From Pseudomonadota bacterium (GTDB taxonomy: Bacteria; Myxococcota_A; UBA9160; SZUA-336), in NCBI GenBank assembly GCA_003247575.1, contig QJZC01000011.1:87874-151873 (forward strand): a stretch of DNA of 64,000 bases, in the 5' to 3' direction. The position numbers were made by a program, and so were the translations under genes. Each line of letters begins with the position of its first letter. Positions within the stretch are counted from its first letter, which is position 1. Of the stretch, positions 1 through 64,000 are shown one piece after another. Under the pieces are notes generated by a model. That model saw nothing but the letters and a program-made list of their open reading frames with translations, made no database searches and was not told where the DNA came from.

Positions 1-398
1 CTCGGTGCAGCGATGTCGATGCCGTCGTGGTTTGCGCCCCAGCGTCGCCCGAACCGGCTCGAGACCTGGCCCCGAACGGGCCAGCGCATCCGCGTGCGGC
101 TGGACGAAGGCTGCCAGCGCCCGCGACTTGCGACCCCGCTTGGGGGACGCGCATTGCGGAACTCGGGTACGCGCAGCCGGTCGCCCACGTAGATCTTCGA
201 GGCGTTCTGCAAGCGATTGACGCGTGCGATTGCATCGACCGTCGTACCGTAGCGGCGTGCGATCTCCCACACGGTCTCTCCGGCCGCCACCACGTGGACT
301 CGGCTCCAGCGTGGCGCACGCGCAGACGTTCCCGCACACCCGTTCGCGAAAGCGATCAGGAACAGCAGCACACAGCAGGCGCCGAGCGTGCGCTTCAG
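1..398 (-). CDS. LysM domain / M23 (LytM-type) metallopeptidase lipoprotein, N-terminal part only (gene continues past the left edge)
   Basis: Reverse-strand reading frame, absent from the ORF track because there is no stop in the window. It reads LKRTLGACCVLLFLIAFANGC (signal peptide with lipobox Cys), then VAAGETVWEIARRYGTTVDAIARVNRLQNASKIYVGDRLRVP (LysM), then WPVRGQVSSRFGRRWGANHDGIDIAAP (M23 HxGxD). Start uncertain: there is no ATG; CTG at 398-396 overlaps the DedA stop (CTGA), and GTG at 461-459 is the alternative. Confidence 0.7.
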   Translation of the reverse strand, partial: MKRTLGACCVLLFLIAFANGCAGTSARAPRWSRVHVVAAGETVWEIARRYGTTVDAIARVNRLQNASKIYVGDRLRVPEFRNARPPSGVASRGRWQPSSSRTRMRWPVRGQVSSRFGRRWGANHDGIDIAAP

Positions 399-1054
399 GC
401 TCCGGAGGCGGTAGTGGCCTTCCGTCGATGCAAGAAGATGTACAGAGCGATCAGCAGACACGCTCCCCCCAGCACGTACCCAGTGGCTTCGCGGAGCAAA
501 CGACGCCAGAGCTCGTCGTTGTTCCCAGCAACGTATCCTACCCAGACCAACACTGTGCTCCAAAGCCCGGAGCCCAACGCGGTGTATGCGAAGAAGCGTA
601 GGACCGGCATGCGCGCGAGCCCCGCGGGCACCGAGATCAGCTGACGGATCCCAGGAATCAGGCGCCCAACCAGAGTCGTTATCTCCCCGTGGCGCGCGAA
701 GTACCGCTCGGCCGCGTCGAATTGCTCGCGCTTCAAGAAGAAGTACCCCCCGATGCGTTCGAGGATCGGGCGTCCGAGCCAGATCGCGAGAGCGTAGTTC
801 AGGGCTGCACCCAGCAGACTGCCGAGAATTCCGCACGCCACGGCAAGGGGTCCCGACATCTCGCCGCGCGCAGCGAGCATTCCGGCGGGGATCATTGCCA
901 CTTCGCTCGGGAACGGGAAGATCGAGCTCTCGATGGTCATCATGACGACGATACCGCCGTATCCCCAGTCGCGGACCAGATCTACGACCCAGTCCACCGC
1001 TGCAGCGAGGAAGGCTCCGATGCCCCCCATTGCTCCCTCGGCCCCTGCGCTCAC
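395..1054 (-). CDS. DedA / SNARE-associated family inner-membrane protein
   Basis: Track ORF 395..1111. Motifs seen: ESSIFPFPSEV...GILGSLLGAALNYALAIWLGRP...FFLKREQFDAAERYFARHGEITTLVGRLIPGIRQLISVPAG. I prefer GTG at 1054, preceded by GGAGGAGG. ATG at 1111 or 1030 is also possible. Confidence 0.8.
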   Translation of the reverse strand: MSAGAEGAMGGIGAFLAAAVDWVVDLVRDWGYGGIVVMMTIESSIFPFPSEVAMIPAGMLAARGEMSGPLAVACGILGSLLGAALNYALAIWLGRPILERIGGYFFLKREQFDAAERYFARHGEITTLVGRLIPGIRQLISVPAGLARMPVLRFFAYTALGSGLWSTVLVWVGYVAGNNDELWRRLLREATGYVLGGACLLIALYIFLHRRKATTASGA

Positions 1055-1150
1055 GCGTCCTCCTCCCGATGAATTCCGACCTTCCAGAGGCATCTTAGCC
1101 CACATGGGCATTGCCGCGCCGATCGGTACGCTATACTCCGCGACCTCTGT

Positions 1151-1227
1151 CGGGGCGTAGCGCAGCTTGGTAGCGCGTCTGAATGGGGTTCAGAAGGTCC
1201 CCGGTTCAAATCCGGGCGCCCCGACCA
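1151..1227 (+). tRNA. tRNA-Pro, anticodon GGG
   Basis: Full cloverleaf by hand. Acceptor CGGGGCG/CGCCCCG, D arm GCGC/GCGC, anticodon stem TCTGA/TCAGA with loop AT-GGG-GT, T arm CCCGG-TTCAAAT-CCGGG, and encoded CCA. Confidence 0.95.
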
Positions 1228-1354
1228 CGATTCCCCTTCCCGGTCGCGTCCCTCTCTGTCTTCAGGGTCTCCAAGTGGCTTGTGCTGGCCCCGGACCACG
1301 GCGAACGAGCGCGGCTACGCTGCTGGCCTCAGGGACACTCGCTAAGCTGACCTC

Positions 1355-1885
1355 ATGTCCAAGCTTCTGCTCAGCTTGATGCGTCACGCGAGTGCGCTCG
1401 TGGACTCCAAGGATCACGAGCGCAAGCTCAGCCCAGTCGGACATCAAGAGAGCCGTTCGGCCGGGCTCGAACTTGCCAAGGTAGGGCTGGATCGCGTGCT
1501 CTGCTCCACGGCTTTGCGGGCAGCCGAGACCTGCGAGGAGGTCTGCGGGCAGCTCGAGCACCAGCCGGCAATTGAATTCGAGCGAGGGCTCTACCTGGCC
1601 GAGCCGGACATCATCTTCGAACGCCTGAGTGAGCTTCCGCTGGGGGCGGAACACGTACTGGTCATCGCGCACAACCCCGGCGTGCAGCAGCTGGCCTGGG
1701 ACCTTGCGGCCGGTTCTAGCTTGCGGGCTCAGCTGCGGGCGGGAATGCCTCCCGCGACGCTCGTGCACTTCGAGGGCGAAGCTTCCGATTGGTCCGAGCT
1801 GCGTTCGACTCAGCTTCGGCCGCTCTGGCTCTGGTCGCCCGGCGCGGGCTCCCCGGTGCACGCGATGGAGTCGGAACGCGGCTGA
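1355..1885 (+). CDS. sixA: SixA-like phosphohistidine phosphatase (histidine phosphatase superfamily branch 1)
   Basis: 176 aa. Has the LMRHA catalytic RH motif at the N-terminus, then ...R.LS..G...LDRVLCSTALRAAET...VLVIAHNPG. Size and layout match SixA. Confidence 0.7.
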   Translation: MSKLLLSLMRHASALVDSKDHERKLSPVGHQESRSAGLELAKVGLDRVLCSTALRAAETCEEVCGQLEHQPAIEFERGLYLAEPDIIFERLSELPLGAEHVLVIAHNPGVQQLAWDLAAGSSLRAQLRAGMPPATLVHFEGEASDWSELRSTQLRPLWLWSPGAGSPVHAMESERG

Positions 1886-1919
1886 CCGCGCTTCCGCCCC
1901 AGCCGGCTCGGCTGCGCGT

Positions 1920-2309
1920 CTAAAGGCCGGAGCTACCGAGAATCTGATGGGTGATCGAGACCAGCTGGTCGCCGCCCATCGGTTTCTCCAGCACATCGAA
2001 GGCCAGGCCGTCGTTTGCCGCGCCCTCCAGCTCGCTCAGGAACTCGCGGTAGAACGCAGTCACGACGTAGATCGGAACGTCGATGCCCTGTTCGCGAATC
2101 GCCCGGAGCGTCTCGACGCCGTTGAGCCCTGGCATCTTCAGATCGAGGAAGATGAGGTCATAACGTTGTGAGGCGAGGCGGGCCAGGCCTGCTTCCCCAG
2201 ACTCGGCGTCGTGGACCGTATAAGGTTGTCCCTCGAAGGCAAGCTGAAACGACTTGCGCACTCCCGCATCATCGTCCACTACAAGTACCGACTTCCTGCT
2301 CATGAGCAT
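1920..2309 (-). CDS. Single-domain CheY-like response regulator
   Basis: 129 aa. VLVVDDD acidic pocket, phospho-acceptor in DLIFLDLKMPGLNG, VVTAF, and LEKP lysine. Confidence 0.9.
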   Translation of the reverse strand: MLMSRKSVLVVDDDAGVRKSFQLAFEGQPYTVHDAESGEAGLARLASQRYDLIFLDLKMPGLNGVETLRAIREQGIDVPIYVVTAFYREFLSELEGAANDGLAFDVLEKPMGGDQLVSITHQILGSSGL

Positions 2310-2348
2310 CTCTCCCTATGCGCACCCCTCGAACGGGTCTTGCGCACC

Positions 2349-2975
2349 TTACCAACGCACCTCTGCGGGATCCCACAGCCGTTCGATCCGAGCCTCGTCG
2401 ACGCCGACGAGTTGCTGGCGCGGTTCTGATCCCATGCGCACGAGCGTCGGAGTGGCGCGCACCTCGTCGAAGCGGGCGCGGTTCGGCTGCGTCAGGATGT
2501 CGATCACCTCGAGCTCGAACTGTCCTTGCATCGCGGAATCGAGCATCGTGCGGACTCGATGGGCGCACGACTGCGCATAGCGTCCCCGGCCCGTCAGATA
2601 CAGCTTGAAGAGCCGAGAGGGACGCTCCCAGATGACCGCGTCGACCAGCCAGCGGACGGTCTCGATCCGAACCGGTGGCGCCAGTACCTCGAACCAGATC
2701 GGAACGTCTGACGGGATCTCGTGATCCTGCGCAGGAACCACGTAGATGGGTGCGGTCCGTGCGACCGCTCTGAGAGCGTGAAGCGCCGAGGACAAATTGT
2801 CCCCGCATTCGGCGTAGGCGACGACGACCACGCCAGCTCCATGCTGGCCGATCTCATCGATGCCCTGCTCGATGGTGCCGCAGGAGCGGAGGGAAGTCTT
2901 CGCAGCTGTCAGGGCCTTCTCGAAGGTTTGGATCAGCTCGGAATCTTGGGCGATCAGAACGAGGTCTCGGTTCAC
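2349..2975 (-). CDS. Pseudo-receiver domain fused to a KaiB-fold domain
   Basis: C-terminal ~90 aa (about 2349-2618) aligns by eye with KaiB: FKLYLTG...FELEVIDILTQPNRARFDEVRATPTLVRM...PRQQLVGV. The N-terminal ~118 aa has a receiver-like beta/alpha pattern, but the phospho-acceptor position reads VVVAYAECGD with no Asp. The GTG start overlaps the kinase stop (GTGA at 2972-2975). Confidence 0.85.
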   Translation of the reverse strand: MNRDLVLIAQDSELIQTFEKALTAAKTSLRSCGTIEQGIDEIGQHGAGVVVVAYAECGDNLSSALHALRAVARTAPIYVVPAQDHEIPSDVPIWFEVLAPPVRIETVRWLVDAVIWERPSRLFKLYLTGRGRYAQSCAHRVRTMLDSAMQGQFELEVIDILTQPNRARFDEVRATPTLVRMGSEPRQQLVGVDEARIERLWDPAEVRW

Positions 2976-4513
2976 CTTGGCTCTCCCGACGGACTAGAGT
3001 GACCTAGGGGTAGTGTAACCCGGAATCGCGCGCCAAAGTCGGCAAGTGAGTTTCCCGTCAGGGTCCCGCCGTGAGCCCGCACGATTCCCTGGGAGATGGA
3101 CAGGCCGAGGCCGGTGCCCGACCCGACAGGTTTCGTCGTGAAGAATGGGTCGAAGATGCGATTCTCGGTAGTTGGATCGATACCGCCGCCATTGTCGGAG
3201 ACCGTGAGCTCCATCTGGGCACCGTCGGAGCGGAGCGCGATCGTCAGCTTTGGATCGCGGTCCTCCACGCTGCGCAACGAGTCCAGGGCATTCGAGACCA
3301 GGTTGACCACGACTTGCTCGATCCCGTCGGCGGATATGCACACTAGCGGGAGATCGGGATCGACCATCAGGTCGAGCGTCACCTCTTCGCGTCTCATTTG
3401 ATAGGAGAACAGGTTGCACACCCTGGAAACGATCTGGGCGAGATCCTGAGGACTCTCCTGTCCACTGAGCGAGGCACCGGTGTGCGAGAAGTCCAGCAGG
3501 CCGCGCACGATGCGCGCGCAGCGTGCAGCTTCTCGCTCGATGTCGTGCAAGATGGGCAAGCGCGCGTCACCGTCGTCGGTTCGCTTGGCACAGTATTGCG
3601 CGAAGGTGCCGATGCTCATGATCGGGTTGTTGAGTTCGTGCGCGACCCCGGCCACCGTGCGGCCCAGGGCTGTCATCTTCTCTGCATGGATCAGCTGGGC
3701 CTGCGAGGCCTCCAGCTCGGAGAGCGCATCCCGGAGCTTCGACTCGGCGAGCTTTCGAGAGCGCAAGTCGGATAGGATTCCCGTGAAATAGATCTCGCCG
3801 CGGTCCTTCACCTCGCTGACGGAGAGCTGAATGGGTATGCATGATCCACTGGCGCACTGAGCCAGTACCTCGCGACCACGGCCGATGATCCTGGGCTGTT
3901 GGGTTTCCAGGTAGCGGCGGACATAGGCATCGTGCGCTGCCGCGTGTGGCTCGGGCATGAGCATGGAGACGTGAGACCCGATCAGCTGTTCGCGCGTGTA
4001 TCCGAGCAGCGATTCGACCGCATCGTTTGCGGACAACATCGTTCCATCGGCACGCATCGTGATCACACCGTCGACCAAGGTCTGCAAAATCGACTCGAGG
4101 AGCGCGCTCGAGCGCGTGTCCTGCTCGGAGCGCTGCAGCGCAGCTCGTGCGGTGATCAGCGGCTCGACCAGCTGGTGCACGCGCTCGCGTTGCGCGGCTG
4201 TCAGAGGAGCTGGCTCGTGCCGCCAGAGGACCACCAGGAATGGCGTGTCCGGCGATGGCTCGATGGGGATCTGCGCCTCGTGGAGATGGCCCTCCTCTCG
4301 GAGAGCGGGATTGCCTCTATCGTCAGGTCTCTGTGGCGGGGTTAGTTCGCCCAAACTCCATCCCGTAGGGCTCCGCTGCGAGGCGTACGCGCACCGATAG
4401 GCGTTCGAGGCGGTCTCGTACTCCGCGAGCGCACAGGCGTCTGCGTCCAACAGCTCGCAGATCAACGCGGCGATCCGCTGACAGTCCTGCAGATGTCGTT
4501 TCGTGAGTTCCAA
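2972..4513 (-). CDS. PAS-domain sensor histidine kinase (cytoplasmic; GAF-like N-terminus)
   Basis: PAS ([34 protein letters not shown]), H-box [11 protein letters not shown], and N/G boxes (NLVSNALDS; DNGGGI; GSGTGLGLS). Track ORF reaches 4822, but residues 1-103 are Arg/Ser-rich and look non-coding. I prefer TTG at 4513 behind GGAGCGGAG. Confidence 0.85.
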
Positions 4514-5055
4514 TCGTCTCCGCTCCTGCCTGGCCCAGGGGGCACCGTACCTGCCCCGCCAGCATAGACAGCCCTGGCGCTTGCGAAAAGCCCCCAGGTG
4601 AGTGTCCCCCAGGAGACGGCTCGCGCTGGTGCTCCTGGGTCCGGCAAGCCTAGGCGGCAGCCGAATGGCAGCACGGGCATGAAGTCGGGGGCGAATTGCC
4701 ACGCCCCTTGCGGCTCTCCGGGATAGAGAGCACTTTGCCCCTCGCGTCGATTGCCAGGATCGATGCGCGTTCAGGTTCGAGGTCGACACCTGCGCTCTGG
4801 CGCTAACCGGTGTCTGCTTCATACGGAGTCACTCTGCAGGTGAGGTGGGCTCCTACTCCACTGAACGGACTGACCCGTCGATTCACGAGGGCTCGAGCGG
4901 CTTCGTAATGACCACTCGGTCGTTCCCTCATTCTGATTGTCCAGCCATACAACACGACTGGACCGATCGGCTCGTATCGCCGCCGATCGGTTCGTGCATG
5001 CGTACTCGACGAGCCCTCATTCGCGCTGACGAGTGAGAGCTCAGGAGGTTGACTC

Positions 5056-7551
5056 GTGCGTGTGAGAGCTCCTTCAGGTATCCGGAAGCAGGCGAGAGTG
5101 CGCGGAGCGTTCGTCGTCGCACTCTGCTCGGTCGCGTGCGTGATCAGTGGGCCCGCTGGCCTCACATTCGCTGACGAGCCCAGCAACCGTGTACGCGTGG
5201 AGGACGAGAAGACAGCGGCACCGGGGCGAGTTCGTCCTGCTCCATCCAACGAGGGATTGGAGTCGATCACGGTGACGGCTCGCAAGCGGCCCGAGAGCGT
5301 CGATCGGGTTCCCGTGTCGATCTCGGTCCTGACCGACCAGGATCTGGCGGAGCGAACGGTGCGTCGAACCGCAGATCTCGACGCTCCCAATCTCGAGATC
5401 GCAAACACGATTGGTTTCGCAAATAGTGCGCGCGTCGCGCTGCGAGGCGTGGGGCAGTTCGACGTCGCGCCCACGACGGACCCGGGAGTCGGCATCTACT
5501 TCGATGGAGTGTACCTGGCTCGGGCACAGTCGGGGCTGCTCGCGCTCGCAGACCTGCAGAGGGTAGAAGTGGTTCGCGGCCCGCAGGGAACGGTGTTCGG
5601 AAAGAACACCATCGGGGGCGCGATCAACTTGATCACCGCCAAGCCCGAGTTCGACTTCGGTGGAAGAGCCGTGTTGCGCTATGGAGATTTCGATGAGATC
5701 GAGACCCGTCTCGCGCTCAACGTTCCGCTTGTCTCCGAACGTGCTGCTGTGCGCCTGAGCCTCGCGACTGCGACCCACGATGGCTATCAGAAGAACGTCG
5801 GCGGCGGCGGTGACGGAGACGACGAGAAGCTTCTCAGTGGGCGGATTCAGCTGCGGCTCGTGCCGAGAGCAAACGTCGAAGTGCTCGTCGCGGCCGACCT
5901 CGCGATCGAGGACAAGGAGCCTCAGCCAGCCACATGCATTCCCGTGACGGGCATCGGAGCCCCATCGACGCTCCTCGGAACGATCGATTTTTTCAACAGT
6001 CTCTTCGTTCCTGGGGGGTCGCTGAATGCGCCCCGCTTCGCAGCGCAGTGTGCGCAACGGGCTCGGCACGAGGAGCGCCGACGCTTTCGTTCGGACATCC
6101 CATTCACGAAGGACGATCAGACGTCATTCGGCGGCTCGGTCACCATCCTTTGGGATCTCGACGACCGTAGCACGCTGACTTCGATCTCCTCGAGCCGGGG
6201 TTTTCGGACGCGGGCAGGGGTCGATCTGGATGGGACCGAGTTTCCGCTCACGGTGGCGACGAGCCCTGACTCACTCGAACAGGATCAGATGAGCCAGGAG
6301 TTCCAGTTTGCATCGAGTACTCTGAGTGGACGTCTGCGCTACCTGCTTGGCTTGTACGGTTTTCGTGAGAAGGTAGCCAACTCGTCGTTGGGGCCGGACG
6401 GACCCGGCGTGTCGATCGCGACGCTGAGCGATCCCTCCTCGATTCAGGGCTTCGAGCTGCGCCCCTTCGCGCTGGTGCGAAACAAGTTTCGCACGGGAAG
6501 TCTGAGCTACGCGGCGTTCGGTCAGGTGACCTTCGACGTCTCGCCCACGCTCGAGGCGACTGTAGGGTTGCGCTTCTCGCACGAGCGAAAGCGATTCTTT
6601 CGGCGGGGTGTCGTCACTCGCTCGGGGGTCTCGCTCTCCTTGTTCGATCCGGTCGCGGCCGCGAGCCTCGATGGCCTCGCCGCGGAGCTCGTTCCGGCTC
6701 CAGTCGGGACGCTGATCGCGAGTGTGGATCGTGCGAAGCGATTCAGCGACTTCACTCCTTCCGCGAGTCTCACCTATAGCTTGAGCGATGACCTGCTCGC
6801 CTACCTGAGCTTCAGCACCGGATTCAAGAGCGGGGGCTTCGATGGCCGCGAGGTCAACGATGCTCCCGAGGTCGATCCCGAGCACCTGACGACCTACGAG
6901 ATCGGCTTCAAGGGCGATGCCCTGGATGGGCGTCTGCGCTTCAGCGCGGCTGCCTTCTACAGCGTCTATCGCGACGTGCAGCTCACGGTAACGACTGGGA
7001 ACGTTGCAAACCCGACCGATGTGCTGAATGCCGGGAGAGCGATCATCCGCGGCGGAGAGGTGGAGCTCGCGGTGCTGCCTCTGGAAAACTTACGGCTCGT
7101 TGGCGCGCTCGGTGTGCTCAGTACGAAGTACGATCGGTTTTCCGATCGCATCGTGGATACGAGCGGGCCCGCGCCCGTCGTGATCCCGGTCGATCGCGAC
7201 AACCTCGACCTTCCCTTTTCGCCAAACTACACCTTGAGTCTGTCGGCCCTCTACTCGGTCCCGACTGAATGGGGGACCCTACGCATGGGTGCGGAGTGGC
7301 AGCACAAGGGCGCGCAGTCGCTCGACGTGCTCAATACGGAGCAGCTCAGGCAGGGAAAGCGCGGCGAGCTCAGTGTGCGCATCGGAGTTGCGTCGAGAGA
7401 CGAGCGGGTCGAAGTCTCGCTGTACGGGCGCAACCTGCTCGACCGGGACTATCAAGTGAGCGGTTTCGAGCAGACGTCTGCGAATGGCTTCGTAGGCCGC
7501 TTTCAGGGGCCTCCGCGTAGCTATGGGGTCGAGCTCCAGGTTCGCTTCTGA
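5056..7551 (+). CDS. TonB-dependent receptor (TBDR-1)
   Basis: 831 aa. GTG start 7 nt after AGGAGG, signal peptide, plug region (ITVTARKRPESVDRVPVSISVL...RVEVVRGPQGTVFGKNTIGGAINLI), a long beta-barrel, and C-terminal ...YGVELQVRF ending in Phe. Confidence 0.9.
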   Translation: MRVRAPSGIRKQARVRGAFVVALCSVACVISGPAGLTFADEPSNRVRVEDEKTAAPGRVRPAPSNEGLESITVTARKRPESVDRVPVSISVLTDQDLAERTVRRTADLDAPNLEIANTIGFANSARVALRGVGQFDVAPTTDPGVGIYFDGVYLARAQSGLLALADLQRVEVVRGPQGTVFGKNTIGGAINLITAKPEFDFGGRAVLRYGDFDEIETRLALNVPLVSERAAVRLSLATATHDGYQKNVGGGGDGDDEKLLSGRIQLRLVPRANVEVLVAADLAIEDKEPQPATCIPVTGIGAPSTLLGTIDFFNSLFVPGGSLNAPRFAAQCAQRARHEERRRFRSDIPFTKDDQTSFGGSVTILWDLDDRSTLTSISSSRGFRTRAGVDLDGTEFPLTVATSPDSLEQDQMSQEFQFASSTLSGRLRYLLGLYGFREKVANSSLGPDGPGVSIATLSDPSSIQGFELRPFALVRNKFRTGSLSYAAFGQVTFDVSPTLEATVGLRFSHERKRFFRRGVVTRSGVSLSLFDPVAAASLDGLAAELVPAPVGTLIASVDRAKRFSDFTPSASLTYSLSDDLLAYLSFSTGFKSGGFDGREVNDAPEVDPEHLTTYEIGFKGDALDGRLRFSAAAFYSVYRDVQLTVTTGNVANPTDVLNAGRAIIRGGEVELAVLPLENLRLVGALGVLSTKYDRFSDRIVDTSGPAPVVIPVDRDNLDLPFSPNYTLSLSALYSVPTEWGTLRMGAEWQHKGAQSLDVLNTEQLRQGKRGELSVRIGVASRDERVEVSLYGRNLLDRDYQVSGFEQTSANGFVGRFQGPPRSYGVELQVRF

Positions 7552-7675
7552 GCGAGATCGATCGTCGGACCTGTCGTGCCCCGCGCTGATGGGCGGTGGG
7601 GTACCACCGCGAGAGATCCGAGCGAGCCGAGGAATGCAGGTCGTCTAGACACGTACGGGTGTATCGCGTCCTCGC

Positions 7676-7692
7676 GGGACAGATAGTGTCCC
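7676..7692. promoter_or_regulatory. Perfect inverted repeat GGGACA-N5-TGTCCC, candidate operator upstream of the TetR gene
   Basis: GGGACAGATAGTGTCCC lies in the 300-nt gap between TBDR-1 and the TetR gene, about 160 nt upstream of the TetR start. Size and symmetry are typical of TetR-family operators. No binding evidence. Confidence 0.3.
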
Positions 7693-7852
7693 AATTCCTC
7701 CAGGACACCGGGCCAATGCGCAAGCTTGCTCTAGTGGCCCGCCCGCGGCCTGCCGCGCAATTGTCAGCAACTTGGTCATGTGATCAACTCGATTGTGAGA
7801 GATCGGGTGGGGAATTGATCGCAGATGCTGAATACCGAAGCCATATCGTGAC

Positions 7853-8689
7853 GTGATGAAGAGTGCAGAGGTCGAGACCAAGAACAATAAGCGAGCGGCC
7901 GCGACGTGCGCATTTTGCGGGGAGCCGATCGAGGTACCGCCCGGTCCGGGCCGCCGTCCGCGCTACTGTCGTCCCTCTCACCGACAGCGTGCCTATGAGG
8001 AACGACGACTGAATCGCGCGCGCCAAGCGGGCATGGTGCGGTCGACTCGCAGCGCGGCCCCCGACCTTCCACCCGTCGCGAAGTCGGGGGATCCGAAGCG
8101 TCGCATTGCGGCGGCTGCGCGCGCCCTGCTCGCGGAGTGCGGGCTCGAGGGGACCACGATGCGCGCGATCGCCGACCGTGCAGGGGTTGCCTACGGCACC
8201 GTGAGCTACCACTGCGGCACCAAGGAGGAGCTCCTGATTCAGGTGCTCCAGACCGAGGGCTGCAAGCTGCAGCGAGATGCCGAACGTACCTGGGAGATCC
8301 CAGATCTGAGCTCTCGACGGAGATCGCTGACCGAGGAGATGCGCACGCGCGTCGAACGCCAACCCGAGGTGTTCAAGCTGCGCTTCGAGATGTTTGCCCT
8401 GGCGCTGCGCAATGAGCCCTACCGAAGCGAGGTGGCGAAGTTGCTCCAGAGTGCGAGGGCATCCGTCGGCGAGTCACTCGTAAAAGCTGGATTTCGGGAC
8501 GAGGACAGTCTGCGCCTCGCGCCGCTGGTTCTCGCAGCCATTGATGGACTTGCGCTCCAGGCGCTCGTCGATCCGGACTTCGATCACTCGGCAGCGCACG
8601 GTCTACTGACTCTCCTCTTGGGGCAATTCCGTCGTGTACGGGAGAGTGCAACGGACCGCGCGGGACGCACGGGCGAGCAGGACGCCTAG
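7853..8689 (+). CDS. TetR-family transcriptional regulator with N-terminal zinc-ribbon-like extension
   Basis: TetR HTH: RIAAAARALLAECGLEGTTMRAIADRAGVAYGTVSYHCGTKEELL. The N-terminal 60 aa contain CAFC-x16-CRPSH followed by RQRAYEERR. Confidence 0.85.
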   Translation: MMKSAEVETKNNKRAAATCAFCGEPIEVPPGPGRRPRYCRPSHRQRAYEERRLNRARQAGMVRSTRSAAPDLPPVAKSGDPKRRIAAAARALLAECGLEGTTMRAIADRAGVAYGTVSYHCGTKEELLIQVLQTEGCKLQRDAERTWEIPDLSSRRRSLTEEMRTRVERQPEVFKLRFEMFALALRNEPYRSEVAKLLQSARASVGESLVKAGFRDEDSLRLAPLVLAAIDGLALQALVDPDFDHSAAHGLLTLLLGQFRRVRESATDRAGRTGEQDA

Positions 8690-8758
8690 CGGCAGAGAAA
8701 GCGCTCGCCGCATGGCGAGCGCCCGTCTTCTCGGTTGCTTGCGAGGTCTGGAGGGACC

Positions 8759-11194
8759 ATGAGTCGAGGAAAGATGTTCTACGTCCGTGTAGCGAGCGCA
8801 TTCGCGCTCGCTGCGAGTCTCTGGGCGGGCGCCTTGGGTGTCCCTCGCGACAGCGCCAATCACGGGCCGCGCCGTCAGCTGAGCCCAGCCGCGCAGGTGG
8901 CGACCCTCACGGGTGCGCAGGAGCTGCGTCGCGCGTATCGCGAATGGGTGGCGGTCCACGAGCGACGCGGAGGGGATCGCCGCATCCAGTTGCAGCTGGG
9001 TCGTTCGGGACAGGTCGATCACGCCCCGGGACGAGAGGGGAATCCCCTCGGTGTCGCAGAAGTGGATCTGGTCGAAGGAGCCTTCGAGATCGAGGTTCGA
9101 GATCTCGACGCGGGGTTCGAATACACCGCCTGGGTGCTCGACAATCAGCCGGGACCGGGCAACAGCTTGCTACCGGATCGGTCGGATCGCTACCTCGAGT
9201 TGGGGTCGTTGGCCGAGACTGCCGGTGTGTGGCGGCTCCAGCGCTCGCTCGGATCCGAGCCATTCTCCGACCTGAGCGTTGATGCGCTCTTGATCGCGCG
9301 CGCAGGTGCACATCCTGCAGACGGAGTCGTGATGTCCGGTGCGCCCGATCTGTTCCAGCGGATCTACTCGGCCACGCGTAGCGAGGCAAGCCTGGCTGCG
9401 AGCGAATACGTCGAGATCGCTGCCTGGGCAGACGAGCGCCGCGATGCACCAGGCAGCTGGTTCGGAATCGCGACCGCGCGGGCAGCGCGAAAGAATCCCC
9501 CACAAGGGATCGTCGTAGATGCGGACGTGCTGATCGACGAGCTCGTGGCACTCGGTGCGGATGTCTTCATCAATGAGGACTTCGAGGGCAATGGGCGCAC
9601 ATGCGAGACGTGCCACGACTTTCTCAACAACAATACGATCGACCCGCCCTTCATTGCTCGGCTGCCGGACAACGATCCCCTCTTCATCGCGGAACAGATT
9701 CCTGGGCTTGCAAGCGATGGTACGAACTTGGGCGCCCTCGACGTTCCGGAGATCCTGCGGGCGACGGCGCTGATCGGCATCTCGGAGGACGGAGTCGACA
9801 AGCCGAGTGTCAATCGATCGGTCCCGCACCTGAAGGGGCTGCGGCAAACGTTCGGACCGCCGGTGGGCGTCTTCCGCGACTTCTCCGATGCGAACCCTGC
9901 GCCGTTTCCCCTTCCTCCGGCGGGCTCCGATCCTGCGGTTCGTATGGGTCTGACGCTCGACAACGCGAGCGTGCCACCCTTCGATCGCGGTGGCTTTGGT
10001 GGCGACCTGAGTTTCGAGCCCGAGCTCGGTCTCTTCGGGCGCATCCGCGATGCCGTGCCAGGGGCAGTCTTCCTGCTCTTCACGAAGACCCTGGATCGGC
10101 AGATCGGGGTCGATTTTCGCCTTCCCACGGATTTGGAGGCCGACGCGGTTACCGCGTTCTACTTCACGCTCGGGCGGAGCTCCGATCTCGAGCTTCCGAT
10201 TCCGCTGTCCGATCCCATCGCGGCTCGCGGTCAGCTTACCTTTATGAACGACGGCGGCGCGACGAATGGACGTGCGCCCGGACAAGCTCAGGTAATCCCA
10301 CTGCTGGATGAGTTCGGAAATCCGATTGGGGCCGGCAAGTGCAACGTCTGCCACTTCAATGCGGGTGCTCTCGCGAACCCTGTGGCCTTCAGAGACGTGG
10401 AGCGTGTATTCGCGGAGCAGCTCGGAGTTGCCCCCGATCAGGCGCCCCGCATCGGCCTAGCCAACATGAACTTCGAGACGGGAGCGGAGCGCCTCACGTC
10501 GCAACCAGCCGACATCGTCGCCGGATCGAAGAAAGCGCGCGATGCGGGCTTCGGCCGGGTCCCACAGGGAACCTCGCTCGGGCCAGACGCGGCGCCCTGC
10601 CGCGGCGGACTCGGGGGCTTCGGGGGTACGGTCGTGCTGGACTTTCCTGGGGCGGATCCACCGATTCGGGCGGGCGACTGCAGCGAGGCGTTCAGCACTC
10701 AGCCTCTGATCGAGGCGGCGGACACGCCTCCGTTCTTTCACAACAATGCGGTCACGACCATCGAGACGGCCGTGTCCTTCTACAACAGCGATGCTTTCAA
10801 CGGTTCGCAGGGCGCGCGCATTCTCGGGGCGATCACTGGCACGAACGGAATTCGCCTCGAGGCGACAGACGTGCAGGCGATTGCGGGCTTCTTGCGTGCG
10901 ATCAATGCGCTCGACAACATCGCCGCGGCGACCTCGCTGTTGCAGGCCACCCAGGGCCAGAGTGGAGCGGTGTTCCGACAGCTCGTCGACGGTGCACTCG
11001 CCGAGATCGTCGATGCGATCGACATTCTCGAGGGTGCCTTCATCAACCCTGCCGCGTCCCGACGCCTTCGCGATGCGCGCGTCGCGCTCGAGGGGGTACG
11101 ATCAAGTGCGGAGAGCGCAGTGGCGGGCTCCACGGCTCTACAGGTCGCCCTGGCTGCACTGTTGGACGCACGCGAGGAGATCTCACCGAGCTGA
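8759..11194 (+). CDS. Secreted di-haem cytochrome c, CCP/MauG-like core with novel N-terminal domain (paralogue A)
   Basis: Signal peptide. CxxCH at 9602-9616 (CETCH) and 10340-10354 (CNVCH). CCP-like distal segment: FSTQPLIEAADTPPFFHNNAVTTIETAVSFYNS...VQAIAGFLRAINALDNI. ATG at 8759 follows GGAGGG. Paralogous to 11270-13714 and 56737-58767. Confidence 0.8.
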   Translation: MSRGKMFYVRVASAFALAASLWAGALGVPRDSANHGPRRQLSPAAQVATLTGAQELRRAYREWVAVHERRGGDRRIQLQLGRSGQVDHAPGREGNPLGVAEVDLVEGAFEIEVRDLDAGFEYTAWVLDNQPGPGNSLLPDRSDRYLELGSLAETAGVWRLQRSLGSEPFSDLSVDALLIARAGAHPADGVVMSGAPDLFQRIYSATRSEASLAASEYVEIAAWADERRDAPGSWFGIATARAARKNPPQGIVVDADVLIDELVALGADVFINEDFEGNGRTCETCHDFLNNNTIDPPFIARLPDNDPLFIAEQIPGLASDGTNLGALDVPEILRATALIGISEDGVDKPSVNRSVPHLKGLRQTFGPPVGVFRDFSDANPAPFPLPPAGSDPAVRMGLTLDNASVPPFDRGGFGGDLSFEPELGLFGRIRDAVPGAVFLLFTKTLDRQIGVDFRLPTDLEADAVTAFYFTLGRSSDLELPIPLSDPIAARGQLTFMNDGGATNGRAPGQAQVIPLLDEFGNPIGAGKCNVCHFNAGALANPVAFRDVERVFAEQLGVAPDQAPRIGLANMNFETGAERLTSQPADIVAGSKKARDAGFGRVPQGTSLGPDAAPCRGGLGGFGGTVVLDFPGADPPIRAGDCSEAFSTQPLIEAADTPPFFHNNAVTTIETAVSFYNSDAFNGSQGARILGAITGTNGIRLEATDVQAIAGFLRAINALDNIAAATSLLQATQGQSGAVFRQLVDGALAEIVDAIDILEGAFINPAASRRLRDARVALEGVRSSAESAVAGSTALQVALAALLDAREEISPS

Positions 11195-11269
11195 CCTTCG
11201 ATCCTTGCCTTGCTCGCGAGGTCGAGGAACTCGGAGGCTCCGGTGCAGTGTGCTGAAATGGAGGGTCGC

Positions 11270-13714
11270 ATGAGACGACTGCGAATGGTTGCTAGGGTCG
11301 GAGTCCTGTCTGCCGGATTGCTCGCGTTCGGCGGGGGGGGTGTGTGGATCGCGCGCGACTCCGCCGCGCCCGTGCCGAGCGACGTGAGGGCCGTTGCGGC
11401 AGGAATGGTCGGTGCACCCCGGTTGCGTGCGGCCTACGCGAACTGGTCGCGAGCGCACGAGGCGCGTGGTGGAGATCGTCGAGTCGAGATCGTGCTCGGA
11501 CGATCCGATCCGCACACGCTTGCGGATAGGGTACAGCTGGGAGTCCTCCGACTCGACCTGGTCGACGGAGTCGTCGAGGCGACTCTCCCTGGACCGCTGG
11601 ACGAGGCTGATGGCTACGTCCTGTGGCTGGTAGACAATCCGACTTCCCCAGACAATGGGCTGAGCGCAGATGTGGGCGACCGCTTCCTGGAGGTTGGGCG
11701 TTTCGAGCCCCGAGGAACCGGCTACGCGCTGCAGGCGGAACTCGGGACACGGGCGTTCGAGCGATTTCAGGTCGATGGCGCTCTCGTGGTTCCGGCGGAC
11801 GGCGACCCGACTGGCCGTGTATCGATGGGGGGGGCTCCCGACCTGTTTCAACGAATCTACACGTCGGTGCGGACTCCCGAGCTGTTCGCCGAGAGTGATT
11901 ATGCCGATCTGCTCAGCGAAGATGCGACCAGCTTCGGGATCGGCGTGCGCCCAGCGATGGCTGCCCGGAAGCCGAATCCGGATCGGACGGTCGTCGACGT
12001 CGATGTCCTGCTCGATCGCTTGATCGCACGCGGTGCAGACCTGTTCATCAACGAGACCTTCGATGGCAACGGTCGGACCTGCTCGACGTGTCACAGCCTT
12101 GCGAACAATCTGACGTTGAATCCCGGCTTCATCGCCGGCCTGTCCGACCAGGATCCACTCTTCATTACAGAGCAGATCCCCGAACTCGCGAGCGACGGAG
12201 TCAAGCCCGGAGCTCTCGACGTGCCGGAGATCCTACGAGCCACGGGCCTTGTTGGAATCCCAGGGCCCGACACCGTCGCGAACCCGGCGATCAATCGGTC
12301 GGTGACGCATCTTCGGGGGCTGCGAGCGACGGTGGTGCCGCCGGCACCGGTGGTCGCACCGTTCGGTCCCGAGAACCCGGCGCCCTTCCCTCTCCCCGAC
12401 GGACCGCCGTCCGGCACTGTCATGGGGATCACGGTAGACAACGCGACGGTGCCGCCGTTCGAGCGCGCCGGGTTCGGCGGTGACCTGGCGTTCGTGCCCC
12501 AGAATGGCCGCTTCGGACGAGCGCGAGACGCGGTCCCAGGCGCGACCGCGCTGCTGCTCACGCGGTCTCTCGCGCGCGTGCCCGGTGTGGACTTCCGCAT
12601 GCCAACCGACTTGGAGACCGATGCGGTCGCGGCCTTCTTCTTCTCGCTCGGGCGGAGTGCTGACATCGAGCTTCCGATCCCGCTGTCGGATCCGATCGCG
12701 CGCCGCGGTCAGGCCGTCTTCATGAACGACGGAGGCGCACTGAATGGAAATCAACCGGGAAATGCATCGGTGGTTCCGCAAGTAGACGACTTCGGAAATC
12801 GGATTGGCGCCGGAAAGTGCAACATCTGCCACTTCAACGCAGGTGCACTTACGAATCCAGTCGTGTTCGCATCGGTGGAGCCCGCCTTTGCAAGCATGCT
12901 CGGGATTCCGCGCGATCAATTTCCCTCGCTCGGGCTGCGAAACATGAACTTCGAGACTGGCGTCGAGCGACTCTCCTCGCAGCCGGCCAATGTAGTTGCG
13001 GCAGACAAGAAAGGTCGAGATGCAGGCTTCGGCGTGGTTCCACATACACCGGGTGGAAGCGCGAGTTCATCGGGCTGTGCCAATGGGAGGGGCGGATTCG
13101 GCACCCTTGTAATGGTTCCCTTCCCAGGGGCGGATCCGCCGGACGTGGTCGGAGACTGTATCGAGGCATTCAATACTCAGCCGTTGGTGGAAGTCGCCGA
13201 TACTCCCCCCTTCTTCCACAACAACGCCGTCAGTACGGTCGAGATGGCGGTCGAGTTCTACAATACCGATGCCTTCAATCAGTCTGCGGCTGCACGACTG
13301 CTGGGTGCGGTCACCGGGACGAATGGGATTCGGCTCGAGGCGACGGAGGTGCAGGCGATTGCCTCGTTCCTGCGCGCGATCAATGCGCTCGACAATATTC
13401 GAGAGGCGCGTGAGAACCTGCTCGCAGCGTTTCGAGTGGGCTCTCGACCGGACGTGGAGCAGCAGCTCATCGCCAATGCAACGATGCAGATTGACGATGC
13501 GATCCAGGTTCTGTCGGCTGCAGGCGTGAACACTCGGGCCGTCGATCGCCTGCTCGATGTTCGTGCTGGGCTGCAGCGCGCAGGAGTCGCCGATGAGCGA
13601 CGAGGCGTCTTCTCGCGATTCCGACGACTCGATCGAAGGCCGAGATTCGTAGAGGTCGTGCGCGCTCTGGCCGGACTGGATCGGGCTCGCCAGAGCATCT
13701 CCCCGAGTCGCTGA
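11270..13714 (+). CDS. Secreted di-haem cytochrome c, CCP/MauG-like core (paralogue B, tandem to A)
   Basis: CxxCH at 12080-12094 (CSTCH) and 12818-12832 (CNICH). Collinear with paralogue A along its whole length: DLFINETFDGNGRTC, NRSVTHLRGL, NMNFETGVERLSSQPA, ADTPPFFHNNAVSTVEMAVEFYNT. ATG at 11270 follows GGAGGG. Confidence 0.8.
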   Translation: MRRLRMVARVGVLSAGLLAFGGGGVWIARDSAAPVPSDVRAVAAGMVGAPRLRAAYANWSRAHEARGGDRRVEIVLGRSDPHTLADRVQLGVLRLDLVDGVVEATLPGPLDEADGYVLWLVDNPTSPDNGLSADVGDRFLEVGRFEPRGTGYALQAELGTRAFERFQVDGALVVPADGDPTGRVSMGGAPDLFQRIYTSVRTPELFAESDYADLLSEDATSFGIGVRPAMAARKPNPDRTVVDVDVLLDRLIARGADLFINETFDGNGRTCSTCHSLANNLTLNPGFIAGLSDQDPLFITEQIPELASDGVKPGALDVPEILRATGLVGIPGPDTVANPAINRSVTHLRGLRATVVPPAPVVAPFGPENPAPFPLPDGPPSGTVMGITVDNATVPPFERAGFGGDLAFVPQNGRFGRARDAVPGATALLLTRSLARVPGVDFRMPTDLETDAVAAFFFSLGRSADIELPIPLSDPIARRGQAVFMNDGGALNGNQPGNASVVPQVDDFGNRIGAGKCNICHFNAGALTNPVVFASVEPAFASMLGIPRDQFPSLGLRNMNFETGVERLSSQPANVVAADKKGRDAGFGVVPHTPGGSASSSGCANGRGGFGTLVMVPFPGADPPDVVGDCIEAFNTQPLVEVADTPPFFHNNAVSTVEMAVEFYNTDAFNQSAAARLLGAVTGTNGIRLEATEVQAIASFLRAINALDNIREARENLLAAFRVGSRPDVEQQLIANATMQIDDAIQVLSAAGVNTRAVDRLLDVRAGLQRAGVADERRGVFSRFRRLDRRPRFVEVVRALAGLDRARQSISPSR

Positions 13715-13733
13715 TCCGGGGGGCGGGTCCGAA

Positions 13734-13769
13734 GCTGGTGCCTCGCGCTCCGTGGCGCGAGGCACCAGC
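13734..13769. terminator. Perfect 15-bp GC-rich hairpin between convergent genes (probable bidirectional terminator)
   Basis: GCTGGTGCCTCGCGC-tccgtg-GCGCGAGGCACCAGC, 20 nt after the stop at 13714 and 34 nt after the convergent stop at 13803. No U-tract. Confidence 0.55.
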
Positions 13770-13802
13770 CAGATCGGTCTTGGGCTGCGGGTTGCGGGTT
13801 GC

Positions 13803-16800
13803 CTAGTTCGTCTGCTCCCAGAAGACCAGGTCTACGGGCTTCACCATCTGTTTGGGGCCCGTCTTCTTACCGATCCCCCCGTCGGAGGTCTGCAAGATGA
13901 CCTCCGTCACATCTTCTTCCGGAGGATCGTCAGGACCGGGGGTTTTGCCCTTTTTGGTCTTGGTCGCGACTCTCGGTGCCGACGGCAGACCGGATCCGAC
14001 CCGCAGAACGCGCGAGGAGTCCGAAGTCGCCGTCGGGCTGGTGAAGAAGCCGGCACCATCCTTGATGGAGAAGATGTAGAGCATCGCATCGCCGCGTACC
14101 TCGCACATCGAGGTCGACGTGCCCAAGTCGGGTACGTAGCTGGCCGTGACCAGGTATCCCGTGAGCGCCAAGGAGTCCGTGATGAACTTCTCGTTCGCGG
14201 CTCCGACCAGATAGAATCCGAGGTCGGTCTTGTCTGGATCGGACGAGCTTCCGTTCAGCAAGGAGAGGTCCGACAGGTCGTAGGGCGTGCTCGAGAATGC
14301 CCCGGACCCGGTCGGCTTCGGGTCGGCGATCACGTAGAAGTGGTTCGCATCGACCGCGGGATCATTCGCGTAGGTCAGGTTGGTTCGCTCGCCCGTACCG
14401 AGGGCGAGCACCAGCTTGCCGTTGGCGTACGCAGCCGCCGGTGGATAGAAGAAGCTGCGCCGATGTCCGTTGCTTGCGGTGGGGGCCACGAAGAAGCGGT
14501 CGACCGGCCACACGCTGGTGGGAACGCGGCCTGACGAGTTCTTCGCGCCGACGGCGGAGAGGTCCCACTTCCAGAGCTGGCCTCCCGTGTCGCCGATGTA
14601 GAGCACGTCGGCGAAGCCGTCGAAGTCGAGATCGAGAACAGCAGGCTCGCTCGGGAACGCGTACTTCATCTCGGCGAGGATCGTGCTCGAAGAATCATAG
14701 GACGCTCGAGCCAGCACCTTGCCTGTGGCCAACGAGACGATGAAGATTCCCTTGCTGTCGTCTACCCAGTTGGAGTCGTTCGGATCGGAGAGGAAGTTGG
14801 TCGCGCTGGGATCGCCCTGCTGAGAGTAGCCCGCTCCGAAGATGGCGACCCATTCCTCCCTGCAATCGCCCGGAGCCGCGGGCGTGACCGCTCCATCGCC
14901 GTCGGGGATGCCGCAGTAGTCAGCGCCGAAGCCTCCCTTGAGCTTTACGCGCGTGATGACGGCCTTGGACCACGTGTTTCCGAGCGGCTCGGCCGGATCG
15001 GAGAACTCCCACAGCAGGCGCGGATAGGGACCGTGGGCGCCGCCGGTGGCGTCTGGGTCCGTGATGTCGAGCGCCAGATAGCCTTTGCCGCCCTCGCGCA
15101 TGCCGACGACCAGCGCCGTCGTCCACTCGAGCGGGTCCTTGGCCGTTTTTCCAGCGCTCGAGGGTAGCCATGCGTCAGCCACGACGGGAACCCCATCGAC
15201 GAAGAATGGCTTGGCCGTATATTGCTTCAGGGAGGGGAGCGAATCGAGTAGGAAGCCAGGAACGTACCCGAAGCGTTCCAGGCCGGTCCCAATGTCGTAG
15301 TACTCGGTCTCCGTGACAGTAGGGGTACTCGGATCGTCTCCGCTCTTGATCTGGCCCGCATCGAAGGCGTGCAGCATGCCGTCGTTCGCACCCGCGTAGA
15401 TCACCCTGTCCCTCTTGGAGTACCGGGACAGGAACGCATTCGTGTCGTTGATCGGGCCGTAGCCCTGTTCTGTGACTCGGTTGAACGGAGGTGGGCCGAT
15501 CACGGTCGGGCTCGAATGAAAGATGTCCCCCAGTACGATCTCTCGCCTCTCAGTCACGATACCATCGGCGTCCTCGTCGAACCCATCGTTTCCCTCGACG
15601 TAGCCGACGATCGCATCGGTCAGCGCTTCGGCGTTTGCGAACGGGCCTGTCGGTAGCGATGGGTAGTTCGGGAGATCGGTGTCCTGTAGGCCGACGTCGG
15701 CGGCAAAGATGCTACCGGTTTCGAAGACGTCTCGCGTCGTGCCGCGAGTGTAGAAGAGATTCCGTGGATTGTTGGGATCTGCAAGAGTCTCACTCGCGTC
15801 CCAGAAGTACGTGTTGCGAGGCTCGATGAACTTTCCCGTGACTGCGTCCAGCGCGTTCTTGCCATCCTTTCCGATGATGTCGGCGTTGTCGTCGAGCCGG
15901 TAGGCCTGAAGATGACCCTGGTAGATCTGGCCGCGAGGTCGTGGCTCGAAGTAGGCAGTGTAGAAGCCATTGCCGGAGCCGGACTGAGAGGTGGGAACCG
16001 CGGCGGCCGTGAAGCTTCCCCCGCGCAGGACGATGTCTTCGAGCGAAGACCGGAGTTGTGTGGCTAGATCGCTCGCGGTACTCGCGGAGAAGTACTGGCC
16101 ATCGCCATTGGTGGCCGTATCCTGCAGAAGCTTGGAGTCGAGAGCGAAGCCGATCGTGTACGTCACGATGTTCTGTTTGCCCGGCATCACCGAATTGGCG
16201 ACGAGGTCCTCCTTGTTCAGATAGGCCGCCACGTCGTCCAGGGTGTCATTCAGGTCGGATGAGTTGTTCTTGTTCGAGTCCTTGTCGTAGTCCTCGCCGA
16301 ACGTATCCAGGAACGCCGAGCCGTGGTGGTCGTTGGCGTCATTGTAGGGATCACCGTCGGTCAGGATGATGATGTAGTTGGCTCGACAGAGGACGTCGGG
16401 GTCGAGCGGACTCGGTGGGGGGGAGCCGGTGGTCCCGCCGTCGGTCGTGTTGCGATTGTAGACCTTGTAGGTTCCCAGGCCATTCCCGCCAGCGGGGTTC
16501 GCGTAGTTGCCCACGTAGTAGCGCCCTACGTCGACCAGTGCTTCACTGAGCGGAGTCGAGGTGCTCGCAGTGACCTTGTCGCTTCGAAGTGTGGTCAGGA
16601 GAGTGTTCGTATTTCCGTCTGCGATGGGTTCGATGACGTAGCCGCCGTTGGAGACACCCAGCTTGCTCGTGTGCAGTCCAGCGATCCCGAAGCGGATCTT
16701 CTGGTCGATCGTGCCGTCGGGTCGGACGGGATTCATTTCCTTGATCAGGTCCTTCAGGACTCGTTTCGCCGCGATCTTGCGCGTCTCGGTCGGCATGGGC

Positions 16801-17390
16801 TTCGGGAACTTTCCGGTTGCCGCGAGCTCCTTCATGAACCAGTGAATGTAGTTTGGGGACCAGTACGTGGATTCGTTGGGTTCGTCGATGATGGACGAGT
16901 CGCTCGGATCGACGTCGTCTGCATTGTCGATGTCAGGGAGCGTGATGGAGAGGTCACCCCAGAAGTTCTTTTTACACTTGAACTCTGAGGGAGTGTCGCC
17001 GCATCCGTCGATGAAGTCGTCGAAGTTGCAGGTGATCTCGTCGCCCGCTCGAAGCACGTATGGATCGCCTAGCAAGGTGTATCCCGCGAGGTCGTTCTCC
17101 GGGCACACGTTGTCCGTCCTGCCAGAGCCCGGGCACTGCCCGACAACCTTCTTTGCCAACACCTTGATGTCGCAGGGTGAGTCGGTGTCATGGAACTTCT
17201 TGGGATCGAAGTCCGCGTGCCAGAGAGCGTGCTGCATCGACCCAGAGGTATCGAAGAGAACCATGACGTTCGGGGCCGCGCCATTCTGATCGGCGAGGAG
17301 CCGCAGGTCGGGATCTGTCGTCTGAGCGAGAATCATGCCGGGTAGGCAACTCAGTAGCACTGCTCCCAGGACCCATCTTGCGCTGCGCAT
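13803..17390 (-). CDS. pilY1: PilY1-like type IV pilus tip-associated adhesin with N-terminal vWA domain
   Basis: Signal peptide MRSARWVLGAVLLSCLPGMILA. vWA MIDAS VLFDTSGSM and IIILTDGDP. PilY1 signature VIYAGANDGMLHAFDAG. C-terminal propeller region with LDLDFDGFADVLYIGDTGGQLWKWDL. Track ORF starts at 17501; I prefer ATG at 17390. Confidence 0.85.
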   Translation of the reverse strand: MRSARWVLGAVLLSCLPGMILAQTTDPDLRLLADQNGAAPNVMVLFDTSGSMQHALWHADFDPKKFHDTDSPCDIKVLAKKVVGQCPGSGRTDNVCPENDLAGYTLLGDPYVLRAGDEITCNFDDFIDGCGDTPSEFKCKKNFWGDLSITLPDIDNADDVDPSDSSIIDEPNESTYWSPNYIHWFMKELAATGKFPKPMPTETRKIAAKRVLKDLIKEMNPVRPDGTIDQKIRFGIAGLHTSKLGVSNGGYVIEPIADGNTNTLLTTLRSDKVTASTSTPLSEALVDVGRYYVGNYANPAGGNGLGTYKVYNRNTTDGGTTGSPPPSPLDPDVLCRANYIIILTDGDPYNDANDHHGSAFLDTFGEDYDKDSNKNNSSDLNDTLDDVAAYLNKEDLVANSVMPGKQNIVTYTIGFALDSKLLQDTATNGDGQYFSASTASDLATQLRSSLEDIVLRGGSFTAAAVPTSQSGSGNGFYTAYFEPRPRGQIYQGHLQAYRLDDNADIIGKDGKNALDAVTGKFIEPRNTYFWDASETLADPNNPRNLFYTRGTTRDVFETGSIFAADVGLQDTDLPNYPSLPTGPFANAEALTDAIVGYVEGNDGFDEDADGIVTERREIVLGDIFHSSPTVIGPPPFNRVTEQGYGPINDTNAFLSRYSKRDRVIYAGANDGMLHAFDAGQIKSGDDPSTPTVTETEYYDIGTGLERFGYVPGFLLDSLPSLKQYTAKPFFVDGVPVVADAWLPSSAGKTAKDPLEWTTALVVGMREGGKGYLALDITDPDATGGAHGPYPRLLWEFSDPAEPLGNTWSKAVITRVKLKGGFGADYCGIPDGDGAVTPAAPGDCREEWVAIFGAGYSQQGDPSATNFLSDPNDSNWVDDSKGIFIVSLATGKVLARASYDSSSTILAEMKYAFPSEPAVLDLDFDGFADVLYIGDTGGQLWKWDLSAVGAKNSSGRVPTSVWPVDRFFVAPTASNGHRRSFFYPPAAAYANGKLVLALGTGERTNLTYANDPAVDANHFYVIADPKPTGSGAFSSTPYDLSDLSLLNGSSSDPDKTDLGFYLVGAANEKFITDSLALTGYLVTASYVPDLGTSTSMCEVRGDAMLYIFSIKDGAGFFTSPTATSDSSRVLRVGSGLPSAPRVATKTKKGKTPGPDDPPEEDVTEVILQTSDGGIGKKTGPKQMVKPVDLVFWEQTN

Positions 17391-17576
17391 TTTGCTCGAA
17401 CCTCCGATCGCGGATTCGTCCCTCGGGGCAGCATTGAGCAATGCGCATGCCAGCGTGGGCTCGAGGCGAAACGCGTGGAAACGAGCGCTTCTGGGGTCCA
17501 ACCGGGTCAGACTCGGCTAAAGTACGCAACCGTTGCTGGAGCCGGAAAAGTTTTCTCGAGTGGAGAGAATCCGTCC

Positions 17577-18797
17577 TCAGGCTTCGTTCGGATAGTAGAG
17601 GAGCTCGACGGTCAGTGAGTCACGCATGCCGGCGGGTGCTGTGACTGCGATCTCCTCCGCCGCGAGCGGGCGGCCCGGGGTGAGCTCAGGGGCGTGGCCT
17701 TCGAGGCAAAGGACGTTCGGATCGTCGTCTGCGCCGGTGTAGGTCGCGACTCGATCGTCGAACTGGAGCTGAATCCGCAGGTCCGCGCCATTGCGCGTCG
17801 TGGCGGAGGTGCACTCGATCCACTTCGGCAGGTAGAAGTGCCCCGCTTGCGAGATCCTGGCCTTGCGTGGGTCTCCAGTCGCTGCGGCCGTTACGCAGAT
17901 CGAGAGGGTGTGAGGCAGGCGGAAGAAGCGGCTCGGATGCTTGCTGGTGACGAGCCGCTCGAACTCGTCCACCGCGAGGGGTCCGTTCCCGAAGCGCCCT
18001 CTGTAGTAGGGCGGGGATGCCGGTACGCCTGCGGGCAGTGCGCGGGAGGTGCGGTCGAAGTAGCTGCCCGTATCGGACAGGGAATCACCGAGGGTAATGA
18101 CCCGGCGGACGGGTCGTGACGTGGTCTGGTGCGAGAAGCTCTCTGCGGCAGCTGCTCCGAAGGCGCGCGCTACCCCTCGCTCTAGATGCAGCCCGTCGAA
18201 GAACAGCCAGCCGCTGGCGCTTTCGCCTGCAGGGAGTCCGAGGTCGACCCAGCTGTCGGACACGTTGGTGTATTTGGCGAGCATGTCGTCGAAGACCCTG
18301 TGCATGTCGACGGGGACCAACTCCAGATCGGGGTGCTCCGACTCGAACCGAGCGAGCATCTCCGCGAGGCGATGGTTGTGGAGAGAGGCAAGCTCGTCGA
18401 GAGTCGCTCGGGCCTGCGGGGGGAGTGTGGACAGCACAGGGAAGAAGCCGAGGGCAAAGAGATTGGGCACGACGAATCGGCGCGCACCGAGGGCCAGGTA
18501 GAGGCGCGAGAGAACCGAGTGGAGCTCCCCGACCGGGACGGACGGATCTCGTTCGCCGGCGAGATAGCTGTTTGCTCCGGCCCACACCCAGAAGACGTCG
18601 TCGTCCCCGGCGACGTCGGCCAAGGTGTGTACGGCGAGGTGGAGCTGTTGAGCGAGGCCGCCGGTGTCGAGGCCGACGGCCTGGAGCGCCAGGGTCGTCG
18701 TGGGCTGAAAGCGATCTACGAGATTCAGGGCGCCAGTGGTCGCGCCCGAGACGGCGAAATTCACGTCGCTCCGGATGGGACGTAGGTTTCGAGACAT
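17577..18797 (-). CDS. SGNH/GDSL-family hydrolase with permuted block order plus a C-terminal ~115-aa unknown domain
   Basis: Block III NFAVSGATT (~18758). Block V FFDGLHL (~18197). Block I VITLGDSLSDTG (~18089). Block II GRFGNGP (~17999). No signal peptide seen. Start uncertain (18797 or 18854). Confidence 0.7.
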   Translation of the reverse strand: MSRNLRPIRSDVNFAVSGATTGALNLVDRFQPTTTLALQAVGLDTGGLAQQLHLAVHTLADVAGDDDVFWVWAGANSYLAGERDPSVPVGELHSVLSRLYLALGARRFVVPNLFALGFFPVLSTLPPQARATLDELASLHNHRLAEMLARFESEHPDLELVPVDMHRVFDDMLAKYTNVSDSWVDLGLPAGESASGWLFFDGLHLERGVARAFGAAAAESFSHQTTSRPVRRVITLGDSLSDTGSYFDRTSRALPAGVPASPPYYRGRFGNGPLAVDEFERLVTSKHPSRFFRLPHTLSICVTAAATGDPRKARISQAGHFYLPKWIECTSATTRNGADLRIQLQFDDRVATYTGADDDPNVLCLEGHAPELTPGRPLAAEEIAVTAPAGMRDSLTVELLYYPNEA

Positions 18798-19269
18798 CGC
18801 GCGACGCTCCTCGAGTTCGACTGGACCTGATCGCGATGCATGAGCCCGACTCACGTGGGGTGCTTTCGCAGAGTACGCGCTTGGCGGCGACCTGGGGGCT
18901 CATATCACGGGCGGTGTTGGAAGTCGGAATAGTGGCTCAATTGGCCGATTCACTCGTCCCAATAAGGCATTTTTCGATCGGGCACACGTGATTCCGGCTA
19001 GCTTCTCGCGCGACCGGTCGATCGAAACTGTCTCGGGAGCATCACCAACGGACCTCGCACGAGAGTGTCAGGCAGGAAGACAGGGTGCAGCCGAAGGAGC
19101 GGATCTTCGACCGTAAATAGGAATAACCGAATTTTCATTTTCCATCGTATAGCGACATAACATAGTGTTGAACGATGAGTTGTGAGGTTGCCCTCGGAGA
19201 CGGGCCTCCGAGCGCTGCCTGATTCGAGCATCACTCGCTCGGAGAACCGAACCGAGAGGAGACGGTGGC

Positions 19270-21987
19270 GTGCGGCGGTGGAACTTCGGATGGATTGGTG
19301 GGTTGGCACTCAGCGTGGCTTGGGTCGGTACGTCGCTGGCGGATGAAGCAAGCTCGGAGGCGGTCGAGGCCGCTCAGGTAGATTCTACGGCGGCTGCGGA
19401 TGATGCGGAGCCAGAGCGCGATGTCCGCGAGGTGGAGCGGCTCCCAGAGGATTCGATCGAAGAGATTCGGATCACGGGGCGTCGCCGCGACGAGACGATC
19501 CAGCAAGCGCCGGTCTCGGTCACCGCATTCGATGGTCTCGACTTGGAGGATCTCGAGGTCACCGACGTCAAAGAGCTCGCACGTTTCGTACCGAATCTCC
19601 AGCTCGATGAAGCCGCTGCGACGCAGAATGCGGCTCGCGTATTCCTGCGGGGCATCGGGAACGACGACCCGATCATCACCGACGAAGGCGGGGTCGGCAT
19701 TACGGTAGACGACGTCTTCCTGCCGCGCGCAGCCGGTACTCTCCTATCCATCTCCGACGTCGAGCGCATCGAGGTGCTCGCGGGTCCCCAGGCCACCCTC
19801 TACGGAAAGAACACGGTGGGCGGGCTGGTCCGCTACCTGACCAAGAAGCCGGAGTGGGACTTCAACGGGCGGGCTTCGCTGCGCGTCGGGAATTTCGATC
19901 AGGTGACGAGCCGCTTCATGCTGAACGTCCCACTGATCTCGGATCGGCTCGCGATGCGGCTGAATGTCGGCGCCAACTACAACGAAGGGCTCTTCGACAA
20001 CAAGGGCCCCGGACGAGATCGGACACTGCAGTCCCGCGGGCAGCAGGCTCAAGTCCAGCTGCGTCTTCAAGCCAGCGAGACCACCGAGGTCTTGCTCAAG
20101 GGCTACTACACGAACAGCCCCAATTCGGGCTTCGTGGCAAAGTGCAAGCTGACGGCTGGACTCGCGCTCAACAGGGTCGACGGGCGTCTCTTCGGAACCA
20201 ACGCGACCGGACCCGGGACACGCGGTGACTTCGCCGAGGAGTGTGCACGCGATCGCGCGCTCGATTCCGACGAGTTCAGGAGTGATGCCTCGACGGAAGA
20301 CGAGCTGCAGACGACGGGGACCTCGCTGCACGTGAGCTACGAGTCCTCGCCGTCGTTCGCCTTCCGATCCATCACGGCCTGGAATCGCAACGAGACCAGC
20401 AGCCGCTTCGACTTCGATGCGACCCGGCTCCCCATCTCGCAATCCCTGGACACGGACAAGAACGAGTCGATCCAGGACTCCATAAGCCAAGAGTTCAACT
20501 TCTCTGGTCTGGCGATGGACGGTCGCCTGAACTGGGTCGGTGGGTTCTTCGGGCTCGTCGAGAAGAACCAGGACAGCGAGCGACAGACCTCGGACCTGCC
20601 GACCTTCCTCGACCCCGAGGAATTCCGTTTCGCCGACCTCGCGAACGCGCGCGTAGTTGGGTCGGACGCTGCGATCGGGGCGATCGGAACGACCGACATC
20701 GGACTGAGGGCGCTCGAACCGGGCCTGCTCGAGGCCACCGGCGCGATCGAGGTGGCGCCCGGAATCTTCCTACCTGGAGCACCGCTGGCCTTCGAGGAGC
20801 TCCCCCTGCGTCTAACGAATGGGGCGGGCGACTGCATTGCCGGAACGGACCAGACCGTTCGGTTCCTCGCCGACTTCAGCGATCTGGTGATGGACTCGCC
20901 TGTGGACCTGAGTGCAGTCCCCGTGACGGCTCCGAGTTGTCGGCGCGAGTTCTCGAGCATTCAAACGGAGGGGTTCCTCAAGTCGAACGTGACGAGCTAT
21001 GCGGCCTATGGCCAGGTGGGCTTCGACATCGCGCCCGGATTGACGTTCGAGGCTGGAGCGCGTTACACGCACGAGCGCAAGCGCGTGGCCCGTTTCGAGC
21101 GCGTCCTCGACTCCAGCATTCCTCTGGTGCGCGAGCCGGCGACGATTGCGCGCGGCTTCGCGACCAGCACCTTCGAGTTTTCCGAGCGCTTCGGGCGCTT
21201 CTCGCCTTCCGCCAGCCTGCGCTACCAGCCGACCGAGGATCTCAATCTGTATGCGTTGTGGGGGCGCGGCTTCAAGAGTGGCGGCTTCAATGGGCGTGGA
21301 GTCGGCGATGCGAGCGAGCTGATCAGCTACGGGCCCGAGAAGGTCACCAGCTACGAGGTCGGCTTCAAGTCGCGCTGGTTCCAGCGTAGACTGACCCTCA
21401 ATGGCTCGCTGTTCAGCACGAACTACGACGACATTCAGCTGGTGAACATCCAGATCAATCAGACCTCGGGACGCATCATCGTTGTGACCGACAACGCCGG
21501 CAAGGCGCGCATCAACGGAGCCGAGCTGAATCTCGTCGCCTTGCCGCCGATCGATGGTCTGACGATTCGCGCCAATGGCGGCATCACCGTGGGGCGCTAC
21601 ACGAAGGTCAAGCCAAGCCGCGATGGACTGCTGCAGCTGGTCAATCCGAACGGTCGCCTGACGGGAACGCCAACTTACACGGGCAGTGTTTCGGTGACGT
21701 ACCGCGTTCCGCTCGGAAGCCTCGGGGATCTGACCAGCACGTTCAGCTGGTCGCATCAGGGGAAGAAGGCGAACAATCCCCAGAACACAGAGTTCTCGAA
21801 CAAGGTGGGCCTCCTGAGTGGCCGTGTCGCCTTGGAGCTGGCGGATGGAAAGACGCGAATCGCGGCCTTCGGAAGCAATATCCTGGATCGCGAGTACGTA
21901 GCCAACTCACTGGATATCGCGCGGCAGACGCTGCAATTCTTCGGTCCCCCCCGGCAGTTCGGAATCGAGCTCATCCGGGAGTTCTGA
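19270..21987 (+). CDS. TonB-dependent receptor (TBDR-2)
   Basis: 905 aa. GTG start after GAGGAGA, signal peptide ending SLADEA, plug (IRITGRRRDETIQQAPVSVTAF...RIEVLAGPQATLYGKNTVGGLVRYLT), and terminal ...FGIELIREF. Confidence 0.9.
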   Translation: MRRWNFGWIGGLALSVAWVGTSLADEASSEAVEAAQVDSTAAADDAEPERDVREVERLPEDSIEEIRITGRRRDETIQQAPVSVTAFDGLDLEDLEVTDVKELARFVPNLQLDEAAATQNAARVFLRGIGNDDPIITDEGGVGITVDDVFLPRAAGTLLSISDVERIEVLAGPQATLYGKNTVGGLVRYLTKKPEWDFNGRASLRVGNFDQVTSRFMLNVPLISDRLAMRLNVGANYNEGLFDNKGPGRDRTLQSRGQQAQVQLRLQASETTEVLLKGYYTNSPNSGFVAKCKLTAGLALNRVDGRLFGTNATGPGTRGDFAEECARDRALDSDEFRSDASTEDELQTTGTSLHVSYESSPSFAFRSITAWNRNETSSRFDFDATRLPISQSLDTDKNESIQDSISQEFNFSGLAMDGRLNWVGGFFGLVEKNQDSERQTSDLPTFLDPEEFRFADLANARVVGSDAAIGAIGTTDIGLRALEPGLLEATGAIEVAPGIFLPGAPLAFEELPLRLTNGAGDCIAGTDQTVRFLADFSDLVMDSPVDLSAVPVTAPSCRREFSSIQTEGFLKSNVTSYAAYGQVGFDIAPGLTFEAGARYTHERKRVARFERVLDSSIPLVREPATIARGFATSTFEFSERFGRFSPSASLRYQPTEDLNLYALWGRGFKSGGFNGRGVGDASELISYGPEKVTSYEVGFKSRWFQRRLTLNGSLFSTNYDDIQLVNIQINQTSGRIIVVTDNAGKARINGAELNLVALPPIDGLTIRANGGITVGRYTKVKPSRDGLLQLVNPNGRLTGTPTYTGSVSVTYRVPLGSLGDLTSTFSWSHQGKKANNPQNTEFSNKVGLLSGRVALELADGKTRIAAFGSNILDREYVANSLDIARQTLQFFGPPRQFGIELIREF

Positions 21988-22030
21988 ACGCCGAGCGTCC
22001 GGCGAAGGGCGCGGATGGGAACCTTGCTCC

Positions 22031-22067
22031 AGGGCCGGGGCTGACCGATACGGTCGGCCTCGGCCCT
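22031..22067 (+). terminator. Imperfect 17-bp hairpin after TBDR-2 (possible terminator)
   Basis: AGGGCCGGGGCTGACCG-ata-CGGTCGGCCTCGGCCCT with two mismatches, followed by tcgtcttgtt. Lies 44 nt after the stop. Confidence 0.4.
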
Positions 22068-22297
22068 TCGTCTTGTTGCACTTGCCGTCCTGTCCCCAAC
22101 TGGGGGCATTCAGCGAGCCGGAGTCGCGGGACACTCCTCTGGCGAAGCGAGTCTTCAAGTGCGGGGCGGCGCTCAAAAGCGGGCAAGTTTCATGATCCTC
22201 AGGAGTCATGCCCGCAGAAAGTGCCCTTCCGCAGAGATCAACTGCTGGGCGCTGGTGCGCGCTTCGCCGCGTCAGCGTCGCGAGAGGTCTGAGTACT

Positions 22298-25261
22298 ATG
22301 CGATGGAGGAAGTCCCTCACGCTGTTCGTCGCCGCGGTGCTGCCAGCACTGGCATGTGATGTCCAACAGCCACAGACGCCGCAGGCGGACGTCCGAGATG
22401 GATTCATCAACTTCGAGACGATTCCGACGCGGGCCGTCGCGATTTCGGACGATGGCGCGCGGCTCTTTGCCCTGAATGTGCCCGACGGGCGTTTGTCGAT
22501 CTTCGACGTCACCCCCACGGGCCCGGCGCTTCGCGCCGAGGTTCCCGTCGGGATGGACCCGGTTGCGCTCGCGATCCGAAACGAGAACGAAGTCTGGGTA
22601 GTCAATCACCTGTCGGATAGCGTGAGCATCGTCGACGTCGGAGCCCAGCCCCCACGCGTCTCGCGAACCCTGCTCGTAGGGGACGAGCCGCGTGACATCG
22701 TGTTTGCGGGTCCTGGCCGCAGCCGCGCGTTCATTTCTGCTGCGCGCCGAGGCCAGAACCACCCTGACGACACCGTCAACGAAACTCAGGTTCCGGGAGT
22801 AGGAAGAGCCGACGTTTGGGTGTTCGATAGCAACGATCTCGGTCCGAGTCTGGGCGGCGTTCCGCTCACGATCGTGACGCTCTTTGCCGACAAGCCAGGG
22901 GCGCTGGCCGCGACCCCGGATGGCAGCCAGGTGTACGTGTCGATCTTCACGTCGGGCAATGGATCGACGGTCATCGGCGACTCGGCCATCTGCGGGCCAA
23001 CGGGCCCTGCGGGAACAGGCCAGTTCTCCGATCAGGAAGATGGTCCGTGCGCACTCGAGAACGGTGCGACCGCACCCGGTGGGGTGCCTGCACCGAACCG
23101 TGGGTTGGCCGATGGCACGCGGAATCCGCGAACGGGCATCATCGCCACCTTGGACCGCTCGACGGGAGCCTGGCTCGATGTGCTGGGCCGGGATCATTCC
23201 GCCGCGGTACCCTTCGAGTTTCCGGACAACGACGTCTTCCGCATCGACGCGGACGCGAACCCGCCGGTCGAGATTGGGGTCTACCAGGCGGTGAGTACCC
23301 TGAACTTCAACCTCGCCTTCCATCCGACCAATGGGCGGGCGTATCTCGCGACGATCGATGCGATCAACCGCAATCGCTTCCTCTCGGCTCCAGGCGGCGT
23401 TGGCGGCAGTCCGCCACTCGGACCGAATCCACAGGGGCCAGGTGCGCTGACGGCGGATCCCATCACCGGCGAGACACTCCGGGGTCATCTCTACGAGTCG
23501 AAGATCGCGATCCTCGAGCCGAACGGCGACTTCCGCACTCGCCATCTGAACAAGCACATCGACTACGAGGCCTTCCCTACCCCGCCCGGGACCCTGGAGC
23601 GCAGTGTCGCGAATCCGCAGGGAGTGGTCTTCTCGGAAGACGGCGAGACCCTGTTCGTAGCCGCGTTGGGCTCGAATCAGATCGTGCCGTTCTCTCGGGT
23701 CGAGCTCGAGAACGATACCTTCGAGCCCGATGCTTCGACGCACATCCAGCTGATGGGAGACGGCGGGCCGAGCGACATGGTGCTCGACCCATCGGACGCG
23801 AACCGCATGTTCGTGTACAAGCGCTTCGACAATGCGATCGCGGTCGTCGACATCGCAGCGCGTCGTGAGATCGGTAGCGTGCCCTTGTTCAACCCGGAGC
23901 CCGATGCGGTCCGGGTGGGTCGCAAGTTCTTCTACGATGCGACGCGCACTTCGGACAATGGAGAGGCCAACTGCAACGTCTGCCATCCTGCTGCAGACAA
24001 GGACGACCTGGCCTGGAACATCGCGATCCCCTTCCTGCCTAGCCAGCCGAATCCAAACACGTTCGTTGCGGGGCTGACCTTGGGTATCAACGGCGGTATG
24101 CCCACGGTCGAGTTCAATCCGCTCAAGGGACCGATGACCGTGTTGACCTTGCGCGGTATCAAGGACTCGGGGCCCCTGCTCTGGCGCGGAGACATGACCA
24201 ACGCCGTCGATCCACTCGACGAACGTACCAACTTCCTGACCTTTGGAATCGCCTTCGACGCTCTGAACGGGCGAACTGGAGGAATCCCGGAGGCCGACTT
24301 GCAAGTCTTTGCCAACTGGGCCATGACCCTCGTGCCACCGCCGAATCCCCATCGACCGCTCGACAACAGCTTGACTCCGTCCCAGGAGGCGGGTCGCGGG
24401 ATCTTCACCAACCAGGGCACGGGCGCGACCGGTCCGACGGACGTGATCTTCCAGTGCAACAGCTGCCATGCTCTGAATCGCGGGCTCGGCCAGTTCGGCG
24501 CGGGAGGACAGATGTCGCTGGAGGGGGAGACCCAGTTCTTCAAGGTGCCGCAGCTGCGCACTGTGTATGACAAGGTCGGGATGTTCGGGCACACCTTTGG
24601 CGACAACGGCGATGCCCGCAACCTCGGTGGACCGCGTGTGGATGTAGGGCCGCAGATTCGAACGACTGGAACCCTGCACGATGGCTCTGCGGCGGGAGCG
24701 GACGAGTTCCTGACGGCGGGAGTCTTTCAGCTCACCGCAGACGAGCTACGCCAGGTCGTGGATTTCACCTATGCATTCGAGAGCAATGTCGCTCCCATCG
24801 TGGGACAACAGGTGACTCTACGGCCAGAGAGCGGTCCCGACGTTGCTGCGCGCATCGAGTTGATGGAGCAGCGGGCGGGAGTCCGCTTCATCATGTCGGG
24901 GCCGGTGGAAGCCACGGAGTGTGATCTCGTCGTCAAGGGCGTGATCGGCGGTCAGCCGCGTGGCTTCCTCTTCGACCCGAGCTCGGAGACCTATCTCGCT
25001 GACACCGGAGAGTCGATTCCCAGCGGTGCGCTCAAGGATCTCGCGAACGTCGACGGTCAGGCGCTGACGTTCACCTGCGTCTATCCAGGGGGAGGCGTGC
25101 GCGTCGGCATCGATCGGGATCTCGACGGCATTCTGGATGGAGGTGCGCCGGCGCCGGCCGGTGGAGGTCCCGTGCAGCCTCCCGTCGGAGGGGCCCCCGG
25201 GGGAACGGGCAATCCCCTGCTGGACTTTCTGGGCAACCTGTTCGCGGGGTTGTTCGGATAG
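22298..25261 (+). CDS. Lipoprotein: beta-propeller domain fused to a di-haem CCP-like domain
   Basis: MRWRKSLTLFVAAVLPALAC is a lipobox. N-terminal half has YVTN/YncE-like blade repeats (LFALNVPDGRLSIFDV; VWVVNHLSDSVSIVDV; LFVAALGSNQIVPF; MFVYKRFDNAIAVVDI). CxxCH at 23972-23986 (CNVCH) and 24455-24469 (CNSCH). Near the end: a DRDLDGILDGG Ca-binding-like motif, a Gly/Pro linker and a hydrophobic tail LLDFLGNLFAGLFG. Confidence 0.8.
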   Translation: MRWRKSLTLFVAAVLPALACDVQQPQTPQADVRDGFINFETIPTRAVAISDDGARLFALNVPDGRLSIFDVTPTGPALRAEVPVGMDPVALAIRNENEVWVVNHLSDSVSIVDVGAQPPRVSRTLLVGDEPRDIVFAGPGRSRAFISAARRGQNHPDDTVNETQVPGVGRADVWVFDSNDLGPSLGGVPLTIVTLFADKPGALAATPDGSQVYVSIFTSGNGSTVIGDSAICGPTGPAGTGQFSDQEDGPCALENGATAPGGVPAPNRGLADGTRNPRTGIIATLDRSTGAWLDVLGRDHSAAVPFEFPDNDVFRIDADANPPVEIGVYQAVSTLNFNLAFHPTNGRAYLATIDAINRNRFLSAPGGVGGSPPLGPNPQGPGALTADPITGETLRGHLYESKIAILEPNGDFRTRHLNKHIDYEAFPTPPGTLERSVANPQGVVFSEDGETLFVAALGSNQIVPFSRVELENDTFEPDASTHIQLMGDGGPSDMVLDPSDANRMFVYKRFDNAIAVVDIAARREIGSVPLFNPEPDAVRVGRKFFYDATRTSDNGEANCNVCHPAADKDDLAWNIAIPFLPSQPNPNTFVAGLTLGINGGMPTVEFNPLKGPMTVLTLRGIKDSGPLLWRGDMTNAVDPLDERTNFLTFGIAFDALNGRTGGIPEADLQVFANWAMTLVPPPNPHRPLDNSLTPSQEAGRGIFTNQGTGATGPTDVIFQCNSCHALNRGLGQFGAGGQMSLEGETQFFKVPQLRTVYDKVGMFGHTFGDNGDARNLGGPRVDVGPQIRTTGTLHDGSAAGADEFLTAGVFQLTADELRQVVDFTYAFESNVAPIVGQQVTLRPESGPDVAARIELMEQRAGVRFIMSGPVEATECDLVVKGVIGGQPRGFLFDPSSETYLADTGESIPSGALKDLANVDGQALTFTCVYPGGGVRVGIDRDLDGILDGGAPAPAGGGPVQPPVGGAPGGTGNPLLDFLGNLFAGLFG

Positions 25262-25328
25262 TCGAAGCGGTGCCTGGCTGGAGGCCGAGGAGCTCCGCCG
25301 CCTCAACCTCGGCACTCTGAGGTATGCG

Positions 25329-28300
25329 GTGGGTCCCGTGCGGGTGCACGGGGCCCACCGCAGAGGCTCCGCACAGAGCCTGGCTCGAAGTGCTGCTTGG
25401 CTCAGGCTGCTCGTGTCTGTCGCCGATGGGTGGGTGGGAGCATTCGTGTTCGAGCCCGAAGGATTTGCCATCAAGGAGCGGATTCGCTCCGAGAGCCATC
25501 GGGACGTGTATCTCGCGTGCCGGGAGTGCGATCAAGCCGAGGCCGTCGTTTCGGTCTATTGGCGCCATGAGAGCTCCGATGCCCGTGCTGAGCGCAGGAG
25601 CGAGGAGCAGGCCGTCGCAGCCTGTGCCGGGCCCCACGTGCCGGAGATTCTGGGGACGGGTGGCGAGCGCGAGGCGGAGTGGATCGCACTCCGTCGAGAG
25701 CCGAGTCTGCCTCTCTCTCAGTGGGTGCGGTCCAGTCCTCCCTCCATAGCGGCATTCCTGAACGTCGCCGAGCAGCTGGCAAGTGTGCTCGTTCGCGTTC
25801 ACGCTGCGCGTCTGATCCATCGCGAGATCGCCCCAGAGAATCTCGCGATCGACCCGGACACGCTCGAGACGAGCTGGTTCGACTTCTCTCGGGCGCGCTC
25901 CCTCGGTGCGGAGCGTGAAGGCTTTGTGCGTGCAACGGACAGAAGGGATCCACGCTCCGCGTATATCTCGCCGGAGCAGAGTGGTCGGATGAATCGGGGG
26001 GTCGATTCCCGTAGCGACCTCTACTCGCTCGGTGCCACGCTCTACTGGGTTCTGCTCGGTCAGCGCACCTTTCCCGTCGAGGATGGACTCGCGTTCATTC
26101 ATGCGCTCCTGGCTCGTACGCCCGAGCGACCGTCATGCGTACGGGAAGATGTGCCCGAGCCGGTGTCGTGCATGCTGCTCAAGCTGCTTAGCAAGGAGCC
26201 GGCAGACCGCTACCAATCTGCCCGCTCGCTCTGCGAGGACCTCGGAAGCCTACGCGAGGAGCTCTACAGGGAAGGCGCTCTCAGGCATCACTTTCAGCTC
26301 GCAAGGGGTGATGCACCGCTCGAGCCACACTTTCCACCGAAGCTGTACGCTCGGGAGAACGAAGCCGAGATGCTGCGCGCCCAGTGGACCGCGACGCGCC
26401 GCGGAGAGACGCGATTGGTGCTGATCTCCGGTGAGTCCGGCACTGGGAAGTCTGCGCTGGTCGGCGAGCTGGGTCCGACGATCGCGGCTTGCGGAGGTTA
26501 TCTCGCCGTAGGCAAGTTCGATACCTCCCATGACCAACCCTATGTAGCGTGGAGTGCGGCGATCGGCTCCTACGCGCAGCAGCTGCTGACCGGCACGGAT
26601 GCTGAGGTCGATCGCGCGAAACGTGAGATCCTCGAGGGAACGGGCAGTCTGGCACGCATCTTGACCGATCTCGTTCCGGATCTCCGGTTCGTGCTCGGAG
26701 AGCTTCCCCCTGTTCCCGCTCTCGGATCGACCGAAACGCGCTCGCGGATCACGCTGGCACTCAAGCGGCTGCTGCTTGCGTGTGCGACACCGGCGCACCC
26801 ATTCGTTCTCTTCCTGGACGATTTGCAATGGGGTGACGCAGCAAGTCTGAGCGTGCTCGACGACCTGCTCGAGGAGGCCGCCGACGCGGCATTGCTGATC
26901 GTTGCCGCCTATCGGTCCGACGCGGCCGCGACGAATCATCGTCTCTCCGGGGTGCTCGAGCGCATCTCGAGAAGTCCGAGGCACGGCTGTACGCTGCATC
27001 TCGGCGCGTTGCCCGAAGATGCGATCGCGCGCATGCTCGCGGATGCCTTCGGCTCCAGCGAGGCCGACGTCTGCCTGCTGGCTCGCCAGATAGGTCGAAA
27101 GACTGCCGGGCTTCCGCTCCTGATCCGGCAAATGGTGAGTCACATGCATTGTCGTGGACTGATCGCGTATCGCGATGGAGCGTGGCGAGCGGATACGGGG
27201 GCGGCGTCTACGGTCGAGCTTCCTCAGGGTGCAATCGTCCTGCTCGTGGCGAAGCTGCGGCAGCTCGATACAGACGCCCGCCAGTTGATCTCGCTGGCAA
27301 GCTGCATCGGGAATACTTTCGACCGTGGCTTGCTGGCGGAGCTCGCGCCACTTCCGCAAGGAAGGATCGAGCGTGCTCTGCATGGACTCATCGACGCAGG
27401 CCTGGTCGAAACCAGCACGGCGGGCCTGCGATTTGCGCACGATCGAATTCGGGAGTCGGCCCAGCTACTGCTCTCCAGCGAGGAGCGACATCGTCTGCAC
27501 TACGAAATCGCCATGCTGCTCAACCGGCGACCCGAGCCGGAGCGCGAGGTGCGCTTGCTGGAGATCGCAGATCACCTGAGCACCGGCGTGCAAGGCATTC
27601 CGGCGTCGGGGCTCCCAGATGCGATCCAGCTGCTGGCGGAGGCTGGTCGGAGCGCACTGCGCGCGGGTGCACCGGCCACGGCAGATCGGCACCTCACGAC
27701 CGCGGGAGCACTGTTACTCGAAGCCTCATCGGGGGAGGGACCCAATCTGCTCGACGACACGTTCAGCCGTGAGCTCCTCTTCTCGCGGGTCGAAGCTGCC
27801 CTCCTCTGTTCTTCCTTGGATCGCGCTTTGCAGTTGGTCCAGTCTCTGTTGGAGCAGCCGCTCACGTTGATGGATCGGGCACGGGCGCAGATGCGCTGTA
27901 CACAGATCCTTGCCCTTACGCGGCCGGTGGCGAGCTCGGCGAGCCACCTTCTGGATGCACTCGCCGAGCTGGGGATGAAGTGGCCGATGCGCCCGTCACG
28001 TCTGCGCACCGTCTTGGCCGTTCTTCGTTTGAGCATCGAGCTGCGCGTCCGCGGCCTGGACGCAGTGTCGAGAGCTTGCGAAGTGCCGGATCCACGTCGG
28101 ATGGCCGCGCTTCTACTCCTCTCGCAGGGTGCGGCCACACTCGGTCGTCTGGATGTGAACCTCGCCACGTTGGTCTCGTGCTGGGCGAACACGATGAACC
28201 TTCGCTTCGGTCACACCGGTAGACCTCTGTATACACTCGCCACGTTCGGTGTGCAGCTGTTCTTGGTGCTCGGCGACGTCGCCATGGCACAGCGAATCTT

Positions 28301-29243
28301 CACACTGGTGCGAGCAGGCTTGCACGGGGATCTCGTGTATGGCCCGCGAATGATCGCCTTGATCGAGACCACGGTCTCTCCATTTCTGGCCCCGCGGCGC
28401 AATGCAGCTGCATCTGCCAGGGCGACGATCGAGGCGATGCTCGAGGTCGGCGACCTAGAGTTCGCAAACTACACGCGCTTTCTGGTTGCTCTGTACCTGG
28501 CGCTTTCGGGCGAGCGGATTGGGACGATCGATGCCCAGCTCCATTCCGTCACGGCGCTCATACGCAAAGCGGCGCATCGGTATGCCGAGCCCGAGCTGTG
28601 CCATCGACTCTACCGCCTGCTCGCCGCGGATGGGCCGCCGGCCGAGCTCTCGGCGGTGCTCGGAAGGATCGATGACGCTCTCGCCGATGCGTCCGAGTCC
28701 TCTGTGCTCTTCGTGAGTAGCATGCGCCTGATGGTCCTCTGTGTGTTCGGGCACTTCGAGCTGGCGGTCGCCGAGTCGGAACGCGTTGCGCCGCAGCTCT
28801 TCCAGGCCACCCCGTACGTGCATATCGTCGACCACTGCTTCTTCAGCGGCCTGGCCGCCGGAGTGCTCGCTGACGCCGCAGTTGGCTCCGATCGCCGAAG
28901 GCTGCGACGGATGTTGCGTTTGCAGCTCGCGCGCATGCGTCGCTGGGCGCGTCGGGGGCCGGACTTCGAGCACATGGAGTGCTTCCTGAGTGCGGAAGTC
29001 ATGCGCGTGCGCAGACGCTTCGACAGTGCCCTCAAGCTGTATATGCGCTCCAGCGAGCTCGCCTTCGCATGTGGCTACGTTCACCACGCCGGGCTGGCCA
29101 GCGAGCGGCGTGCGAGTCTGCTGGCCGAGCTGCGGAGACGTCCGGAGGCCAGCGTGGCGCTGCATGAGGCGCGGCGAGCGTACGAGAGCTGGGGATGCGC
29201 TGCCAAGCTTCGGCAGATCGACGTCCAGGACGCCATGCGCTGA
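25329..29243 (+). CDS. STAND-type protein: degenerate Ser/Thr kinase-like domain + AAA (AAA_16-like) ATPase + helical/TPR-like C-terminal region
   Basis: Kinase fold markers HREIAPENLAI (25818...), DFS, YISPEQ, DLYSLGATLYWVL. Walker A GESGTGKS (26430-26453). Walker B FVLFLDDLQWGD. About 800 aa of helical repeats follow. Track ORF starts at 25137 inside the upstream gene; the true start is probably a GTG near 25329-25344. Confidence 0.8.
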   Translation: MGPVRVHGAHRRGSAQSLARSAAWLRLLVSVADGWVGAFVFEPEGFAIKERIRSESHRDVYLACRECDQAEAVVSVYWRHESSDARAERRSEEQAVAACAGPHVPEILGTGGEREAEWIALRREPSLPLSQWVRSSPPSIAAFLNVAEQLASVLVRVHAARLIHREIAPENLAIDPDTLETSWFDFSRARSLGAEREGFVRATDRRDPRSAYISPEQSGRMNRGVDSRSDLYSLGATLYWVLLGQRTFPVEDGLAFIHALLARTPERPSCVREDVPEPVSCMLLKLLSKEPADRYQSARSLCEDLGSLREELYREGALRHHFQLARGDAPLEPHFPPKLYARENEAEMLRAQWTATRRGETRLVLISGESGTGKSALVGELGPTIAACGGYLAVGKFDTSHDQPYVAWSAAIGSYAQQLLTGTDAEVDRAKREILEGTGSLARILTDLVPDLRFVLGELPPVPALGSTETRSRITLALKRLLLACATPAHPFVLFLDDLQWGDAASLSVLDDLLEEAADAALLIVAAYRSDAAATNHRLSGVLERISRSPRHGCTLHLGALPEDAIARMLADAFGSSEADVCLLARQIGRKTAGLPLLIRQMVSHMHCRGLIAYRDGAWRADTGAASTVELPQGAIVLLVAKLRQLDTDARQLISLASCIGNTFDRGLLAELAPLPQGRIERALHGLIDAGLVETSTAGLRFAHDRIRESAQLLLSSEERHRLHYEIAMLLNRRPEPEREVRLLEIADHLSTGVQGIPASGLPDAIQLLAEAGRSALRAGAPATADRHLTTAGALLLEASSGEGPNLLDDTFSRELLFSRVEAALLCSSLDRALQLVQSLLEQPLTLMDRARAQMRCTQILALTRPVASSASHLLDALAELGMKWPMRPSRLRTVLAVLRLSIELRVRGLDAVSRACEVPDPRRMAALLLLSQGAATLGRLDVNLATLVSCWANTMNLRFGHTGRPLYTLATFGVQLFLVLGDVAMAQRIFTLVRAGLHGDLVYGPRMIALIETTVSPFLAPRRNAAASARATIEAMLEVGDLEFANYTRFLVALYLALSGERIGTIDAQLHSVTALIRKAAHRYAEPELCHRLYRLLAADGPPAELSAVLGRIDDALADASESSVLFVSSMRLMVLCVFGHFELAVAESERVAPQLFQATPYVHIVDHCFFSGLAAGVLADAAVGSDRRRLRRMLRLQLARMRRWARRGPDFEHMECFLSAEVMRVRRRFDSALKLYMRSSELAFACGYVHHAGLASERRASLLAELRRRPEASVALHEARRAYESWGCAAKLRQIDVQDAMR

Positions 29244-29684
29244 GTCGGCCCTCGGTCTTCGCTCCTCGACCCGTTCGGCCGGATGTGAGTGCCGTCACTT
29301 GCCATCGGCGGGCGCGTCTCTACCTTCTCTGCCCTCATGAGTCATGCTGAGTCAGGCGCGACGCGCGCCGCCAAGCAGGACGCTCGCTCGACCCGCCAGG
29401 GATCGAGCACGCGTCGGGGGCAACCGGGTGGCTGTCCCTGGCTGAAATCGCCCGCAGGGCGACGCCGCCCGCGGGTCGCTCGTCCTGTCCAGTCCAGGGG
29501 GAGAGCTCGCGTGACGGGTGCCCTCGAGGAGCAACCGGCGCAGCGCTGCCGGTAACGGGAAACGGGCAACGGAGATCGCGCGCCGACGCGCCCCTTAGTG
29601 AAGTCACTGCAGTCGTGGCCTGTGGCAGTCGTGATGGGGCACGAGCGTCGAGCTCGCGAACCTAGCATCGGCACGGAGTCTTTC

Positions 29685-31211
29685 ATGTGGACGTTCGGGT
29701 GGACGTGGAAGCTCGGGTGGATCTCCCTGGGCGTAGTGATAGCTGCGCTCGGGGGGCCGACGAGCGCGGTATGGGCAGACGAGCGGGTGGTCGAGCCCTT
29801 CGATCGCGCGCGCCTCATCGAGCATGCTCGGCGGCTCGCGGAGCAGCGCTATGAGCTCGTGGAGATTCCGGCGGAGAGCCCGCTCAGCAAGCTCGGCTAC
29901 GATCAATATCGAGCCATCCGCTTTCCGCGTAGCTCGGCGATCTGGAAGAGTCAGGATCGAGGCTTCGTCCTCGATCTGCTCCCGCCCGGCTTCTTGTTTC
30001 GCACGCCGGTGCGCTTGAATCTCGTGTCAGCGGGTGTCGCGAGGAGCGTGCTCTTCTCGTCGGATCTGTTCGAGTACGGTCTGGATACCGAATCGGTGCG
30101 AGAGCTTCTGGCTCCGAACTATTCGGGGTTTCGAGTTGCGTATCCCATCAACCGCGAGGATGTGTTCGACGAGTTCCTCGTCTTCCAGGGCGCGAGTTAC
30201 TTTCGCGCCGTCGGACGCGAGAACCGCTACGGAGTGTCCGCGCGAGGGCTTGCGATCGACACCGCCGCGCAAGGTGGAGAAGAGTTTCCCGTCTTCCGTG
30301 AGTTCTGGGTGGAACGTCCGCGCAGGGGGGCGCAGAGCGTTCGAATCCATGCGCTGCTCGACAGTCCGTCGGTGACGGGGGCGTACGTGTTCACGGCTAC
30401 GCCAGGCCTTCCCACGGTCATCGACGTCGAGGTCGCGCTCTTCGCGCGGCGCGAGCTGCAGTCGGTCGGACTCGCTCCGCTGACCTCGATGTTCCTGTTC
30501 GATGCGACGAACGCGCGGCGCTTCGATGACTATCGGCCCGCGGTGGCCGATTCCGATGGCCTCGCCATCGCGATGGGCAATGGTGAGCGGATCTGGCGTC
30601 CCCTGGCGAATCCTCGCCTGCTCCAGGTTTCGTCGTTCAGTGGCGACGGAGTTCGGGGCTTCGGTTTGTGTCAGCGCAAGCGACGCTTCGAAGATTTCGA
30701 GGACGACGAGGCCCGCTACGAGCTGCGGCCGTCCCTCTGGATCGAGCCTCGTGGGGACTGGGGTGCAGGTAGGGTCGAGCTCGTCGAGATTCCCACCCTG
30801 CAAGAGATTCACGACAACATCGTCGCGTATTTCAAGCCAGAGAAGCGTCTCGCGCGCGGGGAGCGTCTGGACTTCGGCTACCGCATGTTCTGGGGGAACC
30901 ACGCGCCACGCGAAGCAGCACTCGCGCGCGTGGTTGCGACACGGGTCGGTCGCGTGGGCGACTCTGGCGCGCGGCGGTTCGTGGTCGACTTCGCGGCTGC
31001 CTCGGTGCCCAGCGATCTGCGGATCGTCCTCACGAGCTCGAGCGGTCGGGTTCGCGAGTCCCATGGATCCGAGGTCGCGGCTACCGGGGCGTATCGAGTG
31101 GCCTTCGAGTTCGAGCCCGAGGGCTCGGATCCCGCCGAGCTGCGGTTGGTCTTGCTCAAGAAGGACGGAGAGAGTTGGGCGGAGACATGGCTTTACCGAT
31201 GGACTCGTTGA
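29685..31211 (+). CDS. opgG: Periplasmic glucan biosynthesis protein OpgG (MdoG)
   Basis: Signal peptide from ATG 29685. Motifs: YDQYRAIRF, FRVAYPINREDVFDEFLVFQGASYFRAVGRENRYGVSARGLAIDT, GEEFPVFREFWVERP. Confidence 0.9.
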   Translation: MWTFGWTWKLGWISLGVVIAALGGPTSAVWADERVVEPFDRARLIEHARRLAEQRYELVEIPAESPLSKLGYDQYRAIRFPRSSAIWKSQDRGFVLDLLPPGFLFRTPVRLNLVSAGVARSVLFSSDLFEYGLDTESVRELLAPNYSGFRVAYPINREDVFDEFLVFQGASYFRAVGRENRYGVSARGLAIDTAAQGGEEFPVFREFWVERPRRGAQSVRIHALLDSPSVTGAYVFTATPGLPTVIDVEVALFARRELQSVGLAPLTSMFLFDATNARRFDDYRPAVADSDGLAIAMGNGERIWRPLANPRLLQVSSFSGDGVRGFGLCQRKRRFEDFEDDEARYELRPSLWIEPRGDWGAGRVELVEIPTLQEIHDNIVAYFKPEKRLARGERLDFGYRMFWGNHAPREAALARVVATRVGRVGDSGARRFVVDFAAASVPSDLRIVLTSSSGRVRESHGSEVAATGAYRVAFEFEPEGSDPAELRLVLLKKDGESWAETWLYRWTR

Positions 31212-33319
31212 TACCGGTTTCGGGTGCGGTGCCGGAGCTCGCACCGCTCTCGATGCCGACACAGAGTTTCGAGGCTCGCGTTCCCGGCCGTGCGCTCGCG
31301 CGTACGGCGACCACGCGGATCGCCCGCGGAATCTGTATCTCGGGCACCCTCGCGCTCACGGCCTACGCGGGACACGAGATGTGGCGAATCGTATCGCCGG
31401 CGCGTGTGACCGGACTGCAGTGGGCGCTGGTGGCCCTGTTCACAGTCACGTTTGCGTGGATCGCCTTGGCGGCGTCGAGCGCCTTGGCCGGAGTGCTTCT
31501 GGGGGGGCGTATGCGGCGGCCGTTCCGACCGGATGCGCAATCGAGTGGAGGTCCGTCGGGCTCGCGGACCGCCTTGATCATGCCGGTCTACAACGAAGAT
31601 CCAGCTCGTACCTGCGCTGCGCTGCGTGCCATTGCGCTAGGGCTCGACGAGCGGGGTGCCGCTGCGGGATTCGAAATCTTCGTCCTTTCCGACAGCAACG
31701 ACTCCGAGCTGTTCCTGCGTGAGACCGCGGCGATGAGCTATCTGCGTGAAGCCTTGGCGACCACGATGCCCGTCTGGTACCGGCATCGCCGCCAGAATTC
31801 CGGGCGCAAGGCCGGCAACGTGCGCGACTTCGTCGAGCGCTGGGGAGCGCGCTACGACTACATGGTCGTGCTCGACGCCGACAGTCTCATGAGCGGGAGT
31901 ACGATCCTGGAGCTGGTACGCGACTTGGACGAGGACCCGCGCTGTGCGCTCGTTCAGACCGTTCCGAGGCTGCATCGCGCCGACACCTTCTTCGGGCGCC
32001 TACAGCAGTTCGCGAGCGCGATCTACGGACCCGTGGTTGCCCGCGGCGTCGCCTGCTGGCAGGGGAGCGACGGAAACTATTGGGGCCACAACGCGATCCT
32101 GCGCGTAGACGCCTTCGCGGCCTCGGCGGGATTGCCCGTGCTCGCGGGGCGGAAGCCGTTTGGCGGCGACATCCTTTCGCATGACTTCGTCGAGGCGGCA
32201 CTATTGCGCCGCGCGGGGTGGGGTGTCCGCATGCGACCGGACCTCGGCGGGTCGTGGGAGGAGAGCCCACCGACATTGCACGAAGTCTCGGTGCGTGATC
32301 GGCGTTGGGCGCAGGGGAACCTACAGCATCTCGGACTGCTTCGGAGCAAGGGACTGGCAGCCGCAAGTCGGGCGCACTTCCTGATCGGGGTCATGAGCTA
32401 CGCGGCCTCACCGCTCTGGCTCTGCCTGGTGACGATCGGGTTGCTGCTGACCGTGCAGGTGGCTACGACGGAGCCTCGGTACTTCGGGTCCGAGCCGACC
32501 TTGTTCCCGCATTGGCCGGTATTCGACTCGCGCCGAATGGTGCGACTGTTCGAGTTGACCTTGGTGGTGCTCATGATCCCGAAGCTGATCGGAATCCTCC
32601 GGGCATTGCTCGTTCCGTCGCTGCGCCGAGGGGTCGGAGCGTTGCGCCTGGTAGCCGGAGCGGTCGTGGAGACGATCTTCTCGGCGTTGTACGCGCCCAT
32701 CTTCATGCTGACCCAGAGCCGGCAGCTGATCGAGATCCTGCTGGGGCGAGACTCCGGGTGGAGGCCGCAGCAACGCACGCAGCAGAGAGAAGGCTGGCGC
32801 TGTCTATTCGTGCGGTATGCCTGGCACATGTCCTTGGGCTGGAGCGTGGCTGTCGGAGTGCAGGCGATCTCTCCTAGGATGGTCGTCTGGATCGCCCCCA
32901 CCTTGCTCGGAGCGATGCTGGCGGTCCCACTGGCCCGTCTCGCAGCCAGCCGCCGACTGGCGCGCGTCTGTAGATTTGTGGGACTGCTGGCCGTTTCGGA
33001 CGAGCGGGTACCGAGCCGCGAAGTATTGGAGCAAGATCGGATGCGCGTGCTCGTGGACGTGGAGCTGTCCGAGCTGAGCTGGAACGCTCTCCTCCACAAC
33101 GAAAAATTCCGCGCGCGACACGTGGATTGGCTCGCCGACCCGCCCAAGCCGGAACGCGCGCTTCCCGACACGTTGCGCGCCACTGCCGAGCTCAAGATCC
33201 GCGAGGCGGCGAACGCCGGTGAAGCACTCGAGTGGATGTCGGAGGCCGAGAAGATCGCCGTCCTCGATGATGCTCGACTCCTGGAGTCACTCGCGCGAGC
33301 CGGAGCCGAGACTGCGTAG
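31187..33319 (+). CDS. opgH: Glucans biosynthesis glucosyltransferase OpgH (MdoH)
   Basis: GT2 core: LIMPVYNEDP, VLSDSND, RRQNSGRKAGNVRDF, YMVVLDADSLM, YWGHNAILRV, ILSHDFVEAALLRRAGW, RDRRWAQGNLQH, flanked by TM segments. Overlaps the opgG stop. Start could be 31175, 31187 or 31199. Confidence 0.9.
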   Translation: MALPMDSLIPVSGAVPELAPLSMPTQSFEARVPGRALARTATTRIARGICISGTLALTAYAGHEMWRIVSPARVTGLQWALVALFTVTFAWIALAASSALAGVLLGGRMRRPFRPDAQSSGGPSGSRTALIMPVYNEDPARTCAALRAIALGLDERGAAAGFEIFVLSDSNDSELFLRETAAMSYLREALATTMPVWYRHRRQNSGRKAGNVRDFVERWGARYDYMVVLDADSLMSGSTILELVRDLDEDPRCALVQTVPRLHRADTFFGRLQQFASAIYGPVVARGVACWQGSDGNYWGHNAILRVDAFAASAGLPVLAGRKPFGGDILSHDFVEAALLRRAGWGVRMRPDLGGSWEESPPTLHEVSVRDRRWAQGNLQHLGLLRSKGLAAASRAHFLIGVMSYAASPLWLCLVTIGLLLTVQVATTEPRYFGSEPTLFPHWPVFDSRRMVRLFELTLVVLMIPKLIGILRALLVPSLRRGVGALRLVAGAVVETIFSALYAPIFMLTQSRQLIEILLGRDSGWRPQQRTQQREGWRCLFVRYAWHMSLGWSVAVGVQAISPRMVVWIAPTLLGAMLAVPLARLAASRRLARVCRFVGLLAVSDERVPSREVLEQDRMRVLVDVELSELSWNALLHNEKFRARHVDWLADPPKPERALPDTLRATAELKIREAANAGEALEWMSEAEKIAVLDDARLLESLARAGAETA

Positions 33320-33539
33320 AAGGGAGCTCTGCGCCGACATGGTGGAATCGCCCTACGGGAGTTGCTGGCGGTAAGACCGAGGAGCGAGGGGAAGCAACCC
33401 ATACCGCGCGTTCTTCCTCCTCTATCGGAGCGTGCACGGGACGGGCTACGATCCAACCTTGTGGTTCGGTCGCGCGGGCGGGGCTTGCGCATCCGTAGAT
33501 TCGACTTCTTCACATCCGGCTAGGCAACAAGGAGGCTCC

Positions 33540-34409
33540 ATGACCCAAGACCGTCGCACTCGTGCCGCGGGACTGCGTCCCATCGCCGAGGTCGAAGAGC
33601 TACTCGCCTCGAAGCCGCTTACTGGGCTACAGAAGCACTTGGTGGCGTTCATCGACGTCGCGCGCAGCCGCGAGCTCGAGAGGCTCGTCATCACGGAGGC
33701 GTCCACGGCGGAGCTGCTGCGCGCGCTCGGAGTCGGGACCGTGATCGGGGCAAGGCTCATGGTCGCTGCACTCGCCCGAATTCAGAAGACCGACGGAGAG
33801 GTAGAGTTCGCTCGCGTGCACGAGGGTATTCGCGCTGATCTCGCAGGCCCGAACGCGCATACCGGGATCTACCGGGTCGAAGCGACGACCGAGAGCGATA
33901 TCGGTGAGATCGATCCAGACGCCGCAGCCTCCTTCTGGCTCGAGGTGACGCGCGGGAAGCGGTACCTCACGGGGGAGGATCTCGATCTGTTCGTGCGAGG
34001 TGAATCGTTGCTCAGTCTGGGGCTCGTTCGCTTCCACAAGGTGGGTCGCGTGATCAATCGCTTCGAGTTCCAGCTCTTCTTCGATGTCGCGGCGCAGGTC
34101 AGTGGAGCCGGGAAGCGGGTGCTGACCGAGGACCGCTTCCTCAGCTTTCTCGATGGCTCGATCTGGCGGGACCTCGCCGAGGCTCGCCGGGAGGACCGCT
34201 TGTACGTCGCACCGCCACCTCGGGAAGCCGCCACGCAGCGTGTGGCGGAGTACATCCGTCAGCGGGCGGACGGCAACCAGGAGGGGGATTCCGGTCCGAA
34301 TCTCGAGATCGACGAGAAGCGCTCCTTGCGCGAGCAACGGCGTACCAAGTTGATTCTGCCCGTGCTCCTGCAGCCCATGGCCGACCTTCTCGATCTGGGC
34401 TTCCGCTAG
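33540..34409 (+). CDS. Hypothetical protein (289 aa), no recognised domain
   Basis: ATG at 33540 lies 5 nt after AAGGAGG. GC3-rich frame. No family recognised by eye. Confidence 0.6.
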   Translation: MTQDRRTRAAGLRPIAEVEELLASKPLTGLQKHLVAFIDVARSRELERLVITEASTAELLRALGVGTVIGARLMVAALARIQKTDGEVEFARVHEGIRADLAGPNAHTGIYRVEATTESDIGEIDPDAAASFWLEVTRGKRYLTGEDLDLFVRGESLLSLGLVRFHKVGRVINRFEFQLFFDVAAQVSGAGKRVLTEDRFLSFLDGSIWRDLAEARREDRLYVAPPPREAATQRVAEYIRQRADGNQEGDSGPNLEIDEKRSLREQRRTKLILPVLLQPMADLLDLGFR

Positions 34410-34701
34410 CTGCTCTCGGTCTCTGCTGGCTGGCCGAGCCGGGGTAGTTCTTCTGCGAGCCGCGTACACCGAGTCTGCGCCTCCGGTGCAGCGGTCTGTG
34501 GCCTGCTGTCTCGCACCGGAGGCTCGTTTCGACAAGGGCCGCCAATCTGCGCAGATACCGGAATGGGGCTTTCGGTGGAGGCGGCCTTGGGCCTCGATCG
34601 GGCTTGAAGTGTGCCCTTCGCTCGTGCAAGCTCAGCCCGTGTCTCGACAGTCGAGATTCCCGGGCTGACTAGACGTCAGGCTGACCAGACGGAGAGGACG
34701 G

Positions 34702-36228
34702 ATGCAGAGGAGCGTTCGGCGCGGCGGCATGACCGCGAGTCGCTCTCGTGCGCGGGCGCGCGTGGTTTCGCCGGCCGCGACCCCGTCCAACTGGCACGTC
34801 TCGCCCGCAGTAGACCTTTTGGGCTACGCCTTCAGCTGGGCCTTCGTGGCGATCCCAGCCTTTCTGGTTCTACCTTCGGAAGGCTATGGCGCACTGCTCG
34901 TGTACGCGGTCACGATCCTGCTGATCGATCTGCATCGCCACTACACACTGCCCTATGTATATCTCGACGGCCACGTTCGGCAAAGCTACCCGGTGCGCTT
35001 CTATGTGATCCCACTGTTGTTCCTAGTGCTCTGGACGCAGACTCCCGGTTGGGCGAGCAGCTACCGCGTCGTCGGAGGCTCGGCGGGCGTTGCGATGGCC
35101 GCCTGGCTATGGGTCAGTATCCAGCTCGTTCGACAGGATCGAGGGGGGACGTTTCAGCGGCGCGTGGCCATCCCGATGTATCTCGGAGGGATGGCGCTGG
35201 CCGCAACGGCAACCGTGGCGCAGGGCTCGCTGCTGTCGGGGGGGGGAGCGCTTGCGCAGGGCTGGGGCTGGCTCGCGGCCGCGGTCGGCGTCTCGTTCGC
35301 TCTGCACCGTCTCGTCTCTCAGGATGAGCCCGGCGACGCAGCTTCGGGGGCGCGTACGCACTGGATGTTCCCGGTGGGCACGAGCGTGCTCGCGCTACTC
35401 ACCTTGATTCCGGCCGTCCGCAGTTCAGAGCTTCCCGTGCGCGCCCCTACGAGCCTGCTCTACCTGACGTTCGCCCTCTGGCAGACCTACCACGTGCTGA
35501 TGCAGAAGTACGGGATTCTGCGCATCTACAGTGCAAAGTCTGGGCAGTCCGAGAAGGTGCCCGGCTGGGTGGACCGGCTCTTGATCTTCAGCATCGTGGC
35601 TCCGTTCCTGATCTGGGCCGGAGGCTCGCAGCTCGAGATGGTGAAGCTGCTTCTCGACCGGAACGCGGACTCCGCGGCCGTCCTGATCCCTCCGCTGTCG
35701 TTTCTGGGCCGGCACTTCGTGGGCTTCATGGCAGTGGGCTGCGGCTTCCTCGCCATCTGCGTCGGAGTCTTCGCCTGGTACGAGTGGAAGGTGCACGGCC
35801 TCCGCAATGCTCCGCGGCTGTGGTTCGCCCTCGGAACCCTGGGCCTCTACGCGAGCCTGTTCCCGCTCGGCGTGGTGAATGCATACGTCGTCTTCGCCAC
35901 CGGTCATGCGATCGAGTACATGGTGTTCATCTGGGCCTTCCAGCGCCGTCGCTATGCGTCCGACGGCTTCCAGGACGTGACCTTGAGCCGGCTGCTCAGG
36001 CGTCCGCTCCTGTTCTATCTGAGCTTTACGCTGATCATCACCTCGGTGGTCCTCTACGGGCGCTACGGTACCGAGATTCCAGGGCTGCAGTCGCTGCCTG
36101 CTACGATCTTCGGGGAGACCCCTCGCACCTGGATCATCTGGTATACGCTCTACCAAGGGGTGCTTCACTTCTACTACGACGGTTTCCTGTGGAAGCTGCG
36201 TCGCCCGGCGCTGCGCGCCCAGATGTAG
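34702..36228 (+). CDS. Polytopic membrane protein of unknown function (~500 aa)
   Basis: Many hydrophobic segments. Recurrent His-containing motifs: HRHYTLPYVYLD, WQTYHVLMQKYGILRIY, GHAIEYMVFIWAFQRR, VLHFYYDGFLWKLRRP. No family recognised. Confidence 0.65.
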   Translation: MQRSVRRGGMTASRSRARARVVSPAATPSNWHVSPAVDLLGYAFSWAFVAIPAFLVLPSEGYGALLVYAVTILLIDLHRHYTLPYVYLDGHVRQSYPVRFYVIPLLFLVLWTQTPGWASSYRVVGGSAGVAMAAWLWVSIQLVRQDRGGTFQRRVAIPMYLGGMALAATATVAQGSLLSGGGALAQGWGWLAAAVGVSFALHRLVSQDEPGDAASGARTHWMFPVGTSVLALLTLIPAVRSSELPVRAPTSLLYLTFALWQTYHVLMQKYGILRIYSAKSGQSEKVPGWVDRLLIFSIVAPFLIWAGGSQLEMVKLLLDRNADSAAVLIPPLSFLGRHFVGFMAVGCGFLAICVGVFAWYEWKVHGLRNAPRLWFALGTLGLYASLFPLGVVNAYVVFATGHAIEYMVFIWAFQRRRYASDGFQDVTLSRLLRRPLLFYLSFTLIITSVVLYGRYGTEIPGLQSLPATIFGETPRTWIIWYTLYQGVLHFYYDGFLWKLRRPALRAQM

Positions 36229-36251
36229 AGGTTGCGTCCTCCGGACGCGGA

Positions 36252-37544
36252 TCACTCCAACAGGTGCTGGATCTCGTCCTCCAGGGCCTGGAGATCGAGG
36301 CGATTCAGAAAGTTCGAATAGGCCATCCAAGAGGTCAGCCCCGCTGGCTGTTCGAGCTGCGGTGGCAGATGGAGCCCATCCGTCACCAGCCCACGCCGGT
36401 GCAGCGCGACGAGGTCGGGAATGTCTGCCAGCGCGAGCTTTCCGCAGAAGAGCAGTCGGACGCGGTCTAGAGCTCCGCGACGGACTGCGAGCCGGATGAA
36501 GTTGTAGATCTCGACGAACCCCCGGCTATAGGCGAGATCCTTGGTGAAGGGACCTCCATCGGGAGTGCTGCCTCGATACACACGGACGCAGGTCGGATAC
36601 GCCTCTTCCGCGCTACGGCCTTCCTCGCGCAGACGCTCGAAGGCGTCGAGAAAGGTTGCGCCGGCCTCGGCCCAGTGGATGGCCCGGATCCGATCGGTGA
36701 CACGCCGCAGCCTGCGAGGATGGGCACTGAAGGAGATGAGCTCCATGAAGAGTGCGAGCCCTTCTTGCGTGATGGTGGTCGACGGAGTTCCCTTGGCGAG
36801 AAACGTGCACCAGGGCTGTGCCTGGCCGGATAGGGTCGTGCCCACGTGGACCCACCCTTCGTGCACCTCGAGCACGCGCAGGTCGGTCGAGCGAAACTTG
36901 GCGGTGGCGCGGAGCTTGATGTAGTCGGACCCTGCTGCGGCATCTGCCACGATCCCGTCGTCGAGCCGGACGCGCACGTGCATGCCACTGGAGCCGAAGA
37001 AATCGTCCAGGCGCTCCTGGAGAACGCGTACGCCATCGATCGCGGGGATCGAAGGCGTTTCGGCCTCGTAGAAAGCCGACTCGTCGAGCTTCCGCAGCAC
37101 GGCGTCGAGCATCGAGGCGAGCTCGAGCAGGGACGGACCCCCCGTGTGGAAGGGATCACTTGCGCGCCCGAAGAGCTGGGCCGACACCTCGTGGAAGTGC
37201 GGAGTCCCGCGTGCTTCCAGCATCTCGAGAACCAGCAGATACTCGCGGCACATGCGAGACATCAGGCGCCCAGCTGGATCGGAAGCTCCCAGATCGGAGT
37301 CGATCTCGAGCAAGAGCGCTTCGAGAGTGTCCCGCGACGCTCCGAGCTTCTCCGCTAGGGGGCGCGCCATGTAGTAGGCGCGATCGACGCAAGGCAGCGC
37401 ACGGAACTGATTCCGAAAGAACTCCTCGCGCACCGCGTCGTCCCATTTGATGGCGTCCAGGATCCGAATGGGTCCCTGTGCGGTGACCAGGCGATCCGAG
37501 AGACTGCGGACCCTGGCAGCGTATTCCTGTTCGTGTGGCTCCAC
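36252..37544 (-). CDS. QEGLA-motif protein (DUF1704 / flavohemoglobin expression-modulating, carboxypeptidase-like family)
   Basis: 430 aa. Contains the eponymous ITQEGLALFMELISF motif and LEVHEGWVHVGT. Confidence 0.8.
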   Translation of the reverse strand: MEPHEQEYAARVRSLSDRLVTAQGPIRILDAIKWDDAVREEFFRNQFRALPCVDRAYYMARPLAEKLGASRDTLEALLLEIDSDLGASDPAGRLMSRMCREYLLVLEMLEARGTPHFHEVSAQLFGRASDPFHTGGPSLLELASMLDAVLRKLDESAFYEAETPSIPAIDGVRVLQERLDDFFGSSGMHVRVRLDDGIVADAAAGSDYIKLRATAKFRSTDLRVLEVHEGWVHVGTTLSGQAQPWCTFLAKGTPSTTITQEGLALFMELISFSAHPRRLRRVTDRIRAIHWAEAGATFLDAFERLREEGRSAEEAYPTCVRVYRGSTPDGGPFTKDLAYSRGFVEIYNFIRLAVRRGALDRVRLLFCGKLALADIPDLVALHRRGLVTDGLHLPPQLEQPAGLTSWMAYSNFLNRLDLQALEDEIQHLLE

Positions 37545-37786
37545 GTCGAGAGTGTACGCGCTTCGAGCATTCGAACCACTCGCGCACAGAAAATGCTCGC
37601 GAAGACATTACTGCGGCGCGACTGGATTCCTCTGGGTCCCGGTACCCAGGGGAGATGTCGCGCGATATATTGGCCCCCAGAGCGCGCCGTATGTGAGCTG
37701 CGGGCCGGTTCCGAGCTCTCCGTTGGTGTTGTTCGCGGAGCCTGACTCCCCCTAGCAAGCGTGTGTCCGCCTCGGAGGTCCACTCG

Positions 37787-38554
37787 ATGAGCGAGTTCTT
37801 CACGCCCGAGAACGCGATCGCCCTGCTCACCCTGACGGGGCTCGAGATCGTCCTCGGAATCGACAACATTGTCTTCATCTCGATACTGACGCAGCGACTT
37901 CCTCGCGAGCAGCAGCAGACGGCGCGCACGCTCGGCCTCTGGCTGGCGATGTTCATGCGCATCGGACTCGTTCTCGCGATCGGCTGGGTCGTCGGTCTGG
38001 TGGAGCCCCTGTTCGTGGTCCTCGGTCGCGAGGTCTCCGGGCGCGACCTCATCCTGATCGGCGGCGGGCTCTTCCTCGTAGCCAAAGCGACGTACGAGAT
38101 TCACGACAAGCTCGAGGGTGCGGAGCATCCAGATGGCGCGGCCGCGGCGACGGCAACCTTCGTCAACACCGTCACGCAGATCGTACTGCTCGATGCCGTA
38201 TTCAGCCTCGACTCCGTGATCACCGCCGTTGGAATGGTCGAGGAGATCGCGATCATGATCGCGGCGGTGGTGGTCGCCGTCGGTGTGATGATTCTTGCTT
38301 CGGGAGCCATCAGTCGCTTCATCGAGCGGCGGCCGACGATGAAGATTCTGGCGCTATCGTTCCTGATCTTGATCGGTGTGGTGTTGGTCGTCGAGGGCTT
38401 CGGCGGACACGTGGCCAAGGGATACATCTACTTTGCTATGGGATTCTCTCTGTCGGTCGAGCTCATCAACCAGAGGATCCGGAAGCACGGGCCGCCCCCC
38501 TCTCCTGTCCATCTGCGTGGGACCGGCGCGAGGGCGCTCCCGCTCGACGGCTGA
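37787..38554 (+). CDS. TerC-family integral membrane protein
   Basis: MSEFFTPENAIALLTLTGLEIVLGIDNIVFISIL...LLDAVFSLDSVITAVGM...FLILIGVVLVVEG is a typical TerC duplicated motif. Track ORF starts at 37763. Confidence 0.85.
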   Translation: MSEFFTPENAIALLTLTGLEIVLGIDNIVFISILTQRLPREQQQTARTLGLWLAMFMRIGLVLAIGWVVGLVEPLFVVLGREVSGRDLILIGGGLFLVAKATYEIHDKLEGAEHPDGAAAATATFVNTVTQIVLLDAVFSLDSVITAVGMVEEIAIMIAAVVVAVGVMILASGAISRFIERRPTMKILALSFLILIGVVLVVEGFGGHVAKGYIYFAMGFSLSVELINQRIRKHGPPPSPVHLRGTGARALPLDG

Positions 38555-38565
38555 GACGAGCTCCC

Positions 38566-39258
38566 TCACGAAGGCTCGAGACAGCGACGCTCGAGTAGCG
38601 CGAGGGCCGCCGCGAATGCTCGCGGCGCGCGCTCGGTGCAGGCGACCGCACGGATCTGCTCCCACCATGGGGGGGCTGCTTCGACTGTGTCCGACAGTAG
38701 CAGCCGAGCGGAAGCGCGGGCGAAGTCGGCCGCGTAGTCGACCGGACGCAAGTCCGTCTCGCAGTAGTAGACCCACGGATCGGTCAGCCGGGAGTAACTC
38801 GCGGACTGGACGCCCTGTGCAGCTTGGAACTGCTCGAGCGACGCCGGAGCGCGCCCGAAGTCGGGAACGGCTCCACCCCCGTGAAGACCTCGTCCCGCAA
38901 GCAGCAACGTGCAGGAGATGTGCTCCGGACGAGCCCCCGAGAGAAGCAGCGCGACATAGGCTCCCGCCCCGCTGCCCACCAGCGCGATGCGGTCGCCGAT
39001 CTCGCGAAGTGCCAGGTCGGCATCCGCGACCCAGAGCTCGGGGTAGTAGCCACCTCCGGTGATGTGTCCCGACCTTCCATGACCCGAGAAGTCGAGCGCA
39101 TACACGGCACCGCCCCAGCTCCGCCAGTCGTTGGGCCACTCCGCTGCGTGGCTTCCGAGCGCATGCAAGAGCAGCAGCGGCAGTGGGGCAGCGCCGGAGG
39201 ACTCGCGCTTGAGCTCGTGAAGTTCGAGTGCTACGCGCCCATGACGCAGCTCGGTCAC
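38566..39258 (-). CDS. Alpha/beta hydrolase fold protein
   Basis: LLLLHALGSHAAEW...ALDFSGHGRSG...IALVGSGAGAYVALLLS. The GTG start overlaps the upstream stop (GTGA at 39255-39258). The upstream part of the 597-aa track ORF is antisense to the next gene. Confidence 0.7.
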   Translation of the reverse strand: MTELRHGRVALELHELKRESSGAAPLPLLLLHALGSHAAEWPNDWRSWGGAVYALDFSGHGRSGHITGGGYYPELWVADADLALREIGDRIALVGSGAGAYVALLLSGARPEHISCTLLLAGRGLHGGGAVPDFGRAPASLEQFQAAQGVQSASYSRLTDPWVYYCETDLRPVDYAADFARASARLLLSDTVEAAPPWWEQIRAVACTERAPRAFAAALALLERRCLEPS

Positions 39259-40214
39259 GAGCGCTCGAGGAAGTCGAGCATCAAACGGGCCGTTTCGCGC
39301 GGCTGTTCGATGTGCACGAAGTGGCCGGCTCCCTCGACTTGGGCACGCTCCAGATTCGGGACGTACGAGAGCCGTTGCTCGAGAAGCGCTTCGGGAAGTG
39401 GCCCCCAGGTATCGAGCTCCGAGCCTACGATCGCGAGCATCGGAGCGGACAGCTGTTGCCACCCCGGGGCGATCCACTCGGGCTTGAACGGGCCGAAGCC
39501 TCCAGCCGCACACAGCGGATCCACCTTCCAACGCCAGCCATCGCTGCTGCGGGTCGCGCCGTGGTAGCTGAAATAGCGCAACCATGCGGACGACAGCCTC
39601 GGGTTCTGCTGCTGGCGGCGTTCGACGAGTTCGTCCAAGGTCGCGTACGCACGCCAGCGATCGCGCGAGCCCGCAGTTCGGCGTCGATCGAGATACTGGG
39701 CGCAATGCTCTGCATGACTCAGAGTCTCGGTCGCGGGCGCGCCAGGGCGGGGAAAGCCACGTGCATCCGGAGGACCGAATCCGTCGATGTTTACGATCTG
39801 GCGGACCCGGTCGGACGCACGCACCGCCGCCTCGGTCGCCTGACCTCCCCCCTTGCTGTGGCCGATCACGTGCGCTTTGCGGTCGAGTTCGCGCAATACG
39901 TTGCAGAGGTCGAAAACATCCGCCAGCCAGGGGTAGCTGGCTGCCCAGCCAGAGTCTCCGTGTCCTCGTGCGTCTACTGAGATGACACGAAAGTAGCGTG
40001 CGAGCTCTCCGGCGATGAGGTCGAAGCTCCGCGCGTGATCGAACATCCCGTGGGCCATCACGACGGGGAACGCTTCTGGATCTCCCCACTCGTGCAGCCG
40101 CAGCCGAATTCCGTTCGAAAGCAAGGTGCGATGACGCTCCGGCGCTACACATCCTGGGTAGGACTCGCAAGGGGCTGCCGGAGGAGCGGAGGACATGATC
40201 GAGCAAAGTACCAC
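39255..40214 (-). CDS. Alpha/beta hydrolase
   Basis: VVMAHGMFDHARSF, VISVDARGHGDSG, nucleophile elbow VIGHSKGG, and C-terminal GAGHFVHIEQP. Confidence 0.8.
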   Translation of the reverse strand: MVLCSIMSSAPPAAPCESYPGCVAPERHRTLLSNGIRLRLHEWGDPEAFPVVMAHGMFDHARSFDLIAGELARYFRVISVDARGHGDSGWAASYPWLADVFDLCNVLRELDRKAHVIGHSKGGGQATEAAVRASDRVRQIVNIDGFGPPDARGFPRPGAPATETLSHAEHCAQYLDRRRTAGSRDRWRAYATLDELVERRQQQNPRLSSAWLRYFSYHGATRSSDGWRWKVDPLCAAGGFGPFKPEWIAPGWQQLSAPMLAIVGSELDTWGPLPEALLEQRLSYVPNLERAQVEGAGHFVHIEQPRETARLMLDFLERS

Positions 40215-40309
40215 AATGGCACCACTCGGCTCTCGCGGCGACGGCGAGTCCGAGCAGCTGAGCGAGCGATGAGGGCGGCGGTCCGTGCGACTGGATTTCG
40301 AACCGGGGC

Positions 40310-41575
40310 TCAGTGCTCGTCGTCAGCGGACAGCTCGTCCTCGTCGGGCTGAATTCCAATCAGGTCCAGGAGCTCCTCGTACAGATCCTCTTCCGGTGCG
40401 GGCTCGAGTGCGAGACCCGCGTCCGAGGTCATTCCGATCCGGAACAGATCCAGTGGGCGGGTCGAGGCGAGGACACGGTGGGTCGGCTCGCTGCGCTGGG
40501 TCGAGAGCTCTCGGAGTCCCTGGTCGATCCCGCGAATCGCCTTCCGCAGGGCTTTGGGCAAGCTTTCGGGGGCCGAGAGGTCCAGCTGGTCCGCGATTGC
40601 GATGGTATTCGCCACCGCCAGCACGTTGCCGAGCACGTCTCCGGCGAGCTCGGGCTCGAGCTCACGCAGCGCCCGCGCGACCAGGCTCCCCCGGACTGCC
40701 CGCGGAAGGCTCGAGAGGGGTGGCTGGACACGATCGGGGCGTCCAGCACCTGCCCCGACTTCGAGTGTCTGGGCTTGCTCTACCGCGAGTGGCCGGTACG
40801 CCTCCATCGCCTGGTCGCGTTCCGGAAACCCGAGATCGGCCATGCGACCGTCTCGCCAGCGAAGCGCGTAGTCGGCGGTTTCGTAGGGGTCCTCGTAGGT
40901 GACTCCGTGTATGAGCTGCCAGTAGCGCTTGGGACTCTCGGAGATCAGTACACAAAAGATGTGCCGAATTCGCTCACGATCTCCGACTGCACGCGGGCGG
41001 TAGAAGACGACCCCGTCCTCCGTGTAGTGACCGTAGGGCTCGACCATGGGATCTGCGACGACGATGTCTGCCATGTCGCGCAGTGCGAGGACCCACGTCT
41101 CGGTGTCGAACTCGTGCAATGATCGGAGCAGCGCATCGCCTCCTGCAAGGATGAGCGCATCCGTCCACTCGCGGAACTTGCGTAGCTGAAGCTCCGATCG
41201 GCTCCAGCAGTCGATGTCGATGCACGCCACTCTTTGCTCAGGCGTCGAGTGTGCCAGCAGCCAGGCGGCATCTTCGAAGCCGGTCGCTCGAATCGTCTGG
41301 AGCAGTTCGACTTCGGGCATTCGGAGCACGACCTCTTCCGGCTCCTCCAAGAGATCCATCAGCACACCGCGCTGGTGTGGGCGCAGTTGAAGGCACGCGA
41401 CGGCGCGCTTGGTCGGTGACAGTGCGTTCAAGAGCGAGCGCGCTGTGCTTGGCTCATGCTCGGCGAGCCGTAAGAGCTCGGGACCACTCGCTCTGTCTGT
41501 CGCACCGTCAATCGTTCCATGGATCGACCCGTGCGCTCGCGTGACCGTCGCCTTCCGTTCGACTGATTCGGTCAT
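40310..41575 (-). CDS. Conserved hypothetical acidic helical-repeat protein (possibly DUF6178-like)
   Basis: Start at MTESVERK (41575). Helical repeat segments and an acidic tail EEDLYEELLDLIGIQPDEDELSADDEH. The family assignment is only a recollection. Confidence 0.65.
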   Translation of the reverse strand: MTESVERKATVTRAHGSIHGTIDGATDRASGPELLRLAEHEPSTARSLLNALSPTKRAVACLQLRPHQRGVLMDLLEEPEEVVLRMPEVELLQTIRATGFEDAAWLLAHSTPEQRVACIDIDCWSRSELQLRKFREWTDALILAGGDALLRSLHEFDTETWVLALRDMADIVVADPMVEPYGHYTEDGVVFYRPRAVGDRERIRHIFCVLISESPKRYWQLIHGVTYEDPYETADYALRWRDGRMADLGFPERDQAMEAYRPLAVEQAQTLEVGAGAGRPDRVQPPLSSLPRAVRGSLVARALRELEPELAGDVLGNVLAVANTIAIADQLDLSAPESLPKALRKAIRGIDQGLRELSTQRSEPTHRVLASTRPLDLFRIGMTSDAGLALEPAPEEDLYEELLDLIGIQPDEDELSADDEH

Positions 41576-41731
41576 GTCGTCGCGCTCCAGACCCTGTGGT
41601 CGGGCAGAATACACTGGCCATGGGATGCCCGAGTAGAATAATTTGGAGCCGCATGCGTCCGGCACGAGATCTCATCCGTAGCAGCTGCGCACCGCCACCG
41701 ACACCGCCACCGACAAGCGAGGGAGCTCCAC

Positions 41732-42610
41732 ATGTGCGACGAGTTTACCGTCCAAGACAACGAAGAATACCTGAAGAACGCCGAGGGGCTCACGCGACGT
41801 GAGTTCGGCGCGCTCGCAGCTGGGGTGGGACTCTCGATCGTGCTGCCTCGAGCAGCGAATGCGCTTGCGGTGGTCGAATCCGACGTGGAGATCAGCACGC
41901 CGGACGGAACGGCCGACTGCTATTTCGTGCACCCCAGCGAGGGACGCCATCCTGGGGTGATCGTGTGGCCGGACATTTTGGGCCTGCGGCCTGCATTCCG
42001 CATGATGGGGAAGCGCCTCGCCGAGTCCGGGTACTCCGTGCTCGTCGTCAACCCTTTCTATCGGGGCGCAAAGGCCCCCATCATCGAGGAGGGGCAGAGC
42101 TTCCAGGACCCCAAGGTGCGGGAGAAGATCGGTCCGCTCTATCGTCAGCTCGGCCCGGACACGCATGCCACGGATGCCAAGGCTTTCGTGAGCTGGATCG
42201 ATCTGCAGTCGCCGGTGGATACGTCCCGCAAGATCGGCACCACTGGGTACTGCATGGGTGGCCCCATCGTCATGCGAACAGCGGCGACGGTGCCGGAGCG
42301 CGTCGGTGGTGCGGCGACATTCCACGGAGGAGGACTCGTGACCGACGACGAGAACAGCCCGCATCAGCTGATTCCGAAGATGAAAGCGAGCTTCCTGATC
42401 GCGATCGCTGCCAACGACGACGAGAGGCAGCCCGATGCGAAGACGGTACTCAAGGAGAGCTACGACAAGGCTGGACTCGCTGCCGAGATCGAGGTCTACG
42501 CAGGTGCGATGCACGGCTGGTGTCCGCCCGACTCGAGGGTATACAACGAAGCTCAGGCCGAGAAGGCGTGGGGACGGCTGTTGGAACTCTTCGGCAAGGC
42601 GCTCGCCTAG
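41732..42610 (+). CDS. Dienelactone hydrolase family protein with twin-arginine (Tat) signal
   Basis: LTRREFGALAAGVGLSIVLPRAANA is a Tat signal. DLH-like core: GVIVWPDILGLRP, GYSVLVVNPFYR, nucleophile GTTGYCMGG, and C-terminal GAMHGW. Confidence 0.8.
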   Translation: MCDEFTVQDNEEYLKNAEGLTRREFGALAAGVGLSIVLPRAANALAVVESDVEISTPDGTADCYFVHPSEGRHPGVIVWPDILGLRPAFRMMGKRLAESGYSVLVVNPFYRGAKAPIIEEGQSFQDPKVREKIGPLYRQLGPDTHATDAKAFVSWIDLQSPVDTSRKIGTTGYCMGGPIVMRTAATVPERVGGAATFHGGGLVTDDENSPHQLIPKMKASFLIAIAANDDERQPDAKTVLKESYDKAGLAAEIEVYAGAMHGWCPPDSRVYNEAQAEKAWGRLLELFGKALA

Positions 42611-42682
42611 CCCTGCGAGACACGACCGGCGCGGCGGGCTGGAGTGCTGCCTTCTCGAGCGCAGGCTCGGGAAGGGCGCGCT

Positions 42683-44464
42683 CTACTGCGTCTTCAGGAA
42701 TTCGATCAATGCCCAACGCTCGCGATCTGCCAGGCCGCGCCCGACTCTGCCCTCGCCTACGGGGCCGTCGGAAAACTCGTGCCCTGCGTTCGAGTTGCCG
42801 GGCTGGGTCGTATCGAGTTCGAAACCTCCGTCGATCGCGCGGGTGACATAGCCGACGCGAGCCGGGTCGAATTCGATGCTCCCGAGCCAGAAGCGCACGG
42901 GACGCTCGTTTACCGGAAGCAGAAGTGAGTACAGGTCCGGGATCGACCCATTGTGCAGGTACGGGGGCGTAGCCCAGATCCCGTTGAGCGGGCGAGCCTT
43001 GTACTGAAGGGGTGCTCGAATGTCGTTGGGCCGGTAACCGTTCATGCGCACGCGATCGGATTCCGAGATTTCGTTCTCGTCATACCAGCGTTCGACGACT
43101 CTCTCGGTGACGTCCGCGAGTGCAGGCGCAAAGGCGACGATGCGTGCGGGTGCTGCGACGTCCGGGGTGGTGGAGTCCTTGGCTGACCCGAGTCGTGCGA
43201 GGTCCACCTCTCGCGAGCGCATGAGCTGCGCATGCCGAGGGTCGGTGCCCACGGCTTCGAGATCGACCATTCGAACACGCAGATACTGGCGCCCGTAGTC
43301 ATCGGGCGAGGTGAAGTACGGCTCGCGGAGTTCTCGCATCTCCTGGCTATCGACGGGCGGTAGGTGGCAGGACTGACATAGTTCTGTGTATAGTTTTCTG
43401 CCCTCCTGTGCGAGTTCGCGGTCGATGGAGCCGAGCACCTCCTCCGGCCATCCGGGTGCGCGCAGGCCCTGCCAGGGACTGGAGCCCGCGAGTTGCTCCT
43501 CGAGTGCGTACAGGTTCTCGACACGGACGTTCGAGCGATAGAGCTCACTCTCGGGGCCGACGAGATTGACCAACGCCGTGACGCCCAAGGCTTCGCCGCT
43601 GTTCCTGACCATGGGTTGCCGGATCGATCCGTTGTACTGAACCCAGTCGAACCACGCCGCGTCCCAGACGTGGGGATAGGCAACCGGAGCCCTCAGCGGT
43701 CGGTAGTTCCTGGCGTCGAAACGCCGAGCGAACACGGTATTGGCGATCCGTCCGATCGCGTCGAGTCGCCCGAATCCTTCGGCCACGGAGTCCTCCGTGC
43801 GTACGCCCGCCTCCTCGCGCGCCGTTCTCGAGTCCGAGAGTAGCTGGCTCAGGGCACCCGACAGCGCCTCTCGGTCGCTCGCAGCCGCCTCGGCCCCCAG
43901 TACGCGAGCGGAGAAGCGAGCGAGACGCCCTGGAACGTAGTAGGTGTAGGCGAGCGCTAGTCCGAGTGAGGCGCGGAACTTCCCAGTGTCGATCATCGCT
44001 GCGCCCCCCTCGATGATCATGCTGGCTCCGCGATAGGTGATTCGTCCGGTGTGGCAGGCCGCGCAGGTGAAGCCGACGATGTCCCTAGTCTCGCCCGAAA
44101 TCGGATCGACGGCCTCGGGGTCACGTGCGAATCCGATCGGGAGTCCATCCGGATTCTGCGGGCTGGTGGGGCTTGGGATGAAGCCGAACCGGGAGAGGTA
44201 CTCGGGCTCGATGAAGAGCGGAACTTCGGAAAGCGAGAGACGCGGCTGCTCGAGGGAGATGAGCCATGTGTACGGAATTCCGAAGGTCGATGTTCCCTGT
44301 GTAAGATGGTGGAAGCGTGCGGCCTGATCTGGCGTCCACGCTTGGTCGAGGGTGATGCTGCGCTCCGCGGATGGCGGAGGCGGAACTTCCGGCGCCAGGA
44401 GCCCACATCCGGCAGTGCTCCACAGAAGTGCGAAACTCAGCAACCGTACGGCGGATGCGGACAC
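42683..44464 (-). CDS. Di-haem cytochrome c lipoprotein (di-haem CCP-like family, distinct from paralogues A-C)
   Basis: Lipobox LLWSTAGC. CxxCH encoded at 44051-44065 (CAACH) and 43364-43378 (CQSCH). Also WATPPYLHNGSIPDLYSLLLP...RPVRFWLGS. Confidence 0.8.
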   Translation of the reverse strand: MSASAVRLLSFALLWSTAGCGLLAPEVPPPPSAERSITLDQAWTPDQAARFHHLTQGTSTFGIPYTWLISLEQPRLSLSEVPLFIEPEYLSRFGFIPSPTSPQNPDGLPIGFARDPEAVDPISGETRDIVGFTCAACHTGRITYRGASMIIEGGAAMIDTGKFRASLGLALAYTYYVPGRLARFSARVLGAEAAASDREALSGALSQLLSDSRTAREEAGVRTEDSVAEGFGRLDAIGRIANTVFARRFDARNYRPLRAPVAYPHVWDAAWFDWVQYNGSIRQPMVRNSGEALGVTALVNLVGPESELYRSNVRVENLYALEEQLAGSSPWQGLRAPGWPEEVLGSIDRELAQEGRKLYTELCQSCHLPPVDSQEMRELREPYFTSPDDYGRQYLRVRMVDLEAVGTDPRHAQLMRSREVDLARLGSAKDSTTPDVAAPARIVAFAPALADVTERVVERWYDENEISESDRVRMNGYRPNDIRAPLQYKARPLNGIWATPPYLHNGSIPDLYSLLLPVNERPVRFWLGSIEFDPARVGYVTRAIDGGFELDTTQPGNSNAGHEFSDGPVGEGRVGRGLADRERWALIEFLKTQ

Positions 44465-44545
44465 TCGACCTCCTTACGTTTTCAGGCGCGGGTACCTGCC
44501 ACGCACCACGAGGCACGTCGCGCCTCGCACTCGTCTCAGCTGAGC

Positions 44546-46078
44546 CTAGGACAGCAAGCGGTGGGCGCCCAGGACGCTCTCGCGGATCGGCACACCGAAT
44601 GGACAAGCCCCGTTGCAGGGAGCGCTGCAGCTCGTACACACGTCGCCTCTAGGTGAGAGTTCAGAGTAGAGCCGCATCGCTTCCTTTTGTTCTCCGTAAT
44701 CCTCGAAGTACATGCGGTGGCGGAGAACGTCGTGGATCTGGAGCTGCTCGGGGCAGGCGGACAGACACTCGCCACAGTGCTGGAAGCAATGCTTCCCCGC
44801 GATCGCGCGATCGTACTTCTCGAGCAGAGCCGTGTCGCCTGCCAACGGGGTCTGGCCCGAGGCGGCCAGGTACTCGTCCACGTGCTCTGGCTTGCGAAAC
44901 GAGATGACCAGGGAGGAGACTTTGGGGTTGCTGAGAACCCAGCGAAACGCGGCCTGGGGGTAGGAGCGACGCTCCGCCTGTGCGAGCTCGAGCAAGCCCT
45001 CGTGTCGCGCGCCCTTGAGCGTCTTCATCGCAACGATCCCGATGTCCAACGCGGCGGCGCGATCGATGATCTGGGTCAGTCGCGGCCATGCGCCGTAGTG
45101 GTACGCCAGCATCATGACGTCGAAGCGCTCGCTGTCGAGGGCCGCAGTGGCCACCTCCTCCAACCTCGGGGTATGCGTGGACACCCCGAGGAAGCGTGCC
45201 TTGCCCTGCTCTCGCAGCCGGTCGAATGCTTCGTGGACGTTCTCATCGAGAAGCCTGTCTACGGAGTTGCATGAATGGATGTGGACCAGGTCCACGTGAT
45301 CGGTTTGAAGGCGTTTCAGGCTCGCTTCGACGACGGCCATGTACTCGGCCACCTTTGAGCCCGCGGGCAGATGCCCACGTGGAGTACAGAACTTCGTGGC
45401 CAAAAACACCTGGTCACGGCGTCCGCGCATCGCACGACCGAGTGCGGTCTCGGATCCCGAAGCCGAGTAGTCGGGAGCCGTATCGAAGTAGTTCACTCCG
45501 CGGTCGAGCGCCGCGCGCGCGAGCTCCTCCCCGCCGCTCTCGGGCCGGATTGCGGCCGAGCCGAGTGAGATGTCGGAGACCTCCACGTTGGTCCGGCCGA
45601 GTCGGCGGTAGCTGCGGATCCGCGCGTCCTTCCATTGCGGACTCTGGGTCGGACTATCGAGCGGAGTTCTGGCTCCGAGCGCGGAGCCCGTGCGCACGAG
45701 CCAGCCGAGGTTGCTGCCTGCGACTGCCGCTGCAGCACCGACGGCGCCGCCGGCGGTGGTTCCCGCGACTCGAATCAGGAACCGCCGTCGATCGAGCTCT
45801 GTCCCGTCGGCCGTCGGCGACGAGCGTCGTGAGCGAGCGAGCGCCCATCTGCGGGTCAGCAGGAACGCAGACAGCAGCGCCATCGCGGTGGCGCCGACCG
45901 GGAGCAACACCTGAGGCGCGGATGCGAGCACGCCTTCCATGCGGGCGCCGATCATCGGGCCGACCCAAAGATACGCCAGCGCGAGGGTCGCGATCCACGC
46001 GGCGAGTGCTGCGAATCCGGAAGGGGCGCCGGGGCTGCCCTCGGAACCAGGAGACTGGTCGGGGTGTACCTCGCTCAT
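44546..46078 (-). CDS. Aldo/keto reductase with C-terminal 2x[4Fe-4S]-type Cys clusters and N-terminal TM + Tat-like region
   Basis: AKR core: RRLGRTNVEVSDISLGS, GVNYFDTAPDYSASGSE. C-terminal CFQHCGECLSACP and CTSCSAPCNGACP. DRRRFLIRVAGTTAGGAVGAAAAVAG is preceded by two hydrophobic helices. ATG at 46078 follows GAGGAGG. Confidence 0.8.
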   Translation of the reverse strand: MSEVHPDQSPGSEGSPGAPSGFAALAAWIATLALAYLWVGPMIGARMEGVLASAPQVLLPVGATAMALLSAFLLTRRWALARSRRSSPTADGTELDRRRFLIRVAGTTAGGAVGAAAAVAGSNLGWLVRTGSALGARTPLDSPTQSPQWKDARIRSYRRLGRTNVEVSDISLGSAAIRPESGGEELARAALDRGVNYFDTAPDYSASGSETALGRAMRGRRDQVFLATKFCTPRGHLPAGSKVAEYMAVVEASLKRLQTDHVDLVHIHSCNSVDRLLDENVHEAFDRLREQGKARFLGVSTHTPRLEEVATAALDSERFDVMMLAYHYGAWPRLTQIIDRAAALDIGIVAMKTLKGARHEGLLELAQAERRSYPQAAFRWVLSNPKVSSLVISFRKPEHVDEYLAASGQTPLAGDTALLEKYDRAIAGKHCFQHCGECLSACPEQLQIHDVLRHRMYFEDYGEQKEAMRLYSELSPRGDVCTSCSAPCNGACPFGVPIRESVLGAHRLLS

Positions 46079-46224
46079 GCCGGACCTCCTCGTGCCGTGG
46101 TCGCGCTCGATCGACGTCTTGCGCGCTACACTACCACCCGACGGCCCGGGCATGGTGGCCGAGTGCTGGGCCGTGGCCAAGGTGACGACCGAGGGCGCTG
46201 CTCGCCGTGGAACGCGCGAGGTTG

Positions 46225-46653
46225 CTAGATCGCGGGCACGATGGCGCTGAGCGGAATCGCGCGGAAGATGCGGCGAGCGCCCTCTAGAACGGTCTGTACC
46301 GCATTCGCGAGGGTCTCCCCGACGGATGCATCGTCATCCTTCGCGCAGGGATCCTTGGATTCGAGAGGTTGAGCAGGAGGAGGTGATGCCACCCGGTCGC
46401 GTTCGACCCCGACAGGGGTACGCTCCACGCCGAGTTGGGGCCGCGCGCCGATCAACCGATCCCGAATGCACTTGCTCCGCTCGTCGACTAGCGTGCGTTC
46501 GACACCGAGCTGACCCTGCACGATTCCCACTCCCCCGCGCGCGGGCGCTGGGGCGGTATCCGAGGACTGTGCGTCTACTTGTAGAGGAAGCAACACGGCC
46601 GAGGCGAGCAGGAGTGCGTTCAGATTCGCGGCCAGCGATCGGCGATGTCCCAT
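46225..46653 (-). CDS. Small secreted hypothetical protein (142 aa)
   Basis: Signal peptide LNALLLASAVLLPLQVDAQ. Internal repeat QLGVERT(L/P)V. Same direction as, and just upstream of, the AKR gene. No homology recognised. Confidence 0.45.
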   Translation of the reverse strand: MGHRRSLAANLNALLLASAVLLPLQVDAQSSDTAPAPARGGVGIVQGQLGVERTLVDERSKCIRDRLIGARPQLGVERTPVGVERDRVASPPPAQPLESKDPCAKDDDASVGETLANAVQTVLEGARRIFRAIPLSAIVPAI

Positions 46654-46914
46654 GCTCTCTCTTCGTCCGCGCTTAGCCGACGCCTGAGTGGCGCGGGTGG
46701 CGTGCTGTGACGCTCAGTGCCCTCGGAGCAGGTCCCGAGGAGCGAAGCGGGTCTCGTGACGGGCATTCAGAGGAATCGGAAGGTCGTGGGGGGGAGATGC
46801 TCATGGGAGAGTCCCCCGTGGTACGCTGCCTGCGGCCCTCGAGAGCCCGCGCCAGACCCGCACATTGGCTGGGTGCGCTCTCGGTCGAGGGTGAGGTCTT
46901 CAGGGAGGATCGAT

Positions 46915-47319
46915 GTGCTAAAGCTTGCCAAGGTTCTCGGGATCGTCGCGCTGGGCTATGTGCTGCTCGTCGTGGGGTTCGAATCGTTGATCGGCTACTT
47001 CCAACCGAGCGGGGAGACGACGCTCGTCATCTACACCGAGGACCCTGCCGGCGATGTCGCGCAGCGCGTGGTCGCGCGCCTGGACACGGAAGGTCAGCTG
47101 TACGTAGCGGCCAATCACTGGCCCCGGGGCTGGTATCGACGCGCGCTCGCGAATCCTTCCGTACGTGCGCTCGTCGACGGCGAGATGCGCGACTTCCTCG
47201 CGGTACCGATCCGCGATGACGAACACGACCGCGTCGAGTCTGCGCATCGACTTGGCTTCATCTTCCGAATTCTTACGGGATTTCCGCCTCGATACTTCTT
47301 GCGCCTCGACCCGCGCTGA
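46915..47319 (+). CDS. Membrane-anchored DUF385 / PNPOx-like (deazaflavin-dependent nitroreductase-like) family protein
   Basis: GTG at 46915 lies 5 nt after GGGAGGA. N-terminal TM helix, then TLVIYTEDPAGDVAQRVVARLDTEGQLYVAANHWPRGWYRRALANPSVRALVDG, which resembles the DUF385 pattern. Confidence 0.55.
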   Translation: MLKLAKVLGIVALGYVLLVVGFESLIGYFQPSGETTLVIYTEDPAGDVAQRVVARLDTEGQLYVAANHWPRGWYRRALANPSVRALVDGEMRDFLAVPIRDDEHDRVESAHRLGFIFRILTGFPPRYFLRLDPR

Positions 47320-47384
47320 GCCGTCCGACGCTAGGTCGTGAGCTCTCGCTCGGACGCAGCGGCTGCTGCGGGCGACTGATCGAA

Positions 47385-49277
47385 CTAGGCGGTCGAGTGT
47401 CGCTGGTTCAGCGACCAGGAGACCCGGGAGAGGAACTCGTCGAGCGAGAAGGGCTTGTGGAGAAGCGGGTAGCCAATGATCTCACCGCCCTCTTCAGATC
47501 TACCCTCGAGTGATTCGGGACTCGAGTACCCCGTCATGAAGAGCACGCAGAGCTCTTGATCGCTCTCTTTTTCGAGACGACGCACGAATTCGATCCCGTC
47601 CATGTTGGGCATACGCAGGTCCGCCACGACTAGATCGAAGCACTCAACACCTCGCTCCTTTGCTCTGCAGAGGCCCTCCGCTCCATCGGCTGCCTCGGTC
47701 ACGTCGTATCCAGCCTTCTGGAGTGCCCGCGCGAGGACACGGCGCAGGGACGCTTGGTCGTCGACGAGCAGAATGGACCCAGAGCATTCCTCGAGGGTCG
47801 TCGTCTGTGGGCGTTCCGACGTCTCGATCGCCTGTGGCTCGACACATGGCAGGCGAATGGAGATCGTCGTTCCCTCTCGAGGCGCCGACTTTACTTGAAT
47901 AGAGCCGCCGCTCTGCGAGATCGTCCCGTGCACCATGGCCATTCCAAGGCCTGTCCCCTGCCCTTCGGCCTTGGTCGTGAAGAACGGCTCGAAGATTCGT
48001 TCTCGCGTGGGCTCGTCCATACCTTCGCCGTTGTCCGCCACGCGCACCAGCACCGATCCGTGTATGTGCCGGTCGCCTCTGGGCACGGCGGGACGCGCTT
48101 CGTCGTCCATTTCGGCCTGCTGCGTGTCTTCCCAGCACACATCGACAGCGATCCGACCACGCTCGGTCCCGGTCGCTGCGATGGCCTGACGAGCGTTGAG
48201 TACGAGGTTGGCCATCACCTGCTCGAGCTTGGCCCGATCTGCGCGGATCGGTGCGAGTGATCGTGCGATCGTGATCTTTAGCTCGATCGCGGGGCCCGTG
48301 AGCCCCTTGAGCATGGGCGTGAGCTGTTTGACCACGTCCCCGACGTCGAGCAGCTCAGGCTTCAGGATCTGGCGACGACCGAACGCGAGGAGCTGCCCCG
48401 TCAGATCTGCGGCGCGCTGCGTTGCATCGGTCACTCCCTTGAGTGACTCCAGCTGGGACTTCGTCGTGAGCTCTCCGCGCAACAGCTCGGCATACGACAG
48501 GATCACCGTGAGCATGTTGTTGAAGTCGTGAGCGACGCCACCCGCTAGGCGGCCGATTGCGTCGAGCCTCTGCGCCTGCTCGAGCCTTGCCTCGAGGGCT
48601 CGCCGATCGGCTTCGACTCGCTCGGTGGCTTGCAGCTGGGAGCGGTAGGCAAAGTGGATGAGCCCGAAGGCAGCTGGTAGAGCGATCCCCGTGAAGAGTG
48701 CGAGCCCAAGCAGCCAGGGCCTAGAGGTGGCACCATGGTCGGCGGCCAAAGCCTCCGCAGGGATATGTACGCCGATCAGCCCACCGAGCTCCGAAGAGTA
48801 GGAGAACGAGACCACCTGGTGCTCACCCGCCGACGAAATATCCTCGCCGGTCCAGTCTGCCTTTGCATCCAGCAAGTCGCCGATCGTTGGCGCGCTCGGG
48901 CTCGGTGTCGTGGCGAGGGATTGCCGCGAAAAGTCTCTCCCGACTCGTTCCGGCGATTGGGTATGAATGCCCAACTCCCCGTCTCCCCGTATGAAGCAGA
49001 GAAAGCGGCCGAGCTTTGCCACGCCGAGCTGATCCCATGCGCTCAGCACCGCTCGAGTGGAGGGAGACTCGGGTGTCGCTCGGTGAAGCTCCTCGGCGAG
49101 ACGGCGCACCGCGTGGCTGAGGATCTCGTTGGACTGCTGAGCCTCTCGCGTCACGGCGCGCGTACTCGCGCGGTAGGCGCTCGCTCCTACGATGACTGCG
49201 AACACGATGACGAGTAGGAGCAGGGTGCCGGCGATACGAGTGACGCGATGCTGAGACACGGCGCGGCGGTTCGGCAT
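47385..49277 (-). CDS. Hybrid sensor histidine kinase (two TM helices, periplasmic sensor, HisKA-HATPase, C-terminal receiver)
   Basis: H-box [16 protein letters not shown] boxes [24 protein letters not shown]. Receiver ILLVDDQ...[14 protein letters not shown]...LHKP. ATG at 49277 follows GAGGTGGGA. Confidence 0.85.
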
Positions 49278-49588
49278 TCCCACCTCGGCTGTCCTTTCCT
49301 TCGGGGCAAGCCTTCGGGGCTTCGGGGCAAGCACTCTCAGGGCAAGCACTCTCGTGGGCAGGTTGACGTTCGGCGAACTCGTTGGCGGTAGACGGATCCG
49401 AGCTCTGCGCGTGCGACGTCAACGCTTTTCGATCTTAGAGGATTTCGCGGAAAAGAGTAGCTAGTTGTGCGTCGAGCGATCTTCTTCTGGGCCGTCGATG
49501 ACCGCGTCGCGAGAAAGTCGTGGGCCGCGGCTGATGGTGCCCCGGTGGCTGGCTCTGTAGCAAGTGACGCGACGGGGCCGCCCCCTCG

Positions 49589-52500
49589 TCACTCGAACCC
49601 TACGCTGCGGGACGCCAGAGTCAGATCGCGAGCCACGGATTCGATCACGTCGATCAGGTGACGCACGGATTCCTCCGACCGGCGAGAGCCTGATACATAG
49701 AGCAAGGAACGCGCCCGCGTGAGCGCTGAGTAGAGTGGCCGTGCGAGGACACGCCCCTGACGGGTCACGAAGCCGTCGACTCCAGGAACACAGATGATCT
49801 CCGCTTCGTATCCCTTGAAGGAGTGTGCCGTCGTGACGACGAGTGTGTCCTCGGCCTCGGAGAACGTGCCGCTGCGTTGCTCGCGGACGATCACCGAGAG
49901 CGACTCGAGGGCTGGTCGGAGTTGGTGGATCAACTGCACGCGAAAGGGCGTGCCGTTCGCAAGGATGGGAATTCGACTCGGTGCGACGCCCTCGCGCCCT
50001 ATCCAGTGAACCAGTATCTCCGTCAAGGCACTCAGCTCGGCTGTCAGTGTGTCGAAGATCCGCACGCTCGGAGTGGGACCGTGCGCCTGGGCGAAGTCCG
50101 CTCGCCACCAAGAGCGCGTGTGGATGCGATCCGAAACGATCTGGCCGCGCGCTACTCGTTCCGCATGATCTGGGTCGGGGGACAGGTCCTCGAGCCGATC
50201 CAGCACGTTGAGCGCGAATTCGGCGATCGGTCGTGTACCCCGGAAGCTCTGGTCGAGCACTGCCGAGCGTCCGCGCATGTCGAGCCCGAGGCTGGACCAG
50301 CGCGGTGTGCCACGCCCGTAGATGTTCTGCGCATTGTCGTACAAGATGTGGATGGGTCGGTGAGTCGGTTGGGCCGGTGATCTGGCCGGCAGTAGGAATG
50401 CGCAGAGTTCCAGCACGCTCGGCCCGAGGTCTTGTGCCTCGTCTACGAAGGCGGCCGTTGCGAGGGGCGCGACGCGGCGCCGTCTCAACGTCTCGAGAAG
50501 GCGTTCGGCGCGCGCCTCGATGGCGTAGCGATCCAGATCCGTGAGCGTGATCGAGAAACGCGATGCGAGGAATTGGAGCCAGTCGGGGACGTGCCACAGA
50601 TCTACGTAGTCCCAAGGGAACGCGCGGCTGGATTCCAGCCGGCGCCACTGAGTCTCGACGAGATCGACGATCAGGTGCCCGAGTGAGCGGTTCCCATAGA
50701 GAATCCAGAATCGCTCGTGCGATGAGGCTCGCGGCGTTCCGCTGCGGGGTGGGGTGGCGGAGCGGACTGCCTGAGCCAGCCATGCGGCCAACAGAAAGGT
50801 CTTCCCGCTCCCAGCGACACCGCGCACGAGCCGCGGTCCCCCATCGAGTCGGAGCCTGGCGAGACGCTCCTGTTCCGCACTGGGAACCGCCCGGAGGCGA
50901 GTGCGTTCCTCGAGCTGAGCGCCCAGTGTGGCCGGGTCTCTCCGCAGCCGCTCGCTGGGTACGTGGCGAACGTGCGCTTGCACCACACGCCAGACTCCGC
51001 GCTGCAGGACCCTGGGCGCGAGCAGGGTCGCGAGCGGCGACAAGTAGGGCTCGCGCATCTCGTCGCGGCTCGATACGACGACCAACAGATCGCGTGCACG
51101 GCTAATTCCGACGTTCACGAGGCGCTGCCACTCGCGGTGAGGCCACGAGGTGCTGCTTGCGTGCACGGTGTCGAAGATCACGAATCTCGCCTCGGAGCCC
51201 TGCTGCCTGTGCAAGGTGGATGCAGTCCAGTTAGAGGTTCGTGTCGCCAGCTGCGGCCGCGCGGACCCCGGGATGCGCGGATCGCGGCCGGGTCCGTGGT
51301 GTCCTCGTCGAGCACGTACCAGAGGGCACGCGGTTGACCCTGCAGCGGCGGATCGAGGTCGTGCCAGTCCAGAGTCTCGCGAACGACGACCTTGCGGCTG
51401 TCCTGCAGCTGGTCTGCATAGAGATAGCGTGAGACGACCCTACGAATCTCCGGGAGCATGCGGTGCTGCTCGCGGAGGAACTGAACTCCGGGTCGCCCGG
51501 CATCCTCGATGTCGAGATGGCCGAGTGCGCTCTCGGACAGCCAACGTGCCTGGTGCGAGGGCAACAGCCGCGCGACTCGGGAAATGGGGGCCAGCTGCCG
51601 GGGGTCTCCGACCAGGAGGAATCGGTTCGCGGCGAGCAGGCTCAGCGCCGCTGCCGCCGCTCGCGAGACCAGGCCGGCTTCGTCGAGAATCACCGTATGA
51701 AAGGGAGCTTGCTGCTGCTCCAGGGCCAGCGCGACCGCCGGATCCTGGAGCATGCGCAGGGCCGCAAAACAGGTGCAGGCGACGAGCCGGTACCTGCGCT
51801 CCAGCATTGGCGCCAGGGTGTTCCCTTGAAGGTGTCGAACGAGCTGCCGAGCGCGCCGAAGCAGTCGGGCCCTCTCGACGCCGACCGAATCGGGCTCCCG
51901 GCCTAGCTTCCGAAGAGCGCGTCCTACCTCGAGGACCGCTCCGTCGGTCGCCCGGTTCGTCGGCGAGACCAGCAGCACGCGCTCCGACGGCTGTCCGCGG
52001 AGCCGTTCTGCGACGCCGTTTCCGATCGTATAGGTCTTTCCGGTCCCCGGAGGGCCCCAGAGGATGCTCCATGCATGGTTCCAGAGCCCGCTAGGCTCGG
52101 GCGCGCGGCCACTAACGGCAGCCCCGAGACCTCTGGCCTGGCGCCACCTTGCGCTGCTCGCAGGGCAGCACAGAGACGTTCCTGGATCGGGCTCTCGGGC
52201 GCCGTTCCGTAGACGGCGTCGAGAGCGGCCAGGAAGTCGAACGGGTGAGCGATCAGCTCGCCAGGGGTCGGTTCGAGCTCGGGATCTGGGCCGTCGACGT
52301 AGATCGCGTTGGCGAGCTCGTCTACCTGGAGAACCTCGCCCTGCCAGGCGCGTTCCTTCTCTGGGCCCCAGATCGCGATCTCGTGGAGGTCGTCCCGGCC
52401 AGTCGGAACGGACGTGAGGTGAGCAGGTAGGCCGGGGCAGTGCTGCACGACGCGGGCGCCTTCCCAGGTCCAGTCTGCGTCGGGGAGCCGCTCGACCTCG

Positions 52501-52661
52501 AGACGGTACAGTCCAGGCTCGGCAGTGACTGCGTGCACGGCGGTGCACGCGAGCTTCTGCGGCCGCTCGCTTGCCCGGCGTTCGTCGGCGATCGCGTGCG
52601 CCACCTCACGGAGCTGCGCGAGCTCGCCCTTGGAGAGGCTCAGGGGACGCGTTCTCGGCAT
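49589..52661 (-). pseudogene. Tandem SF1 helicase gene split over three reading frames (N-terminal domain + Upf1/DNA2-like AAA_11/AAA_12 core + UvrD-like helicase)
   Basis: Frame 1 (52661 to ~52100) is the N-terminal domain. Frame 2 (~52110 to ~51250) carries LWGPPGTGKTYT, VILDEAG, LVGDPRQLAP, REQHRM. Frame 3 (~51250 to 49589) carries TLHRQQGSEARFVIFD, LVNVGISRARDLLVVV, then a second helicase (VRGVAGSGKTFLL, AFVDEAQDL, HSFKGYEAEI, LYSALTRARSLLYV). Outside these stretches each frame turns into Arg/Ser-rich sequence. The largest intact ORF segment is 49589..51214. Confidence 0.7.
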
Positions 52662-52712
52662 TCGTCGAGCGTATAGGGCGGTGAGGCTGCCCGAAAGCCG
52701 CGAGCGTGGAGT

Positions 52713-54062
52713 TCAGGGAGCGGACGGCTTCGCGCGGGAACCCGTGCGACGAAACGAGATCTGATGCTGCCGGTAGAACGCGCGCGCTTCCTCATGACCT
52801 TGCATGGCGGCTCGGGTCAGCCAGAGCCGACTCTCCCGGGGATCGGGCTGCACTCCAGTTCCCGAGGTATAGAGTTTTCCGAGCCAGAATTGAGCGTCGG
52901 GCTCCCCTTCGATCGCCGCCTGCCGGTAGAGCGCGACGGCGCGCGCGAGATCGCGCTCGGTCCCCACTCCCGCTTCGTAGAGCCGCCCGAGCCAGTAGCG
53001 TGCGTGTGCGTGACCGTGCTGCACCGCTTGTTCGAGCCACTTGTGAGCGTCTGCCGCAGCTTCGTCCGCGACCGGCGTGCGCAGGCCGTCGATGAGCAGA
53101 TAACCGATGCGCGCTTCGGCCTGCGCGAGGCCGCCGGTCGCGGCGGTGCGGTAGAGCTCCATCGCTCGCGCTCGGTCGGCGGGAACTCCAAGGCCTGCAT
53201 CGTAGAGCTGAGCCGTGCTGTACGAGGCACGCACCAGACCGCTGGCTCGGGCCCGCTCGAACCAGCGAAGTGCAGCTGTGTAGTCCTGCTCGACGCCCCA
53301 GCCTTCCACGTGGAGTCGGCCGAGCAGCTCCTGAGACCGTGGGTCTCCGTTCGAGGCGAGCTTCTGCACGACCGTCGCTCCGGCCGCGTACTCCCCGTTC
53401 CAGATCGCGAGCTGTGCCCTTCGAAAGGCTGGGGATTCACCCTTGGACGGCTCGCGCAGCTTCAGCTCGAGCTGCCCGATCCGCCTCACCCAGTGCGTGC
53501 GCTCCTCCTCGTCGAGCTCTCTGCCCCTGCGTGCGTACGTGATCGTGTGCGTCCCGGTCTCGCCTGCGATCAGCCGCATCAGGCTGTGCTGAGCGGGTTG
53601 TCCCACGCAGCCTGTGTGCCACCATTCGTAAAGCAGGTCGCCGGGGCGGCTCGGCAGGTCGCGGCTCTGCAAAGTTGGGCACTGCGCCCGCATCGAGTCG
53701 AGAAGCGCCTGCTTCGCGTTGGTCAGATCGAAGCGGCTGCGGCCGAAGGTGACGTTCCAGGCGAGCAGCTGCGTCCAGTTCGAGAGGTCTTCGTTCGGTG
53801 GGACGAACTCCTTGCGCGCATAGGACGGACTCACTCCTCGGAACGCGACGTGCCAGTCTGCAGCCGGCAGATCGAACTCTATCGACTCCGGCGGATCTTC
53901 GTACTCTGCTCCCGTCATCGCCTCGCAAGCGAGCGCGCGCGACGGTGCCCCAGCCAGCACCAAGGCCGCAAGCAACACTCTGCAGAGTCGCCCGGACCGA
54001 AACGGATCCTCCGACCTGGCGCGATGTGCTCGGTCCTTGGCCAATTTCAGCATGTGGTTCAC
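52713..54062 (-). CDS. Sel1-repeat (SLR/TPR-like) lipoprotein
   Basis: Signal/lipobox LLAALVLAGAPSRALAC. C-terminal half has at least 5 Sel1 repeats: LGRLHVEGWGVEQDYTAALRWFERAR; AQLYDAGLGVPADRARAMELYRTAA; YWLGRLYEAGVGTERDLARAVALYRQAA; FWLGKLYTSGTGVQPDPRESRLWLTRAA. Confidence 0.8.
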   Translation of the reverse strand: MNHMLKLAKDRAHRARSEDPFRSGRLCRVLLAALVLAGAPSRALACEAMTGAEYEDPPESIEFDLPAADWHVAFRGVSPSYARKEFVPPNEDLSNWTQLLAWNVTFGRSRFDLTNAKQALLDSMRAQCPTLQSRDLPSRPGDLLYEWWHTGCVGQPAQHSLMRLIAGETGTHTITYARRGRELDEEERTHWVRRIGQLELKLREPSKGESPAFRRAQLAIWNGEYAAGATVVQKLASNGDPRSQELLGRLHVEGWGVEQDYTAALRWFERARASGLVRASYSTAQLYDAGLGVPADRARAMELYRTAATGGLAQAEARIGYLLIDGLRTPVADEAAADAHKWLEQAVQHGHAHARYWLGRLYEAGVGTERDLARAVALYRQAAIEGEPDAQFWLGKLYTSGTGVQPDPRESRLWLTRAAMQGHEEARAFYRQHQISFRRTGSRAKPSAP

Positions 54063-54262
54063 CGCGCCCTCACCTCATTTCCATTTCGGGAGTCGTTGCC
54101 AGCTCGGGTGTCGTCGCCGCCTCGAGAGATCCGACTGCGGAGTCCGGATCCCCAGAATGCCACGCTTCCAGGCGTGTTCCCAGCGCCGTGCTGCCCCTGC
54201 AGGCGTTCAGTGTGTCTTGGAGCTGTGCACTCTCGCCTCGCGGCGCGGGCTTGTCGTCCTTA

Positions 54263-54278
54263 AATGATAATTGCTAAC
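54263..54278. promoter_or_regulatory. Fur-box-like sequence upstream of the Met-rich beta-helix gene
   Basis: AATGATAATTGCTAAC sits in a local AT-rich patch. There are 12/19 matches to GATAATGATAATCATTATC, including a perfect AATGATAAT core, ~150 nt upstream of ATG 54429. Confidence 0.3.
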
Positions 54279-54428
54279 CAATGAGTTTCGGCTGCGATCT
54301 TCAGGTGCTAAGCCGATGTCCGCCAAATAACCGCATGGCGATCCGCCGCAGGCATATGCAATTCGGCTCGTTGCGACTAGACTCTCGGTGCTCGCCGCCG
54401 TATGTGGCGGCGTGGATAGGAGAAGCAA

Positions 54429-55526
54429 ATGAAACGACAAGTAGAAATGCTCCGGACGGCAACGGCTGCCGCTGCGCTACTTCTGGCTCCGGCGCTCGCA
54501 TCCGCGAACCATCCGGTCTTGGTCGAGGGTGAGCTCGATTTCGATGGCGACGGGGTCGTCGGTCTAACCGAGGATGACGACGGGGATGCGGTCTTCGGCA
54601 GCATCAACCGCGCGCTTGGCGCAGCTCCCGCGATCGGCCAGAACGGTACGGTCGTCATCGTCACCTCCGGGCGCTTCCCAGAGGTGGTCACAATCACAGG
54701 CCAGGTCACACTCGAGGCCGCACCCGGCGTAGACGCACAGATCGACGCGTTCCTCGTCCCGGCCGATGCGCGCCTGAACGAGTTTCCGACTGCTCAGGCA
54801 GATCCCTTCGCCCTGCAGGCGCGTCCCGGAATCATCATCAACGCGCCACCCAGCCGCCACGTAATTATTCGGAACGTGGGGATCGTGAACTGGACCGATG
54901 GGATCATCATCCAGGGTCAATCGAACGTGTTGCTCGAGAACGTTCGCTCCGAGCACAACATCAGCAACGGGATCAACATCCAAGACCAGGCGGTCGTTAC
55001 GATCAAGAACTCCCAGGTGACCGCGAACGGGTTCCGCCTGAATCCGCGTACGGGTGATTTCCCGGGGGTTGTAGCGCCGACGCCGGGGCTGGGCATCAGT
55101 CTGGGTGCGCAGACGGTGACCGCGATCCGCGACTCCACCATCACCGGCAACTTCCTAGCAGGAATCGCTGCCGCTGCGGGTGCGCGCCTCTCGCTGAGCG
55201 ATTCCCTCGTGTTCGGGAACAACCGTGTTGCTCAGCTCGGTGTGCCGACTCCTCCGCCTCCGATGATGGACGACATGATGATGATGCCCGACGACGGCGG
55301 CATGATGATGATGGACGACGGCGGTGCCATGATGGACGACGGCGGTGCCATGATGGACGACGGCGGTGCCATGATGGACGACGGCGGTGCCATGATGGAT
55401 GACGGCGGTGCCATGATGGACGATGCCCCGGCGACGGACGACGGAGACGGTACCGTGTCGCTGACCGCGGATGACAGTCCAGGTGCTCGGTTGCGGGCGA
55501 TCCTGAGTCGCTTGTTCCAGGACTGA
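54429..55526 (+). CDS. Secreted right-handed beta-helix (PbH1/NosD-like) protein with C-terminal Met/Asp-rich repeat region
   Basis: Signal peptide ...LLLAPALASA. Beta-helix turns: VIIRNVGIVNWTDGIIIQGQSNVLLENVRSEHNISNGINIQDQAVVTIKNSQVTANG. C-terminus: PPPPMMDDMMMMPDDGGMMMMDDGGAMM(DDGGAMM)x4. Confidence 0.8.
   Translation: MKRQVEMLRTATAAAALLLAPALASANHPVLVEGELDFDGDGVVGLTEDDDGDAVFGSINRALGAAPAIGQNGTVVIVTSGRFPEVVTITGQVTLEAAPGVDAQIDAFLVPADARLNEFPTAQADPFALQARPGIIINAPPSRHVIIRNVGIVNWTDGIIIQGQSNVLLENVRSEHNISNGINIQDQAVVTIKNSQVTANGFRLNPRTGDFPGVVAPTPGLGISLGAQTVTAIRDSTITGNFLAGIAAAAGARLSLSDSLVFGNNRVAQLGVPTPPPPMMDDMMMMPDDGGMMMMDDGGAMMDDGGAMMDDGGAMMDDGGAMMDDGGAMMDDAPATDDGDGTVSLTADDSPGARLRAILSRLFQD
55314..55418 (+). 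repeat. Tandem 21-nt coding repeat, 5 copies (GACGACGGCGGTGCCATGATG = DDGGAMM)
   Basis: Five head-to-tail copies at 55314, 55335, 55356, 55377 and 55398. The only difference is one synonymous C>T in copy 5. A degenerate copy encoding PDDGGMMMM precedes them. Confidence 0.95.
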
Positions 55527-55574
55527 CCGACGCCTTATAGGCTTGTGTCCCGCGCACCGCACGGTGCGCGATGC

Positions 55575-55605
55575 GCAGTCCAAGCACGCCCCGTTCGCAC
55601 TGCGA
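55575..55605 (+). terminator. Hairpin after the Met-rich gene (probable terminator)
   Basis: CACGCCCCG...CGGGGCGTG, a 9-bp GC stem with further partial inner pairing, followed by ttgctttgcg. Confidence 0.5.
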
Positions 55606-55685
55606 GCGGGGCGTGTTGCTTTGCGTGTGTGCAGGAGCCCGTCGTAGTCGCGAGGGCTCGGTGGGTTCTTGGAGGGAGCTTCAGT

Positions 55686-56381
55686 TCAGTCCAGCTCTGG
55701 GGCCGGCAAGTTTGGTGAGTATGCCGTGTCGTTGGGCCCAGAGGAACGATTGCCCGTCAGCAGTTCAGCCAGGCTGTCCTGGGTCGCCAGGTCGAGCGAG
55801 TCGAATCGCACGGCGTAGGAGCCAGCCGCGGTCCGCCGAACCACTGTTGCCGGTAGATCGAAGCCGGCGAGCTTTCCCTTGACGACGAGCGTCAAGATCA
55901 GCGATGCCCCGATCTCGGTTCGTACGCGCGTGTCCGAGAGCTGGGCCCCCGTCATCGAGATATCGCGAATGATTCCGCTGTCGCAGAGGTTTGCCGACTC
56001 GACGGCGACCGGGATCACCGACGGCACGCGCGGAGAGACCACCTCGACTCCATGGCTTGCGATCTCACGTCGCTCGAGCTGGCGCACGAAGCGAACGTAG
56101 TCTGCTGGTGGAGCGAGCAGATCGAGCTTGAAGCCGTCCACGGTATCCGAACGTCGGCCACGCCAGCGCACTTTCCCGTCAATGGCGATCGTCGTGGCAT
56201 TGGCTTCGAGTCTGACGCGGACGGAGTCTCCGAGAGGCGGGAGCTGACCCGTGCGTACGAATGCCCCCGTTTCCGACACATTGGTGAGCCAGCCCGTGCC
56301 TCGCACGCTCGCCGCGTGAAACGTCACAGGCTTTAGCTCGCCTTGGAGCCGGGCGGATTTTGCATCGAAGGCGACGGCCAT
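55686..56381 (-). CDS. Tandem PilZ-domain protein
   Basis: Two (D/N)xSxxG motifs: LTNVSETGAFV and IRDISMTGAQL. Beta-barrel-like context. An RxxxR motif is not evident after ATG 56381. The region 56382-56597 of the track ORF has low GC3 and looks non-coding. Confidence 0.7.
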   Translation of the reverse strand: MAVAFDAKSARLQGELKPVTFHAASVRGTGWLTNVSETGAFVRTGQLPPLGDSVRVRLEANATTIAIDGKVRWRGRRSDTVDGFKLDLLAPPADYVRFVRQLERREIASHGVEVVSPRVPSVIPVAVESANLCDSGIIRDISMTGAQLSDTRVRTEIGASLILTLVVKGKLAGFDLPATVVRRTAAGSYAVRFDSLDLATQDSLAELLTGNRSSGPNDTAYSPNLPAPELD

Positions 56382-56736
56382 CGTACGGCGCTTCGGTGCA
56401 GTCTGCCTGATTCTTGAGCTCCTATCAGAAGCTGGTGGAAACGAGCCCAGATCGGACAGGACTGGCCCGCAAAGATTTCCATACATCTGTTTGTGTAGCG
56501 TGGAAGGGGCAAGTTTACGCTCGCTGTAGCAAGTTGAGGTGAAAAGCGAATTCCTGGTGCTCTGGATGCGACTACACTGTCGTTCCGTTATGTGCAACGG
56601 AGCGGGACTTACGCTGCATCGACACGCTTCGCCGTGTGCGAATAGACTAGAGGTACGTCTAGACGGTATTTCAACTCTCTATGAGACGAACCCTCACACT
56701 GTGAAGTGTTCGCATGGCGGGAGGCAGAGGGATCGA

Positions 56737-58767
56737 ATGCGTCGAAAAACGATCGTAGGAATTTCGCTAGGCTTTTTGGCTTCTGGTCTGGCGATCCAGA
56801 TTCAGATGGAAGGTGGTGCACTGGAATCAAGGCAAGATCCGCGTGTACGCGCATATGCGTTGACGGGTGCTCCGAAGGTCAAGCAGGCCTATCAAGCTTG
56901 GGTAACCGCTCACGAGGAACGCGGGGGTGACCGGAACATACGCTTGGCGCTCAGATACAACAGGGGACTATCGGTCGAGTTTACGGAAGCCAGCGGAACA
57001 GCTGAGCTCGATCTCATCGATGGATGGATTGCGATTCGCGTGAGTGGGCTCCCCGCCGGTGAGTTCGATGCCTGGATGGTAGACAATCGTCCAGGCGCTG
57101 GTGCCTCTGTGCGCCCTCAGCCGAGCGATGTTCGGATTCATCTCGGTAAGCTGCGGCAGGTCGATGGTGTCGCCGTGCTCGAGGCGGATCTCGAGCGCGA
57201 TCTCATCGATCAGGTGCAGGCGGACCTCATCGTGATTGCGCGAGAGGGTGCAGGTAGCGAGGCGGGGCTCCTCTACGGAGCTTCTCCGCTGTTTCAGCGG
57301 ATGTACACGGCGTTGAGTAATCCGTCTCTGCTTTCGGTGAGCGACTTCGTTCCTCGCTTGGAGCAGGTCGATCGGTCTTTGTTCGGCGAGAAATCCGCAC
57401 TGGCCGGAGAAATCGTTGTCGATCCCGATGTCGTATTCGATGCGTTGGTTGCCCAGGGTGCCGACCTGTTCATCAACGAAACATTCGAGGGGAATGGCCG
57501 CACGTGTGCAACCTGCCACCCACTCGATCAGAATACCCAGCTAACAGTTAGTCAAATCGCAGCTCTACCGGACAACGATCCTCTGTTCGCAGCTGAGTTC
57601 ATTCCGGCGCTCGCCTTCACTCCAGCTGGCCCCAAGTTCGAGGTTCCCGTGCTGATGCGCCGCTTGGCACTGATCGTCGAGAATCAGGATGGAGATGACA
57701 ATCTGGCCAACAAGTTCAATATGCGAAGCATTCCGCACACGCTGGGTCTTAGCACCTCGCTGACTCCAAACCCAGGGGATCTAACCACGACGCCCCCGAA
57801 TCAGAGGACGGGCTGGAGCGGTGATGGCGCTCCAGGGAACGGTACTCTGCGTGACTTTGCGACGGGCGCAGTCACGCAGCATTTCCCGCTCACGCTCGGT
57901 CGGGACGAAGAAGCGGGAGATTTTCGTTTGCCCACGGACCCGGAACTGAACGCAATGGAGGCATTTCAGCTGTCTCTCGGGCGGAGCGTCGATCCAGTTC
58001 TCCCCCTGCCCTTGTTGGATCCGATCGTCGCGAAGGGCCAGATGATCTTCATGAGCTCCGCAGCTCGCTGCAACGGTTGCCACAACAATGCGAGCGCCAA
58101 CGTGTCCTCGGGAACGAACCGGAACTTCAACACGGGTGTGGAGAATCAGGTGGACCGCCCCATCTTGGTCGTTCTCCAGGCGCTCGGACTCGACCTGACT
58201 CCGGGCTTCCCCGAGAACTTGTTTCCGCGCGATGGCGGATTCGGAGCCAGTCCCGGAGATCCGGTCGCCGGCTTCGGCAACGGGACGTTCAATACCCCCC
58301 CGCTCGTCGAGGCCGCCGACACGGGCCCCTTCTTTCACGACAATCAAGTGCGTACGATCGAGGGTGCTGTGGCCTTCTACAACAGCACCGCGTTCGCGAG
58401 CTCACCGTCGGGCACGCCTGCGATCGATTTGCAGCCGACCCAGATCGAGGCCATCGCAGCGTTCCTGCGGGTACTCAATTCGCTCGAGAACATTCGCGCC
58501 AGTCGCGATCTCGCGGTGACCTTGCAGGGACTCACACCGCCCGATCGGATCTTCGTGGGGCCTGCGCTGCTTCTCCAGGCGCGCGAGGAGATCGACGACG
58601 CGATCCGGGTCCTGAGTGAGGTAGACCTGCATCCGGGAGCCGTGGCCGATCTGGCGGCCGCACGGGCTTTGATTCCCAACTCTCCCGTCGGAACAGCGAT
58701 CCAGCCGAGCAATGCGAGCGCCATCATCGCCCTGCTCGATTCCGCGAGGGCACAGATGCGTTCGTAG
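56737..58767 (+). CDS. Secreted di-haem cytochrome c, CCP/MauG-like core (paralogue C)
   Basis: ATG at 56737 follows GGGAGG. CxxCH at 57505-57519 (CATCH) and 58069-58083 (CNGCH). Shares with A and B: WVTAHEERGGDR, DLFINETFEGNGRTC, ALPDNDPLFAAEFIP, FNTPPLVEAADTGPFFHDNQVRTIEGAVAFYNS, IEAIAAFLRVLNSLENI. Confidence 0.8.
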   Translation: MRRKTIVGISLGFLASGLAIQIQMEGGALESRQDPRVRAYALTGAPKVKQAYQAWVTAHEERGGDRNIRLALRYNRGLSVEFTEASGTAELDLIDGWIAIRVSGLPAGEFDAWMVDNRPGAGASVRPQPSDVRIHLGKLRQVDGVAVLEADLERDLIDQVQADLIVIAREGAGSEAGLLYGASPLFQRMYTALSNPSLLSVSDFVPRLEQVDRSLFGEKSALAGEIVVDPDVVFDALVAQGADLFINETFEGNGRTCATCHPLDQNTQLTVSQIAALPDNDPLFAAEFIPALAFTPAGPKFEVPVLMRRLALIVENQDGDDNLANKFNMRSIPHTLGLSTSLTPNPGDLTTTPPNQRTGWSGDGAPGNGTLRDFATGAVTQHFPLTLGRDEEAGDFRLPTDPELNAMEAFQLSLGRSVDPVLPLPLLDPIVAKGQMIFMSSAARCNGCHNNASANVSSGTNRNFNTGVENQVDRPILVVLQALGLDLTPGFPENLFPRDGGFGASPGDPVAGFGNGTFNTPPLVEAADTGPFFHDNQVRTIEGAVAFYNSTAFASSPSGTPAIDLQPTQIEAIAAFLRVLNSLENIRASRDLAVTLQGLTPPDRIFVGPALLLQAREEIDDAIRVLSEVDLHPGAVADLAAARALIPNSPVGTAIQPSNASAIIALLDSARAQMRS

Positions 58768-58786
58768 GGTTTCGTTCGCAAAGGAC

Positions 58787-58821
58787 GAGGGGCATCGAGT
58801 CGTCGCGACTCGATGCCCCTC
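58787..58821. terminator. Perfect 16-bp hairpin between convergent paralogue C and TBDR-3 (probable bidirectional terminator)
   Basis: GAGGGGCATCGAGTCG-tcg-CGACTCGATGCCCCTC, 20 nt after the stop at 58767. Confidence 0.6.
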
Positions 58822-58869
58822 TGAGAGTTTGGGCCCGCCGGAGTGCTCCGACGGGTGGTCTGTGTAGGC

Positions 58870-61359
58870 CTAGAAGGTGCGCTCCGCCGAGAACTGCCAG
58901 GTTCTACCGCGAGCGAAGGTCGCCTCTACGACGCCTGCGAGCGGCACATTCGCCCCGCTGACGACGTAGGTGCGATCGGTCAGGTTCCGTCCCGACAGAA
59001 CCAGGCGCCATTTTCCATCGAGCGATTCCCACGCGAGAGACGCGTCATAGAGGTTCAGCTGCTCCTCGGAGAGCGCGGGCGTGTTGAACGCGTCATTCTC
59101 CACGTCAGAGCGGAAGGACCACCCGAACTGTGCGATTGCGATGCCCATGTTCCCGAGATCCAGCTCGTAGTTCAGAGCCGCTGAGGCCGAAAGGCGTGGG
59201 GTGTTGACGAACTCGTTTCCGCGCGCCACCCCGGTGCGGAACGAGTCGATCTCGGCATACTCGGCGTCGGTGACCCCCAAGCCGAAGTCGATGCGCATCT
59301 GGGGGAGTGGCACGAGCTGACCCTCGAGCTCCAGCCCCCGAATCTGCGCCTCGCCCGCATTGGCGAGAATGGGAGCGATGCCGTCGGCGACGGCGATCTG
59401 GAGATCGTCGTAGTCGGTGAAGAAGGCGGCGCTCGAGAGACGGAGGCGCCCATCCAGCATCGTCGCCTTCAGGCCGACCTCGTAGACACGAGCGGTCTCC
59501 TTTTCGAACTTGGGAGCGGTGGCGCGGGGCGGGAAGATCCGCTGCTGGAAGCCTCCGCCCTTGAATCCCTCGCTATACGAAGCGTAGGTCATGAGATCGT
59601 CGTTCCAGAAGTAGGCCAGGCTTACGTGCGGCGAAAACGCGCGATCGCGATTCGTCGACTTGTTCTCGGCCAGGACCAGATCGGCGCCCGCCTGGAAGGC
59701 GGGGTCTGGGATTGGAGCGAGGGCGAAGGTCGGAGGCATCGGCGCCACGAAGCCCACCAGGATCTGCTGACGCTGGGTGTCGAAGACCTTCTTCTCGTAG
59801 CTGTAGCGGGCCCCGGCGGTCAGCTGCAGCTTATCGGTCAGCGAATACGTCGCCTGTCCGAATGCGGCCGAGCCCTGGTTGCGGAACTTGCCGCCACTGA
59901 TCAGAGCACCCGGGAGGAAGTCGACGATGTCCTTGTTGTCTCCGTTCTCCAGGAAGTAATAGGTCCCGACGGTGTAGTTGAGGCGACCGTCGCTGGTGCG
60001 GCCAGACAGCTGGAGCTCGTGGCTCGTCTGATCGGAGTCGAAGTCGTTCACGTCCTGAAGGATCGGGAGCGGGCTGTGGTCCAGATCGAGATTGAAGAAG
60101 GAGTCCAGCCGCCGATAGCTCGAGATCGACTTCAGGCTCATGGTGTCGCTCAGCTCCCAATCGAACGTCGCGCTTCCTCCCCATACGTCGAGCTCCGACT
60201 TCGGCTGCAGAGGCTTGCTCGCAGCGGAGTTCACCTCGGGGCGGTTGGCAACGAATCCGCCAGAGGTGGCGAACGGCCCATTCAGAAAGCTCGCGCGCAG
60301 CCCGCTCAGCACCTGAGCCTGGCACGCGGCGTTCGCCGGTCCGGGGACCAGACGGCACGTATCGAAGATCAGGCCTCCGACAAAGGACTGCGTCGGGGCG
60401 CCCGTCGGATCCGGGGGACCCACAGGATTGAGATCGACCAGAACGCTGGCTGCGGAGCCCTGGCGCTCGCGCGTCACGTCACCGCGCAGTGTGAGCGAGA
60501 GTGCGTCGCTCAGCAACCACTCGACAGTTCCGCGGGCTGCCCAGCTGTCCTCGTCGCCGGTGTCGGAGAGCCGTCCGGTGCGATCCTTGACGTAGCCATC
60601 CTGCTTGGTTCGAACGAAGGACCACCGGGTGAGCACGGTCTCGCTCACAGGAGCGTTCAACGTGCCCTCCCAGCGGCTCAACGAGTCCGTCCCAAAGGTC
60701 AGGCGCGCACTCCCGCCGAGCTCCGAGTCGGGGCGCTTCGAGACGACGTTGATCGCTCCACCGATGGTGTTCCGTCCGAACAACGTGCCCTGGGGCCCGC
60801 GCAACACCTCGATGCGCTCTGGATCGACCAAGTCGAGAACATTGCCGATGCTGCGGGCCAGGTAGACGCCGTCCACGTACACGCCAACGCCGGGGTCCGT
60901 CGCGAGTGCGAACTCGGACGAGCCGATGCCGCGAATGTAGATGGACGAACTCGAGCTGCTTCCGGTGAGTGGGGCGGACGTGTCGAAGATCAGGTTCGGC
61001 GTGATATCGGCGACCTGCGACAGATCCGTGACCTGGTAGTTGTTGAGAGAGTTCGCCGTCAGGGCGGTCACCGAGACAGGTGTGTCCTGCAGGCGCTCGG
61101 CGCGCTTGCGCGCGGTGACGACGATCTCCTCGACGCCCGGCTCCGATGCGGTGGCCTTCTCAGCCGCGGCGTCCTCCGCTCGGGTTGCGGTCGGCAGGAT
61201 CCAGAGCCCGGCGGTCAGGCACAGGAGGAGCTGTCGCGTGAGTCGATTCGGGAAGCGAAGTGTTCCACACCGAGTGGATCCTCCCGGGTTGGCGTCCAAT
61301 GAACGACCGGCTGAGCAAATCATATGCAGAAGGGCCTCTTCTAGAATTTGGAGCTTCAC
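58870..61359 (-). CDS. TonB-dependent receptor (TBDR-3)
   Basis: Signal peptide ...LLLCLTAGLWILPTATRA. Plug: EIVVTARKRAERLQDTPVSVTAL...RIEVLRGPQGTLFGRNTIGGAINVVS. Terminal ...WQFSAERTF. Start uncertain: GTG 61359 or ATG 61323; the first codons have low GC3. Confidence 0.85.
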   Translation of the reverse strand: MKLQILEEALLHMICSAGRSLDANPGGSTRCGTLRFPNRLTRQLLLCLTAGLWILPTATRAEDAAAEKATASEPGVEEIVVTARKRAERLQDTPVSVTALTANSLNNYQVTDLSQVADITPNLIFDTSAPLTGSSSSSSIYIRGIGSSEFALATDPGVGVYVDGVYLARSIGNVLDLVDPERIEVLRGPQGTLFGRNTIGGAINVVSKRPDSELGGSARLTFGTDSLSRWEGTLNAPVSETVLTRWSFVRTKQDGYVKDRTGRLSDTGDEDSWAARGTVEWLLSDALSLTLRGDVTRERQGSAASVLVDLNPVGPPDPTGAPTQSFVGGLIFDTCRLVPGPANAACQAQVLSGLRASFLNGPFATSGGFVANRPEVNSAASKPLQPKSELDVWGGSATFDWELSDTMSLKSISSYRRLDSFFNLDLDHSPLPILQDVNDFDSDQTSHELQLSGRTSDGRLNYTVGTYYFLENGDNKDIVDFLPGALISGGKFRNQGSAAFGQATYSLTDKLQLTAGARYSYEKKVFDTQRQQILVGFVAPMPPTFALAPIPDPAFQAGADLVLAENKSTNRDRAFSPHVSLAYFWNDDLMTYASYSEGFKGGGFQQRIFPPRATAPKFEKETARVYEVGLKATMLDGRLRLSSAAFFTDYDDLQIAVADGIAPILANAGEAQIRGLELEGQLVPLPQMRIDFGLGVTDAEYAEIDSFRTGVARGNEFVNTPRLSASAALNYELDLGNMGIAIAQFGWSFRSDVENDAFNTPALSEEQLNLYDASLAWESLDGKWRLVLSGRNLTDRTYVVSGANVPLAGVVEATFARGRTWQFSAERTF

Positions 61360-61402
61360 TGACTGAGTTGGATAACTCTTTTAACAGCATCACGCTCACA
61401 GG

Positions 61403-61420
61403 ATAAGTGCAACAACTTAT
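61403..61420. promoter_or_regulatory. Inverted repeat ATAAGT-N6-ACTTAT in the AT-rich patch upstream of TBDR-3
   Basis: GGATAAGTGCAACAACTTATTCC (61401-61423) lies 40-100 nt upstream of the candidate TBDR-3 starts. Its ends, GATAA...TTAT(T)C, resemble metalloregulator boxes. Confidence 0.3.
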
Positions 61421-61645
61421 TCCATTCTCGACTCAAAGGTTTGAGCGGGCGAGATGCAGGTGATGAGCGGAGTTCGAGCTAGGCTGGCGACGGTCCGGCG
61501 ACTTGGCGCACCCGAAGAGAAACTCCCGCTTGCGCAACTCTCGACTGGCTAGATTTTATTACTGAGTAACAATTGATTCCAGAGAGCGGTCTAGGCCTTG
61601 TTCGGGCCCTGCTGCAGCGGCAACGGCTGCGCAGCCTGTGCGGAC

Positions 61646-62329
61646 TCAGTCGGTGGACCAGATACGCAGCATCTGATTGCCATTGCGCTGGAACTCGTAC
61701 TCCACGCGCTGGATTTCGTGGTGAATCCCGCGAGCGGACAGCCAGGCGCACACCGGGTCCACGCGCGTAGAGCGTTCCCCGTTCACGTCCAAGAGGGGGA
61801 ACAGGCGAATCTCCCGTGCGACCTCTAGCAGGGCGGCGATGCCTTCCAGGTGGAAGGCGAGCGGCAACTGACGTGAGTAGAGGAACAGAAGATGGGAACA
61901 AAGCGCTAGATCGAAGTGTCCGATTGCGGGGAGATCCGGCAGCGCGCCCGCGACATAGCGACCCTCGACGAAACCTTGAGGGAAGTCCTCCAGGAACTCG
62001 AGCATCGCCTGCATCCTCACGGCCCCGAGCGCCTCGACAGACGGGATCTCCCTCCATACGAAGCGGTGCTGTTCGCGCTCCGTCTGAGTCATTACCTCTT
62101 CGAACGTCTCGTCGATGCGCTTGCGGATCTGATCGGTCGAGAGCTCGTAGAGCGGATCTACGGAGAGCACCGAGTACCCACGTCGAGTCATCTCGGCGTT
62201 GAAGCTCGCGGGTCCGTCGCCGCAGCCGAGAATGCGGAGCTTCTGCTCGTCCTCCGTCAACGAGAACATCCGGCAGTACTCGACGAAGGAGCGACCCCAG
62301 GGGACGACCTCGTTGTAGAAGAAGGCCAT
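61646..62329 (-). CDS. Class I SAM-dependent methyltransferase
   Basis: 227 aa. Motif I LRILGCGDGPASF, then SVLSVDPLY, and post-I/II elements FDLALCSHLLF. Confidence 0.75.
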   Translation of the reverse strand: MAFFYNEVVPWGRSFVEYCRMFSLTEDEQKLRILGCGDGPASFNAEMTRRGYSVLSVDPLYELSTDQIRKRIDETFEEVMTQTEREQHRFVWREIPSVEALGAVRMQAMLEFLEDFPQGFVEGRYVAGALPDLPAIGHFDLALCSHLLFLYSRQLPLAFHLEGIAALLEVAREIRLFPLLDVNGERSTRVDPVCAWLSARGIHHEIQRVEYEFQRNGNQMLRIWSTD

Positions 62330-62442
62330 GGCTCAGCCTCGCACATTCGGGTGGTGGCAGGGCGGCCGAATGGTACGGAGATCTCCAGTGGCATGCCAGT
62401 AGAGCGGCAAGCTCGGGTGCAGAGCGAAACCACCGGGATGCA

Positions 62443-63300
62443 TCAGTGCACGCGGCGGGCCTTCGCGCGGAGCGCATCGAGTGTCGGAGCGGCGGAGTGA
62501 GAGAGCTCGGGGTCTCCGATTCGCCGAACGTATGTCTCGAGATCGGCGAGTGCGGCGCCATAGCATTCGAGGCGTGCGAAGATCCAGCCGCGCTCGCGAA
62601 GCTCGCCCACGGCCTGAGGGAGCACTTGAAGGATGCGATCGGAACATCCGAGCGCCGCGATCCAATCTTGCTGTTGCATGTAGATCTGCTTCAAGTTGCT
62701 GAGCATCCGCCCGAGAATCAGGCGCGGAGGGGTTGGGCGTAGATGCCGAGGCTCGAGCCGTGCTGAAGCGCCGGCAGCGCGCTGGAGCAGAGCCTGGCAG
62801 GCCATGTGATCGAGGCACCGCTGATCGAATGGATCGAGCAGGGTCGGGGGCTCGGCTCGCGTGCGGACGATGAAGTGGCCAGGCAGGCCGACACCGACCA
62901 GCGGTAGGTCGATCCGCTTCGCGACCTCGAGCAGGACCAGCGACAAGGTAATGGGTATCCCACGACGTCGGTCGAGCACCTCGTTCAGCATGCTGTTGCG
63001 CGGGTCGTAGTAGTCCTCGCGGTTTCCTCTGAAGCCGTGGCGAGAGTTCAACCACTGCATGAGGGCCAGGCTCCGCTCGGAAGCGGTCATCCCGCCGCCG
63101 GCTTCTCGCGCGAACTCCGCGGCCAGCCCATCGAGCCTTGCCAGATAGCCATCGACGTTTAGACCAGGCGCCGCTTCAGCGGCGATCCACAGCGCTGCGC
63201 GCCCCAGATCCACGCTGCCGTCGCCTTCGCCGAGCGCGCGATCGAGCTCGCTTCGCGCATGCTGTGTACTCGGGTCTCGCTCGGGCACGGGATGCGTCAT
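62443..63300 (-). CDS. SirB1-like protein (transglutaminase-like N-terminal domain + TPR-like C-terminus; UPF0162)
   Basis: FRGNREDYYDPRNSMLNEVLDRRRGIPITLSLVLLEVAKRIDLPLVGVGLPGHFIV is typical of the SirB1 N-terminal domain, followed by helical repeats. ATG at 63300; the track ORF starts at GTG 63309. Confidence 0.75.
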   Translation of the reverse strand: MTHPVPERDPSTQHARSELDRALGEGDGSVDLGRAALWIAAEAAPGLNVDGYLARLDGLAAEFAREAGGGMTASERSLALMQWLNSRHGFRGNREDYYDPRNSMLNEVLDRRRGIPITLSLVLLEVAKRIDLPLVGVGLPGHFIVRTRAEPPTLLDPFDQRCLDHMACQALLQRAAGASARLEPRHLRPTPPRLILGRMLSNLKQIYMQQQDWIAALGCSDRILQVLPQAVGELRERGWIFARLECYGAALADLETYVRRIGDPELSHSAAPTLDALRAKARRVH

Positions 63301-63670
63301 GGCGGGCACTATAGCCTAGTGTCCTGCGGCTGAAACGCGGCGCCTATTGGACGCAGGATCCTCGCCGAGTGATCGAGCGAGGGGCTCCCCGGGATCCCTG
63401 TGAAGCCCCGAAGACCCGGAGGTCGACCAGGCTACCTAGTACAAAATCGAGGAAGGACGGCGCGCGGATCACTCGGGATGTAGGGATTTCCATTCGCTTT
63501 TAGCGAGCGCCGGCTCCGGCCCCTGTGATTCTACGGGGCTGGGTGGTAGAGTACCGGCCGTCGCTCCCTCGGCATGCTGAGCTCCAGGGACCTGAGTACT
63601 CCTCGACGGAAAGTGTTTGTCGAGTCAGGCGCTTCTCGAAGTCAGGCGTTGCTCGAAGGGCTAGGAGACC

Positions 63671-64000
63671 GTGATCGAGGCTCTCGCAGACCGGATCGCA
63701 CGCGCGGTTCAGACGTGTCGGGGATGCGAGCTCAATCGAGTTCTCATCCTGCCCGATGCCATCAAGCTGCCGGGCTCGGAACAACTCCACTCCCTCCAGG
63801 AACTCGACCGCGCGGTGGCAATGCAGTTCGAGAATCCGAATCGCGTCTGCTTCGGCCTCGTCTTGGTGTTCGCCGGGGGAGTCGTCGCATCGATGCGCTC
63901 AGAGGACCGCGCGTGGGGACATTTGATCGAGGTCCTCGACCGTCATCCGCGCAAGATCTTGCGCTCGAACGAGTGGATGCTGTGCCTGCTCGGTAGTCGC
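63671..64000 (+). CDS. Hypothetical protein, N-terminal 110 codons (continues past the right edge)
   Basis: Not in the track because there is no stop in the window. GTG at 63671 comes right after an in-frame TAG and AGGAGA. The frame is open for 110 codons with ~80% GC3, unlike the overlapping track ORFs. No family recognised. Confidence 0.5.
   Translation, partial: MIEALADRIARAVQTCRGCELNRVLILPDAIKLPGSEQLHSLQELDRAVAMQFENPNRVCFGLVLVFAGGVVASMRSEDRAWGHLIEVLDRHPRKILRSNEWMLCLLGSR

Follow-up and report, generated by a model that had tools for sequence, protein, structure and literature searches.

A KaiB domain fused to a catalytically dead receiver in a candidate KaiC-independent two-component module

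Introduction

KaiB is the textbook example of a protein that switches between two folds, and KaiA carries a pseudo-receiver domain. In the cyanobacterial clock, fold-switched KaiB binds the pseudo-receiver of the kinase CikA and raises CikA phosphatase activity, and the same pseudo-receiver blocks CikA's own phospho-acceptor His (PMC6378743, PMC12632262); the KaiB-CikA complex of S. elongatus is available as PDB 5JYV (Tseng et al. 2017, as cited in PMC12632262 and PMC6378743). SasA, a HisKA kinase signaling to a response regulator, has a KaiB-like domain joined covalently to the N-terminus of the kinase, and this domain binds KaiC. Every characterized KaiB function involves KaiC (PMC5520375, PMC6378743); in the literature searched we found neither a function of KaiB outside KaiC nor a published study of orphan (KaiC-less) KaiB, of receiver-KaiB fusions or of kinase/127-aa receiver/KaiB operons.

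Two further groups of proteins have to be considered. Elongated KaiB (KaiB-4), found in cyanobacteria that do have KaiC, combines an N-terminal extension, ∼150 aa long in KaiB-TV4 (PDB 8UBH), with a C-terminal KaiB domain (PMC10808063, PMC5520375). The kaiBC loci of Proteobacteria (Rhodobacter sphaeroides, Rhodopseudomonas palustris, Legionella pneumophila) encode a non-cyanobacterial KaiB, often with a PAS histidine kinase nearby, and a double-domain kaiC lies directly beside kaiB.

The locus described here lies in a 64-kb stretch of DNA from an uncultured, probably gammaproteobacterial organism; the stretch was analyzed as a whole (the window). As in the CikA system, a pseudo-receiver and a thioredoxin-fold KaiB would jointly control a histidine kinase and a response regulator; as in SasA, a HisKA kinase is paired with a KaiB-fold domain. 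The parts, however, are distributed differently. CikA is a kinase with a pseudo-receiver of its own, and its KaiB partner is a protein apart, presented on KaiC; in the locus described here, KaiB and the pseudo-receiver share one polypeptide, neither domain occurs in the kinase, and no KaiC was detected. In contrast to SasA, the KaiB domain sits in a separate polypeptide that appears to be translationally coupled to the kinase. The likeness drawn to CikA is one of proposed function and not of homology between the two pseudo-receivers.

Results

Organization of the operon

Three genes follow one another on the minus strand. The histidine kinase gene (2972-4513) encodes 513 aa from a likely TTG start at 4513, read from the sequence and preceded by a GGAG ribosome-binding site; the open frame itself reaches 4822. 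Its 3′-end, ...CCA AGG TGA, runs into the 5′-end of the fusion gene, GTG AAC CGA, so that four nucleotides, GTGA at 2972-2975, are common to both. The original prediction had pointed out this overlap, which can be read directly in the sequence and indicates probable translational coupling of the fusion to the kinase; GGGAGAG is located upstream of the GTG start. The same 4-nt overlap is called in five homologous loci (L010, L011, L012, L035, L036). The fusion gene (2349-2975, 208 aa) ends with TAA at 2349-2351 and, as had been stated, the ATG of the single-domain, CheY-like response regulator (1920-2309) comes 39 nt later, at 2309. An alternative ATG at 2303 has a better spacing from a GGGAGAG site and would give a product of 127 rather than 129 aa. 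Promoter and terminator scans gave nothing above chance, and no output gene for the operon is evident within the 64-kb window.

Convergent with the operon is a real gene of the His_Phos_1 type (1355-1885). Its SixA-like product scores 54 bits, below the SixA equivalog cut-off of 74.5. We never found a His_Phos_1 gene downstream of the operon in homologous loci; LuxR-type, TadE-like and unknown genes occupy this place. Since each homologous locus has another gene at this place, the proximity is probably coincidental, as the original prediction had allowed, and SixA as a part of the system was rejected for want of a conserved association.

The C-terminal KaiB domain

The C-terminal domain of the fusion (residues 121-208, positions 2352-2615, minus strand) had been aligned with KaiB by eye over ∼90 aa. 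This alignment was reproduced against S. elongatus KaiB, and the Pfam KaiB profile PF07689 matched residues 124-196 with 58.3 bits (E 6.2e-16; cut-off 27). A generic thioredoxin-like fold, which had been named as the competing assignment, found no backing: no thioredoxin family matched the domain at E<0.01. The domain has one conserved Cys and no CxxC. All PDB sequence matches were to KaiB or to the SasA N-terminal domain, the latter weak (E 9e-4); the best one was KaiB-TV4 (8UBH, E 7.9e-12), the closest solved relative in sequence. Judged by these matches the domain is a genuine KaiB, and a whole-genome profile scan showed it to be the only one in the genome bin. It scores far below the circadian KaiB equivalogs (TIGR02654, 36.5 versus 145.3 bits; NF006798, 37.2 versus 110 bits). 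A tree of KaiB domains, having too few columns for resolution, did not separate KaiBs of the two-component type from those of the kaiBC type.

AlphaFold2 gave a two-domain model with pLDDT 86.9 and pTM 0.81 from a 38-sequence alignment; only this alignment was usable, as a 5-sequence alignment left the KaiB domain below pLDDT 50. The predicted topology, strand-helix-strand-helix-strand-strand-helix, is the thioredoxin-like 'fold-switched' form, and the top Foldseek matches were 8UBH, followed by 5JWO, 4KUN and 8FWJ, with the SasA N-terminal domain matched as 6X61. The topology is weak evidence, because AlphaFold2 tends to model KaiB proteins as fold-switched irrespective of the ground state they really have (PMC10808063). 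The GDLSD loop is shortened by a 2-residue deletion, and where S. elongatus KaiB has G88 the domain carries Leu (Leu198 of the window protein), Val, Ile or Ala in place of Gly. In T. elongatus KaiB the substitution G89A stabilizes the fold-switched form, and the loss of the Gly hints at a locked form of the domain here. KaiB-TV4, likewise without this Gly, is stably fold-switched (PMC10808063). The resemblance to KaiB-TV4 does not extend to its N-terminal extension, which has no detectable similarity to the pseudo-receiver; only the KaiB parts aligned in profile comparison, and we rejected the idea that elongated KaiBs of cyanobacteria carry this pseudo-receiver as their extension.

The N-terminal pseudo-receiver

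Residues 1-118 of the fusion (2622-2975, minus strand) had been called receiver-like, lacking the acidic pocket and the phospho-acceptor Asp. A profile search was blind to this similarity: residues 1-120 had no Response_reg (PF00072) match even at E≤10, and no Pfam family, the minor pseudo-receiver families included, matched residues 1-118 at that threshold. Three other methods agreed on a receiver. AlphaFold2 predicted the receiver fold with pLDDT about 90; Foldseek aligned the model to Spo0F, PhoP, KdpE and other receivers with target-normalized TM-scores of 0.73-0.80; hhalign matched the domain to a family of true receivers of 127 aa (see below) with a probability of 98.7% and E 1.5e-16. 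Pseudo-receivers of this type are thus missed by current domain libraries. In its own genome the pseudo-receiver profile had the adjacent regulator as its best non-self match (33.8 bits; next best 20.2).

The loss of catalytic residues goes beyond what had been claimed. The Asp-Asp pair is replaced by Ala9-Gln10, the phospho-acceptor Asp by Ala53, the Thr by Pro81 and the Lys by Pro100. Four homologues have Ser or Ala at both the acidic-pocket and the phospho-Asp positions (Gln is kept at the second position in two of them); in place of the Thr they have Ala, and in place of the Lys they have Thr. Homology by hhalign together with replacement of all five residues places the domain under the definition of a pseudo-receiver, or aspartate-less receiver (PMC12632262), and from these replacements we infer that in this variant the KaiB-linked receiver has lost the ability to be phosphorylated. 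Moreover, six residues are deleted at the position of alpha-4 of true receivers, where no helix is predicted. On the strand-5/helix-5 face lies an invariant motif, WFEV..P.R....W.

Five further metagenome contigs, which carry the four homologues (∼50% identical), show the order of kinase, fusion and receiver again, each with different genes downstream. At every locus the 207-208-aa frame is intact and both the 4-nt kinase overlap and the gene order are kept; 67 alignment columns are invariant across the five fusion proteins, including the pseudo-receiver motif and the whole linker PSRLFKLY. In the survey of this architecture we found five clusters of the dead-receiver variant, all in metagenomes. 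Scans with the five-sequence alignment gave no further members in GTDB genome contigs or JGI metagenome contigs, and 60 genomes of the same family and class had no relatives of the fusion, only two standard KaiB carriers.

Kinase and regulator belong to a wider module

The kinase has, after an N-terminal region of ∼130 aa, the Pfam domains PAS, HisKA (H-box HELNNP) and HATPase_c. The N-terminal region had no significant Pfam match and no match to KaiB (GAF appeared only at E 0.11); a kinase without a KaiB-like domain, as predicted, is therefore present, and the arrangement of SasA is absent. Its best matches are kinases of receiver/KaiB modules elsewhere (221, 209 and 188 bits at loci L037, L017 and L019), all above the best paralogue in its own genome (154 bits); by these scores it is an orthologue of the module kinases.

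The regulator is a live receiver by its residues, with an intact active site and a PF00072 match of 82 bits. Against the profile of the 127-aa receiver family it scores 166 bits; the runner-up among the genome's 101 receiver-domain matches reaches 72 bits, and the regulator is the only member in its genome of this KaiB-accompanying family, with which it also groups in the tree.

In the module elsewhere, receiver and KaiB are either neighboring genes or a single fused protein. For the 127-aa receivers sampled (six loci), a kinase upstream and an adjoining KaiB were found in 4 cases out of 4, and PAS-GGDEF-EAL or HD-GYP-type genes come after some of the related modules. Over its whole length the pseudo-receiver can be aligned with the true receivers of about 35-45 clusters of receiver-KaiB fusions; these receivers keep the phospho-Asp, Thr and Lys without exception and almost always both acidic-pocket Asp. 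Databases label such fusions, which come from uncultured bacteria, only 'response regulator', and the named stand-alone receivers CheY-like or OmpR/NtrC-family.

One clade (SH-aLRT 98) unites the window regulator and the pseudo-receiver with the stand-alone 127-aa receivers and those fused to KaiB, and it excludes 16 other receivers from the window genome. Fused and split forms are interleaved in the tree, with at least 12 changes needed. The branch of the pseudo-receiver is very long, and support for placing it among the fused receivers is moderate (86); for both reasons its exact origin is unsure. Pseudo-receiver and regulator are not sisters, and a recent tandem duplication is not supported, with the uncertainty that the long branch brings. 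The pseudo-receiver is ≤37% identical within the clade, compared with ∼72% for the KaiB domain, ∼74% for the regulator and 59% for the kinase C-terminus.

The locus shares with the receiver-KaiB fusions and modules a collinear architecture of equal length, the receiver family accompanying KaiB, a HisKA kinase of the same lineage directly upstream (often overlapping) and the lack of kaiC nearby or in searchable genomes. It differs in the fused receiver, without the five catalytic residues and with the 6-residue deletion at the fourth helix, and in having a separate live receiver after the fusion, whereas the module receiver precedes KaiB. Since the KaiB-joined receiver lacks the catalytic residues, the locus is a variant of the module and not a typical member. 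From alignments and trees it is best described as a derived, rearranged and partly degenerate member of a widespread kinase/127-aa receiver/KaiB module, its dead receiver apparently being a degenerate copy of the module's own receiver. What is new here is the place of the dead-receiver fusion as a rare side branch of a receiver-KaiB family that is far larger.

No canonical kaiC in the contig or the bin

The original prediction had found no KaiC in the window and had asked whether one lay just outside. No canonical kaiC is present in the 159-kb contig, ∼90 kb of which lies on one side of the operon and 68 kb on the other, and TIGR02655 had no match at E≤1e-3 in the 5.8-Mb bin, which is 73.9% complete and so leaves a small probability of a distant kaiC. 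The only PF06745 matches read as RecA, AtpA (ATP synthase alpha subunit), DnaB and a 592-aa protein on contig C11. In this last protein a single KaiC-like ATPase domain (53.7 bits) is joined to a receiver, with a weak PelD-type GGDEF match below cut-off. A double-domain KaiC, the mark of the proteobacterial kaiBC loci, was accordingly found neither beside the KaiB gene nor in the 74%-complete bin.

Among 400 genomes of the same phylum, 16 of the 21 KaiB carriers have kaiC, in all 16 adjacent to kaiB. The test is sensitive, because the same TIGR02655 search finds kaiC in these genomes at E 1e-26 to 1e-200. The other five carriers, all with completeness of at least 94%, have KaiB without KaiC: in three, from one genus, KaiB adjoins receiver and kinase genes and in a fourth a PAS-GGDEF-EAL gene, while the KaiB neighbors in the fifth gave no Pfam match. 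No kaiC was found in three other module-bearing genomes.

Discussion

We consider it probable that the locus is a self-contained, KaiC-independent two-component module, in which a PAS histidine kinase, the pseudo-receiver::KaiB fusion and a 127-aa receiver are co-transcribed. The fusion most likely modulates signaling from kinase to regulator without KaiC. The original prediction had allowed for KaiC either being dispensable or acting in trans; its KaiC-independent switch on a two-component pair gains support from the conserved order of kinase, fusion and regulator, from the orthology of the module and from genomes without KaiC.

The kinase would phosphorylate the live 127-aa receiver, and the pseudo-receiver::KaiB protein would be made in step with the kinase by means of the overlapping stop and start. 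It could then act as a phosphorylation-independent adaptor or decoy, docking with its receiver-like face on the phospho-acceptor helices of the kinase, much as the CikA pseudo-receiver blocks its own kinase; instead or in addition, its KaiB domain may hold on to the live receiver. In each of these cases the protein would determine how phosphate flow is balanced, or relay the output. The repeated fusion and splitting of receiver and KaiB implies that the KaiB domain may act by binding the receiver of the module, an idea for which fold-switched KaiB on the CikA pseudo-receiver gives the precedent. These partners are read from gene fusion and gene order only; which proteins bind which, and what the output is, we infer.

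Some protein-protein output must exist, because enzymatic and DNA-binding domains are lacking in both the regulator and the fusion. One could therefore take the fusion itself for the output: the phosphorylated 127-aa receiver would bind it, by receiver-receiver pairing on the helix-4/helix-5 face or through the KaiB domain, and so free or reshape the KaiB domain for a downstream target, which in related loci could be a cyclic-di-GMP enzyme. The invariant motif on the strand-5/helix-5 face, used by receivers for pairing, fits this reading, as do the PAS-GGDEF-EAL or HD-GYP-type genes after related modules. However, neither in the window nor on the short homologous contigs is the operon flanked by a gene for a cyclic-di-GMP-type enzyme, and the tight start/stop coupling is to the kinase and not to the regulator; we regard this alternative as rather unlikely, at about one chance in a handful.

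The KaiB domain might also act on a KaiC-type ATPase encoded elsewhere and couple the state of the ATPase to the kinase, by analogy with KaiB, SasA and CikA in cyanobacteria. The candidates are the ATPase-receiver protein on C11 and a canonical kaiC that might lie in the 26% of the genome missing from the bin, and the KaiC dependence of all characterized KaiB functions speaks for such a partner. Against it stand the sensitive search that found no TIGR02655 match in 5.8 Mb, the adjacency of kaiC and kaiB in every one of the 16 phylum genomes, with none within ∼90 kb and 68 kb here, the other KaiB-bearing genomes without KaiC (three with the module, five of high quality in the phylum) and the 36-37 bits of the KaiB domain against circadian cut-offs of 110 and 145. 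An action on KaiC in trans is thus improbable.

That the fusion is a decaying relic nearing loss, with kinase and regulator as the working system, could be argued from the absence of all five catalytic residues and from the much faster divergence of the pseudo-receiver, but it is very hard to reconcile with an intact frame, overlap and gene order across five proteins ∼50% identical, with the invariant motif and linker and with the confident two-domain model.

Returning to a module that works without KaiC, one may ask what KaiB does before or outside the clock, since KaiB domains are wired here into kinase/receiver pairs in genomes with no KaiC detected. Is binding of receiver domains an older function of KaiB? 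We put forward only tentatively that KaiB has a general, KaiC-independent job as a receiver-binding partner-switch, of which the KaiB-CikA contact in the clock, and perhaps the KaiB-KaiA contact, would be remnants. If so, the fusion would be a natural, covalently pre-assembled 'KaiB:pseudo-receiver complex' locked in the thioredoxin-like fold and sitting on the kinase in equal amounts. It would toggle the kinase into its kinase or its phosphatase mode according to whether or not the KaiB domain exchanges the dead receiver for the phosphorylated live one. In any case, the dead-receiver variant separates the phosphorylatable receiver from the one linked to KaiB, so that the roles of phosphorylation and KaiB binding can be studied apart, in three small soluble proteins.

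Operon structure

Three minus-strand genes are arranged head to tail. The frame of the histidine kinase gene (2972-4513) is open from 4822; its likely start, the TTG at 4513 behind GGAGCGGAGA, would give a protein of 513 aa with PAS, HisKA (H-box HELNNP) and HATPase_c domains, as seen by Pfam, while the first ∼130 residues had no significant Pfam match (GAF reached merely E 0.11). The tetranucleotide GTGA (2972-2975) is common to the kinase stop codon TGA and to the GTG start of the gene for the 208-aa protein (2349-2975), with GGGAGAG upstream. This second gene ends at 2349, and the first ATG of the regulator gene (1920-2309) is situated 39 nt further on, at 2309; another ATG, at 2303, is at a better distance from the ribosome-binding site and gives a 127-aa product. 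Both the overlap and the 39-nt spacing described in the original prediction were read in the sequence; the fusion gene is tightly coupled to the kinase gene.

Domains of the fusion protein

It had been claimed that the 208-aa protein ends in a KaiB domain and begins with a receiver-like domain lacking the acidic pocket and the phospho-acceptor Asp; profile checks were run, and both statements stood. Residues 124-196 match Pfam KaiB with 58.3 bits (cut-off 27), and no Pfam thioredoxin family matches the protein. The NCBIfam circadian KaiB equivalogs score the domain at 36-37 bits, far under their cut-offs; judged by these profiles, it belongs to the KaiB family without being an orthologue of clock KaiB. 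Every PDB sequence match of the domain is either a KaiB or the N-terminal domain of SasA. The top one, 8UBH (E 7.9e-12), is KaiB-TV4; this KaiB domain, from an ‘elongated KaiB’ of a cyanobacterium, is stable in the fold-switched, thioredoxin-like form by NMR (PMC10808063).

The AlphaFold2 model of the whole protein, made with a 38-sequence alignment, has pLDDT 86.9 and pTM 0.81. Its KaiB domain follows the order strand-helix-strand-helix-strand-strand-helix of fold-switched KaiB, with 8UBH and 5JWO as top structural matches by Foldseek; since AlphaFold2 is biased toward this form for KaiB proteins (PMC10808063), the predicted topology is weak evidence on the true ground state. In the window clade (the window protein and four close homologues) Leu, Val, Ile or Ala takes the place of the Gly that is G88 in S. 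elongatus, and the GDLSD loop is shortened by a 2-residue deletion.

Residues 1-118 had no Pfam match even at E ≤ 10; they were modelled confidently as a receiver fold, and Foldseek returned receivers at target-normalised TM-scores of 0.73-0.80 along with the KaiA pseudo-receiver. Profile-profile comparison with a family of 127-aa receivers gave probability 98.7% (E 1.5e-16, 117 columns), with 6 residues deleted from the fourth helix. All catalytic positions are replaced: Asp-Asp by Ala-Gln, the phospho-Asp by Ala53, Thr by Pro81 and Lys by Pro100. The domain thus qualifies as a pseudo-receiver of the aspartate-less kind as defined in PMC12632262.

Relatives of the operon

The architecture was surveyed, as the original prediction had suggested, with a profile of the five window-clade proteins searched over 1.8 billion representative proteins. 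Besides the clade itself, ∼30 clusters of 210-240-aa proteins were matched end to end (profile positions 1-191). These are receiver-KaiB fusions with invariant phospho-acceptor Asp, Thr and Lys and two nearly invariant acidic-pocket Asp; NCBI labels them merely ‘response regulator’, and their carriers are Planctomycetota, Dehalococcoidia, Anammoxibacter and a deltaproteobacterium. The fusions are placed behind kinases, and beside PAS-GGDEF-EAL genes or chemotaxis-like clusters. The same search gave a very large family of stand-alone 127-aa receivers, ∼60% identical to the fused ones. All four whose contigs were inspected (six loci) are overlapped upstream by a histidine kinase gene and followed immediately by a gene for a small KaiB (86-99 aa); one locus is ordered kinase-KaiB-receiver-KaiB. 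Three KaiB genes are present in one metagenome locus (L038, on a JGI 3300009513 contig; 957-3235 and 5787-7919), ordered kinase-KaiB-127-aa receiver-KaiB, a dCache-HAMP protein, a second dCache-HAMP kinase and another KaiB; no KaiC was seen within the 7.9 kb read.

Against the profile of the 127-aa family the window regulator reaches 166 bits; among the 101 receiver-domain matches of its genome, the runner-up reaches 72. The top non-self match of the pseudo-receiver profile in its own genome is the adjacent regulator (33.8 bits; next 20.2), and the window kinase matches the kinases of such operons with 221, 209 and 188 bits (best own-genome paralogue, 154). In the receiver tree, one clade (SH-aLRT 98) unites pseudo-receivers, fused receivers, stand-alone 127-aa receivers and window-clade regulators and leaves out 16 other receivers of the genome; the pseudo-receivers are placed among the fused forms with moderate support, and their branch is very long (2.14). 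By these results all three window genes are orthologous to the kinase/receiver/KaiB triad. Fused and split forms are interleaved in the tree, with at least 12 changes needed; by this tree the receiver and KaiB were repeatedly fused and split, which is classic evidence suggesting that the two act together physically.

Search for KaiC

The original prediction noted no KaiC in the window. The search was widened from the 159-kb contig to its genome bin (5.8 Mb, 74% complete), and there too the KaiC model TIGR02655 had no match at E ≤ 1e-3; the window fusion carries the only KaiB domain of the bin. PF06745 matches were weak, and the sequences read as RecA, ATP synthase alpha subunit and DnaB, with one exception. 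This 592-aa protein, on another contig of the bin (G000:C11:82962-84740; L001:1465-3243, plus strand), combines one KaiC-like ATPase domain (PF06745, 53.7 bits) with a receiver and with a PelD-type GGDEF match that is weak and under the Pfam cut-off. As the sole KaiC-like protein in the bin, it is a conceivable partner in trans of the KaiB domain.

KaiC was not found in three other genomes with the operon or a fusion. As a sensitivity control we took 400 genomes (all ≥90% complete) from the same phylum and saw 21 other KaiB carriers; kaiC was present in 16 (E 1e-26 to 1e-200), in all 16 directly beside kaiB, and was not found in 5. In three of these five, all from one genus, KaiB adjoins receiver and receiver-PAS-kinase genes; in the fourth it adjoins a PAS-GGDEF-EAL gene, and in the fifth the neighbours have no Pfam match. 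One KaiC-less genome of the phylum has a receiver-HisKA frame and a KaiB-domain frame that overlap (L040, on G161:C27; ∼3985-4997, minus strand); candidate explanations are a receiver-DHp-KaiB fusion, a frameshift or overlapping genes. According to a survey of clock genes, KaiB occurs exclusively together with full-length KaiC (PMC5520375). Neither KaiC-less KaiB nor receiver-KaiB fusions were the subject of any paper found in our literature search.

Neighbouring genes

A gene for a SixA-like histidine phosphatase (His_Phos_1; 1355-1885, plus strand; TIGR00249 54 bits, short of the cut-off of 74.5) and the regulator gene are convergent, their stop codons separated by 34 nt. No such gene adjoins the homologous operons on metagenome contigs where the following gene could be read; the next genes vary (LuxR-type, unknown or TadE-like). 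Therefore the adjacency, previously regarded as a possible coincidence, appears to be just that, with the SixA-like gene outside the operon system. A tRNA-Pro (GGG) gene (1151-1227, plus strand) separates it from a VTT/DedA-family membrane protein gene (395-1111, minus strand).

Elsewhere on the plus strand, two tandem ORFs of ∼820 aa without Pfam match (8735-11194 and 11210-13714) are flanked by a TetR regulator gene and a PilY1-like gene; two CxxCH haem-binding motifs in the first (CETCH and CNVCH) suggest an undescribed c-type cytochrome. A 1017-aa ORF without Pfam match (22208-25261) is overlapped at its end by the gene (25137-29243) for a 1368-aa protein in which a Ser/Thr protein kinase is joined to an AAA_16 (STAND-type) ATPase. 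Next comes a pair for periplasmic glucan synthesis, OpgG/OpgH (MdoG/MdoH; 29598-33319); among named homologues, those nearest to OpgG belong to gammaproteobacterial genome bins (55-57% identity; closest overall, 64%), and on this basis the organism is placed tentatively with the Gammaproteobacteria. On the minus strand, 36252-37544 strongly matches PF08014, the MATCAP tyrosine carboxypeptidase family (397 bits), here in a bacterial genome.

Possible function

The components seen are an intact kinase, one live receiver and one dead receiver fused to KaiB, with no KaiC detected. In cyanobacteria, fold-switched KaiB binds the helix-1/strand-2/helix-2 face of the CikA pseudo-receiver and raises CikA phosphatase activity; the pseudo-receiver also blocks CikA's own His (PMC12632262, PMC6378743). 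Given this precedent and the repeated fusion and splitting, the KaiB domain would bind a receiver-type domain, and we propose that the pseudo-receiver::KaiB protein may be a phosphorylation-independent adaptor or decoy, produced in step with the kinase, that would tune phosphate flow toward the 127-aa receiver. As a variant, the fusion could be an output acted on by the phosphorylated receiver. The contacts between proteins and between domains of the triad are hypotheses.

The four close homologues (∼50% identical) were found on five short metagenome contigs, one from farmland soil. On each, the upstream gene ends in the same 4-nt overlap; it encodes a kinase in L010 and L012, where the contig covered enough of it and the product was checked. 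A further gene lies 20-40 nt downstream of the fusion, a receiver gene in four of five and cut by the contig end in the fifth (L036). Identity within the clade is ≤37% for the pseudo-receiver, ∼72% for the KaiB domain, ∼74% for the regulator and 59% for the kinase C-terminus. Simple decay of the pseudo-receiver might be read from its low identity; however, 67 invariant columns persist, including WFEV..P.R....W (strand-5/helix-5 face) and the linker PSRLFKLY, which argues against it.

The nearest described cases are the CikA-KaiB contact, the built-in KaiB-like domain of SasA and the cyanobacterial elongated KaiB. The extension of the latter is not homologous to the window pseudo-receiver; identity of the two was ruled out, as only the KaiB parts align in profile comparison. 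By homology, two undescribed groups are closer relatives: the receiver-KaiB fusions and the kinase/receiver/KaiB operons. In contrast to that family, the window locus has a dead fused receiver and its live receiver moved downstream; this variant is what is new here.

Follow-up and report, generated by a model that had tools for sequence, protein, structure and literature searches.

A 64,000-nucleotide stretch of DNA (referred to below as the window) encodes a conserved three-gene unit, in which a TetR-family regulator is followed by two exported di-haem proteins, A and B, whose assignment to the His/Tyr branch of the bacterial di-haem peroxidase/MauG superfamily is supported by profile and fold comparisons. 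The most likely role of the pair is the oxidation of a small hydrophobic compound, a reading to which we give roughly even odds. The TonB-dependent outer-membrane receptor (TBDR-1) encoded next to this unit is a neighbour in this genome and not one of its conserved components.

The TetR-A-B unit and the architecture of its products

The genes of TBDR-1 (5056-7551; Plug E 6e-13, TonB_dep_Rec_b-barrel E 4e-35), the TetR-family regulator (7853-8689; TetR_N E 5e-13, TetR_C_31 E 2e-8), protein A (8759-11194; 811 aa) and its paralogue B (11270-13714; 814 aa, with the same architecture) are all located on the + strand, and the gaps on either side of A are 69 and 75 nt, in line with the first-pass annotation, which had described four co-directional genes with gaps of about 70 nt. 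The open reading frame of A is preceded by a ribosome-binding site; such sites, of the GGAGGG type, lie 5' of the ATG codons at 8759, 11270 and 56737, which supports the start codons originally chosen for A, B and a third protein, D. The unit is kept, TetR first, in the nearest relative (locus L001), where the TetR gene (product 65% identical to that of the window) lies directly upstream of an A'/B' pair (72% and 74.5% identical to A and B) and its stop codon overlaps the A' start by 4 nt. The window TetR carries a conserved N-terminal CxxC...YCRPSHRQRAYEERR extension, and this conservation extends to the DNA level.

Aligned over 828 columns, A and B share 54% identity. The identity of B with its orthologue P0003 is 74.5% (that of A with its orthologue P0002 is 72%), which indicates that the A/B duplication is older than the split of the two organisms. 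Both N-termini, judged by eye, comprise a basic n-region followed by approximately 17 hydrophobic residues, which fits the Sec export proposed earlier; attachment of c-type haem requires export. In the AlphaFold model of A (pLDDT 83, pTM 0.87) the signal peptide is followed by an N-terminal helix and beta-sandwich, the di-haem core and a C-terminal four-helix bundle, and this arrangement matches the previously suggested division into three parts: an N-terminal domain of some 200 aa, a core interrupted by insertions, and a final helical stretch of roughly 110 aa.

The N-terminal domain of A (approximately residues 43-230; 8885-9448; modelled with pLDDT >90) is composed of a long helix, an Ig/SOD-like beta-sandwich and short helices, and yielded weak Cu,Zn-SOD-like Foldseek matches only (E ~0.1, TM ~0.4-0.5). 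Its conserved positions (W63, G71, G98, G107, W125, P139, D143, G149, L160, D175 and R201) include no His, Cys or Met. The C-terminal bundle (residues 702-808; 10862-11182; pLDDT 94-98) contains a FLRxxNALxNI motif, with F711, L712, R713, N716, N720 and D752 conserved in about 98% of the sequences, and is also found in short, core-only members of the family (alignment A2).

Each paralogue has exactly two CxxCH motifs, as originally reported (nt 9602 and 10340 in A, 12080 and 12818 in B). The first motif of A, CETCH (C282, C285, H286; 9602-9616), lies inside GNGRTCxTCH, is invariant in 142 of 142 family sequences and aligns with the first CxxCH of MauG and MbnH; its haem is presumed to be the 5-coordinate, reactive one. 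The second, CNVCH (C528, C531, H532; 10340-10354), is likewise invariant in the family and aligns with the second CxxCH of MauG, MbnH and BthA. The segment F-x-T-Q-P-L-(I/V)-E-x-A-D-T-P-P-F-F-H-N-N-A-V-x-T-(I/V)-E-x-A-V-x-F-Y-N, also noted in the first pass, is present in both proteins. In A (10739-10783) it includes His661 (of PPFFHNN; invariant) and, 14 residues further, Tyr675 (of FYN; present in 137 of 142 sequences), and the FYN tyrosine of B is encoded at 13259-13261. Tyr675 is predicted to provide the sixth ligand of the second haem: the FYN of A aligns exactly with F-Y294-N of MauG, where Tyr294 ligates the 6-coordinate haem and the conserved His-to-Tyr spacing is also 14 residues, and it aligns with the Tyr of the MbnH sequence IDIYSE.

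An unnamed family of the His/Tyr branch

No Pfam or NCBIfam model reaches its threshold on A or B, which agrees with the initial view that their architecture does not correspond to a characterised one. An exhaustive search revealed 1191 clusters at E<=1e-3, of which 782 remain at 1e-10 and 306 at 1e-30, and at least 401 species-representative genome loci encode an A/B relative. The family comprising A, B and D is thus large and real, unnamed and unstudied, and lies outside the existing Pfam and NCBIfam models. Protein D (56737-58767, + strand; 676 aa) is 36% identical to A throughout the whole architecture (E 2e-98) and represents the canonical form, in which the Tyr is also kept; its closest relatives are acidobacterial proteins (45% identity).

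On their sequences, A and B form a rare derived subclade of this family, which accounts for 2 of the best 150 cluster representatives listed. Position 413 of A (9995-9997) is Phe, a residue found there only in the A/B subclade, instead of the Trp of a GWSGDG motif, which D retains (132 of 142 sequences). The motif and its spacing suggest that this position is equivalent to Trp93 of MauG, and make it a candidate inter-haem bridging residue. About 22 residues past it, within a confidently modelled helix (residues 429-440), A has Leu439-Leu440 (10073-10078), where 132 of the 142 sequences, D included, have Gln-His and the subclade has Leu-Leu or Thr-Leu. The corresponding Trp-to-Glu spacing in CCP and MauG is 20, and residues 439-440 presumably line the distal pocket of the reactive haem, at the place of the catalytic Glu of MauG. 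Other replacements in the subclade affect Asn342, Phe346, Gly417 and Phe432 (Ser/Gly, Val, Leu and Ala, respectively). B carries the same Phe and Leu-Leu substitutions as A, and the Gln-His pair has been lost similarly in four other lineages.

The placement proposed in the first pass, in the CCP/MauG superfamily, is borne out by profile comparisons. A profile of 57 family members matched MauG (3L4M and others) at E 4e-8, MbnH (6E1C) at 3.6e-7 and BthA (6NX0) at 7e-6, with classical peroxidases at 0.007 or worse; a core-only profile gave 2e-8, 3.5e-7 and 3e-6 for MbnH, MauG and BthA. The top eight Foldseek matches of a core-only homologue model all belong to the superfamily (prob 0.92-1.0, TM 0.41-0.51) and include MbnH, four bacterial peroxidases and the hydrazine-synthase gamma subunit, whereas the model of A itself had no CCP/MauG match among its top 50. 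For the middle of the A/B core, no similarity to a solved structure can be detected from sequence. These data support the assignment of A, B and D to the branch in which, in MauG and BthA, Tyr-His ligation of the 6-coordinate haem is linked to a bis-Fe(IV) state (PMC6405878). They place the proteins outside the H2O2-detoxifying peroxidases, in line with the earlier opinion that favoured a role other than simple H2O2 detoxification.

MbnH, an enzyme of methanobactin/copper-homeostasis operons, is the best solved match, also by fold (Foldseek E 2.4e-3, prob 1.0, 378 aligned columns with the core-only homologue). It shares with A and B two CxxCH motifs in the same order, P-x-x-H with the aligned Tyr, and export, and is often encoded near TonB-dependent transporters (PMC3621798). 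However, it consists of only about 390 aa, lacks the additions seen in A and B (N-terminal beta-sandwich, core insertions and C-terminal bundle), and has no sequence similarity to the middle of the A/B core; its model TIGR04039 gives 11-22 bits, against a cut-off of 363. MauG, which acts in tryptophan tryptophylquinone biosynthesis, additionally aligns at the first haem motif with the preceding G-A-x-L-F, but lacks the extra terminal domains, and its model TIGR03791 gives 13 bits on D (cut-off 444) and no match on A or B. BthA, a Burkholderia enzyme whose bis-Fe(IV) state is stable and for which no substrate is known, shares the Tyr-His haem predicted for A and B, and has Ser in place of the canonical bridging Trp (PMC6405878), which parallels the Phe of A and B. 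It differs from them in lacking the beta-sandwich and helical-bundle domains, and represents another sequence cluster, confined to Burkholderia and detected by PF03150.

The only family member for which experimental (omics) data exist is MCA0444 (Q60BM2) of Methylococcus capsulatus Bath, a canonical protein of about 690 aa, similar in this respect to D (E 2e-218 with the family profile fam.hmm, on the copy at locus L087). The representative of its 90% cluster, P0200, is 49% identical to another methanotroph member (L075). MCA0444, which is distinct from SACCP/MCA2590 and CorB, is induced 2.7-fold under copper limitation and was found in surface and outer-membrane fractions (PMC4831470).

Possible chemistry and substrates of the pair

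We propose that H2O2 (or O2) would react at the N-terminal, 5-coordinate haem of A and B, and that the His532/Tyr675 haem would hold the second oxidising equivalent, in a state of the bis-Fe(IV) type. The equivalents would be spent on a bound substrate and not on detoxifying peroxide. Phe413, Leu439-Leu440 and the neighbouring changes may represent a re-tooled, hydrophobic pocket of the reactive haem; with Trp and Gln-His gone, however, the proteins could just as well have lost catalysis.

Proteins of the RoxA/FadCcp type (620-680 aa) consist of a CCP core with large insertions, and the active-haem pocket of RoxA is hydrophobic; the exported di-haem paralogues PA2077 and PA2078 (FadCcp, oleate-diol synthase), encoded in tandem and 43% identical, perform consecutive steps on oleate (PMC4496055). 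A and B resemble the latter in being a tandem exported di-haem pair with an enlarged core. On the other hand, the second haem of RoxA/FadCcp proteins is bis-His, in place of the predicted Tyr of A and B, and the PDB profile matches of the A/B family included no RoxA structure. The NCBIfam RoxA, RoxB and NF040606 models match not A or B, but a fifth di-haem protein of the window (42683-44464, - strand; NF040606 530 bits, PF21419 E 1e-15), which is related to RoxA and unrelated to the TetR-A-B unit.

The alternative that survives best, though we consider it improbable, is that A and B are protein-maturation enzymes of the MauG/MbnH type, which would use a bis-Fe(IV) state and long-range hole transfer to convert, for example, Trp to kynurenine or to form a cross-link. 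The beta-sandwich or the helical bundle could dock a partner whose gene lies elsewhere, or each of the two proteins might be the substrate of the other. The closest solved relatives, MauG and MbnH, and the conserved Tyr ligand speak for such a role. MbnH forms kynurenine in its partner MbnP (PMC11951088), and kynurenine in copper-binding partners is probably also made by SACCP and CorB. Within the family, a DUF5666 protein of about 136 aa is encoded immediately downstream in 12 loci, methanotroph loci encode proteins of about 230 aa that match CorA-like copper sites below threshold, two small secreted proteins are encoded upstream of P0200, and the surface proteins MCA0445 and MCA0446 upstream of MCA0444. 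No such small secreted partner is encoded beside A and B in the window, or in L001 or L002, and neither an MbnP-like gene nor the mau genes with the methylamine dehydrogenase substrate gene, the context of MauG, are present at the locus. Moreover, the absence from A and B of the Trp and Gln-His kept by all canonical members argues against unchanged MauG-like chemistry, and TetR-type repressors are more typical of small-molecule-responsive operons.

TonB-dependent receptors and the remaining alternatives

Five di-haem proteins and three TBDRs are encoded among the approximately 36 genes of the window, which confirms the earlier count for these 64 kb. All three TBDRs are encoded within two genes of a di-haem gene, and they are paralogous (TBDR-1 is 33-35% identical to the other two; 33% over 780 aa to TBDR-3). 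The first-pass annotation had seen here a module repeated three times, in which a TBDR would import a metal chelate or an organic substrate, to be oxidised by the periplasmic enzyme (e.g. with release of the metal), as in MbnT with MbnH/MbnP. One part of this picture stands, since D, beside TBDR-3 (58870-61359, - strand; Plug E 4e-18, barrel E 5e-47), does repeat the architecture of A; the two genes are convergent across a 102-nt gap, however, and do not form an operon. Protein C (22298-25261, + strand), encoded directly downstream of TBDR-2 (19270-21987, + strand; Plug E 1e-15, barrel E 8e-37), was regarded as a beta-propeller variant of the same module. It does combine a beta-propeller with a di-haem domain (two CxxCH, a sub-threshold CCP_MauG match only), but has no detectable sequence similarity to A and, judging from its at least 6756 homologues, is a member of another family, very large and uncharacterised.

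The adjacency of di-haem and TBDR genes in the window is real, yet statistically not compelling (within-window permutation P ~0.06-0.10). Its conservation among homologues, on which the proposal had been staked beforehand, was not found: of 82 family loci, 6 have a TBDR-like ORF at a distance of up to 5 kb and 12 at up to 10 kb, with six in each 5-kb band and hence no gradient, and the density of TBDRs at family loci (14 per 1.2 Mb) is what TBDR-rich phyla normally show. The nearest relatives of A and B (L001 and L002) have kept the TetR, but no TBDR is encoded within 10 kb; nor was a TBDR found in any of three C-family neighbourhoods (L084-L086), including that of a 76%-identical relative. 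In the reverse direction, none of 80 metagenomic loci with the closest TBDR-1 relatives encodes an A/B-family, C-like or RoxA-like protein. TBDRs beside family members in different organisms are related to each other only at a generic level, the only subfamily models that TBDR-1 matches, below their cut-offs, are those of generic siderophore receptors, and the surroundings contain no genes for siderophores, chalkophores or metal homeostasis. The pairing is therefore mostly peculiar to this genome, and a conserved import-coupled redox module, at best unproven, appears quite unlikely.

A link with TBDRs may nevertheless exist in some lineages. MCA0444 adjoins MCA0440-0443 (ExbD-ExbB-TonB-TBDR) in the copper-limitation-responsive cluster CRC1 (PMC4831470), and two relatives 45% identical to D (L007 and L008) are followed by a TBDR-like gene at a distance of 70-311 nt. 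In addition, a gene for a TBDR-like outer-membrane protein has been kept some 5 kb upstream in five Pyrinomonadaceae-type loci.

Least probable, and in our view very doubtful, is that A and B are degenerate paralogues (electron-transfer cytochromes or structural subunits) or ordinary periplasmic H2O2-detoxifying peroxidases: the changed Trp413, Gln439-His440 and other near-invariant residues, the similar losses in a few other lineages and the JGI label "cytochrome c peroxidase" on some family members are outweighed by purifying selection on the haem centres, indicated by the conserved orthologues with all haem ligands, His661 and Tyr675 kept, by the far worse scores of the classical, Met-His-ligated peroxidases, and by the extra domains of 200 and 110 aa and the TetR control, which are not features of detoxifying peroxidases.

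To conclude, the conservation of a ligand-type TetR, the maintenance of A and B as a pair and their putatively hydrophobic pocket make a small-molecule substrate most likely for this subclade. The evidence is circumstantial and comprises the regulator, the conserved pair and two anecdotal cases (L169 and L002) in which flavin monooxygenase-like genes adjoin other Gln-His-less members. The hydrophobic compound oxidised by A and B would itself be the ligand of the TetR, and the two enzymes may act on it in consecutive steps, as PA2077 and PA2078 do on oleate. For the family as a whole, the small secreted proteins that are conserved neighbours in other lineages point to protein substrates.

Di-haem proteins of the window and their superfamily

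ORF listing, Pfam and motif searches confirmed the gene layout, the spacing, the CxxCH coordinates and the shared sequence segment described in the first-pass annotation. The TonB-dependent receptor TBDR-1 (5056-7551), a TetR regulator (7853-8689) and the tandem di-haem paralogues A (8759-11194) and B (11270-13714) are all encoded on the forward strand, with gaps of 69 and 75 nt on either side of A and GGAGGG-type ribosome-binding sites 5' of the proposed ATG starts; the pair is adjoined by the TetR and TBDR genes and by a PilY1-like gene. Scans for sigma-70 promoters and terminators, as well as a palindrome search for a TetR operator, were uninformative. The two proteins are 54% identical over their full length, contain exactly two CxxCH motifs each according to the motif search (C282xxC285H286 and C528xxC531H532 in A, with equivalents in B), share the segment FxTQPL(I/V)ExADTPPFFHNNAVxT(I/V)ExAVxFYN, and have N-termini that, judged by eye, look like Sec signal peptides.

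Recurrence of the same architecture beside TBDR-3 was borne out by protein D (56737-58767), a third copy (36% identity, E 2e-98), whose gene is convergent with that of the receptor and not co-directional. Protein C (22298-25261, forward strand), which had been regarded as a beta-propeller variant of the architecture, must be removed from the A/B family, because it has no detectable sequence similarity to A. It combines a YVTN/lactonase-type beta-propeller with two CxxCH motifs, gives weak matches to hydrazine-synthase beta models, and belongs to an apparently uncharacterised family of at least 6756 proteins, two of which are convergent paralogues within a single locus (L084). It is adjoined by a gene for a large STAND-type Ser/Thr protein kinase (Pkinase + AAA_16; 25137-29243, forward strand), the longest ORF of which shares about 125 nt with the 3' end of C. 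The earlier count of five di-haem proteins holds, the fifth being a RoxA-related protein (42683-44464, reverse strand) with matches to NF040606 ('di-heme cytochrome c peroxidase', 530 bits) and to the RoxA-like C-terminal cytochrome domain PF21419 (E 1e-15); this rubber oxygenase relative is unrelated to A/B and its gene has no adjoining TBDR. The product of a further reverse-strand gene (36252-37544) is a bacterial protein with strong homology to the MATCAP family of microtubule-associated tyrosine carboxypeptidases (PF08014, E 7.5e-119).

The family that comprises A, B and D is large. When 1.84 billion cluster representatives were searched exhaustively, 1191 clusters were identified at E<=1e-3, with 782 remaining at 1e-10 and 306 at 1e-30, whereas a word-indexed search returned only 58 relatives. 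At least 401 family loci were found in a scan of species-representative genomes, and the loci originated from Acidobacteriota, Methylococcales, Marinobacterium, Myxococcota, Burkholderiales, Planctomycetota and other groups. Three length classes can be distinguished: core-only lipoproteins of about 450-530 aa, in which a C-terminal helical bundle is already present, D-like proteins of about 660-750 aa, which carry an N-terminal domain, and A/B-like proteins of about 810-890 aa.

Scans of Pfam and NCBIfam, extended to E<=10, yielded no model at threshold on A or B, in agreement with the previous view of the architecture as uncharacterised; the only traces were sub-threshold MbnH- and MauG-like matches over the PFFHNN segment. 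The Pfam model PF03150 (gathering threshold 25.6 bits) did not match A or B even at E<=10 and scored below threshold for D (19.7 bits) and C (22.8 bits). When 57 family members were combined into a profile, it matched the solved structures of MauG (4e-8), MbnH (6E1C, 3.6e-7) and BthA (6NX0, 7e-6), with classical Met/His peroxidases at 0.007 or worse. A profile of core-only members matched MbnH (2e-8), MauG (3.5e-7) and BthA (3e-6); over both searches, the classical peroxidases appeared at E of 0.005-0.2. The matches to MauG, MbnH and BthA (E 2e-8 to 7e-6) uphold the assignment to the CCP/MauG superfamily proposed earlier.

In the alignments, the first and second CxxCH motifs, invariant in 142 of 142 family sequences, coincide in the same order with those of MauG and MbnH. 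The motif P-(Y/F)-(F/M)-H-(D/N)-(G/N) follows the second haem: PPFFH(661)NN of A aligns to GPYMHNG of MauG and APYMHDG of MbnH, and His661 is again invariant (142/142). Tyr675 of A (in F-Y-N) aligns exactly with Tyr294 of MauG, is separated from the invariant His by 14 residues, as in MauG, and is kept in 137 of the 142 sequences. Where classical peroxidases have a Met as sixth ligand of the second haem, this Tyr is predicted to take its place. A six-coordinate haem ligated by Tyr and His sets MauG and BthA apart from peroxidases that detoxify H2O2 and is linked to the bis-Fe(IV) state (PMC6405878), which is recognised by a near-infrared charge-resonance band upon H2O2 treatment (PMC6405878, PMC11951088). 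By the same chemistry, MbnH equips MbnP with a kynurenine that serves as copper ligand (PMC11951088).

The AlphaFold model of A (pLDDT 83, pTM 0.87) has the three-part architecture foreseen in the first-pass annotation: a long helix with a beta-sandwich (residues ~43-230), a core with low-confidence insertions, and a four-helix bundle (residues 702-808). None of the top 50 Foldseek matches of this full-length model was to a CCP, and against the PDB there were only weak Cu,Zn-SOD-like matches to the N-terminal sandwich (E ~0.1); SOD-like metal binding by the sandwich was rejected, since its conserved positions include no His, Cys or Met. With the model of a core-only homologue (448 aa, pLDDT 76), all top eight Foldseek matches belonged to the superfamily (MbnH, four bacterial peroxidases and hydrazine-synthase gamma), with probabilities of 0.92-1.0, TM scores of 0.41-0.51 and E-values of only 2e-3 to 0.1. 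Since the fold matches are modest for the core-only model and weak for the full model of A, superfamily membership is supported mainly by the profiles, with which the modest fold evidence is consistent. These data support the placement of A, B and D in the bacterial di-haem peroxidase/MauG superfamily, refined to its His/Tyr branch.

The MbnH model TIGR04039 (cut-off 362.85 bits) gave 10.9 bits for B, 22.1 bits for D and no match to A, and where MbnH is encoded beside its partner MbnP, the genes adjoining A and B are those of the TetR, the TBDR and the PilY1-like protein. The model of MauG proper, TIGR03791 (cut-off 443.85 bits), gave 12.9 bits for D and no match to A or B. Moreover, MauG proper is accompanied by the mau cluster, whereas the window yielded no genes for methylamine dehydrogenase. 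Membership of A and B in the RoxA type was dismissed, as neither protein matched the RoxA, RoxB, NF040606 or PF21419 models (unlike the product of 42683-44464) and RoxA was not among the PDB matches of the family profile; in addition, the second haem of RoxA and FadCcp is bis-His ligated, while the sixth ligand in A/B is predicted to be Tyr.

Genomic neighbourhoods and the TetR-A-B unit

The idea, advanced in the first-pass annotation, that TBDRs and di-haem proteins form a recurrent module was examined from three directions, all of which were negative or at background level. Of 82 family loci, 6 have a TBDR-like ORF within 5 kb and 12 have one within 10 kb, so that the inner and outer 5 kb of the flanks contribute equally. 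No TBDR was found in three neighbourhoods of C homologues (L084-L086), one of which encodes a protein 76% identical to C, and none of the 80 metagenomic loci with the closest TBDR-1 relatives encodes a protein of the A/B/D family, a C-like or a RoxA-like protein. The three TBDRs of the window are themselves paralogues (33-35% identity), and a permutation over its ~36 genes gave P ~0.06-0.10 for their closeness to the di-haem genes. The module is thus not conserved, nor is it statistically secure within the window, and the tempting generalisation that the family represents TonB-transporter accessories was removed as unsupported. At one of the loci with a TBDR-1 relative (L094, 1738-6282), the gene directly upstream of the receptor encodes a protein of 733 aa that combines a Vgb-lyase/SGL-type beta-propeller with two CxxCH in a cytochrome c region at its C-terminus; its type differs from A-D, but it is a further case of a propeller and haem protein encoded beside a TBDR.

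The best argument for the TBDR idea is a parallel in one lineage, at the locus of MCA0444 (Q60BM2), the family member of Methylococcus capsulatus Bath. Larsen and Karlsen, who list MCA0444 as a "MauG family protein", report its 2.7-fold induction under copper limitation and its presence in surface and outer-membrane fractions (PMC4831470). The gene lies in the copper-responding cluster CRC1 (MCA0421-0447), together with TonB-family genes and the receptor MCA0440 (PMC4831470). In this locus (L087) the genes for two small surface proteins MCA0446 and MCA0445 precede MCA0444, and ExbD, ExbB, TonB and a TBDR unrelated to those of the window are encoded past it on the opposite strand. A possible identity of the family with SACCP (MCA2590) and CorB, di-haem proteins co-transcribed with MopE/CorA, was also considered. 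MCA0444, the M. capsulatus member of the family, is a different gene from MCA2590, and the CorA-like neighbours of family genes have no CorA or MopE match in the PDB.

Clustering of the neighbours in 83 loci revealed that the conserved neighbours of family genes differ by lineage. In 13 acidobacterial loci an ankyrin-repeat protein is encoded directly upstream, on the same strand as the family gene in L010, L012-L015, L018, L019, L022, L036, L044 and L068; further 5', several of these loci contain genes for an AMP-binding enzyme, an NAD-binding oxidoreductase and a divergent CarboxypepD_reg-type TBDR-like outer-membrane protein. Twelve core-only members are immediately followed by the gene of a ~136-aa DUF5666 protein, which is a candidate conserved partner or substrate of these members. 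It is secreted and its match to DUF5666 is weak (L055, L057, L059, L060, L062, L066, L074, L078, L079, L082), and its start often overlaps the stop of the core-only lipoprotein gene. In methanotroph loci the family gene is found beside genes for secreted proteins of ~230 aa with faint CorA-like matches (L075, 7680-8381 and 9063-9746; L083, 1339-2025; also L037 and L069). In three of them the copper-site region of CorA (PF18252) was matched repeatedly below threshold (E 0.007-0.016), and the W-T-H motif of the protein encoded at L075 7680-8381 resembles the Kyn-x-His site in CorA/MopE; searches of these neighbours against the PDB gave no sequence match to CorA or MopE, and no CorA-like gene was found near A, B or D.

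The closest relative of the A/B region is a locus of JGI metagenome 3300027987 (L001), in which the genes of TetR (65% identity), A' (72%) and B' (74.5%) occur in the same order, with the TetR stop overlapping the A' start and no TBDR within 10 kb. A is the counterpart of A' and B that of B', from which it follows that the A/B duplication is older than the split of the two organisms; given also the identical order, TetR-A-B is the conserved unit. Directly upstream of this unit L001 (1259-8952) encodes two STAND-type kinases (Pkinase + AAA_16). The TetR protein of the window has an N-terminal extension of ~80 aa (7853-8100, forward strand; CAFCGEPIEV...GRRPRYCRPSHRQRAYEERR) with a zinc-ribbon-like CxxC...C...H motif. 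This extension is conserved in L001 (~9150-9300) both as protein and as DNA upstream of the called start, so that gene call is probably too short. Among 84 sources (the window and the 83 loci), tandem pairs of family genes are rare, with three cases; a further duplication, of two adjacent canonical members, is present in a Thermoanaerobaculia metagenome-assembled genome (L006, 9389-13282).

Putative active-site residues of the family and of the A/B subclade

In the MauG/MbnH/BthA branch, the five-coordinate haem has in its distal pocket a Glu with acid-base function and, except in BthA, a Trp lies midway between the haems. The survey of 142 aligned family sequences identified the following residues (numbered as in A) as invariant or nearly so: the haem Cys and His, Arg353, His357 (138/142), His661, Tyr675, Trp413 (in GWSGDG) and Gln439-His440. 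The spacing from this Trp to His440 is 22, close to the Trp-to-catalytic-Glu spacing of 20 in P. aeruginosa CCP and MauG. Motif and spacing suggest that Trp413 may be the inter-haem bridge and that Gln-His may line the distal pocket of the reactive haem; we infer these equivalences, because the inter-haem consensus segment gave no sequence match to solved peroxidases.

A and B, together with their close relatives P0002, P0003, P0005 and P0006, carry Phe at 413 and Leu/Thr439-Leu440, and are altered at Asn342, Phe346, Gly417 and Phe432 as well, while D and all other sequences retain the consensus residues at these positions. This subclade accounts for 2 of the best 150 cluster representatives listed. 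Its member P0006 (L002) occurs as a lone gene and has no TetR or TBDR gene nearby. Gln-His has also been lost independently in four other lineages. Genes for flavin-dependent monooxygenase-like proteins or FAD-oxidases adjoin the Gln-His-less members P0340 (L169, 5907-9832) and P0006 (L002, 13554-20816), an anecdotal observation.

Proposed activity and significance of the family

We commit to the view that the family as a whole would perform MauG/MbnH-like chemistry. The oxidant would bind at the N-terminal haem, the His/Tyr second haem would share the oxidising equivalents, and a bound substrate would be oxidised, rather than peroxide removed. For the canonical members (D and MCA0444) we favour protein substrates, because small secreted neighbours are conserved in several lineages.

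For A and B, the most likely substrate seems to be a hydrophobic small molecule, which may be processed in two steps. This reading draws on the exchange of signature residues for hydrophobic ones, the conserved TetR, the retention of both paralogues as a pair, and the flavin-monooxygenase-like neighbours of two other Gln-His-less members. Precedents are PA2077/PA2078, a tandem periplasmic di-haem pair acting on oleate, and RoxA, whose pocket is hydrophobic (PMC4496055), although by sequence A and B lie outside those families. A live alternative to a small-molecule substrate is that A and B have lost catalysis.

A more far-reaching reading, which as a whole we consider unlikely, would make the family a new class of exported MauG-like enzymes that install oxidised residues (e.g. 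kynurenine-type metal ligands) in small secreted partners, or oxidise imported ligands, in the service of envelope metal acquisition, wired in some lineages to TonB-dependent uptake under copper limitation. In the same speculative scheme the reactive-haem pocket of the derived pair A/B would have become hydrophobic, giving rise, independently and inside the His/Tyr branch, to RoxA/FadCcp-like oxygenase chemistry on a lipid-like substrate sensed by TetR and possibly imported by TBDR-1.

To our knowledge, MauG, MbnH and BthA are the sole studied enzymes with a His/Tyr di-haem centre that reach bis-Fe(IV) and perform long-range oxidation, and every further clade known to us has so far yielded new chemistry, such as tryptophan tryptophylquinone (TTQ) or kynurenine copper ligands. 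The present analysis has revealed a sizeable MauG-like clade, missed by current domain libraries, with two extra conserved domains, a signature of its own (invariant Trp and Gln-His), candidate partner proteins that vary by lineage, and one member induced by copper limitation in a model methanotroph. In the window, a canonical member (D) occurs together with a rare derived pair (A and B). Lineages of the A/B type, in which the signature has been swapped for hydrophobic residues, can be regarded as a natural "experiment", and these exchanges, together with the family signature, provide concrete targets for expression and spectroscopy.

What the first reader, a model, noticed from the sequence alone, without database searches (positions are those of the whole stretch)
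19270..25261. Second module: TBDR-2 followed by a lipoprotein fusing a YVTN-like beta-propeller to a di-haem CCP-like domain
Seen in the sequence:
- TBDR-2 is followed after ~310 nt (with a hairpin at 22031-22067) by a 987-aa predicted lipoprotein.
- Its N-terminal ~550 aa carry repeated blade-like strands.
- Its C-terminal part has CNVCH (23972) and CNSCH (24455), plus LKGPMTVLTLRGIKDSGPLLWRGD and FFKVPQLRTVYDKVGMFG. These occupy positions where bCCPs have their conserved xxPxLRN segments.
- It ends in DRDLDGILDGG, then a Gly/Pro linker, then LLDFLGNLFAGLFG with no basic tail. This could be a sorting or anchoring signal of unknown type.
Inference: same logic as the first module (TBDR plus extracytoplasmic di-haem enzyme), with a propeller as the putative substrate-binding part.
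Basis: partly seen in the sequence, partly recalled or inferred. Interest (0 to 1): 0.6.

Follow-up and report, generated by a model that had tools for sequence, protein, structure and literature searches.

The report
Propeller–di-haem enzyme, not TBDR-linked
The gene encodes an exported enzyme-like protein, a beta-propeller fused to a two-haem peroxidase-type domain, from a large unstudied family whose nearest solved relatives are two hydrazine synthase subunits; its usual neighbour is a large ATPase-type signalling or regulator protein (a "STAND" protein), not the outer-membrane transporter next to it here.

Summary
Profile and fold searches confirm a YVTN seven-bladed propeller (residues ~35-529) and a divergent di-haem domain of the bCCP/MauG superfamily (~530-832). 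A conserved small domain with a DxDxDG loop follows, then a Gly/Pro linker and a short hydrophobic helix.

The protein belongs to a large, conserved, unnamed family: 926 clusters at 50% identity with E<=1e-30, spread over Binatia, Myxococcota, Proteobacteria and Acidobacteriota. Its closest solved relatives are hydrazine synthase beta (propeller) and gamma (haem domain). It lacks the gamma-specific third haem cysteine and has no alpha-subunit partner.

The "TBDR plus enzyme module" reading is not supported. None of 10 close-relative loci has a TBDR. Only 2 of 84 other loci searched have one within 10 kb. A 17-bp terminator-like hairpin separates the two genes.

In the close clade the recurrent neighbour is a STAND (AAA_16) signalling protein, found in 8 of 11 loci, as it is here directly downstream. 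The C-terminal helix matches no known sorting signal. It sits where other family members carry MYXO-CTERM-like ends or long extensions, so an anchoring role remains open. The chemistry is unknown; peroxide-type redox catalysis is the best guess.

The parts
19270..21987 (+). TBDR-2, a 905-aa TonB-dependent receptor; neighbour only, not a conserved partner
   Evidence: Plug 1.2e-15 and TonB_dep_Rec_b-barrel 7.7e-37. No TBDR lies next to the homologues in other loci.
22031..22067 (+). Intrinsic-terminator-like hairpin 44 nt after the TBDR-2 stop
   Evidence: 17-bp stem, 13 G-C pairs, 3-nt loop, tail TCGTCTTGTT. Folding energy -36.8 kcal/mol, z = -4.76.
22298..25261 (+). The 987-aa propeller / di-haem protein gene (coordinates include the stop codon)
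   Evidence: Translation. Start supported by homologue N-termini. Family of 926 50%-identity clusters at E<=1e-30.
22298..22357 (+). Signal peptide ending in a lipobox-like ALAC (Cys20, followed by Asp)
   Evidence: MRWRKSLTLFVAAVLPALAC-D. About 16 of 70 relatives keep a Cys here, mostly followed by D, E or G.
22400..23884 (+). Seven-bladed YVTN-type beta-propeller (residues ~35-529) with long inserts and an invariant Cys232/Cys251 pair
   Evidence: TIGR02276 35.8 bits against cut-off 27.85. Family profile hits 1L0Q at 1.2e-19 and HZS-beta at 1.9e-10. Foldseek top hit is 5c2v_B, target-normalised TM 0.75. Strand pattern in the AF2 model.
23885..24793 (+). Divergent bCCP/MauG-superfamily di-haem domain (residues ~530-832)
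   Evidence: Family profile hits HZS-gamma at 2.2e-8, MbnH 6E1C at 1.8e-5 and CcpA at 8e-3. Foldseek top 38 hits are all bCCP, MauG or HZS-gamma. Pfam CCP_MauG is only sub-threshold (22.8 against 25.6 bits).
23972..23986 (+). Haem-1 attachment motif CNVCH (C559, C562, H563)
   Evidence: Invariant in 70 and 62 aligned relatives.
24455..24469 (+). Haem-2 attachment motif CNSCH (C720, C723, H724)
   Evidence: Invariant in 70 and 62 aligned relatives.
24794..25144 (+). Conserved C-terminal alpha/beta domain (residues ~833-949) with invariant C875, near-invariant C927 and a terminal DxDxDG-type loop (IDRDLDGILDGG)
   Evidence: AF2 pLDDT above 90 over most of it. Invariant V835, G836, Q837, Q838, R852, C875, T924, R935. 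In longer relatives the loop continues into thrombospondin-type-3-like repeats. No PDB fold match covers this domain.
25145..25210 (+). Gly/Pro/Ala-rich linker (residues 950-971)
   Evidence: Sequence. pLDDT below 50 for residues 958-969. Length and sequence vary among close relatives.
25211..25258 (+). C-terminal short hydrophobic amphipathic helix NPLLDFLGNLFAGLFG, no basic end
   Evidence: AF2 helix at 973-986. The helix core scored (PLLDFLGNLFAGLFG) has mean hydrophobicity 0.62 and hydrophobic moment 0.34. Conserved in the close clade. No hit to known sorting-signal HMMs. Found only on this family among 8661 ORF ends.
25329..29243 (+). Downstream STAND protein (kinase-like domain plus AAA_16), the recurrent neighbour in the close clade; its true start is uncertain (25137, 25329 or about 25434)
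   Evidence: AAA_16 3.3e-31 and Pkinase 1.3e-11. It is the only AAA_16 protein in the 64-kb window. A STAND neighbour occurs in 8 of 11 close-clade loci, binomial P = 3e-4.

Best explanation
**What it is.** The ORF at 22298-25261 encodes an exported, probably lipid-anchored envelope protein. It belongs to a large, strongly conserved and functionally uncharacterised family.

**Architecture.**
- A seven-bladed YVTN beta-propeller is packed as one rigid unit against a divergent di-haem domain of the bacterial cytochrome c peroxidase / MauG superfamily.
- A small conserved domain with a DxDxDG loop follows.
- In this clade only, a flexible Gly/Pro linker and a short hydrophobic helix complete the protein.
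[quoted passage not shown] It is not a hydrazine synthase.

**Most likely mechanism (inferred).**
- Two c-type haems are attached in the periplasm.
- Haem 1, in the N-terminal half of the haem domain, is the catalytic site. It reacts with a small oxidant such as H2O2.
- Haem 2 relays electrons to or from an outside partner.
- The propeller caps or shapes the access route or substrate site, as HZS-beta does for HZS-gamma.

**Transcription and partners.** The gene is transcribed independently of TBDR-2. In this lineage it is coupled to the adjacent STAND (AAA_16) signalling protein. This suggests an inducible enzyme with a specific small-molecule trigger.

**Shown:** domain identities, family size, lack of a conserved TBDR link, and the STAND association.

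**Inferred:** haem roles, peroxide chemistry, regulation by the STAND protein, and the lipid anchor.
For: **Domains.**
- YVTN repeat above its NCBIfam cut-off.
- Full-length AF2 model: pLDDT 90.7, pTM 0.90.
- Foldseek top hit is HZS-beta 5c2v_B (E = 4e-14, target-normalised TM 0.75).
- C-terminal profile hits HZS-gamma at 2.2e-8, MbnH at 1.8e-5 and bCCPs at 8e-3 to 2e-2, with the FKVPxLRN and HDGS motifs aligned.
- The 38 best fold matches of the C-terminal model are all bCCP, MauG or HZS-gamma.
- 47 of 62 family members hit the NCBIfam hydrazine_gamma model and 33 of 62 the MbnH-family model, all below cut-off.

**Family.**
- 5180 hits among 8000 scored candidates.
- 926 / 2472 / 4367 50%-identity clusters at E<=1e-30 / 1e-10 / 1e-3.
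- 566 loci in GTDB species genomes across many phyla, including cultured Sorangium, Polyangium and Rhizobacter.
- Both CxxCH motifs, W573, W629, K749, Y757 and many propeller residues are invariant.

**Export.** Members with a complete N-terminus generally start with a signal peptide.

**Independence from the TBDR.**
- Terminator-like hairpin between the genes.
- No conserved TBDR neighbour.

**STAND link.**
- A Pkinase-AAA_16 or Trans_reg_C-AAA_16 protein lies within about 2 kb in 8 of 11 close-clade loci.
- All 6 STAND homologues in 171 kb of flanking DNA lie within 2.5 kb of the gene, binomial P = 3e-4.
- Two of the three loci without a STAND protein have a TetR regulator next door.
Against: - No biochemical data exist for any family member.
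- Pfam CCP_MauG is below its gathering score and covers only 30 residues.
- Fold matches of the haem domain are modest (target-normalised TM 0.33-0.47, E about 1e-4, model pLDDT 77).
- The distal ligands of the haems could not be assigned. No Met, Tyr or His is conserved 14-16 residues after the HDG motif, where (from my memory of bCCP and MauG numbering) the Met or Tyr ligand lies. A near-invariant Phe810 is there instead.
- I could not show by alignment that invariant W629 corresponds to the inter-haem Trp of bCCP/MauG.
- The STAND association holds only in the close clade. It drops to about 8 of the 84 other loci searched within 10 kb. Several close-clade loci come from one metagenome, so they are not fully independent.
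- Within this window all three TBDRs sit near di-haem genes. A genome-specific link to TBDR-2 therefore remains possible.
Confidence: 0.6

Rival explanations
1. First reader's model. TBDR-2 imports a substrate across the outer membrane, and the propeller / di-haem lipoprotein processes it in the periplasm. The two genes form one functional module, like the other TBDR / di-haem pairs in this window.
For: - The genes are adjacent on the same strand.
- All three TBDRs of the window (5056-7551, 19270-21987, 58870-61359) lie within one or two genes of a di-haem cytochrome gene.
- An earlier follow-up on module 1 also noted this pairing as a peculiarity of this genome.
Against: - A 310-nt gap with a 17-bp G+C-rich hairpin and a T-rich tail lies right after the TBDR stop.
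- None of the 10 other close-clade loci has a TBDR.
- Only 2 of 84 other loci searched have a TBDR within 10 kb, none adjacent.
- No TBDR family appears in the lists returned by the census of 142 nearest neighbours.
- The three 'modules' differ in gene order and orientation, and their di-haem proteins are unrelated families.
Confidence: 0.13
2. The protein is a functional analogue of the hydrazine synthase beta-gamma module. Haem 1 reduces a nitrogen oxide (for example NO to hydroxylamine) or otherwise handles hydroxylamine-like small molecules, here as a stand-alone enzyme in a non-anammox bacterium.
For: - HZS-beta and HZS-gamma are the best solved relatives of the two halves, by sequence profile (1.9e-10 and 2.2e-8).
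- By fold, HZS-beta is the top match of the full-length model, and HZS-gamma ranks second for the haem domain, behind the peroxidase YhjA.
- 47 of 62 family members hit NCBIfam hydrazine_gamma and 17 of 62 hit the beta-gamma fusion model.
- Fused beta-gamma homologues outside anammox bacteria have been reported (PMC12758564).
Against: - All these hits are far below the NCBIfam cut-offs.
- There is no cysteine between the two CxxCH motifs, so the third haem-Cys link of gamma-Cys165 is impossible.
- No alpha-subunit-like gene or any conserved neighbour is present.
- A Trp is invariant in the (H/F/L)WRGD motif; whether this is the position where HZS-gamma has His144 could not be mapped here.
- The published study concluded that key HZS residues are not conserved in non-anammox homologues.
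- The beta-gamma homologue rows I saw in that study's supplement were ~650 aa, not this ~1000-aa family.
Confidence: 0.07
3. It is a MauG/MbnH-like protein- or peptide-modifying oxidase. The propeller docks a specific protein or peptide substrate, and the di-haem unit oxidises it over a distance using H2O2 or O2.
For: - MbnH (6E1C) is the second-best sequence relative in the PDB (1.8e-5).
- 33 of 62 members hit the MbnH-family model.
- MauG structures are among the fold matches.
- Tyr757 is invariant, and MauG uses a Tyr haem ligand (the MauG fact is in PMC6405878).
- Propellers often serve as docking platforms.
Against: - No conserved neighbouring gene could encode a substrate protein or peptide. 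MauG and MbnH sit in operons with their substrates (established knowledge).
- The 40-48% identity across phyla suggests one universal substrate rather than lineage-specific peptides.
Confidence: 0.15
4. It is mainly a surface-tethered electron-transfer or binding protein rather than an enzyme. The C-terminal appendages anchor it to the envelope, and the haems only shuttle electrons.
For: Family members carry varied C-terminal anchoring modules at the same position: MYXO-CTERM-like ends in 9 of 70, long TSP3-type or other extensions in 25 of 70, and a hydrophobic helix in 21 of 70.
Against: - The haem domain keeps peroxidase-superfamily motifs (FKVPxLRN, HDG, WRGD) and many invariant polar residues in both domains. 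This is typical of a catalytic site.
- 12 of 70 members have no C-terminal appendage at all.
Confidence: 0.08

Closest known systems
Hydrazine synthase beta and gamma subunits (Kuenenia stuttgartiensis, PDB 5C2V chains B and C), fused as one beta-gamma chain in Ca. Scalindua (NCBIfam NF052342)
   Same: - Same two-part architecture: a seven-bladed YVTN-type propeller followed by a bCCP-like di-haem domain.
- Best solved relatives of both halves by sequence profile. By fold, HZS-beta is the top match and HZS-gamma ranks second for the haem domain.
- Periplasm-type export.
   Different: - Similarity is remote (14-16% identity in the fold alignments) and far below the NCBIfam cut-offs.
- There is no third haem-binding Cys and no alpha subunit gene.
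- An extra ~115-aa C-terminal domain and tail are present.
- The propeller carries large inserts.
- The family occurs in many non-anammox phyla.
Bacterial di-haem cytochrome c peroxidases (CcpA/BccP, YhjA) and MauG / MbnH (Pfam PF03150 CCP_MauG)
   Same: - Two CxxCH motifs about 160 residues apart.
- FKVPxLRN and (F/L)HDGS motifs aligned by HMMER.
- Fold matches are exclusively to this superfamily.
- An invariant Trp in a WRGD motif resembles the FWDGR inter-haem Trp (my inference).
   Different: - It fails the PF03150 gathering score (22.8 against 25.6 bits). Only about 12 of the 120 best relatives carry a PF03150 flag, so PF03150-based surveys such as the BthA network (PMC6405878) mostly miss the family.
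- It has long inserts and an N-terminal propeller fusion.
- No conserved Met or Tyr lies at the usual distal-ligand spacing.
- It has no operon partner.
Cytochrome cd1 nitrite reductase and quinohaemoprotein dehydrogenases (propeller plus cytochrome c in one chain)
   Same: A periplasmic redox enzyme that joins a beta-propeller to c-type haem. cd1 structures appear among the fold hits through the propeller (E about 1e-10).
   Different: Those enzymes have eight-bladed propellers holding haem d1 or PQQ and a single class-I cytochrome c domain. This protein has a seven-bladed YVTN propeller and a bCCP-type di-haem domain.
C-terminal sorting signals: MYXO-CTERM (TIGR03901), PEP-CTERM (TIGR02595), GlyGly-CTERM
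   Same: The tail sits at the same position, after the DxDxDG loop and a low-complexity linker, where other family members carry MYXO-CTERM-like or PEP-CTERM-like ends.
   Different: - It hits none of these HMMs.
- The helix is only ~14 residues long.
- It has no signature motif (no Cys, no PEP, no GlyGly).
- It has no basic cluster at the end.

Membership tests
YVTN beta-propeller repeat family (TIGR02276) | Repeat HMM score above the curated cut-off | tested here: met
   35.8 bits against cut-off 27.85, residues 96-136. The family profile hits the YVTN propeller 1L0Q at 1.2e-19.
YVTN beta-propeller repeat family (TIGR02276) | Seven-bladed propeller fold | tested here: met
   AF2 pLDDT above 90 across residues ~35-529, with about 30 strands. 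Foldseek top hits are 5c2v_B (target-normalised TM 0.75) and 1L0Q.
bCCP / MauG superfamily (Pfam PF03150) | Two CxxCH haem c attachment motifs in two cytochrome-like half-domains | tested here: met
   CNVCH (559-563) and CNSCH (720-724), invariant in the family.
bCCP / MauG superfamily (Pfam PF03150) | Pfam model score above the gathering threshold | tested here: not met
   22.8 bits against 25.6. Only residues 536-566 match model positions 2-31 of 149.
bCCP / MauG superfamily (Pfam PF03150) | Di-haem peroxidase fold | tested here: met
   The top 38 Foldseek PDB hits of the C-terminal model are all bCCP, MauG or HZS-gamma (E from 5e-5, probability about 1.0 for the best and 0.77 or more throughout). 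TM values are only 0.3-0.47 and the model pLDDT is 77.
bCCP / MauG superfamily (Pfam PF03150) | Inter-haem tryptophan | tested here: inconclusive
   W629 in the (H/F/L)WRGD motif is invariant.
bCCP / MauG superfamily (Pfam PF03150) | Met (bCCP) or Tyr (MauG) distal ligand of the second haem | tested here: inconclusive
   No conserved Met, Tyr or His lies 14-16 residues after H794-D-G; F810 is there instead. Y757 and M762 are conserved elsewhere. The spacing rule comes from my memory of bCCP and MauG numbering.
Hydrazine synthase gamma / beta-gamma (NF052341, NF052342) | HMM score above the curated cut-off | tested here: not met
   hydrazine_BC scores 23.9 bits against a cut-off of 1250, through the propeller only. 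hydrazine_beta scores 31.7 against 560. The window's own C-terminal part gives no hydrazine_gamma hit at E<=0.01.
Hydrazine synthase gamma / beta-gamma (NF052341, NF052342) | Third covalent haem link through a Cys (gamma-Cys165) after the first CxxCH | tested here: not met
   No cysteine occurs between residues 564 and 719. No conserved Cys is there in the family. The feature is described in PMC12758564.
Hydrazine synthase gamma / beta-gamma (NF052341, NF052342) | Co-located alpha-subunit gene | tested here: not met
   The neighbours here are a TBDR and a STAND protein. No conserved neighbour was found in the 85 loci clustered or among 142 nearest neighbours from the family loci.
Bacterial lipoprotein (signal peptidase II substrate) | Lipobox with invariant Cys at the end of the signal peptide | tested here: inconclusive
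   ALAC20 follows a basic n-region and a 14-residue h-region. Pro at -4 departs from the PROSITE-type pattern, and ALA|C also fits signal peptidase I. The Cys is conserved in about 16 of 70 relatives with varied -3/-1 residues. No dedicated predictor was available.
Known C-terminal sorting domains (PEP-CTERM, MYXO-CTERM, GlyGly-CTERM) | HMM match, and a tripartite signature motif / transmembrane helix / basic cluster | tested here: not met
   No such NCBIfam hit for this protein at E<=1 or for its C-terminal part at E<=0.01. The helix is ~14 residues long and the last 40 residues hold no Arg or Lys.
   - None of the 10 other close-clade loci has a TBDR.
- Only 2 of 84 other loci searched have one within 10 kb, none adjacent.
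- A terminator-like hairpin lies between the genes.
- Transcript data were not obtainable.

The most novel reading that the evidence does not exclude
This widespread, unnamed family may be a stand-alone relative of the hydrazine synthase beta-gamma module. It would perform a so-far undescribed small-molecule redox reaction (on peroxide, a nitrogen oxide or a hydroxylamine-type compound) at a propeller-capped haem. In this clade a dedicated STAND sensor next door would switch it on, and a new kind of C-terminal hydrophobic-helix anchor would hold it at the membrane, taking the place of MYXO-CTERM or PEP-CTERM in other members.
Probability: 0.1. Interest if true: 0.75.

Novelty: new variant of a known kind. 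Interest (0 to 1): 0.4.

Why it matters
This is a family of roughly a thousand 50%-identity clusters that keeps 40-48% identity across distant phyla. No member has been studied and it has no family name. Most members are invisible to the Pfam CCP_MauG model, so di-haem peroxidase surveys miss them.

It is the closest widely distributed relative, outside anammox bacteria, of the beta-gamma half of hydrazine synthase. That bears on how hydrazine synthase arose from ordinary periplasmic haem proteins.

Cultured carriers (Sorangium, Polyangium, Rhizobacter) make it experimentally tractable.

For annotation of this window, the practical point is that the gene should not be read as part of a TonB-dependent uptake operon. 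Its likely partner is the downstream STAND protein.

Tried and rejected
- **Transcript evidence.** No public sequencing run holds window 21000-24000, so co-transcription could not be tested.
- **Whole-genome search for the tail on other proteins.** Only the window and the loci fetched by that point (8661 ORF ends) could be scanned. The tail HMM hit only family members.
- **Metagenome scan for close relatives.** It gave 8 loci: four full-length matches at 37-40% identity and four short fragments cut off at contig ends.
- **Exact look-ups.** P0008 and P0009 were not on record. Cluster look-up gave no organism names for the close clade, so the host lineage stays unidentified.
- **Mapping invariant W629 onto the bCCP/MauG inter-haem Trp.** A single-sequence search and a 60-sequence sub-profile of residues 604-664 both found nothing in the PDB.
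- **Relation to the module-1 di-haem proteins.** hhalign probability 2%; only the CxxCH context aligns. Rejected as paralogues.
- **Any RNA element in 18800-25600.** Only a chance-level Rfam match (E = 0.09). No sigma-70-like promoter was found.
- **Conserved operon partner across the family.** The largest neighbour cluster covers 10 of 85 loci, and its example sequence looks like a generic ABC-type ATPase. The Pfam census peaks at 4 of 70. Rejected.
- **Literature.** No paper joins YVTN with CCP or MauG.

Full report
**1. Observation**

- The ORF at 19270-21987 (+) is a TonB-dependent receptor: Plug 1.2e-15, barrel 7.7e-37.
- A 310-nt gap follows. It holds a hairpin at 22031-22067 with a 17-bp stem, 13 G-C pairs and a 3-nt loop, followed by TCGTCTTGTT.
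- As RNA this hairpin folds at -36.8 kcal/mol, z = -4.76 against shuffles. It looks like an intrinsic terminator for TBDR-2.
- The next ORF is open from 22208. All close homologues begin at the equivalent of the ATG at 22298 (MRWRK...), which gives 987 aa.
- CNVCH and CNSCH start at nt 23972 and 24455.
- The protein ends in ...IDRDLDGILDGG, a 22-residue Gly/Pro/Ala linker, then NPLLDFLGNLFAGLFG.

**2. What the protein is**

Single-sequence searches are weak.
- Pfam gives only sub-threshold hits: CCP_MauG at 22.8 against 25.6 bits over 30 residues, and Lactonase propeller.
- NCBIfam gives the YVTN repeat above cut-off, plus faint hits to hydrazine synthase (HZS) beta and the beta-gamma fusion.
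- The only PDB sequence hit is HZS-beta at E = 0.0015.

The family is huge and well conserved.
- 5180 hits among the 8000 scored candidates, at 45-76% identity and mostly full length. They are named at best 'YVTN family beta-propeller protein'.
- An exhaustive HMMER scan of 1.84 billion representatives finds 926 / 2472 / 4367 clusters at E<=1e-30 / 1e-10 / 1e-3.
- 566 loci turn up in GTDB species genomes. They span Binatia, Myxococcota (including cultured Sorangium and Polyangium), Rhizobacter, Nevskia, Thiohalocapsa, Acidobacteriota and others.

Alignment-based searches are clear.
- A 70-sequence alignment shows both CxxCH motifs, W573, W629, K749, Y757, two Cys pairs (232/251 invariant; C875 invariant with C927 near-invariant) and many propeller residues conserved.
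- The full-length profile hits the YVTN propeller 1L0Q (1.2e-19), HZS-beta (1.9e-10), HZS-gamma (5.6e-5), MbnH 6E1C (1.4e-3) and Shewanella CcpA (6.9e-3).
- A profile of residues 530-987 hits HZS-gamma at 2.2e-8, MbnH at 1.8e-5 and bCCPs at about 1e-2. FKVPhLRN aligns with FKVPTLRN, and fLHDGS with YFHDGS.
- 47 of 62 family members hit NCBIfam hydrazine_gamma and 33 of 62 the MbnH family, all far below cut-off.

Structure prediction agrees.
- The full-length model has pLDDT 90.7 and pTM 0.90, so the domains pack as one unit. Its best PDB match is HZS-beta (target-normalised TM 0.75).
- The separately modelled C-terminal part (pLDDT 77) matches only bCCP, MauG and HZS-gamma structures in its top 38 hits: YhjA 5e-5, HZS-gamma 2.8e-4, CcpA, BccP, MauG.
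- The propeller and CCP-like assignments therefore both survive. The CCP-like assignment holds at superfamily level only.

Residues ~833-949 form a further conserved alpha/beta domain (invariant VGQQ, C875/C927). It has no PDB match and ends in a DxDxDG loop. In longer relatives this loop continues into thrombospondin-type-3-like repeats.

**3. Relation to hydrazine synthase**

- The architecture mirrors HZS beta plus gamma. These are fused in Ca. Scalindua.
- A 2025 study (PMC12758564) reported many fused beta-gamma homologues outside anammox bacteria. They lack the key HZS residues and keep a Trp where gamma has His144.
- The beta-gamma homologue rows I saw in that study's supplement were ~650 aa. 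I could not show that the ~1000-aa family studied here is among them.
- This protein has no cysteine between its two haem motifs, so it cannot form the third haem link of gamma-Cys165.
- It has no alpha-like neighbour. It is not a hydrazine synthase.

**4. The TBDR link**

I fetched 80 loci from species genomes and the context of 10 close-clade relatives at 55-76% identity.

- BLAST with both window TBDRs finds a TBDR within 10 kb in 2 of the 84 other loci held at that point (the 80 plus the first four close-clade loci). None is adjacent.
- All-against-all clustering of flanking ORFs finds no neighbour shared by more than 10 of 85 loci.
- A Pfam census of the 142 nearest flanking ORFs shows no TBDR family in the lists returned. 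No family appears more than 4 times.
- None of the 10 close-clade loci has a TBDR.
- With the terminator-like hairpin, this argues that TBDR-2 and the gene are separate units.
- Caveat: in this window all three TBDRs lie near some di-haem gene. An earlier follow-up called this pairing peculiar to this genome. The di-haem proteins involved belong to unrelated families, and the gene arrangements differ.

**5. The recurrent neighbour**

In the close clade a large STAND protein with an AAA_16 domain lies within about 2 kb in 8 of 11 loci.
- Pkinase-AAA_16 directly downstream on the same strand: this window and the P0025 locus.
- Pkinase-AAA_16 upstream: L093 and L097.
- Trans_reg_C-AAA_16-TPR adjacent: L002, L003, L094 and the P0020 locus.

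Supporting points:
- The window's protein and L093's are full-length homologues (38% over 1259 aa). The three Trans_reg_C forms for which DNA was held (L002, L003, L094) are homologous to each other.
- All six STAND homologues detectable in 171 kb of close-clade flanks lie within 2.5 kb of the gene. The binomial P is 3e-4. This is crude, and the loci are not fully independent.
- Two of the three loci without a STAND protein have a TetR regulator next door.
- No terminator-like site lies between the gene's stop (25261) and the STAND gene.
- Across the wider family the link fades to about 8 of 84 other loci.

I read this as lineage-specific coupling to a ligand-sensing regulator. That fits an inducible enzyme.

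**6. Ends of the protein**

N-terminus.
- Members with a complete N-terminus generally start with a signal peptide.
- About 16 of 70, including the window's clade, end it in a lipobox-like x-x-[AG]-C. This is often followed by Asp, which is the inner-membrane retention rule in E. coli (established knowledge; its validity here is untested).
- Most of the others have A-x-A sites.

C-terminus. After the conserved DxDxDG loop the family is very variable:

| C-terminal form | Members (of 70) |
|---|---|
| Stops at the loop | 12 |
| Low-complexity linker plus short hydrophobic helix, no basic end (this protein) | 21 |
| Transmembrane segment plus Arg cluster, MYXO-CTERM-like | 9 |
| Extension of 130-380 aa | 25 |
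| Cys-containing medium tail | 3 |

- NCBIfam recognises MYXO-CTERM, PEP-CTERM and TSP3-type repeats in some members, but nothing in this protein.
- The window's helix core (PLLDFLGNLFAGLFG) has mean hydrophobicity 0.62 and hydrophobic moment 0.34. AF2 predicts a helix at residues 973-986.
- An HMM of the clade's tails found it only on family members among 8661 ORF ends in the DNA at hand.
- The tail therefore occupies an 'anchor slot' but is not a known sorting signal. Whether it is a membrane-surface anchor or packs on the protein is open.

**7. Mechanism and verdict**

- Best reading (confidence about 0.6 overall; the architecture part is near certain): an exported, probably lipid-anchored redox enzyme. 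A propeller caps a bCCP/MauG-type di-haem unit. It acts on a small oxidant or substrate, is transcribed apart from TBDR-2, and is coupled to the adjacent STAND protein.
- The specific chemistry is inferred only from superfamily membership.
- The haem distal ligands could not be assigned. The family's usual Met-His before the invariant Trp (MHWRGD, His in 93% of distant members) is Leu-Leu in this protein.
- This is a divergent, unstudied variant of a known kind. It is moderately interesting for its size, its conservation and its kinship to the hydrazine synthase beta-gamma module.

Noticed in passing
window 25329-29243 (alternative starts at 25137 and about 25434): The downstream kinase-like / AAA_16 STAND gene is the only AAA_16 gene in the 64-kb window. 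No terminator-like site separates it from the propeller / di-haem gene. Its annotated start is uncertain, because the L093 homologue aligns only from residue 43 of the 25329 reading.
   Followed up: partly
L001 13147-16140 (- strand): A second family paralogue lies convergent to the first. It is split into a 902-aa ORF (P0011) and a 71-aa piece that carries the end of the last domain, a Pro/Ala linker and the tail NAFLRAFFRAIFGGFRM. This is either a frameshift or an assembly error.
   Followed up: partly
L001, L002, L094, L095, L096, L097 (JGI sample 3300027987): One metagenome holds at least eight family paralogues (P0006, P0010, P0011, P0023, P0038, P0041, P0042, P0043). Most have their own STAND or TetR regulator next door. 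This looks like a lineage-specific expansion of enzyme / regulator pairs.
   Followed up: partly
window residues 627-628 of the protein (nt 24176-24181): The Met-His that precedes the invariant Trp629 in 90-93% of distant family members (GPMHWRGD) is Leu-Leu here and Met-Phe in several close relatives. If that His is a haem ligand, the close clade has lost it.
   Followed up: no
L056 (record labelled Nitrosopumilus sp. MAG, CAXQPB010000037.1): A full-length family member (41% identity) sits on a contig binned to an archaeal ammonia oxidiser. This is either mis-binning or a horizontal transfer worth checking.
   Followed up: no
Family members P0058, P0060, P0063, P0067, P0120 and others (mostly Binatia): Many relatives carry a conserved ~200-aa extra C-terminal domain after a TSP3-like repeat. 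It ends in a Cys-containing motif (...SCRxxxxGxxVxCR) and matched no family in the scans run here.
   Followed up: no
window 42683-44464 (-): A further di-haem protein in the window is RoxA-like (PF21419, 1.3e-15). It is not next to a TBDR, so the window holds at least three unrelated kinds of di-haem protein.
   Followed up: partly
window 56539-61359: The third TBDR (58870-61359, - strand) is convergent with a 742-aa cytochrome c protein (56539-58767, + strand). This 'module' cannot be a single operon either.
   Followed up: partly
L094 1-5206: Upstream of one close relative lie a LanM-type lanthipeptide synthetase (DUF4135 plus LANC_like), three small ORFs and a Choice_anch_L protein. This is an unrelated biosynthetic cluster.
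   Followed up: no
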